In this document: one piece after another, positions 1 to 64,000 of the stretch
How the letters are laid out: each line of letters starts with the position of its first letter
How positions within the stretch are numbered: the stretch's first letter is position 1
Assembly: GCA_040881785.1 (NCBI GenBank)
Contig: JBBECO010000221.1
Coordinates: forward strand, 1,865 to 65,864
Source of the DNA: Vicinamibacterales bacterium
Lineage (GTDB): Bacteria; Acidobacteriota; Vicinamibacteria; Vicinamibacterales; 2-12-FULL-66-21
DNA length: 64,000 nucleotides
Reading direction: 5' to 3'
Notes under the pieces: model-generated
The model's database searches: none
Seen by the model: the letters and a program-made list of their open reading frames with translations, nothing else
What the model was told of the DNA's origin: nothing
Made by a program: the position numbers and the translations under genes

Positions 1-313
1 ACGGCGGGATCGGCCCCGACAGCTACGTCCGGTGACCGCCTACCCATCGTGGGCGTTGGCGCCTCGGCCGCCCTTGTCGTTCATCCCCTGCGAGGCCGGC
101 GAAGACAAGGCTCAGCTTTGTCGTCGGCGAGCACCTCGATCGGACGCACGAACACCTGATGCCGGAATTGCTGGCCAGGTCCAGGACGCCGGAGGTCCAT
201 CACGCGCAGGATCGGCAAGCGTGCGCGGATCGATCGACCGTTTCTTTCGGTCACTGACTGACGATCAGCGCGGCATCTGGCGTCACACAATCTGGAACCG
301 GCACTGAAGACCC

Positions 314-607
314 ATGAGCACACCGGCCGGCAAGATCTATGCGAGTGAGGCCGTATCGCAGCAGATCCTCGCCGGTCTCCAGCGCGGTACGGCGGTACCG
401 GAAGGTCCGATCGGGGGCCTCACCGATCGCGAGATCCAGGTCTTCGAATTGGTCGGGCGTGGCTTGAGTACCGCTGGCATTGCCGACCGGTTGGGTGTCA
501 GCGTCAAGACCATCGAGACCTACCGGTCCAACATCAAGACGAAGCTGAACCTCAGAGATGCCGCCGCACTCGTGCGCTACGCAACAAGCTGGATTGAGCG
601 GCTCTGA
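314..607 (+). CDS. LuxR/FixJ-type HTH DNA-binding protein, stand-alone effector domain with no receiver domain
   Basis: 97-aa ORF. LTDREIQVFELVGRGLSTAGIADRLGVSVKTIETYRSNIKTKL is the canonical LuxR_C/GerE helix-turn-helix. An in-frame TGA lies at 305-307 and no receiver-like sequence is seen in 1-313. Confidence 0.7.
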   Translation: MSTPAGKIYASEAVSQQILAGLQRGTAVPEGPIGGLTDREIQVFELVGRGLSTAGIADRLGVSVKTIETYRSNIKTKLNLRDAAALVRYATSWIERL

Positions 608-1080
608 CGGCGGTCGGGAGTCCGGCGTCCGGCGTCATGATGAAACCTGTGGCTTCTTCGTTTGCGCCTTCGGCCTCGGGCTCGGCGTGAATGGGAGCGC
701 GCGTACAGCGTTCTCCACCTGCGTTGGCCAGCGATTCGTGATCCGCGCCACCCAGCTGAATCGGCGCGCCGCACGTCACCCGGACATGTCCCGGTCGCGC
801 GATATGCCACGTGCGATGGAGCACCCGGTCCACGCCCTTGAGACGCACCGGACTTGCAGCGCCGTGAGCGCCTTGGTCGGACCTGCGCCCACGACGCCAA
901 TGTACGCGTCATGTGGAAAATGGGTCCTGGAGGATAACGGTTCCGACGAGCCTGCCTTCATCGATCACGGGCCAGATTCAAGAGTTCCCGTTCCGGCAGT
1001 GGGGCTTCGGCAACAGCCGTCGCGGCGAGGCGGTCCTCGACTGTGGCGTCATGATTCTCTTTGACGTTCACGTGCGCTCT

Positions 1081-1191
1081 TCACGCCGCGCTCTTGGCGG
1101 TCTTTGCCGGCTCCTGAATTTCGACCTTCCTCATTTTGGCTTCAGCTCGTGCCGGCATGGGTAAGCTCGCCTCCAGGACGCCGTCGGAGAA
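1081..1191 (-). pseudogene. Hsp20/alpha-crystallin C-terminal remnant (36 codons)
   Basis: Minus-strand translation FSDGVLEASLPMPARAEAKMRKVEIQEPAKTAKSAA* resembles the (F)xDGVLxxxLPK...IxI end of small heat-shock proteins. No start codon or upstream domain is present. Confidence 0.3.
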
Positions 1192-1223
1192 TGTTGGACT
1201 CCTCCTTGCGTGAATCGAGTCGG

Positions 1224-1925
1224 TCAGTTCTCGATGCTGCGGGGGCTCACTGTCCCGCCGCGCAGGTAGCGCGCGAACCAGCCGGCAGCCAGCTCACATA
1301 CCCGCTCGAGCGTGCCAGGCTCCTCGAAGAGATGCGTGGCACCCGGGACGATCTCGAGATCGACCTGACCATGCATCTGCCGCATCGCGTCACGATTGAG
1401 CTCGATGACCGGCTCGTCGTGACCACCGACAATCAACAGCGTCGGTGCCGTCACGCGGCCAAGCGCCTCGCCAGCGAGATCTGGACGACCTCCGCGCGAC
1501 ACCACCGCTGCGATGGTGGCCGGCCGCTCGGCCGCCGCAATCAACGCTGCCGCCGCGCCGGTGCTTGCGCCGAAGCATCCGATCGGAAGGGCTCCGATAT
1601 CGGTGCGGGTCGCGGTCCAGTCGGCGGCCGCGCTCACGCGAGGGCCAAGGCGTGCCATATCGAAGCGGTACTCCGCTGTGTCCACGTCGATGGCTTCTTC
1701 CTGCGACGTCAGCAGATCGAGCAGCAACGTCGCGAAGCCCCGCTCGCCCAGAAAATCGGCGACCTGGCGGTTCCTCGTGCTGAAACGGCTGCTGCCGCTG
1801 CCGTGCGCAAAGATCACCAAGCCCTGTGCGCTGGCAGGCACGCGAAGGTCTCCCTTCAGCGTGATGGCGCCAACGGGGACCTCCACTGCTTCTATCGTGG
1901 CTGTTTTGCTCATGGCACTCCCCAC
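1224..1925 (-). CDS. dienelactone hydrolase family alpha/beta hydrolase
   Basis: 233-aa ORF with GLVIFAHGSGSSRFSTRNRQVA near the N-terminus, a CFGASTGAAAAL nucleophile-elbow region and GATHLFEEPG near the C-terminus. This type is often partnered with phosphoribosyltransferases. Confidence 0.8.
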   Translation of the reverse strand: MGSAMSKTATIEAVEVPVGAITLKGDLRVPASAQGLVIFAHGSGSSRFSTRNRQVADFLGERGFATLLLDLLTSQEEAIDVDTAEYRFDMARLGPRVSAAADWTATRTDIGALPIGCFGASTGAAAALIAAAERPATIAAVVSRGGRPDLAGEALGRVTAPTLLIVGGHDEPVIELNRDAMRQMHGQVDLEIVPGATHLFEEPGTLERVCELAAGWFARYLRGGTVSPRSIEN

Positions 1926-2022
1926 GGAGTCGTGTGCGCTCGGGACCGATTCGAGATCGGCGTTTCAGCCGTTGCGTGGCTTACGCTCGTGCGAGAAGCC
2001 GCGAGTCACGCAGCAGAAGCTC

Positions 2023-2673
2023 TCACGGCACGACAGCGAGACGATCTTCGACCTGCGACACCCCCGGCGCAGCCCACGCCGCTTGCTCGGCTTCCTGCCG
2101 CTCAGCCCACGAATGGACGTTGCCGCTGAGAATGACTTTGCCGTCCTGCGCCGTCACATTGATTCGACGCGCGTCGATTTCCGCACTCCGTTTGAAGGCC
2201 GCTTCGATCTTGTCCCGGACATCGATCGTCTTGACGCGCGACTGAACCCGGATATCGTTCGTAACGCCTTTTACACCTGTCAAGTCGCGCACAGCTCCCG
2301 CCGCTGCGTCCTTCTGGTACTGCCAGTCGAGTGTGCCCGCGAGCGCGATCCACCCGTCGTTCACGGTGATGGTGACCCGATCATCTGGCACTGCGGTGTG
2401 CCATTTCAGCGCGTTGACCGCAGCTTGGGCGATCTCCGTGTCCGTTCTCTGATAATCGCTCACCAACCGGACGACCAAGTCGTTCGCAATGGCCTTGGCG
2501 CCATACACCCGCAATGCCACCCGTTCCGCGGCGATCTTTTCCCTGTACGAGGCGACGTTGCCCCGAAGCGTCACCACACCGTCAGCCACCGACACCCCGA
2601 TATCCGTGTCATCAATACCGGGCTCATAGTCGAGCGCATTCTGCACATGTTGTTTCACGTCTTTGTCCGTCAT
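2023..2673 (-). CDS. BON domain-containing protein (three BON repeats, OsmY-like)
   Basis: ATG at 2673 is preceded by AGGAG. Repeated ...DIGVSVADGVVTLRGNV... and ...VTAQDGKVILSGNVHSW... BON motifs are present. The longer ORF start at 2715 is less likely. Confidence 0.85.
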   Translation of the reverse strand: MTDKDVKQHVQNALDYEPGIDDTDIGVSVADGVVTLRGNVASYREKIAAERVALRVYGAKAIANDLVVRLVSDYQRTDTEIAQAAVNALKWHTAVPDDRVTITVNDGWIALAGTLDWQYQKDAAAGAVRDLTGVKGVTNDIRVQSRVKTIDVRDKIEAAFKRSAEIDARRINVTAQDGKVILSGNVHSWAERQEAEQAAWAAPGVSQVEDRLAVVP

Positions 2674-2714
2674 GATTGCTCCTGTATTCGCGGCCAGGAC
2701 GATTCGCCGGTGCA

Positions 2715-3170
2715 CTACGCGGCGCCGGCAACCGCTACCGGACGCCGATGCTCGCAGATACCCGTTAGCGTGGTCACGATCTCGTTCGCCGTCGCCGCGC
2801 CCGCATGTGTCACGACGTCGTTCAGCGACAGAATGCCTTTGAGTCGGCCCTCGGCATCCACGACGGGCAGACGACGGACCTTCTGCGCCTTCATCGTCTC
2901 CAGCGCCGCGACCACGTCATCGTCAGGCAAGCACGTGTACGCCTTTCCCGCAGTCACATCTCCCGCGGCGATTCGATCAGCCGTGCGTCCTCTGGTCGCC
3001 AGGGCGATACAGATGTCACGATCAGTCACCATGCCGGCGACCTTGCGCTCAGCGCTGACGACCGGCAGAGCGCCACAGTCGTGCTCCCACATCAGCTTCA
3101 CGGCTTCGGCGAGGCTCGTCTCCGGCCGACAGGACTTCACGTCGGTGGTCATAATGTCTCGGACTTTCAT
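2715..3170 (-). CDS. CBS domain pair protein
   Basis: MKVRDIMTTDVKSCRPETSLAEAVKLMWEHDCGALPVV...GMVTDRDI and ...VRRLPVVDAEGRLKGILSLNDV form two CBS motifs. AAGGAG lies upstream of the ATG at 3170; an alternative GTG is at 3176. Confidence 0.85.
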   Translation of the reverse strand: MKVRDIMTTDVKSCRPETSLAEAVKLMWEHDCGALPVVSAERKVAGMVTDRDICIALATRGRTADRIAAGDVTAGKAYTCLPDDDVVAALETMKAQKVRRLPVVDAEGRLKGILSLNDVVTHAGAATANEIVTTLTGICEHRRPVAVAGAA

Positions 3171-3354
3171 GGACACATCTCCTTTCAGAGTGCCGTCAGG
3201 CTCGCGCGCGAGCCGTTGTCGTTACCCGTGCATCGTTGTCACTGATCGCCTGATGCAGTCGTTCGCATTCACTACGGATGGAATCCGTTCTTCTGATTCG
3301 ACGTCTCCTCGCGCCATAGTGACTCCTTTGCCTTCTCCATCTCCTGAACTCGTT

Positions 3355-3651
3355 TCACCCAACTTGCTTCATCGCAGGAACGGCTGCACGATTCAGGTGC
3401 GCCTTTGCTGTGCGAAGCCGTGGAAATGCGACCGGGCCTTCAGTCACACGTCCATACGTATCGGGGGCGGCCAGTTTGAGGAACCCGGTCTTCACGAGGA
3501 ACTCCAGGATCTGCGCGCAGGCCTCCTCATCGAGTCCCCACAGGCGCTGGGCTTGTTTGCGCGAGAGGCGCAGGCCAGGCATCTCGACATACTCGGCGCA
3601 GATGCGCTGGAGCACCTGTTCGCTCAGAACGTCTGGCAGGGCATTGCTCAT
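3355..3651 (-). CDS. small conserved protein, possibly winged-helix (EYxEMPGLxL...QxLWGLD motif); paralog at 27025-27240
   Basis: 98-aa ORF. Its ATG overlaps the stop of the upstream ORF (ATGA at 3648-3651). A clear paralog elsewhere in the window supports real coding. Confidence 0.55.
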   Translation of the reverse strand: MSNALPDVLSEQVLQRICAEYVEMPGLRLSRKQAQRLWGLDEEACAQILEFLVKTGFLKLAAPDTYGRVTEGPVAFPRLRTAKAHLNRAAVPAMKQVG

Positions 3652-3935
3652 GATGTGGACTCCTTTCGGTACGCCTCCAGCAACGTCTCAGGGCCGTCGT
3701 CGATATACCAAAGGTCGACGGCGGCTTTGATCGCAAACCCTCGCGCGAGTCGAATGGCTTCGTCTCGCACCGACACGTGGAGTTGCACGTCACCCGGAAC
3801 CTGGCGAACCGAATGCTTGCCCCCGGCTCCTGACACACGACTGACGATGACATCGCCGTCACGGGGCTTCGCCGCATCGGTGGCAATGGGTGAAGGCCCG
3901 CTCACGCGGGCGGTTCGGCAGGACTCGGTGGTCAT
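3648..3935 (-). CDS. hypothetical protein (95 aa), translationally coupled to 3355-3651
   Basis: ATG start with a 4-nt ATGA overlap onto the downstream gene. No recognisable motif. Confidence 0.4.
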   Translation of the reverse strand: MTTESCRTARVSGPSPIATDAAKPRDGDVIVSRVSGAGGKHSVRQVPGDVQLHVSVRDEAIRLARGFAIKAAVDLWYIDDGPETLLEAYRKESTS

Positions 3936-4013
3936 AGGAAGTGCCGTTCTGTGAAAGAGCCAGTATCGGCCGGTTGAACGGGAGCATCAATCGGGATCAC
4001 CCGTAAATTGTGA

Positions 4014-4229
4014 TCAGGGCAACTCCATGCCTCTGAAGCCGGAGCGAAGACGGACAGTCACAGTATCAAAGCTGCTCGCAGCGCCATCCGTCCTGACATC
4101 GCCGCGCGAGTAGCGGTTGCGCAGGTTCCACAGCATCCATCCGTTGGTGCCGATACTCTCGGCGGCTTCGATCTGCGCTCTCACTGCACCGCCCGTGAAC
4201 GACCGCCCTCCAAAGGCGTAGTCGGGAAA
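4014..4229 (-). pseudogene. C-terminal remnant resembling the end of DUF4015-type putative glycoside hydrolases
   Basis: The minus-strand frame reads FPDYAFGGRSFTGGAVRAQIEAAESIGTNGWMLWNLRNRYSRGD...*. There is no start codon and no upstream domain. The family assignment is from memory of the GxxGWxLWN..N.Y tail. Confidence 0.3.
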
Positions 4230-4372
4230 CTACCGACAGTGACGGTGGCATCGGCAACGGGTTCGTGGGTCCGGGCGTCGATGACCACCCCGACCAGCTG
4301 GCTTGACGGCGGGCGCAGCCCGATCGTGGCTGCGGCCATCACGACCCCGATCACCAGAATGCCTCGAATCAT
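4181..4372 (-). pseudogene. signal-anchor plus start of a carboxypeptidase-regulatory-like domain, truncated after about 60 aa
   Basis: MIRGILVIGVVMAAATIGL... then LVGVVIDARTHEPVADATVTV, the typical opening of a CarboxypepD_reg domain, then a stop. Its ATG overlaps the stop of 4369-4938. Confidence 0.3.
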
Positions 4373-4938
4373 GGCGATTCCGAAGGCAGCAGCGCGGCGA
4401 AGTGCCGGCCCGATGCGGCATCCGTGACCAGGGACCGAGGCAGGGCCATGATCGGATCATTGGTGGTCGCGACCCGGCGATCCAGCGTCACCCCGGCAAC
4501 GTAGCCGGCGGCGACGCCTATCTGGAGGAGCTCCTCGTGAACGCCGAACTCGCGCACGAGCGGCAGCATGTCGGTGAACACCGAGCGATGTCCATCGTCC
4601 GCAGTCAGGACGACCGAGCGTGCAGGCGGAGCAGGTCCGAGGTGCAGCCGCCACGCGATCCACGCGCGCAGCGGTATGACCCGGTGGCCGTGTTCCCTCA
4701 AGTACTCGAGCTGCGACCGGAGCGTACTGGTACGGACGGTCATCGAGTCGGCGACCACGGGACCGAAACGGTGGTACACGAGAATCGTCGCTCGCACCTC
4801 GGGCGCCCGGGCCCCACCGATGGGTGCCGGGTACGCAAGGGATGTCCCGTCTCGGCCAGCATCTGGCGGCAGCGCACACAGCAAGAGGCCTGCGACAGCG
4901 GACAGGCACCCGATGCGGAAATAAGCGCGTTCGAGCAT
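4369..4938 (-). CDS. polysaccharide deacetylase (NodB-homology) family protein, short or possibly truncated
   Basis: N-terminal hydrophobic leader, ILVYHRFG and VVLTADDGHRSVFTDMLPLVREFGV (NodB motif 1 region). At 189 aa the second half of a normal NodB domain is not evident. Confidence 0.5.
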   Translation of the reverse strand: MLERAYFRIGCLSAVAGLLLCALPPDAGRDGTSLAYPAPIGGARAPEVRATILVYHRFGPVVADSMTVRTSTLRSQLEYLREHGHRVIPLRAWIAWRLHLGPAPPARSVVLTADDGHRSVFTDMLPLVREFGVHEELLQIGVAAGYVAGVTLDRRVATTNDPIMALPRSLVTDAASGRHFAALLPSESP

Positions 4939-5231
4939 CTTCTCTCGAACGGACGCGCATGCAAGACGAATACCTCACCGATGTCCGGTCAGAACGGGCA
5001 GTCTGGCGACGTCTGGTTGAGGTGCGGAGTTGTGCGCCAGCGCTGCTGAGTAGTTCGCGACGGTCTCGCACTGGTCGTTTGTGACCAGTCACGATGTCCC
5101 GCTCCGATGGTGGGCGTCCAATGGGGCAGCGAACGCGGCTGTTGGTCCGTCCTATGCTTTGCCCTGGTTGCAGAGCCGCGGTGCAGGCAGCACGACACCG
5201 CGACGGCTTCCACTAGTCACCGACCGACTAT

Positions 5232-5699
5232 ATGGCGTTCACCCTCACGAGCTCCGCATTTCAGGACGGCGAGACGATTCCGCGCCAGTTTACGTGCGAC
5301 GGCATCGACCTCGCGCCCCCGCTGGCATGGTCGGACGCGCCGGAAGGCACGCGCAGCTTCGCCCTCATCATGGAAGATCCCGACGCGCCACACGGGACCT
5401 TCACGCACTGGCTGCTGTACGACATTCCCGCGACGACGACCGAGTTGCGAGAACAGGCGGACGGTACTGCCCTACCGAACAGCTTCGGCCGGGCCGCGTA
5501 CGGGGGGCCCTGCCCGCCGGCTGGCCATGGGCCGCATCGATATGTCTTCACGCTCTATGCGATTGACGTGCCCGCCCTCGAGACGCACGACAGCACTCGG
5601 GCGTCGTTCGACCGCGCGCTCCGCGCGCACACGCTGGCCACCGCACGTCTGACAGGCCGCTACGAACGAGAGAGGAAGAGAAAGGCACACCCAACGTGA
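5232..5699 (+). CDS. YbhB/YbcL family Raf-kinase-inhibitor-like (PEBP) protein
   Basis: 155 aa containing FTCDG...[25 protein letters not shown]...[21 protein letters not shown]-type motifs. Confidence 0.9.
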   Translation: [155 protein letters not shown]

Positions 5700-5980
5700 T
5701 GAAGGCAATCACTCGCTTCTCGTCTGGTGCCTCCGATCTGGGCACGGCTCTTGGCGAGGTCCTCAGCGTCCCGCGACACGACACGGACCTGCCGTACATC
5801 GTTGTGGTCAACGCGGCCTCGGCTTCATTGGTCCTCTTCGTCGAGAGCGCGATAGGTCGAATCGCGCTATCGGTGAGCGTTGGGAAATTCTCGACGGTTG
5901 TCCGCGAAAGATTCCCAACTCAGCCTCGAAGCCGAGTCTCCACGGGATGACGGCTCTGGTTGCTGGCGCCTGAGCCGTCC

Positions 5981-6613
5981 TCATGCCGCGCGGGCGGCGC
6001 GCGACAGAGCCGTGACGACCATGTCGTCGGTGACTTCAGAGAAGTCGTCAAAGAACTGTCCGACGGCGTGGAAGTCAGCCGGCGCAGATAGACAAACCAC
6101 CTCATCTGCTTCTGCCTCGATCTGCGCCAGCGACTGAGCGGGTGCGACCCCGATGGCCACGATGAGCTTCAGCGGCTTGCGTGCGCGTACCGACCGAATC
6201 GCCGCGAGCATCGACGATCCGGTGGCGATCCCGTCATCGACTATCACAACGATGCGGCCCGTCGGATCGATGGCCTTCTGAGCGCGCGTGTACATCTCCC
6301 GGCGCGCGCGGATGACGCCTTGCTGCGCCCGGACTTCGTCGCGCATGTACTCCTCGTCGGCCACGTCGAAGTAGCGGCCCTTCAGGACGGTCCCGGCTTC
6401 GTCCACGGCGCCAATCGCCAGCTCGGGTTGCCCTGGTGCCCGCAACTTCCGTACGAGCACGACGTCGAGCTCGCCCTCGAGCGCGTCCGCGATGGTCCGA
6501 GCCATGGGCACCGCGCCGCGGGGCACACCCAGGATGAGGGGCTTCTGGCCCTTGTACGCAGCCAACCGTCCGGCCAGTTGCTTCGCCGCGTCGTCGCGAT
6601 TCTTGAAACGCAT
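5981..6613 (-). CDS. phosphoribosyltransferase family protein
   Basis: MRFKNRDDAAKQLAGRL...ILGVPRGAVPMA...IVVIVDDGIATGSSMLAA (PRPP-binding loop). ATG at 6613. Confidence 0.85.
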   Translation of the reverse strand: MRFKNRDDAAKQLAGRLAAYKGQKPLILGVPRGAVPMARTIADALEGELDVVLVRKLRAPGQPELAIGAVDEAGTVLKGRYFDVADEEYMRDEVRAQQGVIRARREMYTRAQKAIDPTGRIVVIVDDGIATGSSMLAAIRSVRARKPLKLIVAIGVAPAQSLAQIEAEADEVVCLSAPADFHAVGQFFDDFSEVTDDMVVTALSRAARAA

Positions 6614-6853
6614 CACATCGACTCCAGGCTCTGCACGCGAACTATGTTGGTTCACTCACAAGATGGCAATTGGCATACCAGATACTTGGATGTGAATACT
6701 CCCTGACTCTTGCGGATTCGATCACGTCGGCGGCAACGTCTGAAAAGTTCGCAGCGTTTCGGCAGAATTCCCCAGCGCGAACGTCGCGCGCGTCTTCCCG
6801 GTTCGCGCCGATTCCCTCGACTGCTGGTACCGCCCTTGCCTTTCTGGCTCCGT

Positions 6854-7519
6854 ATGCTGGCCGCAGCCGTCGCGGTGATCCTGTCAGCGGCCCTCGGCGC
6901 CGCGACTGAGCCGCGTTCGACGTCTCCGCGCCTGCGCGAGGGTCGCCCCCCGGCGCAGATTCCCCAGGCGTTCGGCGGTGGTGAAGTCGTGCTCGAGTTG
7001 ACCGTCGATTCGCGCGGAGGCGTCTCGCGGATCGAGCGTATTCGCGTGACACCGCCCTATGCGGATCTCGTGGTCAACGCGGCGGCCCAGTGGCGATTCG
7101 AGCCCGCAACCGTCGCGATTGAGGGACGCGCAACGTCTGTTGCCGCGTCAGTCCTCGTGGTCGCGATCTTCCGGCCAGCCTCGCTCTACGCGGGGCCGGC
7201 GCCTGGCGTTCCGCCTCAAGTCCTCGGAGCGCCATCAGCGCGCGTCCCCCGTGTGGAGTCGATCGTCATGCCTGCGTATCCACCGACGGCCACCGGAGAC
7301 GGGATCGTTCTGGTCGAGATCGAAATGAGTGGCCACGCGGAACCACGCAGCTATCGCATCGTCGGCCCGGCATCAGGCTTCGACACGGCGGCGCTCGATG
7401 CAGTGCGCTCTTGGCGATTCGGAGCGCCGCAAACCCCTGACGTCCCTGACCGGCTCTTCGCGTACGCGGTGGTCGGCTTCCGCACTCCACTCGCACCCGG
7501 CACGCGACGGCGACAGTGA
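6854..7519 (+). CDS. exported protein with two TonB-C-like domains
   Basis: Signal-like MLAAAVAVILSAALGAA. Two repeats resemble TonB C-terminal modules (GGEVVLELTVDSRGGVSRIERI... and DGIVLVEIEMSGHAEPRSYRIV...AALDAVRSWRF). Confidence 0.45.
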   Translation: MLAAAVAVILSAALGAATEPRSTSPRLREGRPPAQIPQAFGGGEVVLELTVDSRGGVSRIERIRVTPPYADLVVNAAAQWRFEPATVAIEGRATSVAASVLVVAIFRPASLYAGPAPGVPPQVLGAPSARVPRVESIVMPAYPPTATGDGIVLVEIEMSGHAEPRSYRIVGPASGFDTAALDAVRSWRFGAPQTPDVPDRLFAYAVVGFRTPLAPGTRRRQ

Positions 7520-7546
7520 TTGCAGAGAGAAACCAGAGGTATCGAT

Positions 7547-8248
7547 ATGACAACCGCAGCCTTGACCGGCGCCGACGTGCGACTCAGGGACACTGTGATC
7601 CACGAGCTCGACTGGGATTCCGAAGTGGACGACAGCGCAATTGGCGTCACCGCCAAGGACGGCGTCGTCACGCTGACCGGCTTCATCGACAGCTACGCCG
7701 GCAAACTGGCCGCGGAACGGGTCGTCAAGCGGGTGCGCGGCGTGCGCGCCGTCGCCAACGACATCATCGTCCGGTTGAAAGCGGACGTGACAGATTCAGA
7801 CATCGCGGCCGCAGCGGCTGTGGCGCTGAAGTTCAGGCCAGGCATTCCACCCAATGTTCAGGCCACCGTCCACGACGGCCATGTCACCCTCACAGGACAC
7901 GTCGAATGGCTGCATCAGACGGAGCAGGCAGAAGTGGCCGTGCGACACATTGGCGGCGTCCGCGGCGTCGTGAATCACATCGAGGTTGCGACAAGGACCG
8001 TGCAACGCGACGTCAGGCGCCGGATCGTCCAGTCCCTGCACCGCAACGCCGACCTCGATGCGCGTCACGTCGAAGTGGCGGTGACGGACGACATCGTGAC
8101 CCTGACCGGGACGGTCGGCTCCTGGTCGCAACGTGAGGCCGCGGAGCGCGGTGCCGGCAGCGCGCCGGGGATTCGGCAGGTGGACAACCAGATTCGTGTC
8201 GTGCCGCAAGAACCACACGAGTTCGAGCCACCAGACGAGGTCTGTTGA
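7547..8248 (+). CDS. BON domain-containing protein (three BON repeats)
   Basis: AIGVTAKDGVVTLTGFIDSY..., VHDGHVTLTGHVEW... and VTDDIVTLTGTVGSW... The ATG at 7547 lies inside the longer ORF 7520-8248. Confidence 0.85.
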   Translation: MTTAALTGADVRLRDTVIHELDWDSEVDDSAIGVTAKDGVVTLTGFIDSYAGKLAAERVVKRVRGVRAVANDIIVRLKADVTDSDIAAAAAVALKFRPGIPPNVQATVHDGHVTLTGHVEWLHQTEQAEVAVRHIGGVRGVVNHIEVATRTVQRDVRRRIVQSLHRNADLDARHVEVAVTDDIVTLTGTVGSWSQREAAERGAGSAPGIRQVDNQIRVVPQEPHEFEPPDEVC

Positions 8249-8513
8249 AGCACGAGCGCGAACGAGGAGTCGACGGAGATCGTCATGCGCATCACAGCGC
8301 GGCGGTCGTTTTTCTTGCTGAATTGAGCGGGTTCACCTCAGCGGGCAGAGTGCGGATTTCTTCGTGAGAGGAACGAATTTTTCCGTGTTTCTTGTTTCGC
8401 TGCTCGGCGTGCGTCGCGCTTTCGCGGGGACCGCCCGCCTGTGAGAGGCAGGAGCCGGCGGGCACAGCAATTGCCCTTTGTCTTCAAGCAGCGGCAAACG
8501 CAGCGAGAAGATC

Positions 8514-9524
8514 ATGGGCACCGCCCCTCCTGTGATGACACCCACGTCAGAGGCTCTGGCTGACGTGGCTTTCCGACATGTCGCCGCTTGCATCAACGGA
8601 TCGGCGATGAGCGAGCTGGTCGTGCCACACGCGCTCGCCATCGCCCGCGCATTCGGGGGGCGATTGACGATCGTTCGCGTCCTGGAATGCGTGACTGCGG
8701 GCGACGTACCGGCCGACCCGCTCGAGTGGGACATCCGGCGACGGGAAGCGCACGAACAGGTCGAGCGCCTTGTACGAGAAAGCAATGCCGATGTACCGAT
8801 AGCGGGAGATGTCGTCGAGGGCCGAGCCGCTGAGGAGATCTGTCTTTGGGCTGAACGCCACCAGGTCGATCTCATGGTCTTGTGCCGATGCGACGCCCCA
8901 GATAGGGAGGAGTGGCCGCTGGCGAGACCGCTTCTCGATCAGATGCCGGGATCGGTGCTCATCGTTCATGCACCGGTCGCCACGCAGACATCGGTCGGTC
9001 GGTATCGGCGCCTGCTTGTCCCCGTTGATGGTTCTTCCCGCGCTGAGAGCGCCGTCCCACTCGCGGCTCGCGTCGCCGCTAGCGTCGCCGCCGAACTACT
9101 CGTGGCACACGTAGTCCCTGGCCCCGGACTGACGGAGGTCGGCCCGCCCGACGCTGAGGATGTCGAGCTTCGCGAACGGATCGCGCAGCGTAATCTGCGT
9201 GTGGCGACGACGTACCTCGACGGCCTGAGAGCTCGATTCGCAACAACCGGGTCACCGCCTCGCACCATCGTCGTCCGAGATGGTGACGTGCGCACGAGCC
9301 TCGAACGCCTCGTGGAGGATGAAAGCGTCGACCTCGTCGTGTTGTCGTCGCATGGGCATTCTGGGCGTGCGGGTGTGCCCTACGGCAGCGTTACTGCGGA
9401 TTTGGTTCTCTACAGCTCGGTTCCGCTCCTGATCGTCCGACCACGCACGACGGGCACACACGCGCACCAGGTCATGGCGAAGGCGTCATTGGCCGGTCGC
9501 CTGCCGCACCAAGCCGTGTCATGA
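8514..9524 (+). CDS. universal stress protein, tandem UspA domains
   Basis: Two Usp halves: ...RLTIVRVLE...DLMVLC... and RRLLVPVDGSSRAESAV...VDLVVLSSHGHSGR...GSVT. The stop overlaps the next gene's ATG (ATGA at 9521-9524). The start is uncertain (8478, 8514 or 8535). Confidence 0.8.
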   Translation: MGTAPPVMTPTSEALADVAFRHVAACINGSAMSELVVPHALAIARAFGGRLTIVRVLECVTAGDVPADPLEWDIRRREAHEQVERLVRESNADVPIAGDVVEGRAAEEICLWAERHQVDLMVLCRCDAPDREEWPLARPLLDQMPGSVLIVHAPVATQTSVGRYRRLLVPVDGSSRAESAVPLAARVAASVAAELLVAHVVPGPGLTEVGPPDAEDVELRERIAQRNLRVATTYLDGLRARFATTGSPPRTIVVRDGDVRTSLERLVEDESVDLVVLSSHGHSGRAGVPYGSVTADLVLYSSVPLLIVRPRTTGTHAHQVMAKASLAGRLPHQAVS

Positions 9525-12500
9525 GCGCGCCGCTCGTCGAGCCGGCACATGCGGCTCTCGAAACGGCGGCTCGTGAGCTGAGTGAGCGCCACACAGCCGT
9601 CGAATCGCGCGCGCGGCCGCTCGACTCACTGCTGCGAGTCTCGGCTCTCACCGCGTGGCTCGATCGCGCACGCGCCGCGCTCGCCGACCCGGCTCCCGAG
9701 GCGGCCAAGGCAGCAGAATGGCTCCTTGACAACGATTACCTGGTCGAGCGTGCGATTCGGCAGATCGAAGAAGATCTCCCCCCTGGTTTCTATCGCCGAC
9801 TACCCGGGCTCGCGCAGGGTGAGGAGGAACGCCGTCTGCCACGCGCGTATGCACTCACACACGGCTTCCTGCGGGCGTCACACCTGCACGTGTCGCTGCC
9901 AGGTGCGATCGCGTTCGCGCAGGCATACCAAAGGAACGGCACGTGGCTCACGATCGCCGAATTGTGGGCCTTTCCGGCGCTCCTCCGGCTGGCGTCGCTA
10001 GAACTGCTCGTCACAGCGCTTGCTCGGCTCGTGCCGGTCCTGGAATCGCCGATCCTCGTCCCGACGCTCACTCGCCTGCCCGTCGACGATACTGAATGCG
10101 TCGCCCGATCGCTCACGAACCTCGGTGCAATCGCCGCTATCCCGTGGAAGACGTTCTTCGAAGCGACCAGCCGTGTCGAAGCCATCCTGCGAACCGACCC
10201 GGCTGGCGCGTACGAGCGGATGGATTTCCAGACGCGGGATCGATACCGCGTCGCCGTGGAGGGAATCGCCGCCTGGTCAGGTCGACCGGAAGCCGAGACC
10301 GCACTGCAGGTCATCGCACAGTCCGATCGTCTGAGAACGCAAGGTCCAGATTGCGGCCACGTTGGGTACTGGCTGATCGGCGAGGGGCGTGGCACGTTCG
10401 AGCGGATCGTCGGCTGCCGCCCGCCCGCACGAGTCTCGTTCTGGCGATGGAGCTTCCGGCACGCCGGTCCCATCTATGCCACCGCGCTGGTCTCGGGCAC
10501 GGCAGCGGCGCTGGCGCTGCCCGTGCTCTACCTGTGGGCGATCGGCGCATCGGTCACGGGCGTCATCCTGGGCAGCGCCATCGCTCTTCTTCCCGGATCG
10601 GTCGTCGCGGTCACGATGGTGCACTGGGTAGTGACGCGCTTGGTGCCTCCACGAGTACTGCCGAAACTCGATTTCGATCGGGGGATCCCGCCCGATTGGA
10701 CGACCGCCGTCGTGATACCGGCGCTCGTGGGTAGCACGAAGGAGGCCGAGGACCTGCTGGCACAACTCGAGGAACACTACCTCGCCAATCCAGCATCGTC
10801 TGTGCAGTTCGCCCTCCTGACCGATCCACCTGATGCGCCGGTGCAGCGCATGCCCAACGACGAAGCCATCGAGGCGGCACTCGTCGACGGCATTCGGAAT
10901 CTCAACGCCCGACATGCTGACAATCGCTTTCACGTGCTCCATCGCCACCGCCGGTTGAATCCATCCGAGGGCTGCTGGATGGGATGGGAGCGCAAACGGG
11001 GCAAGCTGGAACAGTTCAACCGTCTCGTGCTGGGCGATCCGGGCGGGGGCTTCGACGTGTACGAGGGACGCCTGGAGGCACTGACGCAGATCCGGTTCGT
11101 CGTGACCGTCGACGCCGATACGCGCCTGCCGCAAGGCGCTGTGGCGCGTCTTGTGGGAGCACTTGCGCACCCGCTCAATCGCCCACAGTTCGACGAGGCA
11201 ACGGGTCGCGTGCACTCGGGATATACCGTCGTCCAACCGCGCGTCGAGATCTCACCTGAAAGCGGGAACCGCTCGCTCTTCGCGAGGCTCTACTCCGGCG
11301 ACACGGCCATCGACATCTATTCACGCGCCGTGTCCGACGTGTATCAGGACCTACTTGGCTCCGGCATCTACATTGGCAAGGGTATCTATGACGTGGAGGC
11401 ATTCCAGAGGAGCGTCGAGGGTCGGGTGCCGGAGAACGCACTCGCCAGTCACGACCTCTTCGAAGGCGCGCATGGTCGCGTGGCACTGGCCACCGACATC
11501 GTGGTTTACGAGAACTTCCCGAGTCAGTACGAAGTATTCGCGCGCCGATGGCATCGCTGGATGCGAGGCGACTGGCAGTTGCTGCCGTGGCTCGGCAGGT
11601 ATGTGCCCGGTGCCGCAGGAACACGCATCCCAAACGGGCTGCCGTACCTGGAACGCTGGAAGATTGCCGACAACCTGCGTCGCAGCTTGATGGCGCCCAC
11701 GCTCCTCGCGTTGCTGATCGCGGGCTGGCTCGTGCTCCCGGGCAGTCCGTGGGTGTGGACCACGCTCGCATTACTCGCACCAGCAGCCGCGTTGTTCACC
11801 GACCTCGTCACGGGCCTCGCAGGTGGACGTCGTCGCGGCGCTGTGCGAGGCGTGCTCCGGAACTTCGTCGACCACGCAGGCCGGTGGATTCTGACCATCG
11901 TATTCCTGGTGCAGGATGCGGTCCTCTGCATTGATGCAATCCTCAGGACGCTTTGGCGACTCTACGCCAGCCATCGCAAGCTCCTCGAATGGACGACGGC
12001 GGCGCACGTGGCGCATCACTTCAACGGGGGGGCGCCCGCGGACGCATGGCGGCGGCTGTGGGTGGGACCAGCCACCGCTGTCGTCCTGGGTGGCGCTGTC
12101 CTTGCCGCGCGGCCGGATGCGTTGGCGACCGCCGCGCCACTGCTCATCCTGTGGGTCGCCTCGCCCATGATCGCGTGGCGAACCGGCCACGCGCGCGCGA
12201 CCGAACGCGAGCCTCTGGACGAGAAATCCATCCTGTACTTGCGCCGATTGGCGCGCCGCACGTGGCTGTTCTTCGAGCGCTTCGCGGGACCCGACGATCA
12301 CTGGCTTCCGCCGGACAATTATCAGGAGCACCCGGGCGGCGAGCTCGCCCACCGGACGTCGCCCACCAACACCGGGATGCTCCTGCTCTCGTCGGTCAGC
12401 GCCTGGGATCTCGGGTTCGTCGGATTGCCCGAGCTTGCGGCCCGCGTGCGGAACACGCTCGACACGCTTCATCGCCTCGAACGCCACCACGGGCACTTCT

Positions 12501-15500
12501 TCAACTGGTACGACACGCGAACGCTGATCCCGCTCGAACCGCGGTACGTCTCCACTGTTGATAGCGGCAACCTCGCGGTCAGCCTGCTGACACTCAAAGA
12601 AGCCTGCCGCGAGGCCGCACGTGGTCCTGCCCTCGGAACGCAGCTCTGGAAAGGGCTGCGCGACCTGTTCGATCTCTTGGATACTGCTGCCGAGGATCTG
12701 CCCGCAAGCGGCGAGACCGATGCGCTCCGCTCGGTCGTCCGGGCGCTAGCGATTCGAGCGACAACGATCGCTCACGAGGCCCTCGCAGCGACAACAGACG
12801 CCGACGACCGGACGGCCCTCGATCAACTCGTCACCGCCGCTGTGAACCGGCAAGGCATCCCTTCCAGAACGCTGCAGGACATTCGCGTGTGGGTCGAACG
12901 CATTCACCATCACTGGCGGAGCATGGAGCGAGACGTGGAGACGCTCGCGCCCTGGCTGAGACTGATCGATACGGCGCCAGCTGGCGGCCTCGAATTGGCG
13001 GAACGTCTGCGGCACGTCCTGCCGCCGTCACTCGCTCTCGACGACGTCGCAGAACGCTGTCAGGACGCCCGACACGTGCTGGCCACTGCGACGTCCGAGC
13101 GAGCCGATGACAGCGTGCGTCCTTGGATCGAACGTCTCATCGACGCGGTTGAGGCCGGCGAACGTGGCGCCGCCTCCTTGCGCGACGCGCTGACACAGCT
13201 TGCCGATCGCGCGGAAGCGCTGGCACTCGACATGGACTTTCGGCCGCTCTTCGACGCTGAGCCGAAGTTGTTCCATATCGGTTACAACACAACCGCCGAC
13301 CGGCTCGATCCACATCACTACGATTTGCTCGCAAGCGAGGCGCGGCTGGCCAGCTTCTTCGCGATTGCCAAAGGCGACGTGCCGCTGGAACACTGGTTTC
13401 ATCTCGGCCGCCCGATCACGAGCGTCGGCGGCCGGCTGACGCTCGTGTCGTGGGGTGGCTCGATGTTCGAGTACCTGATGCCCGCGCTGCTGCTCCGCCG
13501 GCATCCGGGCGGGCTGCTCGCTGAGAGCGAGCACGCTGCCGTCGACGCGCACCGCCGCTTCGCACGAGACGCCGGCATTCCCTGGGGAATGTCTGAATCG
13601 GGCTTTGCCTCGCTCGATCTCAGCAACCACTACCGATACCAGGCGTTCGGGGTGCCCACGGTGGGGCTCCGCCGCGGCCTCTCGCGAGAGCTCGTCGTGG
13701 CCCCGTACGCGACAGCCCTGGCGCTCCTGGCACGCCCGCACGACGCCGTCGCGAACCTGCGTGAGCTTGAACGTCTCGGGATGCTCGGACTCTACGGGAT
13801 GTACGAGGCGGCAGACTTTCGTGCGGAGCACGCGACGCGAGAGGCTCGATTCGGAGTCGTTCGATCGTGGATGGCGCATCACCAGGGCATGGCGCTCGCG
13901 GCCATCAACAATGTGCTGTGCAACGACACGCTCGTGCGGCGCTTCCACGCCGACCGACGCGTGCGGACGGTGGAGGTCCTGCTGCAGGAGCGCGTGCCTC
14001 GCGAGCGTCCGACTGAAGCCGCCCGCTCGCGCGAGCGAGCCGAGGCCGCCGCACGCCGGCCTGTACCGGCCCTGCCGGAGGCGTGGGATCCCGCCGGCCC
14101 GCCTGGTGTACCGAAGGTGCAGTTGTTGGGCAACGGCCGGATGTCGTCGTGGATCTCGGAGAGCGGCGCCGGTGCACTCCACTGGCAGGGTCAGGCCCTC
14201 ACGCGATGGATTCCTGATCCCACCCGCGATCACTGCGGCCTCTGGATCTACGTGCGGGACGAGGAAAGCGGGCAGGTCTGGTCCGTCGGACGGCAGCCGA
14301 CGGCCGTTGTCGCAGACGAGGCCGCCTGCATCTTTCACGCGCACCTGGCGGAGTTTCGGCAGCGCAACCATCGCATCGCCATTCGGATGGACGTCGGTGT
14401 CTTGCCGGCCGATGATCTGGAGGCCCGACGTGTCAGCGTCGCCAACGAAGACGACCGACGTCGCACGCTCACCTTGACGACATACGGCGAGGTCGTGCTC
14501 GGACCTCCACGCGACGACGAGCGCCACCCGGCATTCAGCAAGCTGTTCGTGAACAGCGAGTGGCTGCCGGCTGCTCGCGGGGTGTTGTTCACGCGCCGAC
14601 CTCGACACCCGAACGAACGGCCTCCGGTTCTGCTGCATGCCGTGGTCCTCGATCCGTCCCTGCCGGTCGAGGTCACAGGATACGAGACGGACCGCCGTGC
14701 GTTCCTTGGACGGCACGGCAATCCGCGTCGGCCTCGCTCGGTCGTCGAGGGGCTGACCGGCACCGTCGGATGGACGCTCGATCCTATCTTCGCGCTGCAG
14801 GTCCGCGTGATGCTCGATCCTGGCCAACGGGCGGAGCTGTGTTTCGTCACCGCCGCGGCCGGGTCGCGCGAATCGGTGCTCCAATTGGCCGAGCGCTACG
14901 ACGCAACGACCGCAGTGGACTGGGCCATCCAAGACGCGGCGATCAAGGCGGCGCATGAGGCCACTCGGCTCCGGCTCCGGCCATCGGAGCTGCCGGACCT
15001 TCAAACGCTCGCATCACTGCTGCTCGCGCCGCACGCGGCGCTACGTGCCTCAGCGTCCCAGCGAGCCGCCAATCGTCTGGGGCAGTCACGCCTGTGGGGA
15101 ATGGGGATCTCCGGCGATGCACCGATTCTGTTGCTGCGCACGAGCGACCCACACAGCGAACTGCTCCCTGTGCTCGTGCGTGGTCACGAGCTCTGGCGCC
15201 GGCGCGGGCTTCAGGTCGACCTCGTGGTGCTGCGATCAGGAACATCGACGTACGCGGAGCCGCTGCGCGAGCGGTTGACCGATCTGCTGGAGGGCATAGG
15301 GGCACACAGCACGCTCGCAGGGAGCGGCGGGGTGCATTTGGTGATTGCCGATCAGATCCAGGAGGAGGAGGCGCGCCTGCTCGAATGCGTTGCCCGCGTC
15401 GTCCTGGACGACGCGCGAGGAGGTCTGGCACGTCAACTGGTGCCCGCTGTCGAGGCTGCCGATCTCCCGCTATTCGAACCTGTGCACGTTCCGGAGGCGC

Positions 15501-16876
15501 CTCCGGTCGCACACGTCGACTACCCCGGCGACCTGCTGTTCGACAACGGGTTCGGCGGCTTCTCTCCAGACGGACGCGAGTACATCATCCACCTTCCGCC
15601 GGGCTCGCAGACGCCCGCGCCCTGGTGCAACGTACTCGCGAACGACGCCTTCGGTTGCGTCGTGAGCGAATCCGGGCTGGGATTCACGTGGTCGCAGAAC
15701 AGCGGCGACAACCGCCTGACGCCGTGGACCAACGATCCGGTGCTCGATGCGGCGGGCGAGGCCCTGTACCTCCGGGACGAGGAGGATGCGCGCATCTGGA
15801 CGCCGACGCCGAGCCCGGCTGGACGCGACGCGGCGTGTGAGGTTCGCCACGGCGCGGGCTACACGATCTGGGCACAGCGCAGTCACGGATTCGAGCAGCG
15901 GCTCACCGTGTTTGTGCCGCCCGACGGGTCAGTGAAAATCGCGCGGTTTCAGCTCAAGAACCTCTGGAATCGCCCGCGCCGCGTGACGGCAACCTACTAT
16001 GTTGAGTGGCTGCTGGGCGCGCTTCCGAGCGTCGCGCGCCCGCAGATTGTCACCGCATGGGATCCCACCGGCACCTGCCTCCTCGCGTCCTCTGCCTGGA
16101 GCGCGGACTTCGGCGAGCGGGTCGCCTTTCTGACGTCCACGTTGCGGCCGCACGGCGTCACGGCCGACCGGCGGGAATTTCTGGGCCTCGAGGGCGACCT
16201 GGCTGCACCGGCCGCACTGCGTCGCTGGGGCCTCAGCGGCCGCGCGGACAGCGCGACGGATCCATGCGCGTGCTACCAAGTGCATCTCGACGTTGCGGCT
16301 GACGCGTCGGCGGAAGCCGTCTTCATCCTCGGCCAGGGAGACACCCGTCAGCAGGCGCTCGATCTCGCGCAAGGCTGGCGCGATCCGGCACGCGTTGACG
16401 GTGCGTGGGCCGCGCTGCACGCGCATTGGGATCACGTCCTTGGGGCCGTCCGGGCGCGTACGCCGGATCCAGCGCTCGATCTGATGGTCAACCGCTGGTG
16501 GCTCTATCAGACGATGGCGTCACGGGTACTCGCGCGCGCCGGGTTCTATCAGGCGGGTGGCGCGATCGGGTTCCGCGATCAACTGCAGGACGTGCTTGCA
16601 CTACTGCATGCGGACCCCGCGCGCACGCGCGCGCACATCCTCGCGTGCGCGGCGCGGCAGTTCGAGGAAGGCGATGTCCTGCACTGGTGGCATCCACCGT
16701 CCGGCCGCGGCGTCCGCACGCGGTGCTCCGATGATCTCCTTTGGCTGCCGTGGGCAGCCATCTCGTACATCGAGGCGACGGGTGACCGGACGATCCTCGA
16801 CGAAGAGGTGCCGTTCCTGCGAGCGCCGGCGCTCGCGCCGCATGAGAAGGTCCGGTACGCGCGGGTCGAAGTGTAG
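9521..16876 (+). CDS. cyclic beta-1,2-glucan synthase-like protein (NdvB/ChvB/Cgs type), N-terminal 2,451 codons ending at an in-frame TAG
   Basis: Multi-TM N-terminal region and a GT84-like core (VVTVDADTRLP, QPRV). A large central region leads into GH94 phosphorylase-like sequence. The frame continues into 16928-18007 after the TAG at 16874-16876. Confidence 0.85.
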   Translation: MSAPLVEPAHAALETAARELSERHTAVESRARPLDSLLRVSALTAWLDRARAALADPAPEAAKAAEWLLDNDYLVERAIRQIEEDLPPGFYRRLPGLAQGEEERRLPRAYALTHGFLRASHLHVSLPGAIAFAQAYQRNGTWLTIAELWAFPALLRLASLELLVTALARLVPVLESPILVPTLTRLPVDDTECVARSLTNLGAIAAIPWKTFFEATSRVEAILRTDPAGAYERMDFQTRDRYRVAVEGIAAWSGRPEAETALQVIAQSDRLRTQGPDCGHVGYWLIGEGRGTFERIVGCRPPARVSFWRWSFRHAGPIYATALVSGTAAALALPVLYLWAIGASVTGVILGSAIALLPGSVVAVTMVHWVVTRLVPPRVLPKLDFDRGIPPDWTTAVVIPALVGSTKEAEDLLAQLEEHYLANPASSVQFALLTDPPDAPVQRMPNDEAIEAALVDGIRNLNARHADNRFHVLHRHRRLNPSEGCWMGWERKRGKLEQFNRLVLGDPGGGFDVYEGRLEALTQIRFVVTVDADTRLPQGAVARLVGALAHPLNRPQFDEATGRVHSGYTVVQPRVEISPESGNRSLFARLYSGDTAIDIYSRAVSDVYQDLLGSGIYIGKGIYDVEAFQRSVEGRVPENALASHDLFEGAHGRVALATDIVVYENFPSQYEVFARRWHRWMRGDWQLLPWLGRYVPGAAGTRIPNGLPYLERWKIADNLRRSLMAPTLLALLIAGWLVLPGSPWVWTTLALLAPAAALFTDLVTGLAGGRRRGAVRGVLRNFVDHAGRWILTIVFLVQDAVLCIDAILRTLWRLYASHRKLLEWTTAAHVAHHFNGGAPADAWRRLWVGPATAVVLGGAVLAARPDALATAAPLLILWVASPMIAWRTGHARATEREPLDEKSILYLRRLARRTWLFFERFAGPDDHWLPPDNYQEHPGGELAHRTSPTNTGMLLLSSVSAWDLGFVGLPELAARVRNTLDTLHRLERHHGHFFNWYDTRTLIPLEPRYVSTVDSGNLAVSLLTLKEACREAARGPALGTQLWKGLRDLFDLLDTAAEDLPASGETDALRSVVRALAIRATTIAHEALAATTDADDRTALDQLVTAAVNRQGIPSRTLQDIRVWVERIHHHWRSMERDVETLAPWLRLIDTAPAGGLELAERLRHVLPPSLALDDVAERCQDARHVLATATSERADDSVRPWIERLIDAVEAGERGAASLRDALTQLADRAEALALDMDFRPLFDAEPKLFHIGYNTTADRLDPHHYDLLASEARLASFFAIAKGDVPLEHWFHLGRPITSVGGRLTLVSWGGSMFEYLMPALLLRRHPGGLLAESEHAAVDAHRRFARDAGIPWGMSESGFASLDLSNHYRYQAFGVPTVGLRRGLSRELVVAPYATALALLARPHDAVANLRELERLGMLGLYGMYEAADFRAEHATREARFGVVRSWMAHHQGMALAAINNVLCNDTLVRRFHADRRVRTVEVLLQERVPRERPTEAARSRERAEAAARRPVPALPEAWDPAGPPGVPKVQLLGNGRMSSWISESGAGALHWQGQALTRWIPDPTRDHCGLWIYVRDEESGQVWSVGRQPTAVVADEAACIFHAHLAEFRQRNHRIAIRMDVGVLPADDLEARRVSVANEDDRRRTLTLTTYGEVVLGPPRDDERHPAFSKLFVNSEWLPAARGVLFTRRPRHPNERPPVLLHAVVLDPSLPVEVTGYETDRRAFLGRHGNPRRPRSVVEGLTGTVGWTLDPIFALQVRVMLDPGQRAELCFVTAAAGSRESVLQLAERYDATTAVDWAIQDAAIKAAHEATRLRLRPSELPDLQTLASLLLAPHAALRASASQRAANRLGQSRLWGMGISGDAPILLLRTSDPHSELLPVLVRGHELWRRRGLQVDLVVLRSGTSTYAEPLRERLTDLLEGIGAHSTLAGSGGVHLVIADQIQEEEARLLECVARVVLDDARGGLARQLVPAVEAADLPLFEPVHVPEAPPVAHVDYPGDLLFDNGFGGFSPDGREYIIHLPPGSQTPAPWCNVLANDAFGCVVSESGLGFTWSQNSGDNRLTPWTNDPVLDAAGEALYLRDEEDARIWTPTPSPAGRDAACEVRHGAGYTIWAQRSHGFEQRLTVFVPPDGSVKIARFQLKNLWNRPRRVTATYYVEWLLGALPSVARPQIVTAWDPTGTCLLASSAWSADFGERVAFLTSTLRPHGVTADRREFLGLEGDLAAPAALRRWGLSGRADSATDPCACYQVHLDVAADASAEAVFILGQGDTRQQALDLAQGWRDPARVDGAWAALHAHWDHVLGAVRARTPDPALDLMVNRWWLYQTMASRVLARAGFYQAGGAIGFRDQLQDVLALLHADPARTRAHILACAARQFEEGDVLHWWHPPSGRGVRTRCSDDLLWLPWAAISYIEATGDRTILDEEVPFLRAPALAPHEKVRYARVEV

Positions 16877-16927
16877 CCCGATCGTCGCTGCCTCTTCGAG
16901 CATTGCCAGCGTGCGCTCGAGCGTGCC

Positions 16928-18007
16928 GTGACGCACGGCGCCCACGGCCTGCCCCTGATTGGCGCCGGCGACTGGAACGACGGGATGGATCGAGTCGGCG
17001 CGCAGGGGAAGGGCGAAAGCGTGTGGCTCGCCTGGTTCGCGATCGCTGTGATGAACGGCTTCGCCGCCCTGTGCCGGGACACTCGACATGACGAGCTCGG
17101 CGAACAATGGCAGCGTCGCGCGCGTGAGATGGCTCGAGCCGTCGAAGAGACGGCGTGGGACGGCGAATGGTACGTGCGCGCATTCGACGATGATGGACGT
17201 CCCTGGGGATCGCGCCAGAACGACGAGTGCCGCATCGACGCGCTCGCCCAGTCCTGGGCGGTGTTGAGCGACGTCGCCGATCCTGAACGGGCGCGGCAGG
17301 CGGTGCTGGCAGCGGAACGCGAGCTGCTGGACGAACGCGAACGACTGATCCGATTGCTCTGGCCTCCCTTCGACCGCACACCGCGTGACCCGGGATATAT
17401 CAAGGCCTATCCACCCGGCATTCGCGAGAACGGAGGCCAGTACACCCATGCGGCCGCGTGGCTCGGGCTCGCCTACGCGGCGCTGCATGACGCCACACGC
17501 GCGTCTCGCGTGCTGCAGTGGCTGAACCCGATCACACGGAGTGCGACGCGAGAGGCCGCCGAGCATTACAGAACGGAACCGTATGTCCTCGCCGCGGACA
17601 TTGGTGCGGTGGTACCGCATGCCGGCCGCGGGGGGTGGACCTGGTACACGGGATCGGCCGCGTGGACTTGGCGACTGGCGGTCGAAGGCCTCCTCGGCCT
17701 TCGGCTCCGCAATGGACGACTGCAGATCGATCCGTGTCTGCCACCAGGGTGGGATCGGTTCGAGGCTGAGGTTCGTCGCAACGGCGGAATGATGGCGATC
17801 ACGGTGGACGTGTCATCGGAGATGACCGCGGGTCGCCGCGAGATCGTCGTCGACAACGTGCCCTGCGAAGAAGGCGACGTGGCATTTCCTCCTGATGGCG
17901 CCACGCGCTCCGTGCACGTCCGCATTGGCCGCCAGGACATGCAACTGCCGACGCCCGTTGGGACAGGCGACATGAGCTCGTGCGAGCGTGTCTCAGACCT
18001 CACCTGA
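16928..18007 (+). CDS. C-terminal GH94 (cellobiose/chitobiose-phosphorylase-like) part of the same glucan synthase, same frame as 9521-16876
   Basis: HGLPLIGAGDWNDGMDRVG (GH94 catalytic region) and ...ENGGQYTHAAAW... The homologous sequence PDRRCLFEHCQRALERAV starts immediately after the TAG, before any start codon. Confidence 0.8.
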   Translation: MTHGAHGLPLIGAGDWNDGMDRVGAQGKGESVWLAWFAIAVMNGFAALCRDTRHDELGEQWQRRAREMARAVEETAWDGEWYVRAFDDDGRPWGSRQNDECRIDALAQSWAVLSDVADPERARQAVLAAERELLDERERLIRLLWPPFDRTPRDPGYIKAYPPGIRENGGQYTHAAAWLGLAYAALHDATRASRVLQWLNPITRSATREAAEHYRTEPYVLAADIGAVVPHAGRGGWTWYTGSAAWTWRLAVEGLLGLRLRNGRLQIDPCLPPGWDRFEAEVRRNGGMMAITVDVSSEMTAGRREIVVDNVPCEEGDVAFPPDGATRSVHVRIGRQDMQLPTPVGTGDMSSCERVSDLT

Positions 18008-18248
18008 GGTCGATGATTGAGCAGGTGGCTCACGTGGCGTTTCCTGGGGCACGAGTTGGCAGACGTCGTGCGTGCGTGGCGGGCGGTGGATCTCGTGCTC
18101 GCCGAGTGGGAGCGACGTGACTCACGCCACTTTTCGCCGCGACCGACGCACATGCCGTTAGAGAGACGAGGCTTTGTCCCGCACACGGCGCCGGAGACTT
18201 GCCCATGACGCGCTGGCGCAACCGGGAGATCGCGTGAGCCGCCCGACC

Positions 18249-20060
18249 ATGAGAACGCTCGCCGACCTGGCCCTCCACGCCGCACGGGGGTCTCCCGACC
18301 GCGCGGTGGTACGCCAGTGCCGTGGCGACACGGTGGTCGACACGTCCGGCCGTGACTTCTTCTCGTGGGTCCGCGACCTGAGCCTCGGCCTCGAGGAGCT
18401 TGGGCTCGCCGCCGGTGATCGCGTCGCGGTCGTCGCTGAAGGCTGTCCCGAATGGTGCGCGACCGACCTGGCGGTAGCGGCCGCAGGCGGTGTGACGGTG
18501 CCGGTGTACCCGACGCTCACGGCGGCACAGGCGGGCTACATCGTGAACGATTCCGGCGCAACGCTGGCGGTCGTCTCCAACCGCACACAGGTCGAGAAGC
18601 TCATCGGCCGGGAAGCCCGGCTCTCCGGCCTCACGGCGATCCTCGTGATGGACGTTGATGGAGGACCGTGGCCCAAGGGCGTCGTGCCTCTCCGCGATCT
18701 CGCCGCCCGCGGTCGTCAGCGTGTCCTGACTCGCGCAGATGAGGCGCAGCATTTCGAGGAGCGTGTTGCGGCCCTCGATCGCCAAGCCTTGGCGACGATC
18801 ATCTACACTTCGGGCACAACCGGCGAGCCCAAGGGCGTGATGCTCACGCATCACAACGTGCTGTCGAACGTGGAGGCGACCACCGACCTGCTTGGCGTCA
18901 CGGCCGATGACGTCGCGCTCTCGTTCCTGCCGATCAGCCACGCCTTCGAGCGGATCGCGGTCTACACGTATCTGTACGCAGGGGCCGCCGTCACGTTTGC
19001 AGAATCGCTCGACACCCTGGCGCGCGACATGGTCACAGTACGGCCGACGCTCATGACCGCGGTGCCGCGCGTGTTCGAGAAGCTGTACGCTCACATTCAG
19101 GAGACGGCCGCGCAGGCCCCCGTCGCCCGGCGGGCGGTCTTTCGCTGGGCCGTCGCCGTCGGCCACCGCCGCTCGACGCGCGTGCGCCGCGGCGAGGCGG
19201 CGGGGCCGCTGCTCGCGCTGGAGGACCGCCTGGCCGACCGGCTGGTCTTTCGACGGATTCGTGCAGCCACCGGCGGCCGACTGCGGGTCCTCGTCTCCGG
19301 CGGCGCACCGCTACCACGTCCGCTGGCAGAGTTCTTCGATGCCATCGGGCTGACGATCATCGAAGGCTATGGACTCACCGAGGCGTCACCCGTCTTGACG
19401 GTCAACCCGCTCGACCGGCCGAAGTTCGGCACTGTCGGCTGCGCGCTTCCCGGCGTCGAGCTGCGCATCGCCGCGGATGGCGAGATCCTCGCGCGGGGGC
19501 CGAACATCATGCGCGGCTATTACCACAAGCCCGAGGCGACTCGAGCCGTCCTCGACCAGGACGGCTGGCTGCACACAGGGGATCTCGGAACGCTCGATCC
19601 GGAGGGGTACCTGACGATCATCGACCGCAAGAAGGATCTTCTCATCACGTCAGGGGGAAAGCACGTGGCCCCGCAACCCATCGAGGACGAGATCCGCCGC
19701 CATCCGCTCGTGGCGGAGGCCGTCCTCGTCGGCGACGGGCGCACGTTCATCGCCGCGCTCCTCGTGCCGGATTTTCCCGCGCTTGAGCGCCGGCTCGCGG
19801 CGCTGGACCGACCCGGCGGGGCGCGCGACACGCTCGTCACCCGCCCCGACGTGGTCGCACTCTTCCAGGAGGTGATCGATGCGGTCAACGCCACGCGCGC
19901 GCCCTTCGAGACCATCAAGCGCTTCGCCCTGATCCCGTCGGCCTTCACGATCGCTGCCGGCGAGCTGACACCCACGATGAAGGTGAAACGCCGTGTGATC
20001 GAAGACCGCTGGCGAGCTCTGATCGAGCAGCTGTACGAGCACGAGGCCCGCCGCACCTGA
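18249..20060 (+). CDS. long-chain-fatty-acid--CoA ligase (AMP-dependent synthetase/ligase)
   Basis: IIYTSGTTGEPKGVMLTHHN, GYGLTEASP and WLHTGDLG...GYLTIIDRKKDLLITSGGKHVAPQPIE motifs. The ATG at 18249 lies inside the longer ORF. Confidence 0.9.
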   Translation: MRTLADLALHAARGSPDRAVVRQCRGDTVVDTSGRDFFSWVRDLSLGLEELGLAAGDRVAVVAEGCPEWCATDLAVAAAGGVTVPVYPTLTAAQAGYIVNDSGATLAVVSNRTQVEKLIGREARLSGLTAILVMDVDGGPWPKGVVPLRDLAARGRQRVLTRADEAQHFEERVAALDRQALATIIYTSGTTGEPKGVMLTHHNVLSNVEATTDLLGVTADDVALSFLPISHAFERIAVYTYLYAGAAVTFAESLDTLARDMVTVRPTLMTAVPRVFEKLYAHIQETAAQAPVARRAVFRWAVAVGHRRSTRVRRGEAAGPLLALEDRLADRLVFRRIRAATGGRLRVLVSGGAPLPRPLAEFFDAIGLTIIEGYGLTEASPVLTVNPLDRPKFGTVGCALPGVELRIAADGEILARGPNIMRGYYHKPEATRAVLDQDGWLHTGDLGTLDPEGYLTIIDRKKDLLITSGGKHVAPQPIEDEIRRHPLVAEAVLVGDGRTFIAALLVPDFPALERRLAALDRPGGARDTLVTRPDVVALFQEVIDAVNATRAPFETIKRFALIPSAFTIAAGELTPTMKVKRRVIEDRWRALIEQLYEHEARRT

Positions 20061-20113
20061 ATATCGTCGGCGGCTCACGCGCCGTTCTCCATTCGTATGA
20101 CGTCAGGGATGAC

Positions 20114-20464
20114 TCAGCGTTGGCGCCGCTCAGCAGCGGGCAGCATGAGCGGATCCTTCAGATGCAGGATCTGCTTCACGCCATCGGCCGACACGACCGC
20201 GACCGTCTCGACGCCCTTTGGACCTTCCTGAAAGTAGACCTCCCTCGGGTGCCTGATGAGGTGGTTCAGCCCACTCATAGCCACATCGAGAAGATCGTCT
20301 TGAGCATCGTAGGTGACGCCCAGTAACGGCAGCCACTCCGCCACAATCTGATCACCGAGTTCGAGCGACGCCGCCTCCACTTCGACTCGTTTGCCGACCA
20401 GGGCGTCCGCCAAGCCGTCGAAGAACGCTCGCCACTCTGCCTGAGGGATGGTTCGTGATGCCAT
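20114..20464 (-). CDS. DUF5335-like small protein
   Basis: MASRTIPQAEWRAFFDGL...VTYDAQDDLLDVAMSGLNHLIRHPREVYF...LHLKDPLMLP. The family assignment is from memory only. Confidence 0.45.
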   Translation of the reverse strand: MASRTIPQAEWRAFFDGLADALVGKRVEVEAASLELGDQIVAEWLPLLGVTYDAQDDLLDVAMSGLNHLIRHPREVYFQEGPKGVETVAVVSADGVKQILHLKDPLMLPAAERRQR

Positions 20465-20998
20465 GTCAGTCCCCTCGCCAGTCATCAGCACACCAGGGTT
20501 GCACGATCATCGCCATGCTCGTGGCGCCTACGAACTCGTCATCGGCCAGCTGCTGCACGGTGCAGTCGAGCAGAAACGGCCTATTGCGTGCGAGCTCTGT
20601 GCATGGTCGGAAGCCGCTGATGGCGTCGTCGTCGAATCCGAATCGTGGCTCGACAATACGTACCCGCGTCCGGCAGCCACTGCTGAGACTGTCAGTCGTG
20701 CCGAATATTTCGCGAGCGGTGCGAACGATTCAGCAGTGTGGCAAGGCATCCGATCTAGCGGGTCACTAAATGCCGGAACGAAACGAAGCGCAGTCTTTGG
20801 CACATTTTCTGCTTTCTCATCGCCCATCGGGGTAACGCCCCTGGGTACGGTTTGATGAACCGGGAGTGTGACGGAAAGTCGGACGCGAAAGCTTCCAACG
20901 CCGCAACCACAAACCGGTGAACGCAGACCGGCACAGCAGGGATGACGTGCCCCGACTTTCATGTACGGGCACGGTTGGATGACGATCCACCGTCGCTC

Positions 20999-21352
20999 CA
21001 CTGCGCACGTCCTCGGCGCGGCGGCGAAGCACGCCGCCGGCAGCACGCTCAACGCCAACATGGTGGCCGAACCCGCCGTACCAATGTCCCACTCGAAGTT
21101 CCCGCCGCGGATATCCGGCCCGGGGACGAACTCGAACGTGCGGCTGCCGACGTCGGCGCCCTCGACTGTGGCTCCACACAGCTCGGCGCACGCGTGCACG
21201 CTCGTCACGTGCTGTGGCCGCAGCCCGGGCTCCCGCCGTCTCTGCCTCGCATTGATGACGCGGACCGGCTCGCCGTGCGGCGCCGCCAGCGCCACCGCAT
21301 AGCGGACGATCGTGCCGCTGCCAGACATCTGCGCGCCATCGATGGTGACCAC
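20999..21352 (-). pseudogene. rtcA: RNA 3'-terminal phosphate cyclase (RtcA) N-terminal fragment, about 120 of about 340 aa
   Basis: VVTIDGAQMSGSGTIVRYAVALAAPHGEPVRVINARQRRREPGLRPQHVTSVHACAELCGATVEGADVGSRTFEFVPGPDIRGGNFEWDIGTAGSATMLALSVLPA aligns with the E. coli RtcA N-terminus. Homology stops near 21000, and the C-terminal half with the adenylylated His is absent. Confidence 0.75.
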
Positions 21353-21363
21353 GAGCGTACCGA

Positions 21364-21663
21364 CTATGCCCGACCAAAGGTGATGCGCAACTCGCTCTTG
21401 GCGCGCTCGAGAATCCGTCGTCGCTTGGGACTGAGATTGCGCCCTGCGCGATTGATGTAGAAGTTCAGCATGGACATCGCCGATTGATAGGCGCCGGCCT
21501 TGCGCCGTGAGCTGAGTTCGGCGGACCGCTTCAGCGAGCGCGCAATGGCCCTGGGACTGGACCATGTGAACACTCCGGACTCCAGATCGAGAGCATTGCT
21601 CGTCTCGGTCACACGCTGCGACCAGTACTTCGGCTGCGCCCGTGATGTCCGGAGAGATGTCAT
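21364..21663 (-). CDS. DUF3175 domain-containing protein
   Basis: 99 aa: KYWSQRVTETSNALDLESGVFTW...SLKRSAELSSRRKAGAYQSAMSMLNFYINRAGRNL...LERAKSELR. The ATG at 21663 overlaps the stop of the upstream remnant. Confidence 0.7.
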   Translation of the reverse strand: MTSLRTSRAQPKYWSQRVTETSNALDLESGVFTWSSPRAIARSLKRSAELSSRRKAGAYQSAMSMLNFYINRAGRNLSPKRRRILERAKSELRITFGRA

Positions 21664-22120
21664 CGTGTTCCTGCGAGGATGATGTCGCGCGCCTTCGGCC
21701 CGCAGTTGAGCACCCGGTCCAGCGTGGACACGTTGTAGCGAACATCTCCTCACAGCTGCGGATACACGGGAGGCCGGAATGTCGCCAGCGCGAGTTCGAG
21801 ACGCCGCGCACCGCGCTTCTCCGGATCGATGTACTTTGCCGCAACGGTCAACGTGAGATACGTGTCGGCCTTCAGCGCCTCACACACATTCGCGATCAGA
21901 TCGGCTCCCTGACCGCCAACGCCCAGCTCCGATTGCAGGTGCAGCGCCGTCGGGACCCCCAAGGTGACCCACAGATGCGATTTGAGCCGGTTTCGATGCA
22001 ACCATCCTGCCCTTGCGGGAACTGCACGCGATCCAGCAGGACCAGCGCGTCCGCGTGAAGGGCCTTGTAGAAGAAGCCGGGCCACGGCAAAAAGATCGGC
22101 TGATGTGTCGTCACGATCAT
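21660..22120 (-). pseudogene. WbqC-family protein pseudogene (frameshift, internal loss and in-frame TGA)
   Basis: N-terminus MIVTTHQPIFLPWPGFFYKALHADALVLLDRVQF in one frame. NRLKSHLWVTLGVP...GADLIANVCEALKADTYL...RPPVYPQL* lies in another frame. After the TGA comes GDVRYNVSTLDRVLNCGPKARDIIL, a WbqC-like C-terminus. Confidence 0.6.
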
Positions 22121-22191
22121 AACGATTTCGTTGCCCGATCGCGGTGCCGCGGACTCGACGTGACAAGAGTCGTGGTCTTGGGCGTCTGCGC

Positions 22192-22392
22192 CATCAGTCG
22201 TTCATAGATCCGGATTAACTTCTTGGCCTGTTCATCCTCGGTAAAGCGGCGCGCTGTTTCGAGAGCGTTCCTTGCAAACCCGCGCCGTGATGCTGGGTCG
22301 CTCAGGGCCATGTCCACGCGTGCGGCACACGCGCGCGCCGACGCATTGGGTGCGATCAACAGGCCGTTCTTCCCGTTGATCACGATGTCCGT
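22192..22392 (-). pseudogene. family-1 glycosyltransferase C-terminal fragment
   Basis: TDIVINGKNGLLIAPNASARACAARVDMALSDPASRRGFARNALETARRFTEDEQAKKLIRIYERLM is a typical GT1 C-terminal tail. It is fused in-frame to an unrelated N-terminal fragment in ORF 22117-22782. Confidence 0.5.
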
Positions 22393-22683
22393 GAACGCGT
22401 CACCCGTACGTCCGGGATGAAAGATGTAACACTCGAGGGCCATCGATCGCTGGACGCCGGAAATCGCCGCCAGCATCTCCGGATAGCACTGCGCACCGTC
22501 TTCGAGGCGCGTCATCCTGTTCCCGCCAACCATGGTGATGGCAAGCGCGGACGATAGCGCGTGCACGAACTCGCATGAAGTGAGGTCGACACGACGGTCG
22601 AACCGATAGACGACCGTCGGTGTGGCCAGTGCCACGATCCCAACTACACGAGGACGACGCCCACTCCAGCCACGATCAAGCCA
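22393..22683 (-). pseudogene. phospholipase D / cardiolipin synthase N-terminal fragment
   Basis: VGGNRMTRLEDGAQCYPEMLAAISGVQRSMALECYIFHPGRTGDAF matches the region preceding the first HKD motif. No HKD motif follows. Confidence 0.55.
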
Positions 22684-22751
22684 CACGTCACGAACTCCAC
22701 CATTCACACCCGAGCGTCCTGTACGCCGGAGAGACATGTCCGTCCGTCTTC

Positions 22752-23645
22752 TTACGACCGCCTCACGATGAGGACGGGGCACGCTGACGTCCGAATCACG
22801 TGGTGTGTGGTCGATCCGAAAACCAGCAGATCGAGTACACCCCGGCCATGTACGCCCATCACGATCAGATCCGATTGCCGCTCGGTGGCGTATCGGAGTA
22901 TCTCGCGATACGCTCGACCCTCGACGATGGCAGTGTCCACCGTGCAGTAGGTGCGGGCCTGCTCCGGAATCAGCCCATGCAGTTTGCGCCGGGCATCGGC
23001 CGCAGTCGCTTCGCGAACACGGGAGAGGTCGGGCACAGGCACGGCTGGTTCGCCGACCAATACCGGAGGGAATTCGACAACGTGCAACACTGTGAGCTGT
23101 GCGTCGGCCTCCTCGGCCATGTTGATGGCATACGCCAGCGCATCGAGCGCGCTCTCCGAAAAATCAACGGCGCAGAGAATCCGACGGAACTGGATCGGCG
23201 AGCCGGCCGGGACGTCGGGAGCTCGCGGCGGAACGACCAACGTCGGACAGGTTGCTTTCCGAATTACCTTCTCCGTCACGGAGCCGAGAAAGAGCCGCTG
23301 AAAGCCCGACCGCCCGTGTGTGCCGACCACGAGCAGGTCAGCGTGCCTCGCACCGACCTGTGCCAGGATTTCCTCGTGGATGTAAGGCGCCTCCTGAATG
23401 TCGAACTCGACGCGAACGTCTCGCGGCACGGCGGACGCCATTCGCCGCAGGTCGCTCATGAGTCGTTCCCGATCGGCATCCTCCAGCACCAGCGGCGGAA
23501 GATCCAAGGTGGGGAGGTTCGCGAACACATACAGCAGCGTCAGCCGAGCCTCGTACCAGCGAGCGATCGCTGCAGCGTGATCGAGCGCATGCTGCGAGAT
23601 CTCGGAGAAATCAACCGGACAGAGTACGTGAACCATGCGGATCAT
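22752..23645 (-). CDS. universal stress protein, tandem UspA domains
   Basis: VHVLCPVDFSEISQHALDHAA...DLLVVGTHGRSGFQRLFLGSVTEKV and ILCAVDFSESALDAL...DLIVMGVHGRGVLDLLVFGSTT. Confidence 0.85.
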   Translation of the reverse strand: MIRMVHVLCPVDFSEISQHALDHAAAIARWYEARLTLLYVFANLPTLDLPPLVLEDADRERLMSDLRRMASAVPRDVRVEFDIQEAPYIHEEILAQVGARHADLLVVGTHGRSGFQRLFLGSVTEKVIRKATCPTLVVPPRAPDVPAGSPIQFRRILCAVDFSESALDALAYAINMAEEADAQLTVLHVVEFPPVLVGEPAVPVPDLSRVREATAADARRKLHGLIPEQARTYCTVDTAIVEGRAYREILRYATERQSDLIVMGVHGRGVLDLLVFGSTTHHVIRTSACPVLIVRRS

Positions 23646-23654
23646 CGTGGCGCC

Positions 23655-24767
23655 TCAACTCGCGCGGAGTAAGCGTAATGCGCCGTGTTCCGTTAGCGCC
23701 ACGTGTGCGCCGAACGGGCGGCTGATCTCGTTCACTGTGTCACAGATCCATCGCCCATCGGCCAACGAGGCTCGATTGAGCCGCATGTGCCGAATCTGCA
23801 ACGGCGTCATCTCCAACATCAGGAGCCGCCCGGTCTGCTGGCTGACCGACGGAAAGAACATCAGCACCAGGTCGTCGCGGTACCGTTCGTAGCCCGTAAT
23901 GCCCTCGTAGTCGTCGATGAAGTCTCCGCAGCCATAGAGAATGAGCCGGTCGCGGTAGATCTCAATCGGTCGCACATGATGCGAGGAATGGCCGTAGACG
24001 ATGTCGATGCCGCCCTCGACGAGCCGGTGCGCAAAGTTGATGTGCTGCCGTGGCACGTCATATCCCCAGTTGCCTCCCCAGTGGATCGACAGGACGGCGA
24101 CGTCCCCCGGCAGCCTGTGACGGACGACGCGCGCGGCGACGTCTGCCGCAGTCTCGTCAGACAAGTCCGGCAAGAGGTTTACGCCCGGTTCGTCGGTCAG
24201 GGCCGCCCAATGGTCCGGCACGCCGCTGCTCTCGTGTGCGCACGCGCCGACGATCAGATGTTGGCCGCCAGAAAGCGCATGCACGACAGGGCCCATCGCC
24301 TCGTCACGGTTCCGTCCGGCGCCCACGGCTCGGATGTCCGAATTTCGAAGCGTCTCGAGCGTCTCGATGAGTCCCTCGGGCCCGTAGTCGAGCACGTGGT
24401 TGTTGGCGACGATGCAGATATCGAGGCGCGCCGCACGAAGGCAACCGACGTTGTCCGGGTGCATGCGATAGTTGATGCCCTTCGGCTCGTGCTCGTTGCT
24501 GCGTGTGATGCTCGTTTCCAGGTTGACCAGACGTGCGGCGGGGGCCATGCGCGCCCATTCGGCAAGCGCGTCCCCCCAGATGTAGTCCGAGCCGAGACCT
24601 CGGGGTACCGGCCCGGATATCTGCTCCGCGAGTCGCACGTACTCTCGCGCATCGGTGACGTACGGCTCGTGGAGCCCCGGCGCCGACGGCCGGATCAGGA
24701 TCTGGTCAATGCCGCGACCAGTCATCACATCGCCGGCGAGAAAGAGCGTGATCGACGCCTCGTCCAT
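23655..24767 (-). CDS. CapA family (PGA_cap metallophosphatase-like) protein
   Basis: ITLFLAGDVMTGRG...VNLETSIT...DICIVANNHVLDYG...IHWGGNWGY...DIVYGHSSHH are typical CapA/PgsA-like motifs. Confidence 0.8.
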   Translation of the reverse strand: MDEASITLFLAGDVMTGRGIDQILIRPSAPGLHEPYVTDAREYVRLAEQISGPVPRGLGSDYIWGDALAEWARMAPAARLVNLETSITRSNEHEPKGINYRMHPDNVGCLRAARLDICIVANNHVLDYGPEGLIETLETLRNSDIRAVGAGRNRDEAMGPVVHALSGGQHLIVGACAHESSGVPDHWAALTDEPGVNLLPDLSDETAADVAARVVRHRLPGDVAVLSIHWGGNWGYDVPRQHINFAHRLVEGGIDIVYGHSSHHVRPIEIYRDRLILYGCGDFIDDYEGITGYERYRDDLVLMFFPSVSQQTGRLLMLEMTPLQIRHMRLNRASLADGRWICDTVNEISRPFGAHVALTEHGALRLLRAS

Positions 24768-25447
24768 CAGCGGACTCCAGGGCGCACTTTTGCGAAGGGA
24801 TCAGAGATCTCGTCACGCGGATTGCCACTCTCCAGGCGCGCGCGCAGACCCTGTACGATCAGCGGCGCCTGACGCTCGACGCGGTCTTCGAGCACCACCC
24901 GCTCCACGAGCAACCGGCGAAACTCCCGCTGCAGGACGTCGCGCCATTCAGCACCGGCCGTCCCCAACACAGCTGTCAACGATTCGATATCCCCGGCCGA
25001 CAACTTGAGGCCACAGGCGCCTGGGCGGCACTGGCGGATCGCATCCATGTCGCGTTGATCGAGGGTGAGATCCGCGAGGTCGGATGGACGTGGCGGATCC
25101 GAAAAGCGCCCAATCGCCAGTACGAACCTGCTCCGTTTCAGCTCGGCAATCGCGCGCGTCCACGCCACCAGCGCATCGGGCGGTGCATTCAGCCGTGTGG
25201 CGACGAACACGGCGAGCTGTCCGTCCTTCCCGGACAAGACGCGGGCAATGACCTGATCGCGGTCGAGATCCGCTCTGTCTCGCGCGGACACCACGACCGA
25301 CGGGGCGAGGAATTCAAACGGGTCGCTCCCTGCTTGCGGTGCGCCTCCGAAGGGACCCGTCTCGAGCGACAACGCGACGGCAGCCGCTGTGCAAATGAGC
25401 CGTCGGGATAATGCGTGCGGCATGGGAGACATCTCGCGCCGGATCAC
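24767..25447 (-). CDS. hypothetical exported protein
   Basis: 226-aa ORF with a signal-like LICTAAAVALSL. Its stop overlaps the CapA start by 1 nt. No recognisable domain. Confidence 0.45.
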   Translation of the reverse strand: MIRREMSPMPHALSRRLICTAAAVALSLETGPFGGAPQAGSDPFEFLAPSVVVSARDRADLDRDQVIARVLSGKDGQLAVFVATRLNAPPDALVAWTRAIAELKRSRFVLAIGRFSDPPRPSDLADLTLDQRDMDAIRQCRPGACGLKLSAGDIESLTAVLGTAGAEWRDVLQREFRRLLVERVVLEDRVERQAPLIVQGLRARLESGNPRDEISDPFAKVRPGVR

Positions 25448-25463
25448 CCGCGTTCGGCAGGCG

Positions 25464-26045
25464 CTATGCGGCTTCGACCTCGACCTTCGTGGCGGGTTGT
25501 GCCAGCGGCGCCGTCACGCGAAGCATCCCGTTTCGGTACTGCGCTGAGACCCGCGCAGGGTCAACCGGGTCAGAAAACGTGTAGCTCCGAAACAAAGGGC
25601 CGTTCGCGAACTCGCAGACCACGACCTCGCCTTCCTGTTCGCGATCCGAATGGTGCACAGGCGCACCCAGCACAAGTTCCGTCGGTGTTACCTGCACATC
25701 GAGCTGCTTCGGATCGATGCCCGCGATAGCGGCTTCGACGACGAACGCGTCCCTGGTCCGGCGCACCTCGAGAGCGGGTCGCCAAATGGTCTCCCGCTCC
25801 GCTGTGATCCAGTCCTCGACCGCGTGTCCGAAGGCGCCACCGCGTGCTCGAAAGATCTCCCGGGCACGCAGGGCGATGTGTCGCTGCACGCCTTCGACTT
25901 CGGCGAGCACACTGTCAACCGTGCGGGATCTGACCTTCATGTCTGCCTCCTGCGATGTCACGCCGAGTGTCCACGGAGGTGGATCGCTGGCTGGGAACGA
26001 TTCCATCAGCACTTCGTCGATCGCCGCCTCCGTGCCCGCGTTCAC
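25464..26045 (-). CDS. Hsp20/alpha-crystallin family small heat-shock protein with an N-terminal extension carrying an ESFPASDPPPW motif
   Basis: The alpha-crystallin core is DAFVVEAAIAGIDPKQLDVQVTPTELVL...FRSYTFSDPVDPARVSAQYRNGMLRVTAP. GTG start at 26045; an alternative ATG at 25940 would remove the extension. Confidence 0.8.
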   Translation of the reverse strand: MNAGTEAAIDEVLMESFPASDPPPWTLGVTSQEADMKVRSRTVDSVLAEVEGVQRHIALRAREIFRARGGAFGHAVEDWITAERETIWRPALEVRRTRDAFVVEAAIAGIDPKQLDVQVTPTELVLGAPVHHSDREQEGEVVVCEFANGPLFRSYTFSDPVDPARVSAQYRNGMLRVTAPLAQPATKVEVEAA

Positions 26046-26057
26046 GAACGGCTCCGA

Positions 26058-26364
26058 TCACGGAACGACGGCGATATGGTCCTCGACCTCGTTGACTCCG
26101 GGCGCTGCCCACGCCGCGCGCCGCGCCTCGTCGCGCTCGAACCACGAGTGCACATTGCCGGACAGGGTGACCTTGCTGTCGGCAACGGCGACGTAGACGC
26201 CGAGCGCCACCCGCTCGGCGGTCGCTTTCTCCGAGTAGGTCCTGACGTCACCGCGCAGCCGTCACCACGCCGTTGTCGACCGACACGCCAATATCCGCGG
26301 CGTCGATGCTCGGCTCCCAGTCCAGGGCGTTCTGGACATGCTGCTGGAAGTCTCTGTCTGTCAT
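26058..26364 (-). pseudogene. BON-domain gene remnant, paralog of 2023-2673, with a 1-nt frameshift and loss of about 130 internal codons
   Basis: MTDRDFQQHVQNALDWEPSIDAADIGVSVDNGVVT, then a frameshift, then LRGDVRTYSEKATAERVALGVY joined directly to VAVADSKVTLSGNVHSWFERDEARRAAWAAPGVNEVEDHIAVVP*. Both ends are collinear with the intact paralog. Confidence 0.8.
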
Positions 26365-26592
26365 CGTCGTTCTCCAATGCAGGTAGTTGCCTGACGGAAT
26401 CACGAGCGAGCATCGCAACCTTCGTACCTGGGGGGAGGCAAGGCAGCCCGATTGCGAGCGCGGACGCCAGCCGCTCAGAGATCCCCACGCGAGCGGCGCT
26501 GAGCACCTCATGCGCAGTCTCTCGCAATGGCTGCGAAAGAATCCCGGCTCGACAACTGCCGGCCGAAGGGAACTGTCATGTCCCGTCCCCAC

Positions 26593-26934
26593 TCAACGTG
26601 AGCTTGATGACGACCTCGTCCTGAAAACGGTCATCCTCAACCCGTCGTAGGCGAACCGCGCGCGAATCCCGTGTTCGCGCGCCATCGCCGTCAGGGCAAC
26701 GGCGATTTCGCGCGGCTCCGAGCGAACGATCCCCGATCCGCAATGGGTGAACACGGCATTCTCGACGCCGGCCGCCGCACACCACTCGAGTTGTGTCCCA
26801 ATGGCGGCGTGTCCGATGCGGACGGCGCCACGCCGTCGAATCAGCGGCCGATCGAGCGTCGCGCCATCACCAACGTACAGATCGACGTCTCCCGGGGCTG
26901 CAACTGGATTCGGCAGGCGGGCAAGGTCGGGCAC
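26593..26934 (-). pseudogene. MBL-fold metallo-hydrolase C-terminal fragment
   Basis: LYVGDGATLDRPLIRRRGAVRIGHAAIGTQLEWCAAAGVENAVFTHCGSGIVR...AREHGIRARFAYDGL resembles the last about 100 aa of PhnP-like MBL hydrolases. The HxHxDH region is absent. Confidence 0.45.
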
Positions 26935-27024
26935 GACCTCACACTCTGTTCGTTCGCGTTCGGGCAGCGGTCAGCCTCGCACGGCTCGGCGTTGATGAAC
27001 GCCGCCTCGTGCCGCGATGGTGTG

Positions 27025-27240
27025 TCACACTCCCGCGCCGTGGACAACATAGGCCCCGCCCGCGGTCCGTCTGAGAACCTGTGCGGCCACGAGGGCATCC
27101 ACCAGTGCATCGCAGACGAACGCGTCCAGTCCCCACAGCTTCTGCATCTGCTTTTTGTTCAGGCTCAAACCAGGCATCTCCTGGTACTCGCCGCGGATAC
27201 GTTGAAGCCACTCCGACACGGGTAATTGAGCTGACACCAT
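27025..27240 (-). CDS. small conserved protein, paralog of 3355-3651
   Basis: 71 aa: VSEWLQRIRGEYQEMPGLSLNKKQMQKLWGLDAFVCDALVDALVAAQVL, compared with RICAEYVEMPGLRLSRKQAQRLWGLDEEACAQILEFLVKTGFL. ATG at 27240. Confidence 0.6.
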   Translation of the reverse strand: MVSAQLPVSEWLQRIRGEYQEMPGLSLNKKQMQKLWGLDAFVCDALVDALVAAQVLRRTAGGAYVVHGAGV

Positions 27241-27382
27241 CGTTGCCTCCGGAAGCACGGACGTTCGTGTGCAGGCACATCCCGGGCCAGATCGAATTGG
27301 GCGCGGACCGTACGACATCGGGCGATCTTCAGGAATCAGATGCAACAGGCATTGGGGGAATTTCCCAAGGTTAGTGGGAATG

Positions 27383-27946
27383 TTAACGACGCCTCGCAAC
27401 ACGAGTGGAGCTGCAGACGAGGCGCAGGTGCGACCATCCTCGTCGATCCAGCGATTTGTCGAACGCGCCCGACGCATCTCGAACGACCGCGTCGGGGTCG
27501 ACGGCGCGATCGAGTACGAGCACGATGACCGCCGGCGGCGCTCCATCGCGCCATTCCAGTTCGTGGAGCCTCCACACGGGAACACCGAGCGACTGGGGCA
27601 CTGGCGGCACATCCTCGCCAACGAGAACGAGTCTGGCTGCCACGCGGGCGGTGATACGCGCCAGCAACTCGGGCGAGGCGCGGTAATCGATCGGCACGAC
27701 GATGACACCGCCGAGCAGACAGCCCCAGAACGCGACGATCCATTCCGGGCGGTTCTCGCTCCAGAACACGACCTTGTCGCCCTTGCGGACGCCGGCGTCG
27801 ACCAGTCGTGACGCGAATCCGCGGGCGGCGCGGCCAACCTCCACGTACGAGTGGCTTCGCGCTCTGAAGCCATCGTCGTACACGAGGAACGGACCCTTCG
27901 CTCTGGAGAGGTCGTCGAAGTAGTCAATCAGGGTGTCTCGAGGCAC
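27383..27946 (-). pseudogene. AMP-dependent synthetase/ligase N-terminal fragment (about 150 aa)
   Basis: SYVEVGRAARGFASRLVDAGVRKGDKVVFWSENRPEWIVAFWGCLLGGVIVVPIDYRASPELLARI is the typical pre-motif-I region. The TSGTTGxPKG motif and everything downstream are missing. Confidence 0.6.
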
Positions 27947-27967
27947 GTCTGCGTCCTCGCGGCCGAC

Positions 27968-29398
27968 CTATCCCTTGACGCACACCAGCGGTACCAGCTT
28001 CGCCACCTTGCGCGAGAGGCCGACCGCATCGGCCGCATCGACGACGGCGCCCACATCCTTGTAAGCGCCAGGCGCTTCTTCCGCGACGCCGCGCGACGAA
28101 GGACTCTTCACGATGATCCCGCGCCCGGCCAACTCGTCGATCACCTGGCGCCCCTTCCACGTATGGAGCGCCTTGTGGCGGCTCATGGCCCGCCCGGCAC
28201 CATGGCAGGACGATGAGAACGACAATCGCCCGGCATCCTTCGTGCCGACGAGGATGTAGGAGGCGGTCCCCATCGTGCCGCCGATCAACACTGGCTGCCC
28301 GATCGCACGCAGGCCGTCCGGCAGCTCAGGATGTCCTGGCCCCAGCGCGCGCGTCGCACCCTTGCGATGAATGAAGACCGGCTTCGCCGCGCCGTTGCAC
28401 ACGTGGGTCTCGACCTTGCACGTGTTGTGTGACACGTCGTAGAGCAGGGTGAGGGTCGCCTGCGTCAGTACGGTGGCGAACGCCTCGCGCACGAGATGCG
28501 TGATGATTTGGCGATTGGCCAGTGCACAGTTGATCCCCGCACGCATGGCTCCGAGATAGCGACGGCCGAGCTCCGATTCGACTGGCGCGCACGCGAGCTC
28601 CCGATCCGGCAGCGTGATGCCGAACCCGGGGGCGGCAATCGCCATCTCCTTCAGGAACTCGGTGCCGATCTGGTGACCCAGGCCTCTCGAGCCGCAATGG
28701 ATGGAGACGACCACGTCGTCCACCGCCACGCCGAATCCCCGCGCGACATCAGGGTCGTAGATCTCCGCCACCCGCTGCACCTCGAGGTAGTGATTGCCGG
28801 AGCCAAGGGTGCCCATTTCGTCCTGCTGCCGATGTCGCGCCTTGAACGACACGGACGACGCGACTGCGCCCGCCATGCAGCCATGTTCCTCGACCCGATC
28901 GAGATCGGCCTCCGTTCCGTAGCCGCGTTGCACGGCCCAACGTGCGCCGCCTTCCAGCATGGCGTCGAGCTCGCGGTCGTCCAGGTGAATCCGGCCACGA
29001 CTGCCGACCCCTGCCGGCACACTGCGGGATAACTGGTGGGCGAGGTCACGCTTGAGCGGCTCGATTGCGTCGGCAGTCACTCCCGTGCGCAGGGTGCGGA
29101 CGCCGCACGAGATATCGAACCCGACGCCGCCAGCCGAGACGATACCGCCCTCCTGCGGGTCGAAGGCCGCGACGCCCCCGATCGGAAATCCATAGCCCCA
29201 GTGCGCGTCCGGCATGGCGTACGACGCGCGTTGAATGCCCGGCAGCATCGCGACGTTGGTGATCTGTTCACGGACTTTCTCGTCCATCTCACGGACGAGC
29301 GCCTCGGACGCGTAGATCACGCCGGGGACGCGCATGGCGCCAGCCTGGGGGATCCACCACTCGCAGTCGGACTTGCGCACGAGCGATGACACGTCCAT
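27968..29398 (-). CDS. rtcB: RNA-splicing ligase RtcB
   Basis: 476 aa with MPDAHWGYGFPIGGVAAF, GGVGFDISCGVR, GSGNHYLEVQ, HCGSRGLGHQ, HNTC and SCHGAGR motifs. Confidence 0.95.
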   Translation of the reverse strand: MDVSSLVRKSDCEWWIPQAGAMRVPGVIYASEALVREMDEKVREQITNVAMLPGIQRASYAMPDAHWGYGFPIGGVAAFDPQEGGIVSAGGVGFDISCGVRTLRTGVTADAIEPLKRDLAHQLSRSVPAGVGSRGRIHLDDRELDAMLEGGARWAVQRGYGTEADLDRVEEHGCMAGAVASSVSFKARHRQQDEMGTLGSGNHYLEVQRVAEIYDPDVARGFGVAVDDVVVSIHCGSRGLGHQIGTEFLKEMAIAAPGFGITLPDRELACAPVESELGRRYLGAMRAGINCALANRQIITHLVREAFATVLTQATLTLLYDVSHNTCKVETHVCNGAAKPVFIHRKGATRALGPGHPELPDGLRAIGQPVLIGGTMGTASYILVGTKDAGRLSFSSSCHGAGRAMSRHKALHTWKGRQVIDELAGRGIIVKSPSSRGVAEEAPGAYKDVGAVVDAADAVGLSRKVAKLVPLVCVKG

Positions 29399-29410
29399 AA
29401 CCCACCTGCT

Positions 29411-29725
29411 TTAAACATCGACGACACATTGCACGCGCCAGCCGTCTGGATTCTCTGCAACTTGGAGGGCAGTGAGTGTCGCCCCCTTGATTTCGACAGC
29501 TGGCTCGTGCCGAACGAGGTCAACTGGCTCCCCATAGGCGGTGGCGCGCAGCTCCCCTCCCTCGATCTCCACTGCGAAGTCGCCAAACAGCATCGTCCGA
29601 ACGGCCATCTCGTAGACGAGCGCATTCAGCCACTCGACCAGGAGGAAGGACGCCGATATCAGCGTCATGTGGGAAGTGCGCCCACGACGATCTGCGTGTC
29701 GCCGCTTCCTGGTCCATATCCACAC
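29411..29725 (-). pseudogene. archease remnant with an internal out-of-frame deletion
   Basis: One frame gives the N-terminal WAHFPHDADIGV. It joins directly, in another frame, to the C-terminal half LLVEWLNALVYEM...EIKGATLTALQV...WRVQCVVDV. About 55 central residues are missing. Confidence 0.7.
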
Positions 29726-29823
29726 GTGATCATGCGGCGACCCTCGGCGCCGCGGTCATGATCTCTGACTTTCATGGTCCGCTTTGTTCCAGACGAGGCA
29801 CGCCTGCCGTCTGCCGTCTCGCG

Positions 29824-30090
29824 CTATTCCCCGCAGCGCGCCACCGACCCGAGCCCGAAGCCGACCAGCGCGCCCACCAGGGCGCCGACACCGGCCGCAA
29901 CCATCACGGCGCTCCCGGGGCGCCGCCTGATTTTCAGAACGGCGGCTGCGGCCGCGTCCTCAGCGGCGTGCTGACTCCGGACCATGACCCGCCGGCCTTG
30001 GCGTCTCGTCTCGTCGAGCTTCTCGAGCGCCGGACTCAACCGTTCCTTCACGGCTTCCACTGCATTTGCGGCTCCACTGTCAGTGGCCAT
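29824..30090 (-). CDS. DUF883/ElaB-YqjD-like tail-anchored protein
   Basis: 88 aa from the ATG at 30090, with a helical N-terminal part and a C-terminal anchor GSAVMVAAGVGALVGALVGFGLG. Confidence 0.4.
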   Translation of the reverse strand: MATDSGAANAVEAVKERLSPALEKLDETRRQGRRVMVRSQHAAEDAAAAAVLKIRRRPGSAVMVAAGVGALVGALVGFGLGSVARCGE

Positions 30091-30491
30091 AGCGACCTCC
30101 GGCTGCGCTCGCCGCAAGAGCTGCGCCGTTATGTCCAGAGGAAGTGGCCCGACGATGGGCCGCGATACTCGCCGAAGCATCCCGCCCGATTTTCGCATCG
30201 GCAGAGCCGGCTCGTGCGGAGGATTTCCAAACGCGTGCGAACTTCTTCGCATCGGATCGGTACTCGTCGGTCGGCAGCTCGAAACACTGACCTTTCATTC
30301 GTTGACGGCGCCGACCGCCACCGCCTTTCGAACGCGACAAGGGAGCCACAGGGCTGCCAGCCGTAACCGTGGCCACACCGGTCATTCGCCTCACGCTATG
30401 GCTTCATTCTGGCATTTGCCGAGGAGCAGGGCGAGAAGGGACCGCAGGCGAGCACCGTGCGCATTCTCGGCAAGCATCATTACGTGGCGCC

Positions 30492-34518
<4,027 letters not shown>

Positions 34519-34519
34519 G

Positions 34520-34705
34520 ACCGTAGATACGATCGACGTCCGTCACCATCGCGAGGACGTGAACCCTCAGGTGGATGGCAAGTAACGCAGAGGCGAGATC
34601 CTTGTCGATGACGGCTTCAGTCCCCTCGAGCCGGCCTCCTCGCTGAACAACCGGTACACCTCCGCCCCCGAGTGCGATCACGAGCATGCCGGCATCGAAG
34701 AGCCA
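34520..34705 (-). pseudogene. carbamate kinase internal fragment (about 62 aa)
   Basis: LFDAGMLVIALGGGGVPVVQRGGRLEGTEAVIDKDLASALLAIHLRVHVLAMVTDVDRIYG is a carbamate-kinase core motif with no N- or C-terminus. Confidence 0.65.
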
Positions 34706-34919
34706 CCCGCGTCCGGAGCGACGGCTTCTCGAAGATCGTGGCGAGCGTCTTGCCGGCAAGCGCCTGCGCGTAACGTGCGGGCTGCTCCCGGACGTCAGCC
34801 GCGAGGGCAAGCAGCGCAAGTAACTCGTCGCGCGTCAGGTCGCGAATCGAGAGCAGATCCAGACCTCGTAGGGGTGCGCAGGTGTCCTGCGGCGATGTCT
34901 TCACCAGCGGCGCTGCCAT
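34704..34919 (-). pseudogene. ornithine carbamoyltransferase N-terminal fragment (about 70 aa)
   Basis: LRGLDLLSIRDLTRDELLALLALAADVRE...LAGKTLATIFEKPSLRTRV is the carbamoyl-phosphate-binding STRTR region. Homology ends there. Confidence 0.7.
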
Positions 34920-34925
34920 ACGCTC

Positions 34926-35372
34926 TCACCCGCGATTCTTGATGAGGAGCACTTCGACGATCTTCACGGCCGTGGCCTCGTCAATCTGAAGGACAGTCTG
35001 CAGCTCGTCGATGAACGCCTTCTCCTGGTCGCCAATGCGCCCGTCCGCCAACGCGAGATCGGCCGCGAGGGCGAACGTGGTCGCCCGCAAGTCGGAGGGA
35101 ATCACTTTCGCGCACCCCGTCAGGATGGCTGGAAGGCCGTGCTCGGTCAGGAGGACGATCGCACGATTGGCCAGTGCCTCCATCGAGCCGTCGCCTGCCT
35201 GACGCAGTACATGTGATGTTCCCAGTACGCCCCCGATGCGCACCGCCTCCTCGGGGTTCACAGTGCCGTCGACGGTGATGGCGGCGATGAGGAGGGAGGC
35301 GATGGCCTCCGGAACCGTGAGCGGTGGTGCACCGACCGGCGTGTGCCGGAGCGCCTTGTCAACAACGGACAT
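34926..35372 (-). CDS. TerB-like (tellurite-resistance TerB family) protein
   Basis: 148 aa with AAITVDGTVNPEEA and ALAADLALADGRIGDQEKAFIDEL repeats typical of TerB-fold proteins. Confidence 0.55.
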   Translation of the reverse strand: MSVVDKALRHTPVGAPPLTVPEAIASLLIAAITVDGTVNPEEAVRIGGVLGTSHVLRQAGDGSMEALANRAIVLLTEHGLPAILTGCAKVIPSDLRATTFALAADLALADGRIGDQEKAFIDELQTVLQIDEATAVKIVEVLLIKNRG

Positions 35373-35679
35373 GACACACCTCTATCGGAGTGTGCAGAAA
35401 CTGCCGAACAATGACGTGTTCCCCCGCATTCGAGGGTCCGAGAGCAGAGAGGTTGTAGCCGTTGTGGTGAATCCCCATGTCGAACTGGATGGCCGAGACG
35501 GCCCGATCCTGGCCGAGCGTGATTGGGCTGTCTGGCAATTCGTCCGTTGTGCGGAATCCCAAGGTGGCTATGTCGCACGGACGATCGAGTTCCGCCGGTG
35601 TGAGGGACTCGGCAGGCGCGCGGGTGTCTCCCGATGCGATCGTCTTGGGTTTCGTCTTCTCCGCACGTGTCAGTGTCAC
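35359..35679 (-). pseudogene. Lon-like AAA_32-type protease N-terminal fragment
   Basis: LTPAELDRPCDIATLGFRTTDELPDSPITLGQDRAVSAIQFDMGIHHNGYNLSALGPSNAGEHVIVRQFL matches the N-terminus of about 800-aa ATP-dependent Lon-like proteases. The P-loop is degenerate and the rest is absent. Confidence 0.5.
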
Positions 35680-35709
35680 GGGATATCGCCTTCAATAGAG
35701 CCGCTCGGC

Positions 35710-37602
35710 CTACGCGGCAGCCGGACTGCGTTCGAGCGCCAGCCTGACGACGCTGCCGTCGAGCGTTTCCGCCTTCAGCAGGTCCGTCATCAGCGTGTCG
35801 AGCGCTGTCCGGTGTTCCGTGAGGAGTCGCTGCGCGCGCGCGAACTGCGCGTCGACAATCCGCTGGATTTCGCTGTCGATCGTGTCTCTGGTCTGTGGGC
35901 TGAGCTGACTCATGTCGCTCAGCGCCCCGCCGAGATACTGCAACTGCGGGCCCGCGTAGCGCACTGAGCCGAGCTTCTCACTCATGCCGAATTCGGTCAC
36001 CATGCGTCGCGCCAGCTCGGTCGCCCGCTGAATGTCGTCGCTCGCCCCCGTGCTGATCGTGCCGAAGACGATCTTCTCCGCGGCGCGGCCGGCCAGCATG
36101 ACGGCGAGCCGGTCTTCCAGCTCCTCGATCGTGAGGAGGTATCTGTCTTCCGCCGGCATTTGGAGCGTGTACCCGAGTGCACCCCGACTCCGAGGCACGA
36201 TACTCACTTTGCTGACGGGATCGCCGTGCGGCACGAGCTGGGCGACGAGCGCGTGCCCGGACTCGTGACACGCGACGGCGCGGCGCTCCTGCTCGTTCAT
36301 GACCCGCGTCCGCTTCTCCAGGCCTGCCACCACACGTTCCATGGCTGCCTCGAAGTCGGCGAACGTCACCGACTCGGCGTTCCGGCGCGCGGCCAGGAGC
36401 GCCGCCTCGTTCACGACGTTCGCGAGATCGGCGCCGCTGAAACCTGGGGTGACGCGGGCCGCACGCGGAAGATCGAAGTCGGGTGCCAGCGTGATCTTGC
36501 GGGTATGAATGCGGAGGATTTGTTCTCGACCGATCAGGTCAGGATTACCCAGGGCCACCTGCCGGTCGAAGCGGCCGGCCCGCAGCAGCGCTGGGTCGAG
36601 GATCTCGGGCCGGTTCGTCGCGGCCATGATGATCACGGGTTTCGCAACGTCGGCCTTGAAGCCGTCGATCTCGGCAAGCAACTGGTTGAGCGTTTGCTCG
36701 CGCTCGTCGTTGGCCACCACCCGGAATGCGGCACCGCGGCTTTGCCCGATCGCGTCGATCTCGTCGATGAACACGATGGCGGGCGCTACGCGCCGGGCCT
36801 GCTCGAAGAGGTCCCGCACGCGCGCGGCGCCCACGCCGACGAACATCTCGACGAACTCCGCGCCGCTGGTCTCGAAGAACGGCACCTGCGCTTCGCCTGC
36901 CGTCGCCTTTGCGATGAGCGTTTTCCCCGTACCTGGCGGTCCGACGAGCAGCACGCCTTTCGGGATCTTGCCGCCCAGCCGCGCAAACCGCTCCGGAGTC
37001 TTCAGGAACTGGATGATTTCCTGCAGCTCGGCAATGGCCTCGTCCGCGCCGCCGATGTCCGTGTACGTGACGCCGACCTCGCCAGCTCTGACCTCGGTGG
37101 CCTTGCTCTTCCCGACGCCAAAAACCCCACCGCCGGCAGTCCCCGCTCGCCGGTACGCCGAGTACCAGAACACGCCGAGCAGGAGCAACGGCAGGAACCA
37201 GGCCAAGACGAACTCCCCGATCGGACTGGCCGGCGGCCTGACGCGATACGTCACGCCGGCTGTGTCGAGCTCCTCGAGCAGCTTCGGATCGCCGTTCGGC
37301 GGCGCCACCGTGTCAAAGGGAATCGTCTTGTCGCGCTCGGACGTCGCCGCCGGGTTCTTCATCACGCCCGTGATCCGCGGGCTGCCGATCGTGATCTCGA
37401 CGAGCTGGCCGGCCTTCAGCTTCTCTCTGAATTCGCTGTAGGGTATCTCGCGGGCCGGAACCAGCATCGTACTGACGACGAATGCCTGAAAGAGCCAGAT
37501 CGCGAGCAGGCTTGTCAGCATGAAGCCGAGGCTGAACACCAGTTGCCGACCCGTGCGGGTCGGCCTGGCGTCGTCTCCGCGGGAATCGCGCTTGGTGGCC
37601 AC
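35710..37602 (-). CDS. ftsH: ATP-dependent zinc metalloprotease FtsH
   Basis: 630 aa with two N-terminal TM segments, [27 protein letters not shown], the SRH region and the HESGHAL zinc site. Confidence 0.95.
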
Positions 37603-37933
37603 ACTTCTTCCTTACGGTAGCCAGAGCAAATGGCAGGCCGCGGCGACGCTTCTCCTACCCTCATGCCATCGTTGACCCCGAGGCACAGGACCCGATGTGC
37701 CGTTGTCTTCGGACGGATGGGAGCTGCGAATTCTTCCGCACGCCCGGGAAAGATTCCGCCAGGAGCGTTTCCAACGTCCCGTCGAAACTCGTGAGCGCAA
37801 CCGTCGGTTTGACGTTTGAAACCGCCCGTCGCGGTCCACGCCCGACAGCGCACGGGCAACGGTCGGCGGGCGAGGGTCACGATCTGGGGTTGCTGGCGAT
37901 CCTCATCACTAACTAAACTAGGTGTGCGTCCGC

Positions 37934-37958
37934 AAACCTCGATGTTCTTCGAGGTTTT
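37934..37958 (+). terminator. orphan intrinsic-terminator-like hairpin (AAACCTCGA-TGTTCT-TCGAGGTTT followed by T)
   Basis: Perfect 9-bp stem and 6-nt loop followed by a 4-T run on the + strand only. No convincing + strand gene lies upstream. Confidence 0.3.
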
Positions 37959-38086
37959 GAGCCTGACGTATCACAGTCCAATCACAATCCATTTTGTAGT
38001 TAGACGACCATCAGTCCTCGACTGCCGCCTGTACACACGGAAGGCTACCATCGGGCCTCGAACCACTGGGAGGCGTGCGGGACGTG

Positions 38087-39655
38087 TCACGGGCGCCGCG
38101 GCTTACGCCTCGGCGCCATCACGTCTGCGAGCGTTTCGCCCAATTGCTCGAAATCAACGGGTTTCGTCAGGTAGCCGTCGAAGCCGGCTGCGGCAAGAGC
38201 CTCGGCATCCTTTGCGTAGCCCGTGACTGCCACCAGCTTCAACGAAGGGGGACAAAACCCGCCCGCCCGGAGCCTGGCTGCCAGCTCATATCCCGTCATC
38301 CCGGGAAGCCCGATATCCAGCAGCCCGACATCGGGGCAATCCGTTGCGACGGCCGCGAGCGCTGCGGGCCCGTCATGCGCCACGGCCACGTGGCATCCGA
38401 GCATTTCCAGAGCGCCGGCCATCATCTCGGCGGCGTCCGCGCTGTCTTCGACGAGCAGCACCTTCAGGCCGGCAGTGGTTGGCCGGGGCCGCTGCGGGGC
38501 CTGGTTGGTGTCTTGGACGGTGTCCAGCACCGGGAGGCGCACCACAAAATCGCTGCCCATCCCGACGCCCTCGCTCTTCGCCTCCACGCGTCCGTCGTGC
38601 AGCTCGATCAAACGCCGCACGATGGTCAGCCCGAGGCCCAGACCGCCCCCCGCACGGTCGGGACCCCGAGGGGCCTGCCTGAACAGGTCGAAGATGTTCG
38701 GCAGAAGATCCGCCGGGATGCCGATGCCATTGTCACGCACGTGTACCACCGCGCCCTCGTCGTCCCGCGCGAGGGACACTTCGATGCGACCGCCGAGGTT
38801 GGTGTATTTGGCGGCATTGGCGAAGAGGTTCGCGAAGCATTGTCCCAGGCGCACCGGGTCCGCCATCACGTAAATTCGCTCCGCTGGCTGGGACAGCGAG
38901 ACCACCTGCTTGCGAAGAGCAAACAGCCTTTGCGCAACCTCCAAGGCCTGTTGCACCTCCGTGCCCAGGTCCACGCGTGTCCGCTGAAGCGTAATCTTGC
39001 CCTCATTGATGCGAGCGAGGTCTAACAGATCGTCCAGCATTTGCTTCATGTGCCGCGCCTGACGGGTCGCGACTTCCAACGCGCCCTTCTGTGTCGCGGG
39101 GTCTGCGGGGCCTTCTTGAAGCAGAAACAGCGCCGTGGAAATAGCGCCCAGGGGATTGCGCAGTTCGTGGCCGAGCATCGCCAGGAACTCATCTTTCGAG
39201 CGGTCGGTCTGCGTCAGACGATCCGCGTAGGCTTGCAGGGTCTGCTGGACGCGGACAAATTCGCCCGCGGCCACGCGAACCATCTCGTTGACGTATTGGA
39301 TGATCACTCCGCGGTCGCGCGTATCGAGGAGATGGTCTGGCTCCAGTGCCTCCAGAACGATTTCCTGAAGAATGTGAAACTCGAGGATCAGTTCTTCCAG
39401 CGAGTACGTGGTTTGGTTCGCGCGCTCCTTGCCATGAACGGTCAGATACGCCAGGTCCCTCGCTGCGGTTCTGGGGTCTGTCTTGTCGCCAAGCACTTTC
39501 GCCATCACTTCAAGCATTTGCGCAAGGCTGTCGCGAAGAACGATTTTCGGAGCCCCTGCCGCTGGGGACACCTCCCCGCGCACACGGTCGTCCCACCGCT
39601 GCATGATGGCCGGTATCAAATCGACAAGGCGCTTGGCCGCAAGATTCTCAGACAT
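38087..39655 (-). CDS. hybrid sensor histidine kinase with C-terminal receiver domain
   Basis: H-box DEFLAMLGHELRNPLGAI, HATPase GGLGLGLTIVRRLIELHDGRVEAKSEG and receiver LKVLLVEDSADAAE...LLDIGLPGMTGYEL...VAVTGY. ATG at 39655. Confidence 0.85.
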   Translation of the reverse strand: MSENLAAKRLVDLIPAIMQRWDDRVRGEVSPAAGAPKIVLRDSLAQMLEVMAKVLGDKTDPRTAARDLAYLTVHGKERANQTTYSLEELILEFHILQEIVLEALEPDHLLDTRDRGVIIQYVNEMVRVAAGEFVRVQQTLQAYADRLTQTDRSKDEFLAMLGHELRNPLGAISTALFLLQEGPADPATQKGALEVATRQARHMKQMLDDLLDLARINEGKITLQRTRVDLGTEVQQALEVAQRLFALRKQVVSLSQPAERIYVMADPVRLGQCFANLFANAAKYTNLGGRIEVSLARDDEGAVVHVRDNGIGIPADLLPNIFDLFRQAPRGPDRAGGGLGLGLTIVRRLIELHDGRVEAKSEGVGMGSDFVVRLPVLDTVQDTNQAPQRPRPTTAGLKVLLVEDSADAAEMMAGALEMLGCHVAVAHDGPAALAAVATDCPDVGLLDIGLPGMTGYELAARLRAGGFCPPSLKLVAVTGYAKDAEALAAAGFDGYLTKPVDFEQLGETLADVMAPRRKPRRP

Positions 39656-39807
39656 CGGGCGAGCCGCTTGGTGTCTCCCAATAATGTGGAATAAAACGGG
39701 CCTCAAATCAACGCTTCACGCAACCTGGCGCAGGACACTTTCGCCATGGTCGGCGTGCGCCGGCTCGGCGTGGGGAATCGGACTGCCTTGCTGACCGCGA
39801 TGGCGCG

Positions 39808-40914
39808 TTATGGTGCGACGCCAGGCGAAACCGGCACGTCCTTCGCCGCCAGTGGCATGTCAATGATGAAGACGCAGCCTTTATCGGGAATATTGCGAAT
39901 GTGGATGTCCCCGCCGTGTGCCCTGACGGCTTTTCGGGCCATCGAGAGCCCCAGGCCGAGGCCTGTCCGGTCACGTCCGCGTCGCGTGCCGAACGATTGG
40001 AACGGGTCGCCTTCGCTGTCGGGAATGCCACCGCATTCGTCTTCGACCTCGATCAGGAGGCGCGCGTCCCCGGCGGTCCGTGCCCGCAGCACCACGCGCC
40101 CGCCAGGGGGCGTGTACTTGAAGGCATTGTTCAAGAGATTGGTCATCGCCGACGCGAGCAGCTGCGGGTCTGCGGTCACCGCCCACCCCGGATCGCCAGG
40201 CTCGATTGCGAATTGCAGTCCGCGGGACTCCGCGTGGAGGCCCCCGGCGATCGCGATGTCATTGAGGAACGGTGTGACCGGCACGCGCTCGCGTCGCTGC
40301 TGCTTGGCGGCAATTCGAATGTCGGACAGCGTGCTGTCGACGAGGTCGCGCAGCCCCATGAGGCTTCGCCCGAGCACCGCCCCGGTGCTGCCGTTGATGG
40401 CGACCGTACCCCGTTTGAGCGTCTGATACGCCAGGATCGCCGTATTGAGCAGGTCACGGGTCTCGTGAGCCACGTGTCCCGATCGCTCGGATTCTTCAGT
40501 GGACCTCGATTCGGCCGTGATGCGCGCGTGTTCTGTCACCGCTTCCGCGATCGCCGTGTCGAGACAGCCGTTCAGGGTTTTGAATTCGTCGGTGGTGATT
40601 GGCGCGTTCTGTTCGATGGCGAGTTCGGTCACGGCCTGACAGATGTCTCCGTAGTCGTGGACGACCTGAGACACGGTGAACCCGAGGGCGAGCAGGTCGC
40701 TCCCGTGGCGCGTCGCGGCGGTGCCGATCGCACCCTGGGGATGTGGCGCACCCGTTGATTCCGATCGGAGTTGCTCCGACAGTTGGGTCAGGAAGAGTGG
40801 GACGCCGTTCTCGAGTTCCTGCGCGGACGCCGAAGGCCATGGCCGAGCGGTGAGCTTTTCCCTCGCCCTCGTAATGATGGCATCGCGATACGTGGTGACG
40901 AACTCGTACAGCAT
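39808..40914 (-). CDS. sensor histidine kinase with RsbRD-N-like N-terminal domain
   Basis: MLYEFVTTYRDAIITRAREKL..., H-box SGHVAHETRDLLNTA, and HATPase NAFKYTPPGG...TGLGLGLSMARKAVRAHGGDIHIRN. Confidence 0.85.
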   Translation of the reverse strand: MLYEFVTTYRDAIITRAREKLTARPWPSASAQELENGVPLFLTQLSEQLRSESTGAPHPQGAIGTAATRHGSDLLALGFTVSQVVHDYGDICQAVTELAIEQNAPITTDEFKTLNGCLDTAIAEAVTEHARITAESRSTEESERSGHVAHETRDLLNTAILAYQTLKRGTVAINGSTGAVLGRSLMGLRDLVDSTLSDIRIAAKQQRRERVPVTPFLNDIAIAGGLHAESRGLQFAIEPGDPGWAVTADPQLLASAMTNLLNNAFKYTPPGGRVVLRARTAGDARLLIEVEDECGGIPDSEGDPFQSFGTRRGRDRTGLGLGLSMARKAVRAHGGDIHIRNIPDKGCVFIIDMPLAAKDVPVSPGVAP

Positions 40915-41145
40915 CGCATCCTCCTCTGGACACCTGCAATTTTACTCCGTCATACGCCGGTTCAGTGTGGAATACGGCTGTGCTGGCCACGACGCTCACG
41001 AACGAGGTCCGCCGGCGGGCGTGTGCCGCTGGTGGTGCCGCTGACGCTGTTCGGACATCACATCCGCCGATGCGGTGTACCGTAATCTGGAGGATCAGGT
41101 GTTGATACGGCCGCATCCCATCGAGCTGATGTTGCGTAACCACGT

Positions 41146-41658
41146 GTGAGCGCGATGAAGAAGAAGGTGGTCGTCAACGACCGCATGCAGCAAGGCTACG
41201 TCTACTGGCGCACCGAGCCGGTCGGCCGGCACTTCGCGCCAGCCTTCGCGCCGGAGCTGACGCCGGGGCAACTGCTGAAGCTCGGCGTCTTCGGCGGGAA
41301 GTACATGACCGACTGCCGGACCGAATTCCCGAAGGCCTGGTTCGCCGGCGCCAGGCTGTGCGCCGAGCGGCACGACCCGCGCCTGAACTGTTTCGGCGTC
41401 AACGCGTCGCAGTCGCTCGCGACCTGGCGTCGCAGCGGGTGGATCCACCCGCAGGATCCGCGCGGGTGGTTCCAGTGGTACTGCCGCTACTACCTGGGCC
41501 GGCGAAGCGCCGACGACGTGCGGCAGATTCGACGATGGCGCGCGATTGGACGACACCTGGCGGCCATTCGAAAGAACTGCGAACCAGGCGACCTCGAGTG
41601 CCGGAGGAAGCAGCGGCAGGCCGTGCTGCACTGGGCGTACGACAGCCGAAGGATCTAG
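41146..41658 (+). CDS. conserved hypothetical protein (Trp-rich GWIHPQDPRGWFQWYCRYYLGRR motif)
   Basis: 170-aa ORF with strong coding-like composition and a motif I recognise as recurring in bacterial hypothetical proteins, though I cannot name the family. Confidence 0.55.
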   Translation: MSAMKKKVVVNDRMQQGYVYWRTEPVGRHFAPAFAPELTPGQLLKLGVFGGKYMTDCRTEFPKAWFAGARLCAERHDPRLNCFGVNASQSLATWRRSGWIHPQDPRGWFQWYCRYYLGRRSADDVRQIRRWRAIGRHLAAIRKNCEPGDLECRRKQRQAVLHWAYDSRRI

Positions 41659-41665
41659 GAAGGAC

Positions 41666-42886
41666 ATGCCGGAACCACGCGACGCGTCGGTGGCCGCCCG
41701 CCTTCAGGAACAGGCGCTGGCGGAGCAGCTCGCGCTCAAGGACCGCGCGCTGGACGTCGCGGCCGAGGGCATCACTATTGTCGACGCGCGGCTGCCCGAT
41801 CGACCGCTGATTTACGCCAACGACGGATTCGAACGCCTGACAGGCTACCCGGTCGGCGAGGTGCTGGGCAGAAACTGCCGGTTCCTGCAGGGCCCCGACA
41901 GCGCTCCGACAGCGGTCGCGGAGATTCGCGCCGCCATCGCCGAGCAGCGCGAGTGCATCGTTGAGATCCTGAACTACCGGCGAGATGGCAGCCAGTTCTG
42001 GAACCGGCTCTCGATCACCCCTGTTCGCGACGAGTCAGGCGTGGTCACCCACTACATCGGGATCCAGTCGGATGTGACCGCGCGCCGCGAGGCCGAGCAC
42101 GGGCTGCGGCGCGCGAAGGCGGCGCTGGACCACGACCTCAAGCTTGCGGCGCGGGTCCAGCAGGCCCTGCTCCCCCCGGCGTCACTTCAGCTCGGAGGTC
42201 TGCGCATCGCCCGCGCCATGCGCCCCTGCACCGACCTGGCCGGCGATGCCGTGGGCGTCGTGGGCCTCCCTCATGGCCATGTGGGGCTCTACATGCTCGA
42301 CGTCAGCGGCCATGGCGTAGGAGCAGCGCTCCTGTCGTTCACGCTGAACCACATGCTGTCGCCCACTGCGGAGGGGGCGCTCCTCATCGAGGACACGGGA
42401 CAGGGGCTTGATGTCGTGGCACCGTCTCGCGTGGCCGAGCGCCTCAACCGGCAGTTTCCCATGGACCGGACGCGGCAGTACTTCACACTCGTCTACGGCG
42501 TCTTCGACCCGGCGCACGGGCGTTTCAGTTACGTCATGGCCGGTCATCCAGCGCCGATCGTGCTGCCCCGGATCGGACCGCCAGCGCCCCTCCACGGCCG
42601 CGGGCTTCCAATCGGCATGATCGAGCACGCGACCTTCGATGATGAAGCAGTAACCCTCCAGCCCGGAGACCGTCTCTACTTCTATACCGACGGCGTCATC
42701 GAGGCGCTGAACGGGTCGGAGCAGGAGTTCGGCCACGCGCGGCTGATGACCGAGATCGATCGGCTGCGAGACCATCCGCTGCGGCGAGGACTCGACGTCA
42801 TCGCGGACATCATCACAGACTGGTCGGGCGGTCAGTTAGGGGACGACGTGTCGCTGCTCGCGATCGAGCGGACCGAGGAGGTCTGA
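41666..42886 (+). CDS. LOV (PAS) domain - PP2C/SpoIIE serine phosphatase
   Basis: The LOV signature YANDGFERLTGYPVGEVLGRNCRFLQGPDS includes the flavin-adduct Cys. SpoIIE-like motifs are DLAGDAVGVV, YMLDVSGHGVGAALL, FYTDGVIEA and DDVSLLAIER. The ATG at 41666 is preceded by GGAAGGA. Confidence 0.85.
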   Translation: MPEPRDASVAARLQEQALAEQLALKDRALDVAAEGITIVDARLPDRPLIYANDGFERLTGYPVGEVLGRNCRFLQGPDSAPTAVAEIRAAIAEQRECIVEILNYRRDGSQFWNRLSITPVRDESGVVTHYIGIQSDVTARREAEHGLRRAKAALDHDLKLAARVQQALLPPASLQLGGLRIARAMRPCTDLAGDAVGVVGLPHGHVGLYMLDVSGHGVGAALLSFTLNHMLSPTAEGALLIEDTGQGLDVVAPSRVAERLNRQFPMDRTRQYFTLVYGVFDPAHGRFSYVMAGHPAPIVLPRIGPPAPLHGRGLPIGMIEHATFDDEAVTLQPGDRLYFYTDGVIEALNGSEQEFGHARLMTEIDRLRDHPLRRGLDVIADIITDWSGGQLGDDVSLLAIERTEEV

Positions 42887-43021
42887 CACAATTCCTGGCG
42901 ATGCTCTCTTATCAGCCTGCTTCAAGTCGTTGATTACATCGGCGATCCAGTCCGCCCGAAAGGTCGCCGACGTGTGCGATAATCACTGGTCGACCGCTCG
43001 CAATTTGTTGGATTTCTAAAC

Positions 43022-43111
43022 GGAGAGATGTCCGAGTGGTTGAAGGAGCACGCTTGGAAAGCGTGTGTAGGGGAAACTCTACCGAGGGTTCGAATCCCTC
43101 TCTCTCCGCCA
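43022..43111 (+). tRNA. tRNA-Ser (anticodon GGA), CCA encoded
   Basis: Acceptor GGAGAGA/TCTCTCC. Anticodon stem CACGC/GCGTG with loop TTGGAAA. Long variable arm, T-arm GAGGG-TTCGAAT-CCCTC, and discriminator G followed by CCA. Confidence 0.9.
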
Positions 43112-43112
43112 G
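43092..43112. repeat. 21-bp direct repeat copy 1 (GAATCCCTCTCTCTCCGCCAG), the 3' end of tRNA-Ser; attL-like
   Basis: An identical 21-mer recurs at 48043-48063. Confidence 0.85.
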
Positions 43113-43388
43113 TTACTTCTCGCTATTTTTCTTCAGCATTTCGCACGAAATCGCCAAGACTCGGATTCTCGCTGCCATCTCGTCACTGGTGCGCAGAAAT
43201 GCGGAGCAGTTCTGTGGTTTCTCAGGCCGAAATCGCCCGAGTGACATCTCCGCGTGACATTCCGTCAGGGCAGGCCACGGTTCGGGGGCGCAGCGAGGTT
43301 GCCCGGAAGCACTCGACGCCACCACGCAACGGCCCGCCATGGTTGCGCCGCGCACGCGGCCATCGCCAGCTGGTCGACGAGCCGGTGG

Positions 43389-44366
43389 TTACGACGATTC
43401 GGAAGCCTTCTGCTTCTTCCTCAATGCCCTCCGTGCGGCCCAGTACTTCTTCATGCGCGCTGACACCGCTCGTCGCTTCGCCGCTGTCATGAACGGTTTC
43501 CCAGCGCGGAGTTTGCGTGCGGGCTTTCTCAGTTTCGCCGGCCCGGCACACGTCGTCCGCTTGAACGCTTCTTCCGAGTTCAGCCCAGTCGACCCCTTCG
43601 TGGTGATCTTGCTCGCTGCGGTGCGTTTTGACGATGTTGCCGGAGCCATCTCGATGCCGAATATCCCCGAGAGATCATCACTGTCGAGCACCTTCGCGCC
43701 GGTTGGCCCCTTGTGCGTCTTCGGGAGATCGGCTCCGGCCTTCGCAAGCAAGTCCTGCTGATCGACCTTGCGGAGCGTGAACAGCAACTCAGGCTGATGG
43801 TCTAGCCGCGCGCCGATGCCGTACAGCACGGCGGCCACGTGCTTGCACATCGATGCCCAGTCCGGACAACTGCACGTGAAAGTGATTTCCTTCGGTGACG
43901 GAAACAGCCCCGTCTTCTCCTCGCAGAGACGCGTCATGACGCCCTTCGAGAAGCGCCCCTGAAGCAACTCGACCAACGAGTCGATGGCGCCCGCGCAATC
44001 CTTGCAGATCGCGCTCCAGCGTGTTCGCGGCACCGGCGCAACCGTCACCTTCACGTCGTACATCGTCGACCCGCTGACGAGCGCTGTGACGCTGCCCGGC
44101 GCGACCTGCAGATCGACCACCGATCCATTGCGCACGTAGCTCCTGCCGCGCGGCAGCCGATTCGCGAAGTCGCTGTAGCGTTCGAGATTGCCGCACCACG
44201 CTTCGCCCCAGAACGTCTCGGCGATCGTGCGGCCCTCAATCACGACCGGCGATGTCTGACGACCCTTCTTCTTGAGCTTCGCCAGTTCGCGCGCCGCCTG
44301 AGCCCGCCGGGCGCCGACGGAGACGTAGGGCCTGAAGCCGTAGTAGTCGTAGTAAGCCATCCTCAC
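43389..44366 (-). CDS. SWIM zinc-finger protein
   Basis: FTCSCPDWASMCKHVAAVLYG is the CxCx(n)CxH SWIM motif. The basic C-terminal tail is KRRAVSARMKKYWAARRA. The start overlaps the SNF2 stop by 4 nt. Confidence 0.85.
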   Translation of the reverse strand: MRMAYYDYYGFRPYVSVGARRAQAARELAKLKKKGRQTSPVVIEGRTIAETFWGEAWCGNLERYSDFANRLPRGRSYVRNGSVVDLQVAPGSVTALVSGSTMYDVKVTVAPVPRTRWSAICKDCAGAIDSLVELLQGRFSKGVMTRLCEEKTGLFPSPKEITFTCSCPDWASMCKHVAAVLYGIGARLDHQPELLFTLRKVDQQDLLAKAGADLPKTHKGPTGAKVLDSDDLSGIFGIEMAPATSSKRTAASKITTKGSTGLNSEEAFKRTTCAGPAKLRKPARKLRAGKPFMTAAKRRAVSARMKKYWAARRALRKKQKASESS

Positions 44367-47053
44367 TCCTCGGACGCGGTGTGGAGATCCAGCGCGACGA
44401 GCTTCAACAAATCATCGTCTTTCATCTCGGTCAACAGCATGTCGGCACCGCCTTCAAGGAGATCTTCGGAGAGGCGGCGCTTGGAGTCAATGAGCTGGTC
44501 GATCCGCTCCTCAACCGTCCCGCGGCAGACGAACTTGTGCACGAGCACGTTCTTGGTCTGGCCGATGCGAAACGCGCGGTCTGTGGCCTGATTTTCGACG
44601 GCCGGATTCCACCAGCGGTCGAAGTGCACGACGTGTGAGGCGGCGGTGAGGTTGAGCCCCGCGCCCCCGGCCTTGAGCGAGACGACGAAGAACGGCACGC
44701 GCTCGTCTTCCTGGAACTCGGTCACCAACGACTGTCGCGTGCGGACCGGTGTCCCACCGTGGAGAACGAGGCCCGGGCGGCCGAAGACGGTTCCGAGAAA
44801 GGCAGCCAGGGGCGCGGTCATCTCGCGGAACTGCGTGAAGACGAGCACTTTCTCCTGCCTGGCCGCGATGACCTCCGCGATTTCGCGCAGTCGGGCCAGC
44901 TTGCCGCTGTCGGCCTCGCTCCACGAGCCGTCACCCAGCCACTGCGAGGGGTGATTGCAGATCTGCTTGAGCCGCATCAGCGACGCGAGCACGACGCCCC
45001 GACGCTTCATCCCATCGGCCTCGTCGAGCTCGGCCGCCAGGTCGGTCACCGACTGCTGATAGAGCGCCGCTTGCTTGCGCGTCAGTTGGCAGAACGCTCT
45101 GAGCTCGGTCTTGTCCGGCAGATCCGCGATGACGGACTTGTCGGTCTTGAGGCGCCGCAGGATGTACGGACGCACCAGCGCGCGAAGCGGTGCGTACGGG
45201 TTGTGCGGTTGCGCCGAGAGGCGTTTTGTGAATGTCGAGAAGGCTTTCCCGGATCCCAGGAGGCCGGGGTTGATGAAGTCGAAGATCGACCACAGATCGC
45301 CAAGGCGGTTCTCTACAGGCGTTCCGCTGAGCGCCATGCGCGCCTGCGCATCGATCTGCTTGGCGGCCCGCGTCTGTTTCGCGCCAGGTGTCTTGATCGC
45401 CTGCGCTTCGTCCAGGATGGCGAGGCGCCACGGCATGGCGAGCAATGCGGGCACGCGCAGGAGCGATCCGTAGCTGGTGATGACCAGGTCGACGGTGGCG
45501 ATGCGGTCGCGATCGAGCGTCTTCAATTCGGCGGTGGTCATTGCTGAGGGGTGCACGACGATCGCCGTGAGGGTCGGCGCGAAGCGTTCGATCTCGGCGG
45601 TCCAATTCGCCAGCAGCGACGCCGGCGCGACCAGAAGGCTCGTGCGCCGCGTCTCATCAGGGGCCGCTCGCGTTCGCAGCACCAGCAGCAGCGCCAGCAC
45701 CTGCATCGTCTTGCCCAGCCCCATGTCGTCGGCGAGGCACGCGCCCAGCCCGAGGCTGGACAGCAGGTGCAGCCAGCGCACGCCGGCCTGCTGATAGGGT
45801 CGTAGCGTCGCCTTCAGCGCGGCGCCAGGATCCAGTTGCGCCAGTTGATCCGGATCGCGAAGGCCGGCGAGCGTCTTTGCCAGCCACGGCCCGGCGACGA
45901 CGTGTGACCAGTCGGGAGCGCTGTCGGCGACGGTATCGCCCGGCACGTGGGCGCCAGAGACGAGGCGCATCGCTTCCCCGAAGGACAGGCCGCCCTTCGC
46001 CGCGGCCGCTTCCACGGCTCGGAACTCGTCGAGCATCCGGCCGAGTTTCTCGCGGTCGACTTCGACCCACCGTCCGCGCACCAGGTGCAGGCCGTTTGAC
46101 GCGGCGAGCAGCTGCTCAATCTCCGCCTCGGTCAGCGGTTCGCCGTCCAGGGTGACGCCCATCTTGAAGTCGAGCAATGCGTCCTTGCCGAGGCCTGAAG
46201 GCGCCTTGCCTCCGACGGTGCCGGTGACTTGCGGACGGGGCGGGCGATTCGCCCGCCATGCGGTCGGCACGCGCACGATGACCCCCGCAGACTCGAGGCG
46301 GGGGACATCGGTCAGGAGTTGAAACGCCTCGGTAGGTGTCCACCGGAGCGGGTGATAGATCTCGCCCGCGTCGACCATCGTCTTCAGCCAGGGACACTCG
46401 GCGGCGGCGCGCTGGACGGGCAGGAGCAGCGAGAGCAGCCGTGACTTGTTGGCAGCGCCTGCGTATTCGCTCAGTGCGCGGCCGAGCGGCAGGTGCTGCG
46501 CCTGGGCGCGCGCTGACAGTTGTGGCGTGTAGGTCGCCAGAAACGCGAACGGCGCCTCATCGTCTTTGCGGTTCTCAGCGAGGTTGAAGTGGACGCGGCC
46601 GACGAGATGCCACGCCGGGTTTTTGTGCTGCAGAAAGGCCTGAACCGACGTCTTCGACTCGGCGAGCTCGGATCGAAACGCTTCGGCGATTTCAGTCCAG
46701 AGCGTTTCGAGGACCGAGGCCGTCAAGTACTCGGCGCCGTCCATCGGCGGCGCGGCCGCGGCGAGCGCCTCGAGCTCGCCGAGAGGGGGCGCTGGTATTG
46801 GCGCGTGGTCCGCATCGAGATCGGGGTGCGTGCAGATGGTCGTCACGAACCGCGCGGCGAAGTCGCGCCAGTAACTGACGCCTGCCGGAAGCGCGGTCCC
46901 GATCTCGCCAGCGCCGAGTTCGAGCAACCCGTGACCCGAGCCACGAGCGAACGCGCCTTCGAGCGTGCGCCACAGGGCGGCCGGCGGTTGGGGTGCGTCT
47001 TCTGCGCCAGTCCACAGCAGGTGGCCGCGCGGGGTGAGTGCGAGCGACGGCAC
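44363..47053 (-). CDS. SNF2-family helicase/ATPase
   Basis: 896 aa with LRPYQQAGVRWL, LADDMGLGKTMQ, ILDEAQAIKT and helicase-C motifs (LVFTQF, SLKAGGAGLNLTAASHVVHFDRWWNP, QATDRAFRIGQ). Confidence 0.9.
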   Translation of the reverse strand: MPSLALTPRGHLLWTGAEDAPQPPAALWRTLEGAFARGSGHGLLELGAGEIGTALPAGVSYWRDFAARFVTTICTHPDLDADHAPIPAPPLGELEALAAAAPPMDGAEYLTASVLETLWTEIAEAFRSELAESKTSVQAFLQHKNPAWHLVGRVHFNLAENRKDDEAPFAFLATYTPQLSARAQAQHLPLGRALSEYAGAANKSRLLSLLLPVQRAAAECPWLKTMVDAGEIYHPLRWTPTEAFQLLTDVPRLESAGVIVRVPTAWRANRPPRPQVTGTVGGKAPSGLGKDALLDFKMGVTLDGEPLTEAEIEQLLAASNGLHLVRGRWVEVDREKLGRMLDEFRAVEAAAAKGGLSFGEAMRLVSGAHVPGDTVADSAPDWSHVVAGPWLAKTLAGLRDPDQLAQLDPGAALKATLRPYQQAGVRWLHLLSSLGLGACLADDMGLGKTMQVLALLLVLRTRAAPDETRRTSLLVAPASLLANWTAEIERFAPTLTAIVVHPSAMTTAELKTLDRDRIATVDLVITSYGSLLRVPALLAMPWRLAILDEAQAIKTPGAKQTRAAKQIDAQARMALSGTPVENRLGDLWSIFDFINPGLLGSGKAFSTFTKRLSAQPHNPYAPLRALVRPYILRRLKTDKSVIADLPDKTELRAFCQLTRKQAALYQQSVTDLAAELDEADGMKRRGVVLASLMRLKQICNHPSQWLGDGSWSEADSGKLARLREIAEVIAARQEKVLVFTQFREMTAPLAAFLGTVFGRPGLVLHGGTPVRTRQSLVTEFQEDERVPFFVVSLKAGGAGLNLTAASHVVHFDRWWNPAVENQATDRAFRIGQTKNVLVHKFVCRGTVEERIDQLIDSKRRLSEDLLEGGADMLLTEMKDDDLLKLVALDLHTASEE

Positions 47054-47079
47054 GGGGATGGTCTCGCCTGACCCGATTG

Positions 47080-47433
47080 CTATGGGTTCGGCGTCGGAGG
47101 GAGCAGAGTATCAAGCTGGCCGATCAGCTCAGGAATCCGCCGGGTCGCAACCAGCCAGATGCGGTCTTGGCTGATCTCTCCGTAGTCATGGGCCAGCACG
47201 TTACGCTGCGAGATAATCTGTTGCCAAGGAATCTCCGAATGCTGCGCTTTGAAGGCCGGAGACACCAGGCGTGCCGCCTCACCGATGATCTCAACAGCAC
47301 GTTCGACCGCCAGCTGCAGCTTGCGGTCGCGAAGATATTCATCAAGCGCGACGCCGGCCGTGAAATCGCGAATGGTGCGCGCCGCGTCGAGCATGTCCCA
47401 TACGCAGCCGGCGTCGCGGTCCTCAGGCCGCAT
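47080..47433 (-). CDS. hepT: HepT-like (DUF86) ribonuclease toxin
   Basis: 117 aa with the Rx4HxY motif in SQRNVLAHDYGEI. It overlaps the upstream MntA gene by 11 nt. Confidence 0.85.
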   Translation of the reverse strand: MRPEDRDAGCVWDMLDAARTIRDFTAGVALDEYLRDRKLQLAVERAVEIIGEAARLVSPAFKAQHSEIPWQQIISQRNVLAHDYGEISQDRIWLVATRRIPELIGQLDTLLPPTPNP

Positions 47434-47728
47434 ACAGGACCTGTTTGGATTTCAGAATCGCGGCGCGCCGATACGGGTTCCGCAAGCCAGCCTCCTCGAC
47501 GAGATCCACAGATCGTCCGAGGAGAGCGGCCAGCTCTTCCCGCATCGTCACCAAATCAAAGAGGCTCCATCCTGCGCCCACTTCAAATGACACGAGGACG
47601 TCGATGTCGCTGTCTGGGCGAAAGTCCTCCCGCACGACCGATCCAAATAACGACATTTCGGCGATCTTCCACCGGCGGCAGAATCCCGCGATGCGGTCGT
47701 TCGAAACAGTCAGATGCGGGTTCGCCAC
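47423..47728 (-). CDS. mntA: MntA-like nucleotidyltransferase antitoxin
   Basis: LFGSVVREDFRPDSDIDVLVSF is the GSx(n)DxD minimal nucleotidyltransferase motif. A GTG at 47728 follows GAGGA; the ORF is open up to 47857. Confidence 0.8.
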   Translation of the reverse strand: MANPHLTVSNDRIAGFCRRWKIAEMSLFGSVVREDFRPDSDIDVLVSFEVGAGWSLFDLVTMREELAALLGRSVDLVEEAGLRNPYRRAAILKSKQVLYAA

Positions 47729-48042
47729 AGGTTCCTCGCTTCGTATTCTGGCACAGCTCGAGCGGACTGTGTCGGCGCGACGTCGCATCCCCAAATCGCC
47801 TCCGTCGCGCTGGAGCTTCGGAGTCGATCGGCAGGAGTTTCCACGAAGGAACCTCACAAAGATGCCTGCGGAAACGCGCTCCGGCGAGTGACACTTCGAG
47901 TGTCATCGCACTGGCAAAGCCCGAAAACGGAAGCAAACGGATGAAGGCCGGCGAAAGAGTCCGAAAACGCCAAATCGCTGGCGTCGAGAGACTTGTGCCA
48001 AAAAGGCCAGTCTTTGTTGGATCTTCTCGATGCGTGTTCATG

Positions 48043-48063
48043 GAATCCCTCTCTCTCCGCCAG
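48043..48063. repeat. 21-bp direct repeat copy 2 (attR-like tRNA-Ser 3' fragment)
   Basis: GAATCCCTCTCTCTCCGCCAG is identical to 43092-43112. Confidence 0.85.
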
Positions 48064-48099
48064 CCTTCGCTCGCGCTGCGCGCGAGCTTCGGCTAGGCA

Positions 48100-48157
48100 G
48101 GCTGCAGAACGGCTAGCGGGCTGCAGAACCGCTGGGCCGGCTGCAGAACCGCTTGCG
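48100..48157. repeat. three tandem units of about 19-20 bp (GGCTGCAGAACSGCT...), followed by a short GGACCCYTC tandem at about 48199-48225
   Basis: ggctgcagaacggctagcg / ggctgcagaaccgctgggcc / ggctgcagaaccgcttgcg, read directly. Located between the attR-like repeat and the stop of the FGE-like gene. Confidence 0.7.
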
Positions 48158-48223
48158 GCTTCGGTTGGCAGGCCGCGTGAAGCGAGCGGTCGCGAACTCG
48201 GACCCTTCGGACCCCTCGGACCC

Positions 48224-48922
48224 TCAGCCTCGAGCCACTCTGAACCCGTAATCGGTGTAGCGGAAGGACGGATCGATGCGGCTGCGCGCCGCGCACCGGC
48301 TGATGGTCACCGCGTGCCGCCACGAACCGCCTCGCGACGCGCGCCGCACGCCGACGTCCGGCCCGGACGGCTGGTGCGTCGGGGAATCGCGGTAGTAGTC
48401 GGCCCCGTACCAGTCCGCGCACCACTCGTGCACGTTGGCGGCGATGCCGAAGAGGCCGAACGGATTCGGCTCGCCGAGCGTCACGGGCCATGGCCCTTCG
48501 AGCGGTCCACGCCCGCCGTCAGGGATCCACGCCGGGATCGCATCCCCCCAGGGATAACGACGCCCCTCGACACCGCCCCGCGCCGCGCGCTCCCACTCCG
48601 CCTCGCTTGGCAGTCGCTCGACCGCGCCCTCGGACTCACGCCAGCGGCAGTACGCCTGGCAATCGAACCAGCTCACGCCGACGACAGGACGCTCGGGAAT
48701 AGTCGAGAAGATCTGCCAGTCCCGCGGAGCGTCGTGGCCCGTCGCCCGCAGGAACCGCGCGTAGGCGCGGCACGTGACGGGGTACACGGCGAGCTCGAAG
48801 GCGTCGATCCACACGTCGTGCACCGGTCGCTCGTCATCCGCGCCGTCGTCGCTGCCCATCTGAAACGAGCCCTCGGGGATGCGGACGAAGGCTTCATCCG
48901 GTGCGATCAGGTGGTCAGTCAC
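48224..48922 (-). CDS. formylglycine-generating enzyme (SUMF1/EgtB/PvdO) family protein
   Basis: FVRIPEGSFQMGSDDG...ERPVHDVWIDAFELAVYPVT, NVHEWCADWY and RASRGGSWRH. Confidence 0.85.
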   Translation of the reverse strand: MTDHLIAPDEAFVRIPEGSFQMGSDDGADDERPVHDVWIDAFELAVYPVTCRAYARFLRATGHDAPRDWQIFSTIPERPVVGVSWFDCQAYCRWRESEGAVERLPSEAEWERAARGGVEGRRYPWGDAIPAWIPDGGRGPLEGPWPVTLGEPNPFGLFGIAANVHEWCADWYGADYYRDSPTHQPSGPDVGVRRASRGGSWRHAVTISRCAARSRIDPSFRYTDYGFRVARG

Positions 48923-49031
48923 TCCCGCCTATGATCCCCCGGAACCCCATTCCTGCCCGTTGGACTACAGGTCTCGATTGCTCTACTGTGGGGATTGGGA
49001 CGGCCGCCTGGCCCGAAGCACAGGAGGTTCC

Positions 49032-49559
49032 ATGTTGTTCTCGGAACGCAGCATCTGGACGATGCTGCACGGCATCGGATTGGGTGGCGGAGCCCTCATC
49101 GCTCTGGCTGCCGCGGTCTTCTACCTCTATGCCGCGCGCCCGTCCGACCGCGCAGCCGCCCCGCCCGGATCCGGAGCGCTTGCGGGCGCAACGGTGCTGA
49201 GCGCCGCGCTGCTCTGGCTCACCGTGATCGTGGGTACCTATGTCATCTTCCCGCCGTACCGCGCCGCGCCTCCGCCTGGCGCGACCGATCTGAGCGAATT
49301 CCCTCGCGCGCTGATCCTGGCGAGCCCGAGTACGGCGTGGCTGCACGCCTTTGCGATGGAGAGCAAGGAGCACATCCCCTGGATCGCGTCGATGCTGACG
49401 ACGGCGGTGGCATTCGTCGCCGTCCGCTACAGGGCGACGGTGCTCCAGAACCCCTCGTTGCGGCGGCTGTCGACGGTGCTGCTGACGATCTCGTTCGTGC
49501 TGGTCGCGTTCGTGTCGTTGATGGGTGTGTTCGTCAACAAGGTGGCCCCCTTGGACTAG
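49032..49559 (+). CDS. hypothetical integral membrane protein (4-5 TM)
   Basis: The ATG at 49032 is preceded by AGGAGG. There are several long hydrophobic segments. Confidence 0.55.
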   Translation: MLFSERSIWTMLHGIGLGGGALIALAAAVFYLYAARPSDRAAAPPGSGALAGATVLSAALLWLTVIVGTYVIFPPYRAAPPPGATDLSEFPRALILASPSTAWLHAFAMESKEHIPWIASMLTTAVAFVAVRYRATVLQNPSLRRLSTVLLTISFVLVAFVSLMGVFVNKVAPLD

Positions 49560-49574
49560 GCGAGGCGGAGGTTC

Positions 49575-49913
49575 ATGATGGCGACGACTTCTCCACCGAT
49601 GGCATCGCGCGACGTCAACGGCAGCGCCATGGCCGCCCTTCTGGGCGGGGGCATCGGCGCATTTGCGATGGGCGCGTTTGTACTCCTCAACGAGGCCGGC
49701 ATCTTCTCCGCTCCTGCGTTGTATGCCCCGGCTGGTGGCGTATCGGGGCGAACGACGCTGGCGACGATCGTCTGGCTGATCGCCTGGGCCGTGCTCCACC
49801 ATCGCTGGAAGGCCCGGGAGATCGCGCCGGGCCGCATCAGTGCGGTGACGCTGATCTTGATAGCGGTCGGCTTGCTCGGGACCCTTCCGCCCGTCTGGGC
49901 GCTGCTGAAGTGA
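49575..49913 (+). CDS. hypothetical membrane protein (3 TM)
   Basis: 112-aa ORF with hydrophobic segments, lying 15 nt after the previous membrane-protein gene. Confidence 0.45.
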   Translation: MMATTSPPMASRDVNGSAMAALLGGGIGAFAMGAFVLLNEAGIFSAPALYAPAGGVSGRTTLATIVWLIAWAVLHHRWKAREIAPGRISAVTLILIAVGLLGTLPPVWALLK

Positions 49914-50086
49914 CCGCCTTCGAGCAGCGCTGTATGCCGCGCTTCCTCGTCCGTGAGGGCTCATCGTAACGACGGTGAGAGAGGTCCGTCACGAGACACC
50001 TTGGTTGCGGCCGCGGTCTGACTCATCCGTGCAGCCGCTCGTGCCGATCCCGAAACCTGACAAGATGGGACGGTTGACGGCGACCC

Positions 50087-53000
50087 ATGATGACACGGCC
50101 TGAGCACGCGGCGGTTCTTTCGGGCGGCGGCGAGATGGGCGCGCTCATGCGCTCCATCGACTGGTCCAAGACGGCCGTCGGTCCGGTCCACACGTGGCCC
50201 CAGAGCCTCCGCACGGCCCTCAGCATCCTCCTCGAGACCGGCTTCCCGATGTACATCGCGTGGGGCCGCGAGTTCACGCAGTTCTACAACGACGGGTATC
50301 GCCCCATCCTGGGCTCCACGAAGCATCCGATGGCGATGGGGATCGGCACGCGCGAGACCTTCGCCGAGATCTGGGACATCATCGGGCCGATGTTCGACGG
50401 CGTCATGGAGGGGCGGCCGACCACGCTGGTGGACTTCCTGCTGCCGCTCGACCGGCACGGCTTCACCGAGGAGTGCTACTTCATCTTCTCCTACAGCCCC
50501 ATCCGCGAAGAGAGCGGACGCGTCGGCGGCGTGCTGGTCACCGTCACCGAGACGACGCCGCGCGTCCTCAGCGAGCGCCGCCTCGAGACGACGCAGGCGC
50601 TGGCGGCCGAAACGCGGACCGCGCGCACCGTCCTGGAGGCCTGCGAGATCGCCGGCCGCGTGCTCGCGGGCAACGCCGAAGACCTTCCCTTCAGCCGCAT
50701 CTACGTGTTCGCCGACGACGGCGGCACGGCGGTGCTGATGGCGGCCTGCGGCGAAGGACCCCCGGCGTTTGCGCTTCCGGAGGCCCTGCCGGTGCAGGCG
50801 GAGCCGCTCGCGCGGATCCTCGCGTCGGGACGCATGGAGATCCTCGACGACTCACGCCGCATCGTCGCGCTGCCGATCGTCACGCAGGGTGCCGGGCGCC
50901 CGGTGGGCCTGCTCGTGACGGGCACCAGTCCCCGGCTCGTTCTCGACGACGGGTACCAGGGGTTTCTGTGGCTGGTCGCCTCGCAGATCGGCACCGCCAT
51001 CGCGGGGGCGCAGGCCCTCGAAAGCGCGCAGGCGCGCGTCCATGCGCTGGCCGAGCTCGATCGAGCCAAGACGGCCTTCTTCAGCAACGTGAGTCACGAG
51101 TTCCGCACGCCGCTCACGCTGATGCTCGGGCCGACCGAAGAGGCGCTCGCTTCACCCGAGGGGGCGCTGCGCGGCGAGGACCTCGAGACGGTTCACCGCA
51201 ATCAGGTTCGGCTGCTGAAGCTGGTGAACACGCTGCTCGACTTCTCGCGTTTCGAGGCGGGACGCGCCAACGCCGCCTTCGAGCCCCTCGACCTCGCGCG
51301 GCTCACGGCGGATCTCGCCAGCGCGTTCCGGTCCACGACCGAGCGCGCGGGCCTGCGCCTCGTCATCGACTGCCCCCCGCTCGACGAGCCCGTCTACGTG
51401 GACCGGGAGATGTGGGAGAAGATCGTCCTCAACCTGCTCTCGAACGCCTTCAAGTTCACCTTTCACGGCTCGATCACGGTCGTGCTGGCGTGCGACGACG
51501 GGCACGTCGAACTGCGGGTGTGCGACACCGGCGTGGGCATTCCCTCCGACGAGCTCGATCATGTCTTCGACCGCTTTCATCGGATCGAGGGGACGGTGGC
51601 GCGCACGCACGAGGGATCGGGCATCGGCCTCGCGCTCGTCCGGGAGCTGGTGGCGCTCCACGGCGGCACGATCAGCGCGTCCAGCGTGGTCGGACAGGGC
51701 TCGGTCTTCTCGGTGCGGCTCCCGCTCGGTTCGGCGCACCTGCCGGCGGAGCACGTCGGGCCGGCGGCGTCCGGAGCGGGAGCATCCGTGCCAGGCGCCG
51801 ATCGTGCGACACCCTACGTGACCGAAGCGCTGCGGTGGCTGCCCGACCAGCAGCCCCTCGAGGAGAGGCCGGCCATACGCAATCCCGAGGCGCCGAGGGT
51901 TCTGGTGGCCGACGACAACGCCGACATGCGCGACTACCTCGCGCGCCTGCTCGGGGACCGATTCGACGTCGAGACCGTGGCGGACGGTCTGGCTGCGCTC
52001 GCGTCGGTGGAACGGCGCCGCCCCGACGTCGTCGTCAGCGACGTGATGATGCCGGGTCTGGACGGCTTCCAGCTGGTCTCGGCGCTGCGCGGCGGCGAGG
52101 GCACGCAGGCGGTCCCGATCATCCTGCTGTCGGCGCGTGCCGGAGAAGAAGCACGCATCGACGGTCTGAACGCCGGCGCCGACGATTACCTCGTCAAGCC
52201 GTTCTCGGCCCGGGAGCTGATCGCGCGCGTCGATGCGCAGGTCGTCCGCGCGCGGCTGCGGTCGATCGAGGACGCGCACGCGGTCCGGCTCGCGAGCGTC
52301 TTCCAGCACGCGCCGGTGGGCGTGGCGATCCTCCGCGGACCGGACCATGTCTTCGAGTTCGCGAATCACGAGTATCTGGGTATCGTCGCGCGACGCGACG
52401 TCGTCGGGAAACCCGTGCGGCAGGCACTACCGGAGTACGAGGGCCAGAGTATCTTCGAGATCCTCGATCAGGTGTACGCCTCGGCCGAACCGATGGTCAT
52501 CCACTCCATGCGCGCCCAGATGCGGCGCTGGGGCGAGGACGTGGAGGAGGCGTTTTTCGACGTGTCCTGCCAGCCCCTGCTCGACGAGGGGTGCCGCGCC
52601 ACGGGCATCGCGGTCGTCGTCGTGGACGTGTCGGCGCTGACACGGGCGCGGCGGGAAGCCGAATCGGCCAACCGCGCGAAAGACGAGTTCCTCGCCATGC
52701 TCGGCCACGAGCTGCGGAACCCCCTGGCCCCGATCCTGACCGCGCTGCAGCTGATGCGGCTGCGCCATCTCTCCGGCGGGGAGCGCGAGCGCGAGATCAT
52801 CGAGCGCCAGGTGAGGCACGTGGTGTCGCTCGTGGACGATCTGCTGGACGTCTCGCGGATCACGCGCGGCACGGTGCAGTTGAAACGCACCCGCGTGGAT
52901 CTGGCCGACGTGGTCGCCAAGGCCATCGAGATGACGAGCCCGGCGATCGAAGAGCGGCGGCACCAGTTGAACGTGCAGGTGCCGCGCGGTCTCGAGGTGC

Positions 53001-53791
53001 AGGGGGATGCGGCGCGGCTGGCCCAGGTGCTGGCGAACCTGCTGACCAACGCCGCGAAGTACACCGATCCCGCCGGTGCGGTCTCGGTCGAGGGACGCCT
53101 CGAAGGATTCGAGGCCGTGATCGTCGTCACCGACGTCGGCCGCGGCATCGCCCCCGACATGCTGCCCCGGATCTTCGAGCTGTTTACCCAGGAGCGGCAG
53201 GAGATCGACCGGTCGGAAGGCGGGTTGGGCCTGGGCCTGGCGATCGTGCGCAGCCTCGTGCAGGCGCATGGCGGCACGGTCGAGGCCCGCAGTGAAGGCA
53301 AGGGACGCGGGGCGTCGTTTACGATCCGCCTGCCCCTGGCGAGCCGTGAGGCCGGCATCGAGGCGGCCGGGGACGCGCCGCTCACCAGTGCGCCGACGAC
53401 TCCGACGGCGGGCCTGCGCGTGCTCATCGTGGACGACAATCCGGATGCGGCCGAAATGCTGGCGGAGTCACTGCGCACGCTCGGTCACACGATCCGGATG
53501 GCCTACAACGGCTTCACCGCCCTGCAACTGGCCGCGGAGCACCATCCTGACGTCGTGCTCCTCGACCTCGGCCTCCCGGTGATGGACGGGTTCGAGGTGG
53601 CCGAGCGGCTGAAAGCGATGCCTGGGATGGAGCGTGTCGCGCTCGTGGCGATCACCGGGTACGGCCAGGAGGCGGACCGCGAGCGCACGCAGCAGGCGGG
53701 CTTCGACGAACACATGGTCAAGCCGGTGGATCTCGATCAGCTGGAAGACTGGCTGCGCGCGCGCCAGGAAGGGGTGATCACTGATCGCTGA
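50087..53791 (+). CDS. multi-domain sensor: PAS - GAF-like - HisKA/HATPase - REC - PAS - HisKA/HATPase - REC
   Basis: N-terminal GGGEMGALMRSIDWSKTAVGPVHTWPQSL PAS type. H-box 1 FFSNVSHEFRTPLT with GSGIGLALVRELVALHGG. REC1 RVLVADDNADM...SDVMMPGLDG. H-box 2 DEFLAMLGHELRNPLAPI with GGLGLGLAIVRSLVQAHGG. REC2 RVLIVDDNPD...LLDLGLPVMDG. Confidence 0.9.
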   Translation: MMTRPEHAAVLSGGGEMGALMRSIDWSKTAVGPVHTWPQSLRTALSILLETGFPMYIAWGREFTQFYNDGYRPILGSTKHPMAMGIGTRETFAEIWDIIGPMFDGVMEGRPTTLVDFLLPLDRHGFTEECYFIFSYSPIREESGRVGGVLVTVTETTPRVLSERRLETTQALAAETRTARTVLEACEIAGRVLAGNAEDLPFSRIYVFADDGGTAVLMAACGEGPPAFALPEALPVQAEPLARILASGRMEILDDSRRIVALPIVTQGAGRPVGLLVTGTSPRLVLDDGYQGFLWLVASQIGTAIAGAQALESAQARVHALAELDRAKTAFFSNVSHEFRTPLTLMLGPTEEALASPEGALRGEDLETVHRNQVRLLKLVNTLLDFSRFEAGRANAAFEPLDLARLTADLASAFRSTTERAGLRLVIDCPPLDEPVYVDREMWEKIVLNLLSNAFKFTFHGSITVVLACDDGHVELRVCDTGVGIPSDELDHVFDRFHRIEGTVARTHEGSGIGLALVRELVALHGGTISASSVVGQGSVFSVRLPLGSAHLPAEHVGPAASGAGASVPGADRATPYVTEALRWLPDQQPLEERPAIRNPEAPRVLVADDNADMRDYLARLLGDRFDVETVADGLAALASVERRRPDVVVSDVMMPGLDGFQLVSALRGGEGTQAVPIILLSARAGEEARIDGLNAGADDYLVKPFSARELIARVDAQVVRARLRSIEDAHAVRLASVFQHAPVGVAILRGPDHVFEFANHEYLGIVARRDVVGKPVRQALPEYEGQSIFEILDQVYASAEPMVIHSMRAQMRRWGEDVEEAFFDVSCQPLLDEGCRATGIAVVVVDVSALTRARREAESANRAKDEFLAMLGHELRNPLAPILTALQLMRLRHLSGGEREREIIERQVRHVVSLVDDLLDVSRITRGTVQLKRTRVDLADVVAKAIEMTSPAIEERRHQLNVQVPRGLEVQGDAARLAQVLANLLTNAAKYTDPAGAVSVEGRLEGFEAVIVVTDVGRGIAPDMLPRIFELFTQERQEIDRSEGGLGLGLAIVRSLVQAHGGTVEARSEGKGRGASFTIRLPLASREAGIEAAGDAPLTSAPTTPTAGLRVLIVDDNPDAAEMLAESLRTLGHTIRMAYNGFTALQLAAEHHPDVVLLDLGLPVMDGFEVAERLKAMPGMERVALVAITGYGQEADRERTQQAGFDEHMVKPVDLDQLEDWLRARQEGVITDR

Positions 53792-53940
53792 TCGCTAATC
53801 GCTGATCGCTGATCGCTAATCCCGGATCCCGGATCCCGGATCCCGGATTCGGGATCAGCGACTAGCGATTTGAGCGATCAGGGATTGCCTTAGCGATTAG
53901 GGATTAGCAGATTCGCGATTAGCGATTAGCGATCAGCGAT
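53781..53940. repeat. heptamer tandem repeats arranged as a long imperfect palindrome (GATCGCT/AATCGCT x6, GATCCCG x4, then their reverse complements AGCGATY/AGGGATT)
   Basis: Read directly. The left arm starts inside the last codons of the kinase gene and the centre lies near 53845. It contains multiple GATC and GGATCC sites. Confidence 0.8.
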
Positions 53941-53973
53941 TGGCGTAGCCGGCGATTGCGATAACCTCTGGGC

Positions 53974-55308
53974 GTGGCCCCACCACGCGTGCTCATCGTC
54001 GGCGGCGGATTCGCCGGGCTCGCGGCGGCGAGAGCGCTCGCGAGAGCGCCGGTCGCGGTCACGATCCTCGACCGCCGCAACCATCACGTCTTCCAGCCGC
54101 TGCTCTACCAGGTCGCGACCGCGTCGCTCTCCCCCGCCGACATCAGCGCGCCCATCCGCTCCGTCGTCCGCGACCAGCAGAACTGCGACGTCGTGCTGGC
54201 GCAGGTGACGTCCGTGGATGTCGTCAACCGCCGGCTCATCCTGACGGAGGGAGCGATCGGCTACGACTATCTCGTGCTCGCCGCGGGTGCGACGCACGCC
54301 TACTTCGGACACGACGACTGGGCGCCGATCGCGCCGGGGCTCAAGACGATCGAGGACGCCACGGAGCTGCGGCGGCGCATCCTGCTCGCGTACGAATCGG
54401 CGGAGTATGAGGGGAGCCCCGAGGCGCGGCGCGCGGTGCTGACGTTCGGGATCGTCGGCGCGGGAGCGACCGGCGTGGAGCTGGCGGGCGCGATCAAGGA
54501 GATTGCCGGCGCGACGCTGCCGAAAGACTACCGGCACATCGATACGCGGACCACGCGGGTCATCGTCTTCGAGGGGGGACCGCGCGTGCTGGCGCCGTTC
54601 CCGCCTGAGCTGAGCGCGCGCGCGCAGCGCGACCTCGAGCGGATGGGCGTGGAGATTCGCCTGAATTCCACCGTCACGAACGTCACGCCGGAGGGGATCT
54701 TCATCGGCGAGGAGTTCATCCCGGTCCGCAACGTGTTCTGGGCGGCGGGCGTGAAGGCGAATCCGCTCGGGCAGTCGCTCGGCGTGCCGCTCGATCGCGC
54801 CGGCCGCGTGATCGTCGGTCCGGACCTGTCGATCCCCGGTCATCCCGAAGTGTTCGTCACCGGCGACATGGCGGCCGCGACGTCAGCAAACACCGGGAAG
54901 CCGGTCCCCGGTGTCGCACAGGGCGGCCTGCAGATGGGGAAGCACGCGGGACAAACGATCGCGCGGGAAGTGCTCGGGCGCTCGACGCCCGCCGACCGGA
55001 AGGCGTTCGTGTATCACGACAAGGGGACGATGGCGGTCATCGGCAAGGCGAAGGCGGTTGCCGAGATCGGCAGGTTCAAGTTCGGCGGGTTCTTCGCGTG
55101 GCTCGTGTGGGGCGGGATCCATATCTCGTTTCTCATCGGCTTCCGCAACCGCCTGCAGGTCCTCTTCAGCTGGTTCTGGAACTGGCTGCTGAATGCGCGC
55201 GACGCGCGGCTCATCACGGGGGATGCGGCGCTCGACATCCAGGTGGCGCGGGGCGAGGACGACGTCCGCGCGGATCCGCCGCCTGCCCCCCCACCCAATC
55301 GACGCTGA
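53974..55308 (+). CDS. ndh: type II NADH dehydrogenase (NDH-2), FAD-dependent pyridine nucleotide-disulfide oxidoreductase
   Basis: RVLIVGGGFAGLAAA, HHVFQPLLYQVAT, the second Rossmann motif FGIVGAGATGVELAG and VFVTGDMA. Confidence 0.9.
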   Translation: MAPPRVLIVGGGFAGLAAARALARAPVAVTILDRRNHHVFQPLLYQVATASLSPADISAPIRSVVRDQQNCDVVLAQVTSVDVVNRRLILTEGAIGYDYLVLAAGATHAYFGHDDWAPIAPGLKTIEDATELRRRILLAYESAEYEGSPEARRAVLTFGIVGAGATGVELAGAIKEIAGATLPKDYRHIDTRTTRVIVFEGGPRVLAPFPPELSARAQRDLERMGVEIRLNSTVTNVTPEGIFIGEEFIPVRNVFWAAGVKANPLGQSLGVPLDRAGRVIVGPDLSIPGHPEVFVTGDMAAATSANTGKPVPGVAQGGLQMGKHAGQTIAREVLGRSTPADRKAFVYHDKGTMAVIGKAKAVAEIGRFKFGGFFAWLVWGGIHISFLIGFRNRLQVLFSWFWNWLLNARDARLITGDAALDIQVARGEDDVRADPPPAPPPNRR

Positions 55309-55449
55309 TGCCACGGGTGCACCGCTGAGAACGCTGAGGTCGCAGAGGCAGTCCAAGATGGATGCGGAACGGGTCACGCAGTGGCCTGCGGCCAACCACG
55401 ACGGCTCGACGACACGACGACACGACGCTGCAACGCTGCCGACATGAGA

Positions 55450-55578
55450 CCTGCCGGGCGCGCTCCGCGCGTTGTGGCCGGCCAGAATCCGCAAACACAA
55501 ACAGCTGGAGTTCAAGTGCTGCTTGTGTTTGTGGATTCTGACCGGCCACAGCGGCGGCCGAAGGCCGCCGCCCGGCAG
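55450..55578. repeat. nested inverted-repeat element: outer 10-bp stem enclosing a 32-bp-arm hairpin and a GC hairpin
   Basis: CTGCCGGGCG...CGCCCGGCAG forms the outer pair. Inner arms 55474-55505 and 55518-55549 are complementary with 3 mismatches and a 12-nt loop. GCGGCGGCC-GAA-GGCCGCCGC lies at 55551-55571. The element sits between convergent genes. Confidence 0.75.
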
Positions 55579-55650
55579 GTCGGAACGGGTCAGCCAAAGG
55601 GCCTCTGCGCGCTCTGCGGCCTCAGCGGTAAATCGTGGCAGCTGCCGCGC

Positions 55651-57561
55651 TCACCCTGGCGGGAGCCGGCGGTGCAGACCACGCATGCGCTCCGCGAGCG
55701 CACCGGGTTCGTCGGTGAAGCACGCGGCGTAGCGCTTGGGCGCATCGGTCAGGTACTTGTGGAACGCCGCCTCGCGTCTCGTGCTGAGAACGTTCTTGGC
55801 GATCACATAGCGGATCACGCCTGAGACGCTGAGCACGATGGTCGAGCCGCCGTAGAACCAGCGGCCCTTCGCGCGGCGGCGCTGGACGACTTCCGCGACG
55901 AGATCCTCGTTGAAGGTGCCGTCGGGGCCGGTCCGCCGCACCTCGCGCACCGATTCCACGATCGGCCGCTCGATTTTCTTCGCCGCGCTCGGCGCCGCGA
56001 GCCCGAAGTAATAAAGGTGCCCCGGCTCGGTGACGTAGGCGCCGATCAGCCGCGCGCGACGACGCTGCAGCTCCTGTTCGGTGGGTTCGAACCGCTTCTT
56101 GAGGATCGAGCGCAGCAGCGTGTCCACCTTCTCCCCCGCCTTCGCCCGCCCCAGGCCCGGCACGCGCGGCAGCCTTCGCTCGGGACCGCGCCAGAGGAGC
56201 GCGTCCTCGCTGAGATCCAGGACGCCTTCCACCTGCACGCCGTGCCGCCTGAAGGCGCGAACCAGCGCCTCCCGATAACCCCACTCGTCGTCCGGCACCA
56301 GGTCGTAGTCGGCGGTGAGCAGCGCCCGAAGGTACTCGCCGAACTTCAGGTCCACCGGCGGGCAGTAGTCCACCGCGCGGATCACGAGCGCCATGAACTG
56401 GTCGGCGAGGCGGACGGCATGCCCGGCCAGCAACTCGATCATCGCGGGCGGCAGCGGCCCGCCGCCGGACGGCGCCAGGCTGCGCAGGGTCGCGGTCTTC
56501 TGGTCGAAGACCGTGCGGAAGGCGTCGAACACCGCGCGCAGCAGGATCGCCCCCATGTCGTGCGCATCGAGGGTCGGTCGGTACTGGTCCTTCTTCGGAA
56601 CGGGCGCGTCGAGATCGCCCGGCGTCTTGAACGCCGTGCGCAGCGGGCTCTGGCCATCACCCGTCGTCTCCCCGAACTGCCGCGCGAGATCGACGAGGAG
56701 GCGCGAGGTGACGGCCCCGTGCGCGCCGGCAATCGCGCCCGCCACGAGGTCGCGATAACTGAACCGCTGGAGCAGCGCGATCAGGTCGGCGAAGCCTTCG
56801 TGGAAGCCGTCCACGTCGGGATTGGTCGGCAGCAGGAACCGCGCGCGCATGCCGTCGAGCAGCGCGTGCGTCATCTCGTGGACGACGACGTCGTGCGACA
56901 GCGAGGTGAAGACGATCGCGCCGGGCTGATTCAACCGCTGCGCCTTCGGGTTCGCGCGCGTGTAGCCGAAGCGGATCGCGCCGAGGTCCATATCGTAGTA
57001 GGCGTTGTCCTCCTCGAACGCATGCGGATGAACGTGCAGTTTGACGGCCGGATCGCCCGCCACGAGATCGCCTGGATGCGCCGGAAAGGAGAACTGCGGG
57101 TCGCGCCCGAGCGCCAGACGAAACCGGTGATACGTCGCCGTCGTCAGGGCGTAGGTCATCTGCTGGGCGAACCGCGGATCCGTCGTGGAGGGCTTGAGAC
57201 CTGCCGTCATCACCAGCGCGAGGTCGTCCAGCTTGACGGGCTCGTACGTCTCGTTCGTCGTGTCGTTGACGTCGCGCACGACGATGACGGATCCGGTGGG
57301 CCCTTCCTCGAGCGGCTCGTACGGGACCTCGAGCTCCGCGATGGCCGCGCTCGCCTTCGGGGTCGCCGGGTCCTGCGTGAAGATGCGCAGCGTGCGGTGC
57401 GGCGGCAGCCGCATCGGCATGGCCTGCGCCGGCTCGTCGGCCTGACCGGGAACCCTCGCGGCCGCCTTCTGCTGCTCACGCAGGACAACGAATGGCTCCG
57501 TCGATTCCTTGCGCTCGACGCGGTCCCCGAGTGTGTAGCGAACGGGCGGAGCCTTCGCCAT
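55651..57561 (-). CDS. thermolysin-like (gluzincin) HEXXH metalloprotease-like protein, no signal peptide
   Basis: 636 aa with VVVHEMTHALLDG (nt 56866-56880 = HEMTH) followed about 20 residues later by GFHEGFADL. The hydrophilic N-terminus is MAKAPPVRYTLGDRVERKES. The start lies 1 nt after the stop of the upstream gene. Confidence 0.7.
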   Translation of the reverse strand: MAKAPPVRYTLGDRVERKESTEPFVVLREQQKAAARVPGQADEPAQAMPMRLPPHRTLRIFTQDPATPKASAAIAELEVPYEPLEEGPTGSVIVVRDVNDTTNETYEPVKLDDLALVMTAGLKPSTTDPRFAQQMTYALTTATYHRFRLALGRDPQFSFPAHPGDLVAGDPAVKLHVHPHAFEEDNAYYDMDLGAIRFGYTRANPKAQRLNQPGAIVFTSLSHDVVVHEMTHALLDGMRARFLLPTNPDVDGFHEGFADLIALLQRFSYRDLVAGAIAGAHGAVTSRLLVDLARQFGETTGDGQSPLRTAFKTPGDLDAPVPKKDQYRPTLDAHDMGAILLRAVFDAFRTVFDQKTATLRSLAPSGGGPLPPAMIELLAGHAVRLADQFMALVIRAVDYCPPVDLKFGEYLRALLTADYDLVPDDEWGYREALVRAFRRHGVQVEGVLDLSEDALLWRGPERRLPRVPGLGRAKAGEKVDTLLRSILKKRFEPTEQELQRRRARLIGAYVTEPGHLYYFGLAAPSAAKKIERPIVESVREVRRTGPDGTFNEDLVAEVVQRRRAKGRWFYGGSTIVLSVSGVIRYVIAKNVLSTRREAAFHKYLTDAPKRYAACFTDEPGALAERMRGLHRRLPPG

Positions 57562-57562
57562 G

Positions 57563-60316
57563 TCAGCCCGCGTCCCTCGTCCGTGGCGCCAGCAGTTGGC
57601 GTCCCGCCATGCCGGCGGCGGGCGGCATCATCCCAGGCTGCTGGCGCTTCTGCCGCGCCACCAATGTCGCGACGCGCTTGATGAAGGCTTCGTTGGTCTC
57701 GCCGGTCTGGACGGCGCCGGCCAGCAGCGGCACGGCAGCGGCCGTGAAGTCTCCCTGGCCGTTCGATTCCCACGCGAACTCGTTGTCGCGGCACGCGGCC
57801 AGATGAATCACGCCCGGCGCCGAAGACGGCATCGCGCGGAAGCTGGCGCGGCTCCCGCGGGCGGCGCGCATCGAGCGCGCGGCCGCGAGCAGCTCCGAAC
57901 TCACCGGCATGTAGCGGACGGCGTCGCTCGAGGATTCCTCAGCGCGCATCGCCGGCGCGAAGCGGCTGATGGTGCCGCAGTGGCAGCAGTCCATGAACAA
58001 CGTCAGCAGCACGCCGTCCGGCAGCGCGCCAAGCGCCGCCGCGACCACGTCGTCCCGGAGAAACAGCGCTCCGGTGTGATAGTCCACCGGTACGAAGGCC
58101 TCGTCGAAGCCGTCCGCTTCGTCGCCGCTGTCGTCGGGAAGCTGCGTGCCGTGTCCCGAGTACTGCATGACGAGGACGTCCCCAGGGGTCGCGCCGGCCA
58201 GCAGGTCGCGCAGGGCGTCCTGCATTCCGCGCTGAGTGGCCTGCGCGTCCAGCAGATAGCGCACGTCGAAGCCGAGCGCGCCCAGCGCACCACCCCACTG
58301 CCTCGCGTCGTTGACGCAGCCCGAGAGCGGACGATCGCGATAGTCGTCGATCCCGATGCAGAGCGCGAGACGCCGTCCGCCGCCGGATGGCGTCGCCGGC
58401 GCGGGGGCCGGCTCAGGCCCGGCGGGAATGCACGCCACCGGCGCGGGCATGGGCCGCTGCGGCGGCGGGAGCAACTCGAACACGCGCGGGAGCGGATCGT
58501 AGGGAAAGTCGGCCTCGCCGAACCCACTCTCGTCGTCGATCTCGAGGATCCTCCGCAGCGCGGCCGATACGGTTTTGGGATCGTTGTCGAAGGCGCCGTG
58601 CGCGAGCGCACGCGTCAGCGGGTTCTCCTCCTTGTCGCGCGCGTACGAGAACTGGATCTCGGCCGCGGCCGTGCCACCAATCGGATTGCCCTTCTTGTCG
58701 ACCCCGTAGAGACCACGCAGCCTCTCGTGCTTGCGGATCGACCGGTGCAGTCCGAGAATCGGCCGGCGCAGCACGCCCTCGAACGAGTGCGAGATCAGAT
58801 ACAGCAGCGACTTGCGATAGACCTTGAAACAATTGTCCTGTTCCTCGGCGTCCTCCTCCATCGTGAAGCAGGCGTGCTTCACGATCGTCTTCGACTCGAT
58901 CAGCGCCAGGAGCTTCGCTTCGAAGAGCTCGGGACGGACGGCCGGGGCGAAGAACGACAGCGTATCGATGCGCGGCACGCCGAGCGCGATCAACGCCGGC
59001 AGGAGATGCGCATGGAAAATCGCGCCAGCGCTGTGGCCGATCGCGTGGACCGTCACGTCCTTCGCCGCCGGGGTCGCGAGAAACGCGGCCAGCTTCGACG
59101 CGAACAGGTGCGCACCGCCGGGATATCCTTCGCCCAGATCCGCGGCCGACGCGCGACGCGCGCTCTCCTTCATGCCGGCCCAGATCGCGGTGCCGGGCGC
59201 CTTGGCTGCCAGCTCGATCGCCGGGTCCGTCGTCCAGTCGAAGATGTCGCGCGGCCCGACGATGTACTGGCGGAGGATCTCGAGGAGCCCGCTTTCCCAG
59301 ACGAAGAACACCGGGTAGACCCCCTTCGAGAGCCACCAGGGGTACATCTTCTTCGCATAGGCGAGCGCGTCCGATTCGCCGACGAGTCCGCCGTGTGCAT
59401 ACAGAAGGATGCGCAGCGACGGATCCGCGGCGGCGCGGTCGCGGATCGCGTCGATGATCCCGTCGAGATCGACCGGCGTGGTGCTGAAGTCGCCGCCCGC
59501 CGACAGCTCGCCGCAGCTCAGATTGACGACGTGCGGTCGCAACGGCGTCCAGTCCTCGCCGCGAGAACCGGAAGGCGCGTCAAGGAGGCGCGAGAAGTCG
59601 CGGCTGTATCGCCGCTGTTCCCGGGCCACGCGCGTGCGCGTGTCTTCGGCAACCGCTTCTCCGGCGAGCGCATGTTCAGGGATGGTGGCCTCGGCGATCT
59701 CCGACGGCTTGAGCGCGATCGCCGCCGGTTGTGTGACGAACGCGCCGAGCAGGAACTCGCGGCTGAAGGGACGGGTCGTTCGCGCCTGGCGGCTGCTCGT
59801 GTTCTTCGCCACGAGCGCCACGAATGCGTCACGGTCGAGGGTCGTACCCGGACAGGTCTTCGGTCCCTCGCTCAGGTCGCGATGGAACGCGATCGCGGCC
59901 GCCTCGAGGTTCCACGCGCGCAGCAGATGCGCCACGACGGCGGCGGCGCTGTCGCGCTGCGCTCCGTCGAAGCGGTCGCGGCCGTCGTCGAAATTGCCGA
60001 CGAGCGCGATCATGAACGGCCCCTTGGCGGTCGTGCCGTTGTGCCCTCTGACACTGGCGGGCGGCAGGTTCCAGTTGCGTCCGGGCCACAGGCCGCCGAG
60101 AGGATCGATCGTCAGGTGCTGCGCGATGTCACTCCATCCCTGCGCCAGGTGGAGCTGCCGCATGGCCTCGATCGTTTCGGCGCCGCGGAAATCGGCGCGC
60201 GCGGGATGCACCGTGTGATGCACGTGCACCGCGTCGATCGCCCGCGTGAGCACGCCGCGATCGGGCAGCAGCAGCCGGAACTGGTGGACCGTGAGACGCC
60301 GGGGAGTATGTGTCAT
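57563..60316 (-). CDS. three-enzyme fusion: N-acetylmuramoyl-L-alanine amidase (Amidase_2/PGRP) - alpha/beta hydrolase (GHSAG) - caspase-like peptidase C14
   Basis: 917 aa from the ATG at 60316. The amidase region has AIDAVHVHHTV...FMIALVGNFD...AFHRD...KTCPG. The hydrolase region has LLYAHGGL...VFFVWESG...VHAIGHSAGAIF. The caspase region has LALCIGIDDY...CVNDA...VMQYSGHGTQ...LFMDCCHCG. The longer ORF to 61267 is antisense to the VWA gene. Confidence 0.8.
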   Translation of the reverse strand: MTHTPRRLTVHQFRLLLPDRGVLTRAIDAVHVHHTVHPARADFRGAETIEAMRQLHLAQGWSDIAQHLTIDPLGGLWPGRNWNLPPASVRGHNGTTAKGPFMIALVGNFDDGRDRFDGAQRDSAAAVVAHLLRAWNLEAAAIAFHRDLSEGPKTCPGTTLDRDAFVALVAKNTSSRQARTTRPFSREFLLGAFVTQPAAIALKPSEIAEATIPEHALAGEAVAEDTRTRVAREQRRYSRDFSRLLDAPSGSRGEDWTPLRPHVVNLSCGELSAGGDFSTTPVDLDGIIDAIRDRAAADPSLRILLYAHGGLVGESDALAYAKKMYPWWLSKGVYPVFFVWESGLLEILRQYIVGPRDIFDWTTDPAIELAAKAPGTAIWAGMKESARRASAADLGEGYPGGAHLFASKLAAFLATPAAKDVTVHAIGHSAGAIFHAHLLPALIALGVPRIDTLSFFAPAVRPELFEAKLLALIESKTIVKHACFTMEEDAEEQDNCFKVYRKSLLYLISHSFEGVLRRPILGLHRSIRKHERLRGLYGVDKKGNPIGGTAAAEIQFSYARDKEENPLTRALAHGAFDNDPKTVSAALRRILEIDDESGFGEADFPYDPLPRVFELLPPPQRPMPAPVACIPAGPEPAPAPATPSGGGRRLALCIGIDDYRDRPLSGCVNDARQWGGALGALGFDVRYLLDAQATQRGMQDALRDLLAGATPGDVLVMQYSGHGTQLPDDSGDEADGFDEAFVPVDYHTGALFLRDDVVAAALGALPDGVLLTLFMDCCHCGTISRFAPAMRAEESSSDAVRYMPVSSELLAAARSMRAARGSRASFRAMPSSAPGVIHLAACRDNEFAWESNGQGDFTAAAVPLLAGAVQTGETNEAFIKRVATLVARQKRQQPGMMPPAAGMAGRQLLAPRTRDAG

Positions 60317-60466
60317 GACACCCTCAGGATGAGACGCGCATGCTGGCTGACCGGGACGGTGATTGCAATATGCAAGATTTACCGGCCAACATGTTGCCCT
60401 CCCGGCCAACGGGTTGGCCGGTTGTGCACTCTCGACGTCAGTTCGGCGTGCTATAAAGGCCTTCCC

Positions 60467-61345
60467 ATGGCGCGAGCCGTTTCCGCCCTCGCTGCCCTTG
60501 TCCTGCTGCTGCTCGTTCCGGCGGGCGCGCAGCAGAAGACCGTGTTCCGCACCGGCGTGCAGACGGTCGTGCTCCATGCGACCGTGCGCGGCGGGGATGG
60601 CCGCCTCGTGCCCAACCTCACGGCTGACGACTTCGACGTTCGGGACGAGGGGCAGCCCGTGCCCATCAGCGTGTTCTCGAACGACCCGCAGCCGATCACC
60701 GTCGCGCTGCTGCTCGACATGAGCGGCAGCATGGTCGGACAGTTCCTGCGCGTGCGTGAAGCCACCAGGTACTTCGTCGATGCCATTCAGCCTGAGGACC
60801 GAGTCAGGATCGGGACCTTCGGCGACGAAGTCGCGTTGAGCCCGCTGCTGACGGGCGACAAGCCGGTGCTGCGCCGCATCGTCGGCGACGAGTTGTGGCC
60901 CGGCGGCGGCACGCCGCTGTGGAACGCCGTGAATGCCGCGATGCGCTCGCTGGCCAGCGAGCCTGGACGCCGCGTCGTTCTCGCGCTCACCGATGGCGCC
61001 GACACCGGCGGTCTTCCGGGTCTGAACGGCAACGCCGGCGACGCCCGCAAGGCCGTGGAAGACCGGGGATTCATGGTCTATGCGATCGGCCTGGAAGGGC
61101 GCCAGCTGGACGGCGGGATCGTGTCGCTCGCCGAGCAGAGCGGCGGCGGGCATTTTCTGCTGGAGAGGGGTGCGGACCTGGAGGCGACGTTCGCGCGCGT
61201 GATCGAGGAGCTGCGGCACCAGTACGAGATCGGATACCTGCTGCCGAAGGCCGACGGGAAGCTGCACGACGTCGAGGTCCGCGTCAGGAAACCTGGCATG
61301 AAGGCGCGTGCGAAGAAGAATTACCGCGCGCCGAAGGGCACGTGA
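60467..61345 (+). CDS. VWFA-related Acidobacterial-domain (TIGR03436-like) secreted von Willebrand A protein
   Basis: Signal peptide MARAVSALAALVLLLLVPAGAQQ, then TVVLHATVRGGDGRLVPNLTADDFDVRDEGQPVPI, MIDAS-like LLLDMSGSM, GGTPLWNA and LTDGADT. Confidence 0.8.
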   Translation: MARAVSALAALVLLLLVPAGAQQKTVFRTGVQTVVLHATVRGGDGRLVPNLTADDFDVRDEGQPVPISVFSNDPQPITVALLLDMSGSMVGQFLRVREATRYFVDAIQPEDRVRIGTFGDEVALSPLLTGDKPVLRRIVGDELWPGGGTPLWNAVNAAMRSLASEPGRRVVLALTDGADTGGLPGLNGNAGDARKAVEDRGFMVYAIGLEGRQLDGGIVSLAEQSGGGHFLLERGADLEATFARVIEELRHQYEIGYLLPKADGKLHDVEVRVRKPGMKARAKKNYRAPKGT

Positions 61346-62286
61346 TGGCTGCCCGGTGGATCGCCATGGTCGCGCTCTCCCTCGGTGTAGCGCAGCCCTT
61401 TAGGGCTGCCTCGTCGGATGTGCAGCAGCCCTTCAGGGCTGCCTCACAACCAGCCCTCGTGCACGCGTCCGTCGTCGATGCCCAGGGTCAGTCGGTGTCC
61501 GGCCTCACCGCAGCGGACTTCGAGATCCTTCTCGACGGCGAGCCGACGCCGGTCCTGTCGGCGGCCCCGCGCAGCACGCTCTCACTGGCCGTCGTCGTCG
61601 ACACGAGCCGGAGCGCGCGATGGGGTGGCGGCATCATGCCGATGCCGCGCGACGTCGTGCTGGCGGTACTCGCCGGACTCCGGGACGACGACCGCCTGCG
61701 GTTCGGCTCGTTCGGTCAGCGTGTGCGCTTCGCGAAGCGGTGGGAGCCGGTGCGGGCGCGGAACCTGCGCAACGAACTGGGCGATACGCTGTCGGTCGAC
61801 GACCGCGAAACGCACGGCCCCTCGCCCATCTGGGACGTGGTCTATGACACGGTGACGATGCTCTCTGAAGAACCGGCGCCGCGCGCGATGCTGCTGCTGA
61901 CCGATGGCCGGAGCACGGGCAACCTGCGGAGCCTCGAGATGGCATCCGAGTATGCCTCCATGCACGGCGTCGCCGTGCACAGCATCCTCCGGAACGTCGA
62001 GATGCAGATTCCGCAGGGAGAACAGCGGGCTGTCGCCGTGCGGCCCTGGGTCGCCCTGGACCGGGTCGCGCGCTATACCGGCGGGACGTCCGTCGCGTTC
62101 AGGATCGACCAGAACCTGCGGGGTTTCACCCTCGCGGAGAACCTCGGACGCGCGATCCGCGACACCTACGCGCTCGCGTTCTCGCCAGGCGCCACCGGCG
62201 CGGTCCAGCGGATCGAGGTGCGCGCCAGGCGTATCGATCTGAACGCCATCGCGCCGATGGCGTTTCACGCGCCCCCTTCACGTTAG
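61345..62286 (+). CDS. second VWFA-related protein (degenerate MIDAS), translationally coupled to the first
   Basis: The ATG overlaps the previous TGA by 1 nt. Motifs are LVHASVVDAQGQSVSGLTAADFEILLDGEPTPV, VVVDTSRS and LLLTDGRSTG. The N-terminal region contains two palindromic DNA repeats. Confidence 0.7.
   Translation: MAARWIAMVALSLGVAQPFRAASSDVQQPFRAASQPALVHASVVDAQGQSVSGLTAADFEILLDGEPTPVLSAAPRSTLSLAVVVDTSRSARWGGGIMPMPRDVVLAVLAGLRDDDRLRFGSFGQRVRFAKRWEPVRARNLRNELGDTLSVDDRETHGPSPIWDVVYDTVTMLSEEPAPRAMLLLTDGRSTGNLRSLEMASEYASMHGVAVHSILRNVEMQIPQGEQRAVAVRPWVALDRVARYTGGTSVAFRIDQNLRGFTLAENLGRAIRDTYALAFSPGATGAVQRIEVRARRIDLNAIAPMAFHAPPSR
61393..61446. repeat. two REP-like palindromes, GCAGCCCTT(T/C)AGGGCTGCCTC, 33 bp apart inside the CDS
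   Basis: Copies at 61393-61413 and 61426-61446, each with an 8-bp perfect inverted repeat. They encode the duplicated peptide QPFRAAS after the signal peptide. Confidence 0.75.
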
Positions 62287-62332
62287 GGAACTTACGCTGG
62301 GGGTGCGGGGGTCTGACGATGAGGGTGCGCCG

Positions 62333-64000
62333 TCAGTTCCAACCGACCTTTCTGCCTGCATTCTGCTTGTCCAGCCACTCTTTCAGCGGCTGGAAGTACT
62401 CCGCCATGGCGCTCGCGTCCATCTGGCGCTGCCCGGTGAGCGCCTCGAGCACATCCGGCCAGGGCTTCGACGCCCCCATCTTCATCATGGCGTCGATGCG
62501 CGTGCCCGCCTCCTTGTTGCCGTAGATCGAGCAGCGGTGCAGCGGCGTCGTGCAGCCGGCCTCCTTCGCCAGCGCGCGGTGGAACTGGTACTGCAGGATC
62601 TGCGCGAGGAAGTACCGCGTGTAGGGCGTGTTGGCCGGCACGTGGTACTTCGCGCCCGGATCGAAGAAGGTCTCGCCGCGCGGTGACGACGGCGCGACGC
62701 CCTGGTATTTCAGCTTCAGGCCCCACCAGGCCGTGTTGTAGCGGTCCGGTGTGATCGCGCCCGAGAACACCTGCCAGCGCCACTGGTCCACGAGCAGGCC
62801 GAAGGGCAGGAACGCCAGGCGCTCGAGCGCGCCGCGCAGCAGCAGGCCGGTGTCGGCCGAGGCGTCCGGCGCCTTGTCGAGCAGCCCGATCTTGACCAGA
62901 TACTCCGGCGTCACCGACAGCGCCAGCACATCCCCGAGCGCTTCGTGGAAGCCGTCGTTCGCGCTGTCGCGGAAGATCATCGGCAGCTGGTTGTAGGCGC
63001 GCTGGTAGTAGTTGTGCCCCAGCTCGTGATGGATCGTCGAGAAGTCCTCGGCGTTCACATCGATGCACATCTTGATGCGCAGGTCGTCGACGCTGTCGAT
63101 GTTCCAGGCGCTCGCATGGCAGACGACCTCGCGATCGCGCGGCTTCACGAACATCGAGCGCTCCCAGAAGGTCTTCGGCAGCGGCTCGAACCCCAGCGAC
63201 GAGAAGAACGCCTCCCCCATCTTCACCATGCCGATCGGGTCGGCCTTCTTCGCCTTCAGGTTGTCGGTCAGCGAAAAGGTCTGCTTCACACCGGACGGCG
63301 CGACGATGTCGTAGATGTTGGACCAGTCCTGCTGCCAGAGGTTGCCGAGCAAATGCGCCGGAATGGGGCCGTTCTCCGGGACGATGTCGCCGTATTTCTC
63401 GCGCAGTTTCGTGCGCGTGTAGGTGTGGAGCGAGAGGTACAGCGGCCGCAGCTGCTCCCACAGGCGATCCAGCTCCTTCGCGAAGTCGTCGGCCGGCATG
63501 TCGTACTTGCCGCGCCACATCGCCCCCGTGTCCTTGAAGCCGAGGACCTTCGCCCCTTTGTTCGACAGCTCGACGAAGCGCGCGTAGTCCTTCTTGATGG
63601 GGGGAGAAATGCTGTGCCAGCCCTCCCAGACCTCCAGCAGGCGCTTCGGGTCGCGGTTCTCAGCCAGGATCTCGGTGATCTTCTCGATGTCGAGGCAGTC
63701 CTGTTCCGGCGGTGCAGCGGGGACCTGTCCCGAGCGAGCGCTTGGTGCAGGCGAGTCGAGGGGGCAGTATTTGCCGCGGCCGTAGACGCCTTCCATCGAC
63801 GCCACGATCTGCGTCAGCTCCTCGGCTTCCTTCGGATCCGGCGGCGCCGACATCGTCAGGGAGTTCTTGAGGAGGTAGAGCTGCCGGCGCTCGGCCGGCG
63901 AGACCTGCACCTTGTCGAACCGGAACGCGTCCTTCGCGAAGCGGGTGGCGGCGCCGACGAGGGCCTCGTTGGCCTGCGCGGCCATGACCTCGGTGTCCGG
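62333..64000 (-). CDS. peptidyl-dipeptidase A (angiotensin-converting-enzyme-like, peptidase M2), N-terminus outside the window
   Basis: HHELGHNYYQRAY (HEXXH) with the downstream HEALGDVLALS glutamate. The frame is open to the window edge upstream of the first Met at 63985. Confidence 0.85.
   Translation of the reverse strand, partial: PDTEVMAAQANEALVGAATRFAKDAFRFDKVQVSPAERRQLYLLKNSLTMSAPPDPKEAEELTQIVASMEGVYGRGKYCPLDSPAPSARSGQVPAAPPEQDCLDIEKITEILAENRDPKRLLEVWEGWHSISPPIKKDYARFVELSNKGAKVLGFKDTGAMWRGKYDMPADDFAKELDRLWEQLRPLYLSLHTYTRTKLREKYGDIVPENGPIPAHLLGNLWQQDWSNIYDIVAPSGVKQTFSLTDNLKAKKADPIGMVKMGEAFFSSLGFEPLPKTFWERSMFVKPRDREVVCHASAWNIDSVDDLRIKMCIDVNAEDFSTIHHELGHNYYQRAYNQLPMIFRDSANDGFHEALGDVLALSVTPEYLVKIGLLDKAPDASADTGLLLRGALERLAFLPFGLLVDQWRWQVFSGAITPDRYNTAWWGLKLKYQGVAPSSPRGETFFDPGAKYHVPANTPYTRYFLAQILQYQFHRALAKEAGCTTPLHRCSIYGNKEAGTRIDAMMKMGASKPWPDVLEALTGQRQMDASAMAEYFQPLKEWLDKQNAGRKVGWN

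Follow-up and report, generated by a model that had tools for sequence, protein, structure and literature searches.

A three-substitution patch private to one assembly places an in-frame TAG in a cyclic β-1,2-glucan synthase gene of a Vicinamibacterales bacterium

Introduction

The closest described relative of the gene considered here is the cyclic β-1,2-glucan synthase (Cgs) of A. tumefaciens (PMC10901819). The two share the same order of domains, a glycosyltransferase, a GH144/GH189-like cyclase and a GH94 region, and are of the same size (2,828 aa for the intact gene described below, about 2,800-2,830 for the family member). Residue D2528 of the A. tumefaciens enzyme is the catalytic acid of its GH94 domain (PMC10901819, PMC11842490). 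The mutation D2528A has only a minor effect, this residue being dispensable for hypo-osmotic growth, and the C-terminal truncations 1-1540/1587 and 1-1846 abolish function (PMC10901819).

A cgs gene with a TAG in its reading frame also invites comparison with several other known systems. To programmed UAG read-through (amber suppression, pyrrolysine) the likeness is superficial only, consisting in an in-frame TAG with homology on both sides. Segregating nonsense alleles and young pseudogenes resemble it in that a single premature stop interrupts a gene free of other decay, and in that the same population also carries an intact allele; ordinary nonsense polymorphisms, however, are single substitutions, whereas the copy described here carries three linked transversions within 25 nt, so that a multi-nucleotide event would be needed. 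Consensus and strain-bubble errors in metagenome-assembled genomes (MAGs) resemble it in yielding a patch of several substitutions that is private to one assembly, function-blind and GC-rich, with one GGT>GGG change, reported to be the strongest systematic-error signature of Illumina sequencing (Meacham et al. 2011, PMC3295828).

Results

The cgs gene and its internal stop

The window, a 64,000-nt stretch of an NCBI Vicinamibacterales MAG contig, carries cgs on the forward strand at 9521-18007, as judged by translation, Pfam architecture and matches to Cgs structures. Its ATG overlaps the TGA of an upstream universal-stress-protein gene (Usp; 8607-9524, forward strand, from the gene call in L083 and a Pfam Usp match) in an ATGA at 9521-9524. 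Translation of 9521-18007 gives 2,829 codons with a terminal TGA and a single internal stop, the TAG at codon 2452 (16874-16876, forward strand), for which an independent assembly and the outgroup L082 have TCG (Ser). The peptide ...RYARVEV*PDRRCLFEHCQRALERAVTHGAHGLPLIGAGDWNDGMDRVG was recovered exactly, and the local reading is ...GTC GAA GTG TAG CCC GAT CGT....

The Pfam matches follow each other in the order Glyco_trans_2_3, Glycoamylase, GH94 supersandwich and GH94 catalytic. The glycosyltransferase core (GT2-fold/GT84; 11099-11791, forward strand, residues 527-757) is detected by Glyco_trans_2_3 with 39.4 bits at a cut-off of 27, and the cyclization domain (GH144/GH189-like, 'Glycoamylase'; 13316-13951, forward strand, residues 1266-1477) by PF10091 with 64.5 bits. 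The PDB entry 8WY1, deposited as 'Glycosyltransferase 36' and presumably the T. italicus cyclization domain, matches the protein with 401.7 bits. In the GH94 region PF06165 reaches 476 bits, and the catalytic (α/α)6-barrel domain (PF17167; 16424-17698, forward strand) is broken by the TAG. The A. tumefaciens Cgs structures 8RF0 and 8RF9 match with 1442.8 bits upstream of the stop, in two stretches, and with 681 bits across the stop region. Alignment to them places the conserved GDWND motif at 16967-16981 of the forward strand (codons 2483-2487), its second Asp opposite D2528 (8RF0 SEQRES index), the catalytic acid. The protein has three features of the Cgs family, namely the GT2-fold (GT84) domain, the cyclization domain and a C-terminal GH94 domain with GDWND; six transmembrane helices and the synthesis of cyclic β-1,2-glucan further characterize the family as a whole. 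Unlike A. tumefaciens, the host is not an α-proteobacterium but an uncultured member of the Vicinamibacterales (Acidobacteriota), and unlike the A. tumefaciens gene the window copy has TAG at codon 2452 and valines at 2444 and 2449; the allele assembled from the same sequencing run is an ordinary family member.

A first-pass annotation had described one in-frame TAG splitting an otherwise continuous gene, with GH94 sequence resuming right after the stop and no frameshift or further stop, and this description holds. The ORFs 9521-16876 (2,451 aa) and 16928-18007 (359 aa) share a frame, as 16928-9521 is divisible by 3, and there is neither a frameshift nor a second stop in the 8.5 kb of cgs. Positions 1-151 of the PF17167 profile match just 5' of the TAG (105.8 bits) and positions 158-420 directly 3' of it (248.9 bits). 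The alignment of the 120 best homologs passes straight across codon 2452 in every case; the column holds G, S, T or A, with Ser in the closest homolog, and a stop in none of the 120. The 376 codons 3' of the TAG are undecayed. At the level of sequence, the coding continuity across the TAG is not a matter of chance, and the stop cuts the GH94 catalytic domain mid-fold, ahead of GDWND, which lies 31-35 codons further 3' (35 for the catalytic Asp). Translation that stopped at the TAG would yield a protein with the glycosyltransferase, the cyclase and most of the GH94 region but no GDWND; on this point the Pfam layout and the 8RF0/8RF9 alignment agree with the first reading, which had the synthase and most of the scaffold retained.

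Comparison with an independent assembly of the same run

As comparator we used the Logan assembly of SRA run SRR27977658, which represents the same strain. Over the 33,374 nt compared, it differs from the window at 4 positions. The 27-kb contig SRR27977658_21169 matches window positions 1-25183, the only differences being an ordinary intergenic transition at 4010 and three clustered sites in cgs, and two further contigs of the run are 100% identical to 26301-29648 and 36827-41669. The three cgs differences were found against L083 and confirmed on L087, with 4010 as the sole other difference. SRR27977658_21169 runs unbroken through the site of the TAG with the intact allele: cgs is called there as a single gene of 2,828 aa, in which the codons altered in the window encode Asp, Phe and Ser, the last being TCG at codon 2452. 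The first-pass annotation had looked to the reads for a sense codon at this site, and in surrogate form such a codon, within an intact ORF, is what the Logan assembly provides.

Variation of the strain between runs amounts to 0.1-0.3%, and this includes a clustered block, namely 5 differences in 90 nt at 41104-41193 that are common to two other runs and represent natural clustered variation in the population. The sibling runs of SRR27977658 include SRR27977660 and SRR27977661. A scan of 185,579 species genomes with the C-terminal region retrieved outgroups only, the best match being 63% identical, and no genome of the same species. A search of JGI metagenomes with a 49-nt pattern, in which the three variable sites were set to N, gave no match, and a literature search for SRR27977658 found nothing. 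Exact-product look-ups in indexed assemblies, for the 2,451-aa product and the ORFs starting at 16928, 16985 and 17021, returned no record and revealed no independent assembly with the TAG haplotype, a weak negative, as the contigs of other runs are short. The 73,662-nt NCBI contig, which carries MEX1129426.1, MEX1129439.1 and MEX1129446.1, is represented in the protein collection by neighbouring proteins, while neither the 2,451-aa nor the 359-aa product occurs there as an exact match, which fits NCBI having flagged cgs as a pseudogene.

Three linked substitutions around the stop

The three substitutions lie in a patch of 25 nt on the forward strand (16851-16875). They are an A>T change at 16851, which turns codon 2444 from GAC into GTC (Asp to Val), a T>G change at 16865, which turns codon 2449 from TTC into GTC (Phe to Val), and the C>A change at 16875, which turns codon 2452 from TCG into TAG (Ser to stop). 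The first-pass annotation was right that the TAG is the only stop, but it missed the two adjoining aberrant codons and their linkage to it. Codon 2444 is D or E in 116 of the 120 homologs and codon 2449 is F or Y in 115, with V at either position in none. In simulation, the probability that 3 of the 4 differences fall inside 25 nt of 33,374 is about 6e-6. In the outgroup L082, which is 84% identical, the three sites read A, T and C, so that all three window alleles are derived.

All three substitutions are transversions. Judged by the residues they produce, two non-conservative valines and a stop, they are function-blind. The change at 16865 is a GGT>GGG motif, and each of the three sites is preceded by GG or GGC when one of the two strands is read, compared with 15.7% of gene positions, a lead that was recognized post hoc.

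Some local sources of the patch were rejected. Templated mutation or a mis-join was discarded because the longest direct or inverted match over a mutated site within 600 nt is 7-8 nt, which is at chance level, and the window contains no second copy of the patch at ≤3 mismatches. Mutagenesis by a diversity-generating retroelement was set aside on inspection, because A is the ancestral base at just one of the three sites.

TAG as a stop codon in the window

Elsewhere in the window TAG serves as a bona fide terminator. RtcB stops at a TAG exactly where its Pfam profile ends, and the products of FtsH and RtcB match NCBI proteins that end at TAG. TAG ends 9 of 38 candidate ORFs, a count of ORFs picked by length and GC3 that includes the cgs TAG and some unverified picks. 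Genome-wide reassignment of TAG was rejected: apart from the one in cgs, the in-frame TAG junctions mark ordinary gene ends or belong to shadow frames, and this codon terminates both RtcB and FtsH.

Discussion

Since the three radical substitutions are linked within 25 nt, they point to one local event, either an error or a multi-base mutation, and not to gradual decay. If the codon were decoded as an amino acid, by programmed read-through or suppression, a full-length Cgs would be made. In favour of this, family-like sequence resumes directly 3' of the TAG, and the base after the stop is a C. In E. coli, a C in this position makes for a weaker termination context. Yet the stop is unconserved, being found in none of the 120 homologs and replaced by TCG in the same population and in L082, it uses a codon that terminates RtcB and FtsH nearby, and read-through would leave the two linked radical missense changes unexplained. 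Known cases of programmed UAG read-through also differ in what surrounds the codon: positions 16700-17200 gave no Rfam match at E≤1, the 131-nt segment 16860-16990 folds no better than shuffled sequences (MFE z = +1.45), and the window holds no suppressor tRNA, its sole tRNA being Ser-GGA. We regard read-through as extremely unlikely. Still less credible is a natural split, in which a 2,451-aa synthase and a C-terminal fragment restarted at GTG 16928-16930 (forward strand) would reassemble into an active enzyme. This GTG, 52 nt past the stop, is indeed the first in-frame ATG, GTG or TTG after the TAG, as had been noted before, but no Shine-Dalgarno-like sequence precedes it (agcgtgcgctcgagcgtgcc) and a restart there would cost the protein 17 conserved residues, the invariant H2461 and R2464 among them. 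The break moreover lies inside one fold (between profile positions 151 and 158 of PF17167) and away from a domain boundary, and the same population carries an intact allele. The arrangement that the first-pass annotation had envisaged as an alternative, orthologs that end here and are followed by a separate gene with its own start and ribosome-binding site, was not borne out: none of the 120 homologs ends at codon 2452, and there is no such start.

Of the origins proposed at the outset (nonsense mutation, error or read-through), the last is thereby removed. On balance we lean towards the TAG being an error of consensus or assembly, local to the deposited MAG contig, where error-bearing reads or a wrong graph path may have been taken over a short stretch, giving the 25-nt patch. 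A technical cause rather than a real minor allele is most likely, as inferred from the assemblies. The variant behaves as an artefact would: the independent Logan assembly of the same data lacks it, and it is clustered and function-blind. Changes blind to function resemble random base errors and are unlike variation filtered by selection, which supports an error, and the lack of any other lesion in 8.5 kb counts in the same direction. The GG context typical of Illumina errors is suggestive, a post hoc lead and no proof; unlike the described GGT errors (PMC3295828), the error-prone motifs of the window lie on opposite strands, so that a single strand-specific error mode cannot cover all three sites. 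Against an error, a short-read graph assembler needs k-mers carrying all three changes, so reads with this haplotype probably exist, and random errors rarely yield such k-mers at assembling coverage. The transition at 4010 shows that assemblies can pick different real alleles at polymorphic sites, and the natural clustered variation at 41104-41193 likewise speaks against an error. These points favour instead a real and recent minority or alternative haplotype, a reading that we take seriously without thinking it probable. One lineage would have acquired all three transversions at once, through a multi-nucleotide mutation such as an error-prone repair patch. Cells with this haplotype would make a Cgs ending at residue 2451, without the second GH94 half-barrel and the catalytic Asp, and would coexist with cells carrying the intact allele. 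That the contig was assembled with the patch, presumably from supporting k-mers, that strain variation between runs is of the order given above and that the downstream codons are undecayed, as expected of a very young allele, are all in keeping with such a haplotype, and by analogy with D2528A (PMC10901819) the loss of the phosphorylase could be tolerated. On the other side, it takes a rare kind of mutation to place a stop and, at conserved sites, two residues never seen there in homologs within 25 nt of an otherwise clean 8.5 kb. Nearby repeats offer no template for the changes, the intact allele sits on an unbroken contig through the site, and the indexed assemblies have no record of any of the three plausible downstream gene products of a TAG haplotype. 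Given the A. tumefaciens truncations that abolish function, loss of the half-barrel may also be null and not neutral. That a real haplotype arose in the soil population from one error-prone-polymerase event and was kept because phosphorylase loss usefully alters glucan size or export seems very unlikely to us.

Whichever of the two accounts for the patch, the TAG is not a property of cgs in this organism; it is confined to a single assembly and reveals no new coding mechanism. Under the favoured reading of a consensus error, the real cell would make a normal full-length Cgs with glycosyltransferase, cyclase and the length-trimming GH94 phosphorylase. For quality control, the case illustrates that single in-frame stops in MAG contigs can mimic recoding or pseudogenization. 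A cheap check, comparison of the contig with a second assembly built independently from its sequencing run, here settles the real gene and exposes three function-blind changes in 25 nt. Should the haplotype be real, it would offer a minor instance of a wild population in which a multi-nucleotide mutation has produced a null or truncated allele, and if the truncated Cgs had indeed been retained, it would parallel in nature the laboratory mutants of the GP domain.

A stop codon within the GH94 domain of Cgs

The cyclic β-1,2-glucan synthase gene cgs (9521-18007, +) reads GTC GAA GTG TAG CCC GAT at 16865-16882, placing the TAG at 16874-16876. The open reading frames on either side, 9521-16876 (2,451 aa) and 16928-18007 (359 aa), share one frame, and codon 2452 is the sole internal stop among the 2,829 codons of 9521-18007; the first-pass annotation had described both the in-frame TAG and the lack of other stops correctly, and its flanking peptide matches our translation exactly. 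GTG 16928 is, as it also stated, the earliest possible start codon past the TAG. A restart there would omit 17 residues, among them the invariant H2461 and R2464, and no Shine-Dalgarno-like sequence was found upstream of it.

This acidobacterial MAG gene is a typical representative of the Cgs/NdvB/ChvB family. Pfam assigns its product a GT2-type glycosyltransferase (residues 527-757), a 'Glycoamylase' (GH144/GH189-like cyclase) domain (residues 1266-1477) and GH94 supersandwich domains, and it matches PDB entry 8WY1, which we take to be the T. italicus cyclization domain, with 401.7 bits. A scan of species genomes found Cgs homologs in many Acidobacteriota, Chloroflexota, Myxococcota and Proteobacteria. 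The TAG interrupts the Pfam GH94 catalytic domain PF17167, with profile positions 1-151 before it and 158-420 after, such that the split point lies inside one fold and at no domain boundary; the stop-spanning region aligns unbroken with residues 2030-2784 in 8RF9, a structure of Cgs from A. tumefaciens (681 bits). Alignment to the Agrobacterium Cgs structure places the GDWND motif, which there contains the catalytic acid D2528 (PMC10901819, PMC11842490), at codons 2483-2487 (16967-16981, +). Since the TAG cuts PF17167 upstream of this motif, a product ending at the stop would lose half of the (α/α)6 barrel and the catalytic aspartate, in agreement with the active-site loss predicted earlier.

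Homologs and TAG decoding

The first-pass annotation had considered that orthologs might naturally end at the TAG, yet all 120 best database homologs continue through this position and none stops there. The ortholog alignment it proposed yields Ser at codon 2452 in the closest homolog, P0001 (85% identical), in a variable column (G 33, S 31, T 29, A 20 among the 120). Nearby, 116 of these homologs have D/E at codon 2444 and 115 have F/Y at codon 2449, with V in none at either position. The stop is foreign to the Cgs family and most likely also to the organism.

TAG is a stop signal in this organism. It terminates nine of 38 candidate ORFs in the window, which were chosen by length and GC3, the nine including the cgs TAG and unverified picks. 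In RtcB (27971-29398, −) it falls exactly at the final position of the Pfam profile and in FtsH (35713-37602, −) 13 residues past the M41 domain; NCBI lists identical proteins for the two (MEX1129439.1 and MEX1129446.1). Ser-GGA is the sole tRNA within the window. Near the cgs TAG, Rfam gave no match, even at E≤1, and the RNA fold of 16860-16990 was no better than that of shuffled sequence (z = +1.45). Read-through, as entertained in the first-pass annotation, thus finds no backing: the stop is unconserved, TAG ends RtcB and FtsH, and no recoding element lies nearby.

Comparison with an independent assembly

Through exact-protein look-ups of genes neighbouring cgs, we located the same strain in the Logan assemblies of SRA runs SRR27977658, SRR27977660 and SRR27977661. 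Contig SRR27977658_21169 (27 kb) covers the entire locus, with the gene called as a single 2,828-aa product; the same sequenced population demonstrably has an intact cgs allele. Compared to window 1-25183, this contig shows only four differences (4010, 16851, 16865, 16875). The window has GTC (Val) for GAC (Asp) at 16851 in codon 2444, GTC (Val) for TTC (Phe) at 16865 in codon 2449, and TAG for TCG (Ser) at 16875 in codon 2452. Two more SRR27977658 contigs match window 26301-29648 and 36827-41669 at 100% identity, giving 33,374 nt compared in total, and 4010 (window G, Logan A), isolated in an intergenic spacer, is the sole other difference in these 33.4 kb.

Four differences placed at random in 33,374 nt would put three within 25 nt with a probability of 6e-6. 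An outgroup contig (84% nucleotide identity), which encodes P0001, reads A at 16851, T at 16865 and C at 16875; the window alleles are therefore derived. The stop belongs to one local event that also wrecks two conserved residues in an otherwise identical background. Together with the intact allele, this rules out a natural split, a conserved recoding site, whose stop would recur in homologs (0 of 120), and an old pseudogene.

Origin of the three changes

Two of the three options in the first-pass annotation remain, error and recent mutation; read-through and a split gene are, even jointly, very improbable. We lean towards the deposited contig carrying a consensus or assembly error, which would have produced the patch 16851-16875. 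All three changes are transversions, tightly clustered and blind to function, and the Logan contig is unbroken across the patch. One of them is GGT>GGG, a textbook Illumina systematic error (PMC3295828), and, in a post hoc count, GG or GGC precedes all three sites on one of the two strands, compared to 15.7% of gene positions. A real, young minority haplotype arising from one multi-nucleotide mutation is a possibility we hold more tentatively. The graph assembler would have required k-mers bearing the patch, the ordinary SNP at 4010 also separates the two assemblies, and strain variation between runs amounts to 0.1-0.3%, part of it a natural cluster with five differences across 90 nt (41104-41193). 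A templated origin is disfavoured, as direct and inverted repeats nearby match the mutated patch over at most 8 nt and the window contains no second copy of it.

Truncated cgs products were not found in the protein collection, while 100% identical proteins for FtsH, RtcB and an acyl-CoA ligase are on record, from one 73,662-nt contig, for NCBI 'MAG: Vicinamibacterales bacterium', which would fit an annotation of cgs as a pseudogene.

Genomic context

The intergenic cluster at 41104-41193, upstream of a HATPase_c gene (39811-40914, −), represents a true block of clustered haplotype variation and may be a recombination patch: its five substitutions separate the window and SRR27977658 from contigs of SRR27977660 and SRR27977661, which share them. 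The SRR27977660 contig has two further differences (39410, 39776).

Stress-type genes surround cgs (2023-9524 and 20117-23645), among them BON-domain proteins (2023-2673, −, with bounds from the gene call; 7520-8248), a CBS pair (2718-3176, −), DUF5335 (20117-20491, −) and two Usp genes (8607-9524, ending in a TGA that forms an ATGA overlap with the cgs ATG; 22752-23645, −). These surroundings fit a stress or osmotic island. Genes for RNA and DNA repair also lie near one another, namely RNA 3'-phosphate cyclase (RTC; 20528-21565, −), the ligase RtcB and a PHP-domain polymerase of the PolX type (30369-32309, +).

Further along, a 1,234-aa hybrid sensor kinase (50087-53788, +) has duplicated HisKA/HATPase_c/receiver modules with GAF and PAS domains, its exact product being unrecorded among indexed assemblies. 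Within 55654-61267 (−), a 1,234-aa protein combines Amidase_2 (peptidoglycan amidase) with a C-terminal caspase (Peptidase_C14); its TGA overlaps the ATG of a directly downstream 636-aa ORF (GC3 0.89) without a Pfam match. At 62336-63985 (−) lies a bacterial angiotensin-converting enzyme homolog (Peptidase_M2, profile 46-581, 705 bits).

Consequences of a real haplotype

Mutating the catalytic acid of A. tumefaciens Cgs (D2528A) leads to only a minor phenotype, whereas cutting the enzyme at 1540/1587 or 1846 abolishes function, which suggests that its C-terminal half has a scaffolding role (PMC10901819). If the haplotype is real, its product, ending at residue 2451, would keep half a barrel and could resemble either the D2528A point mutant or the null truncations.
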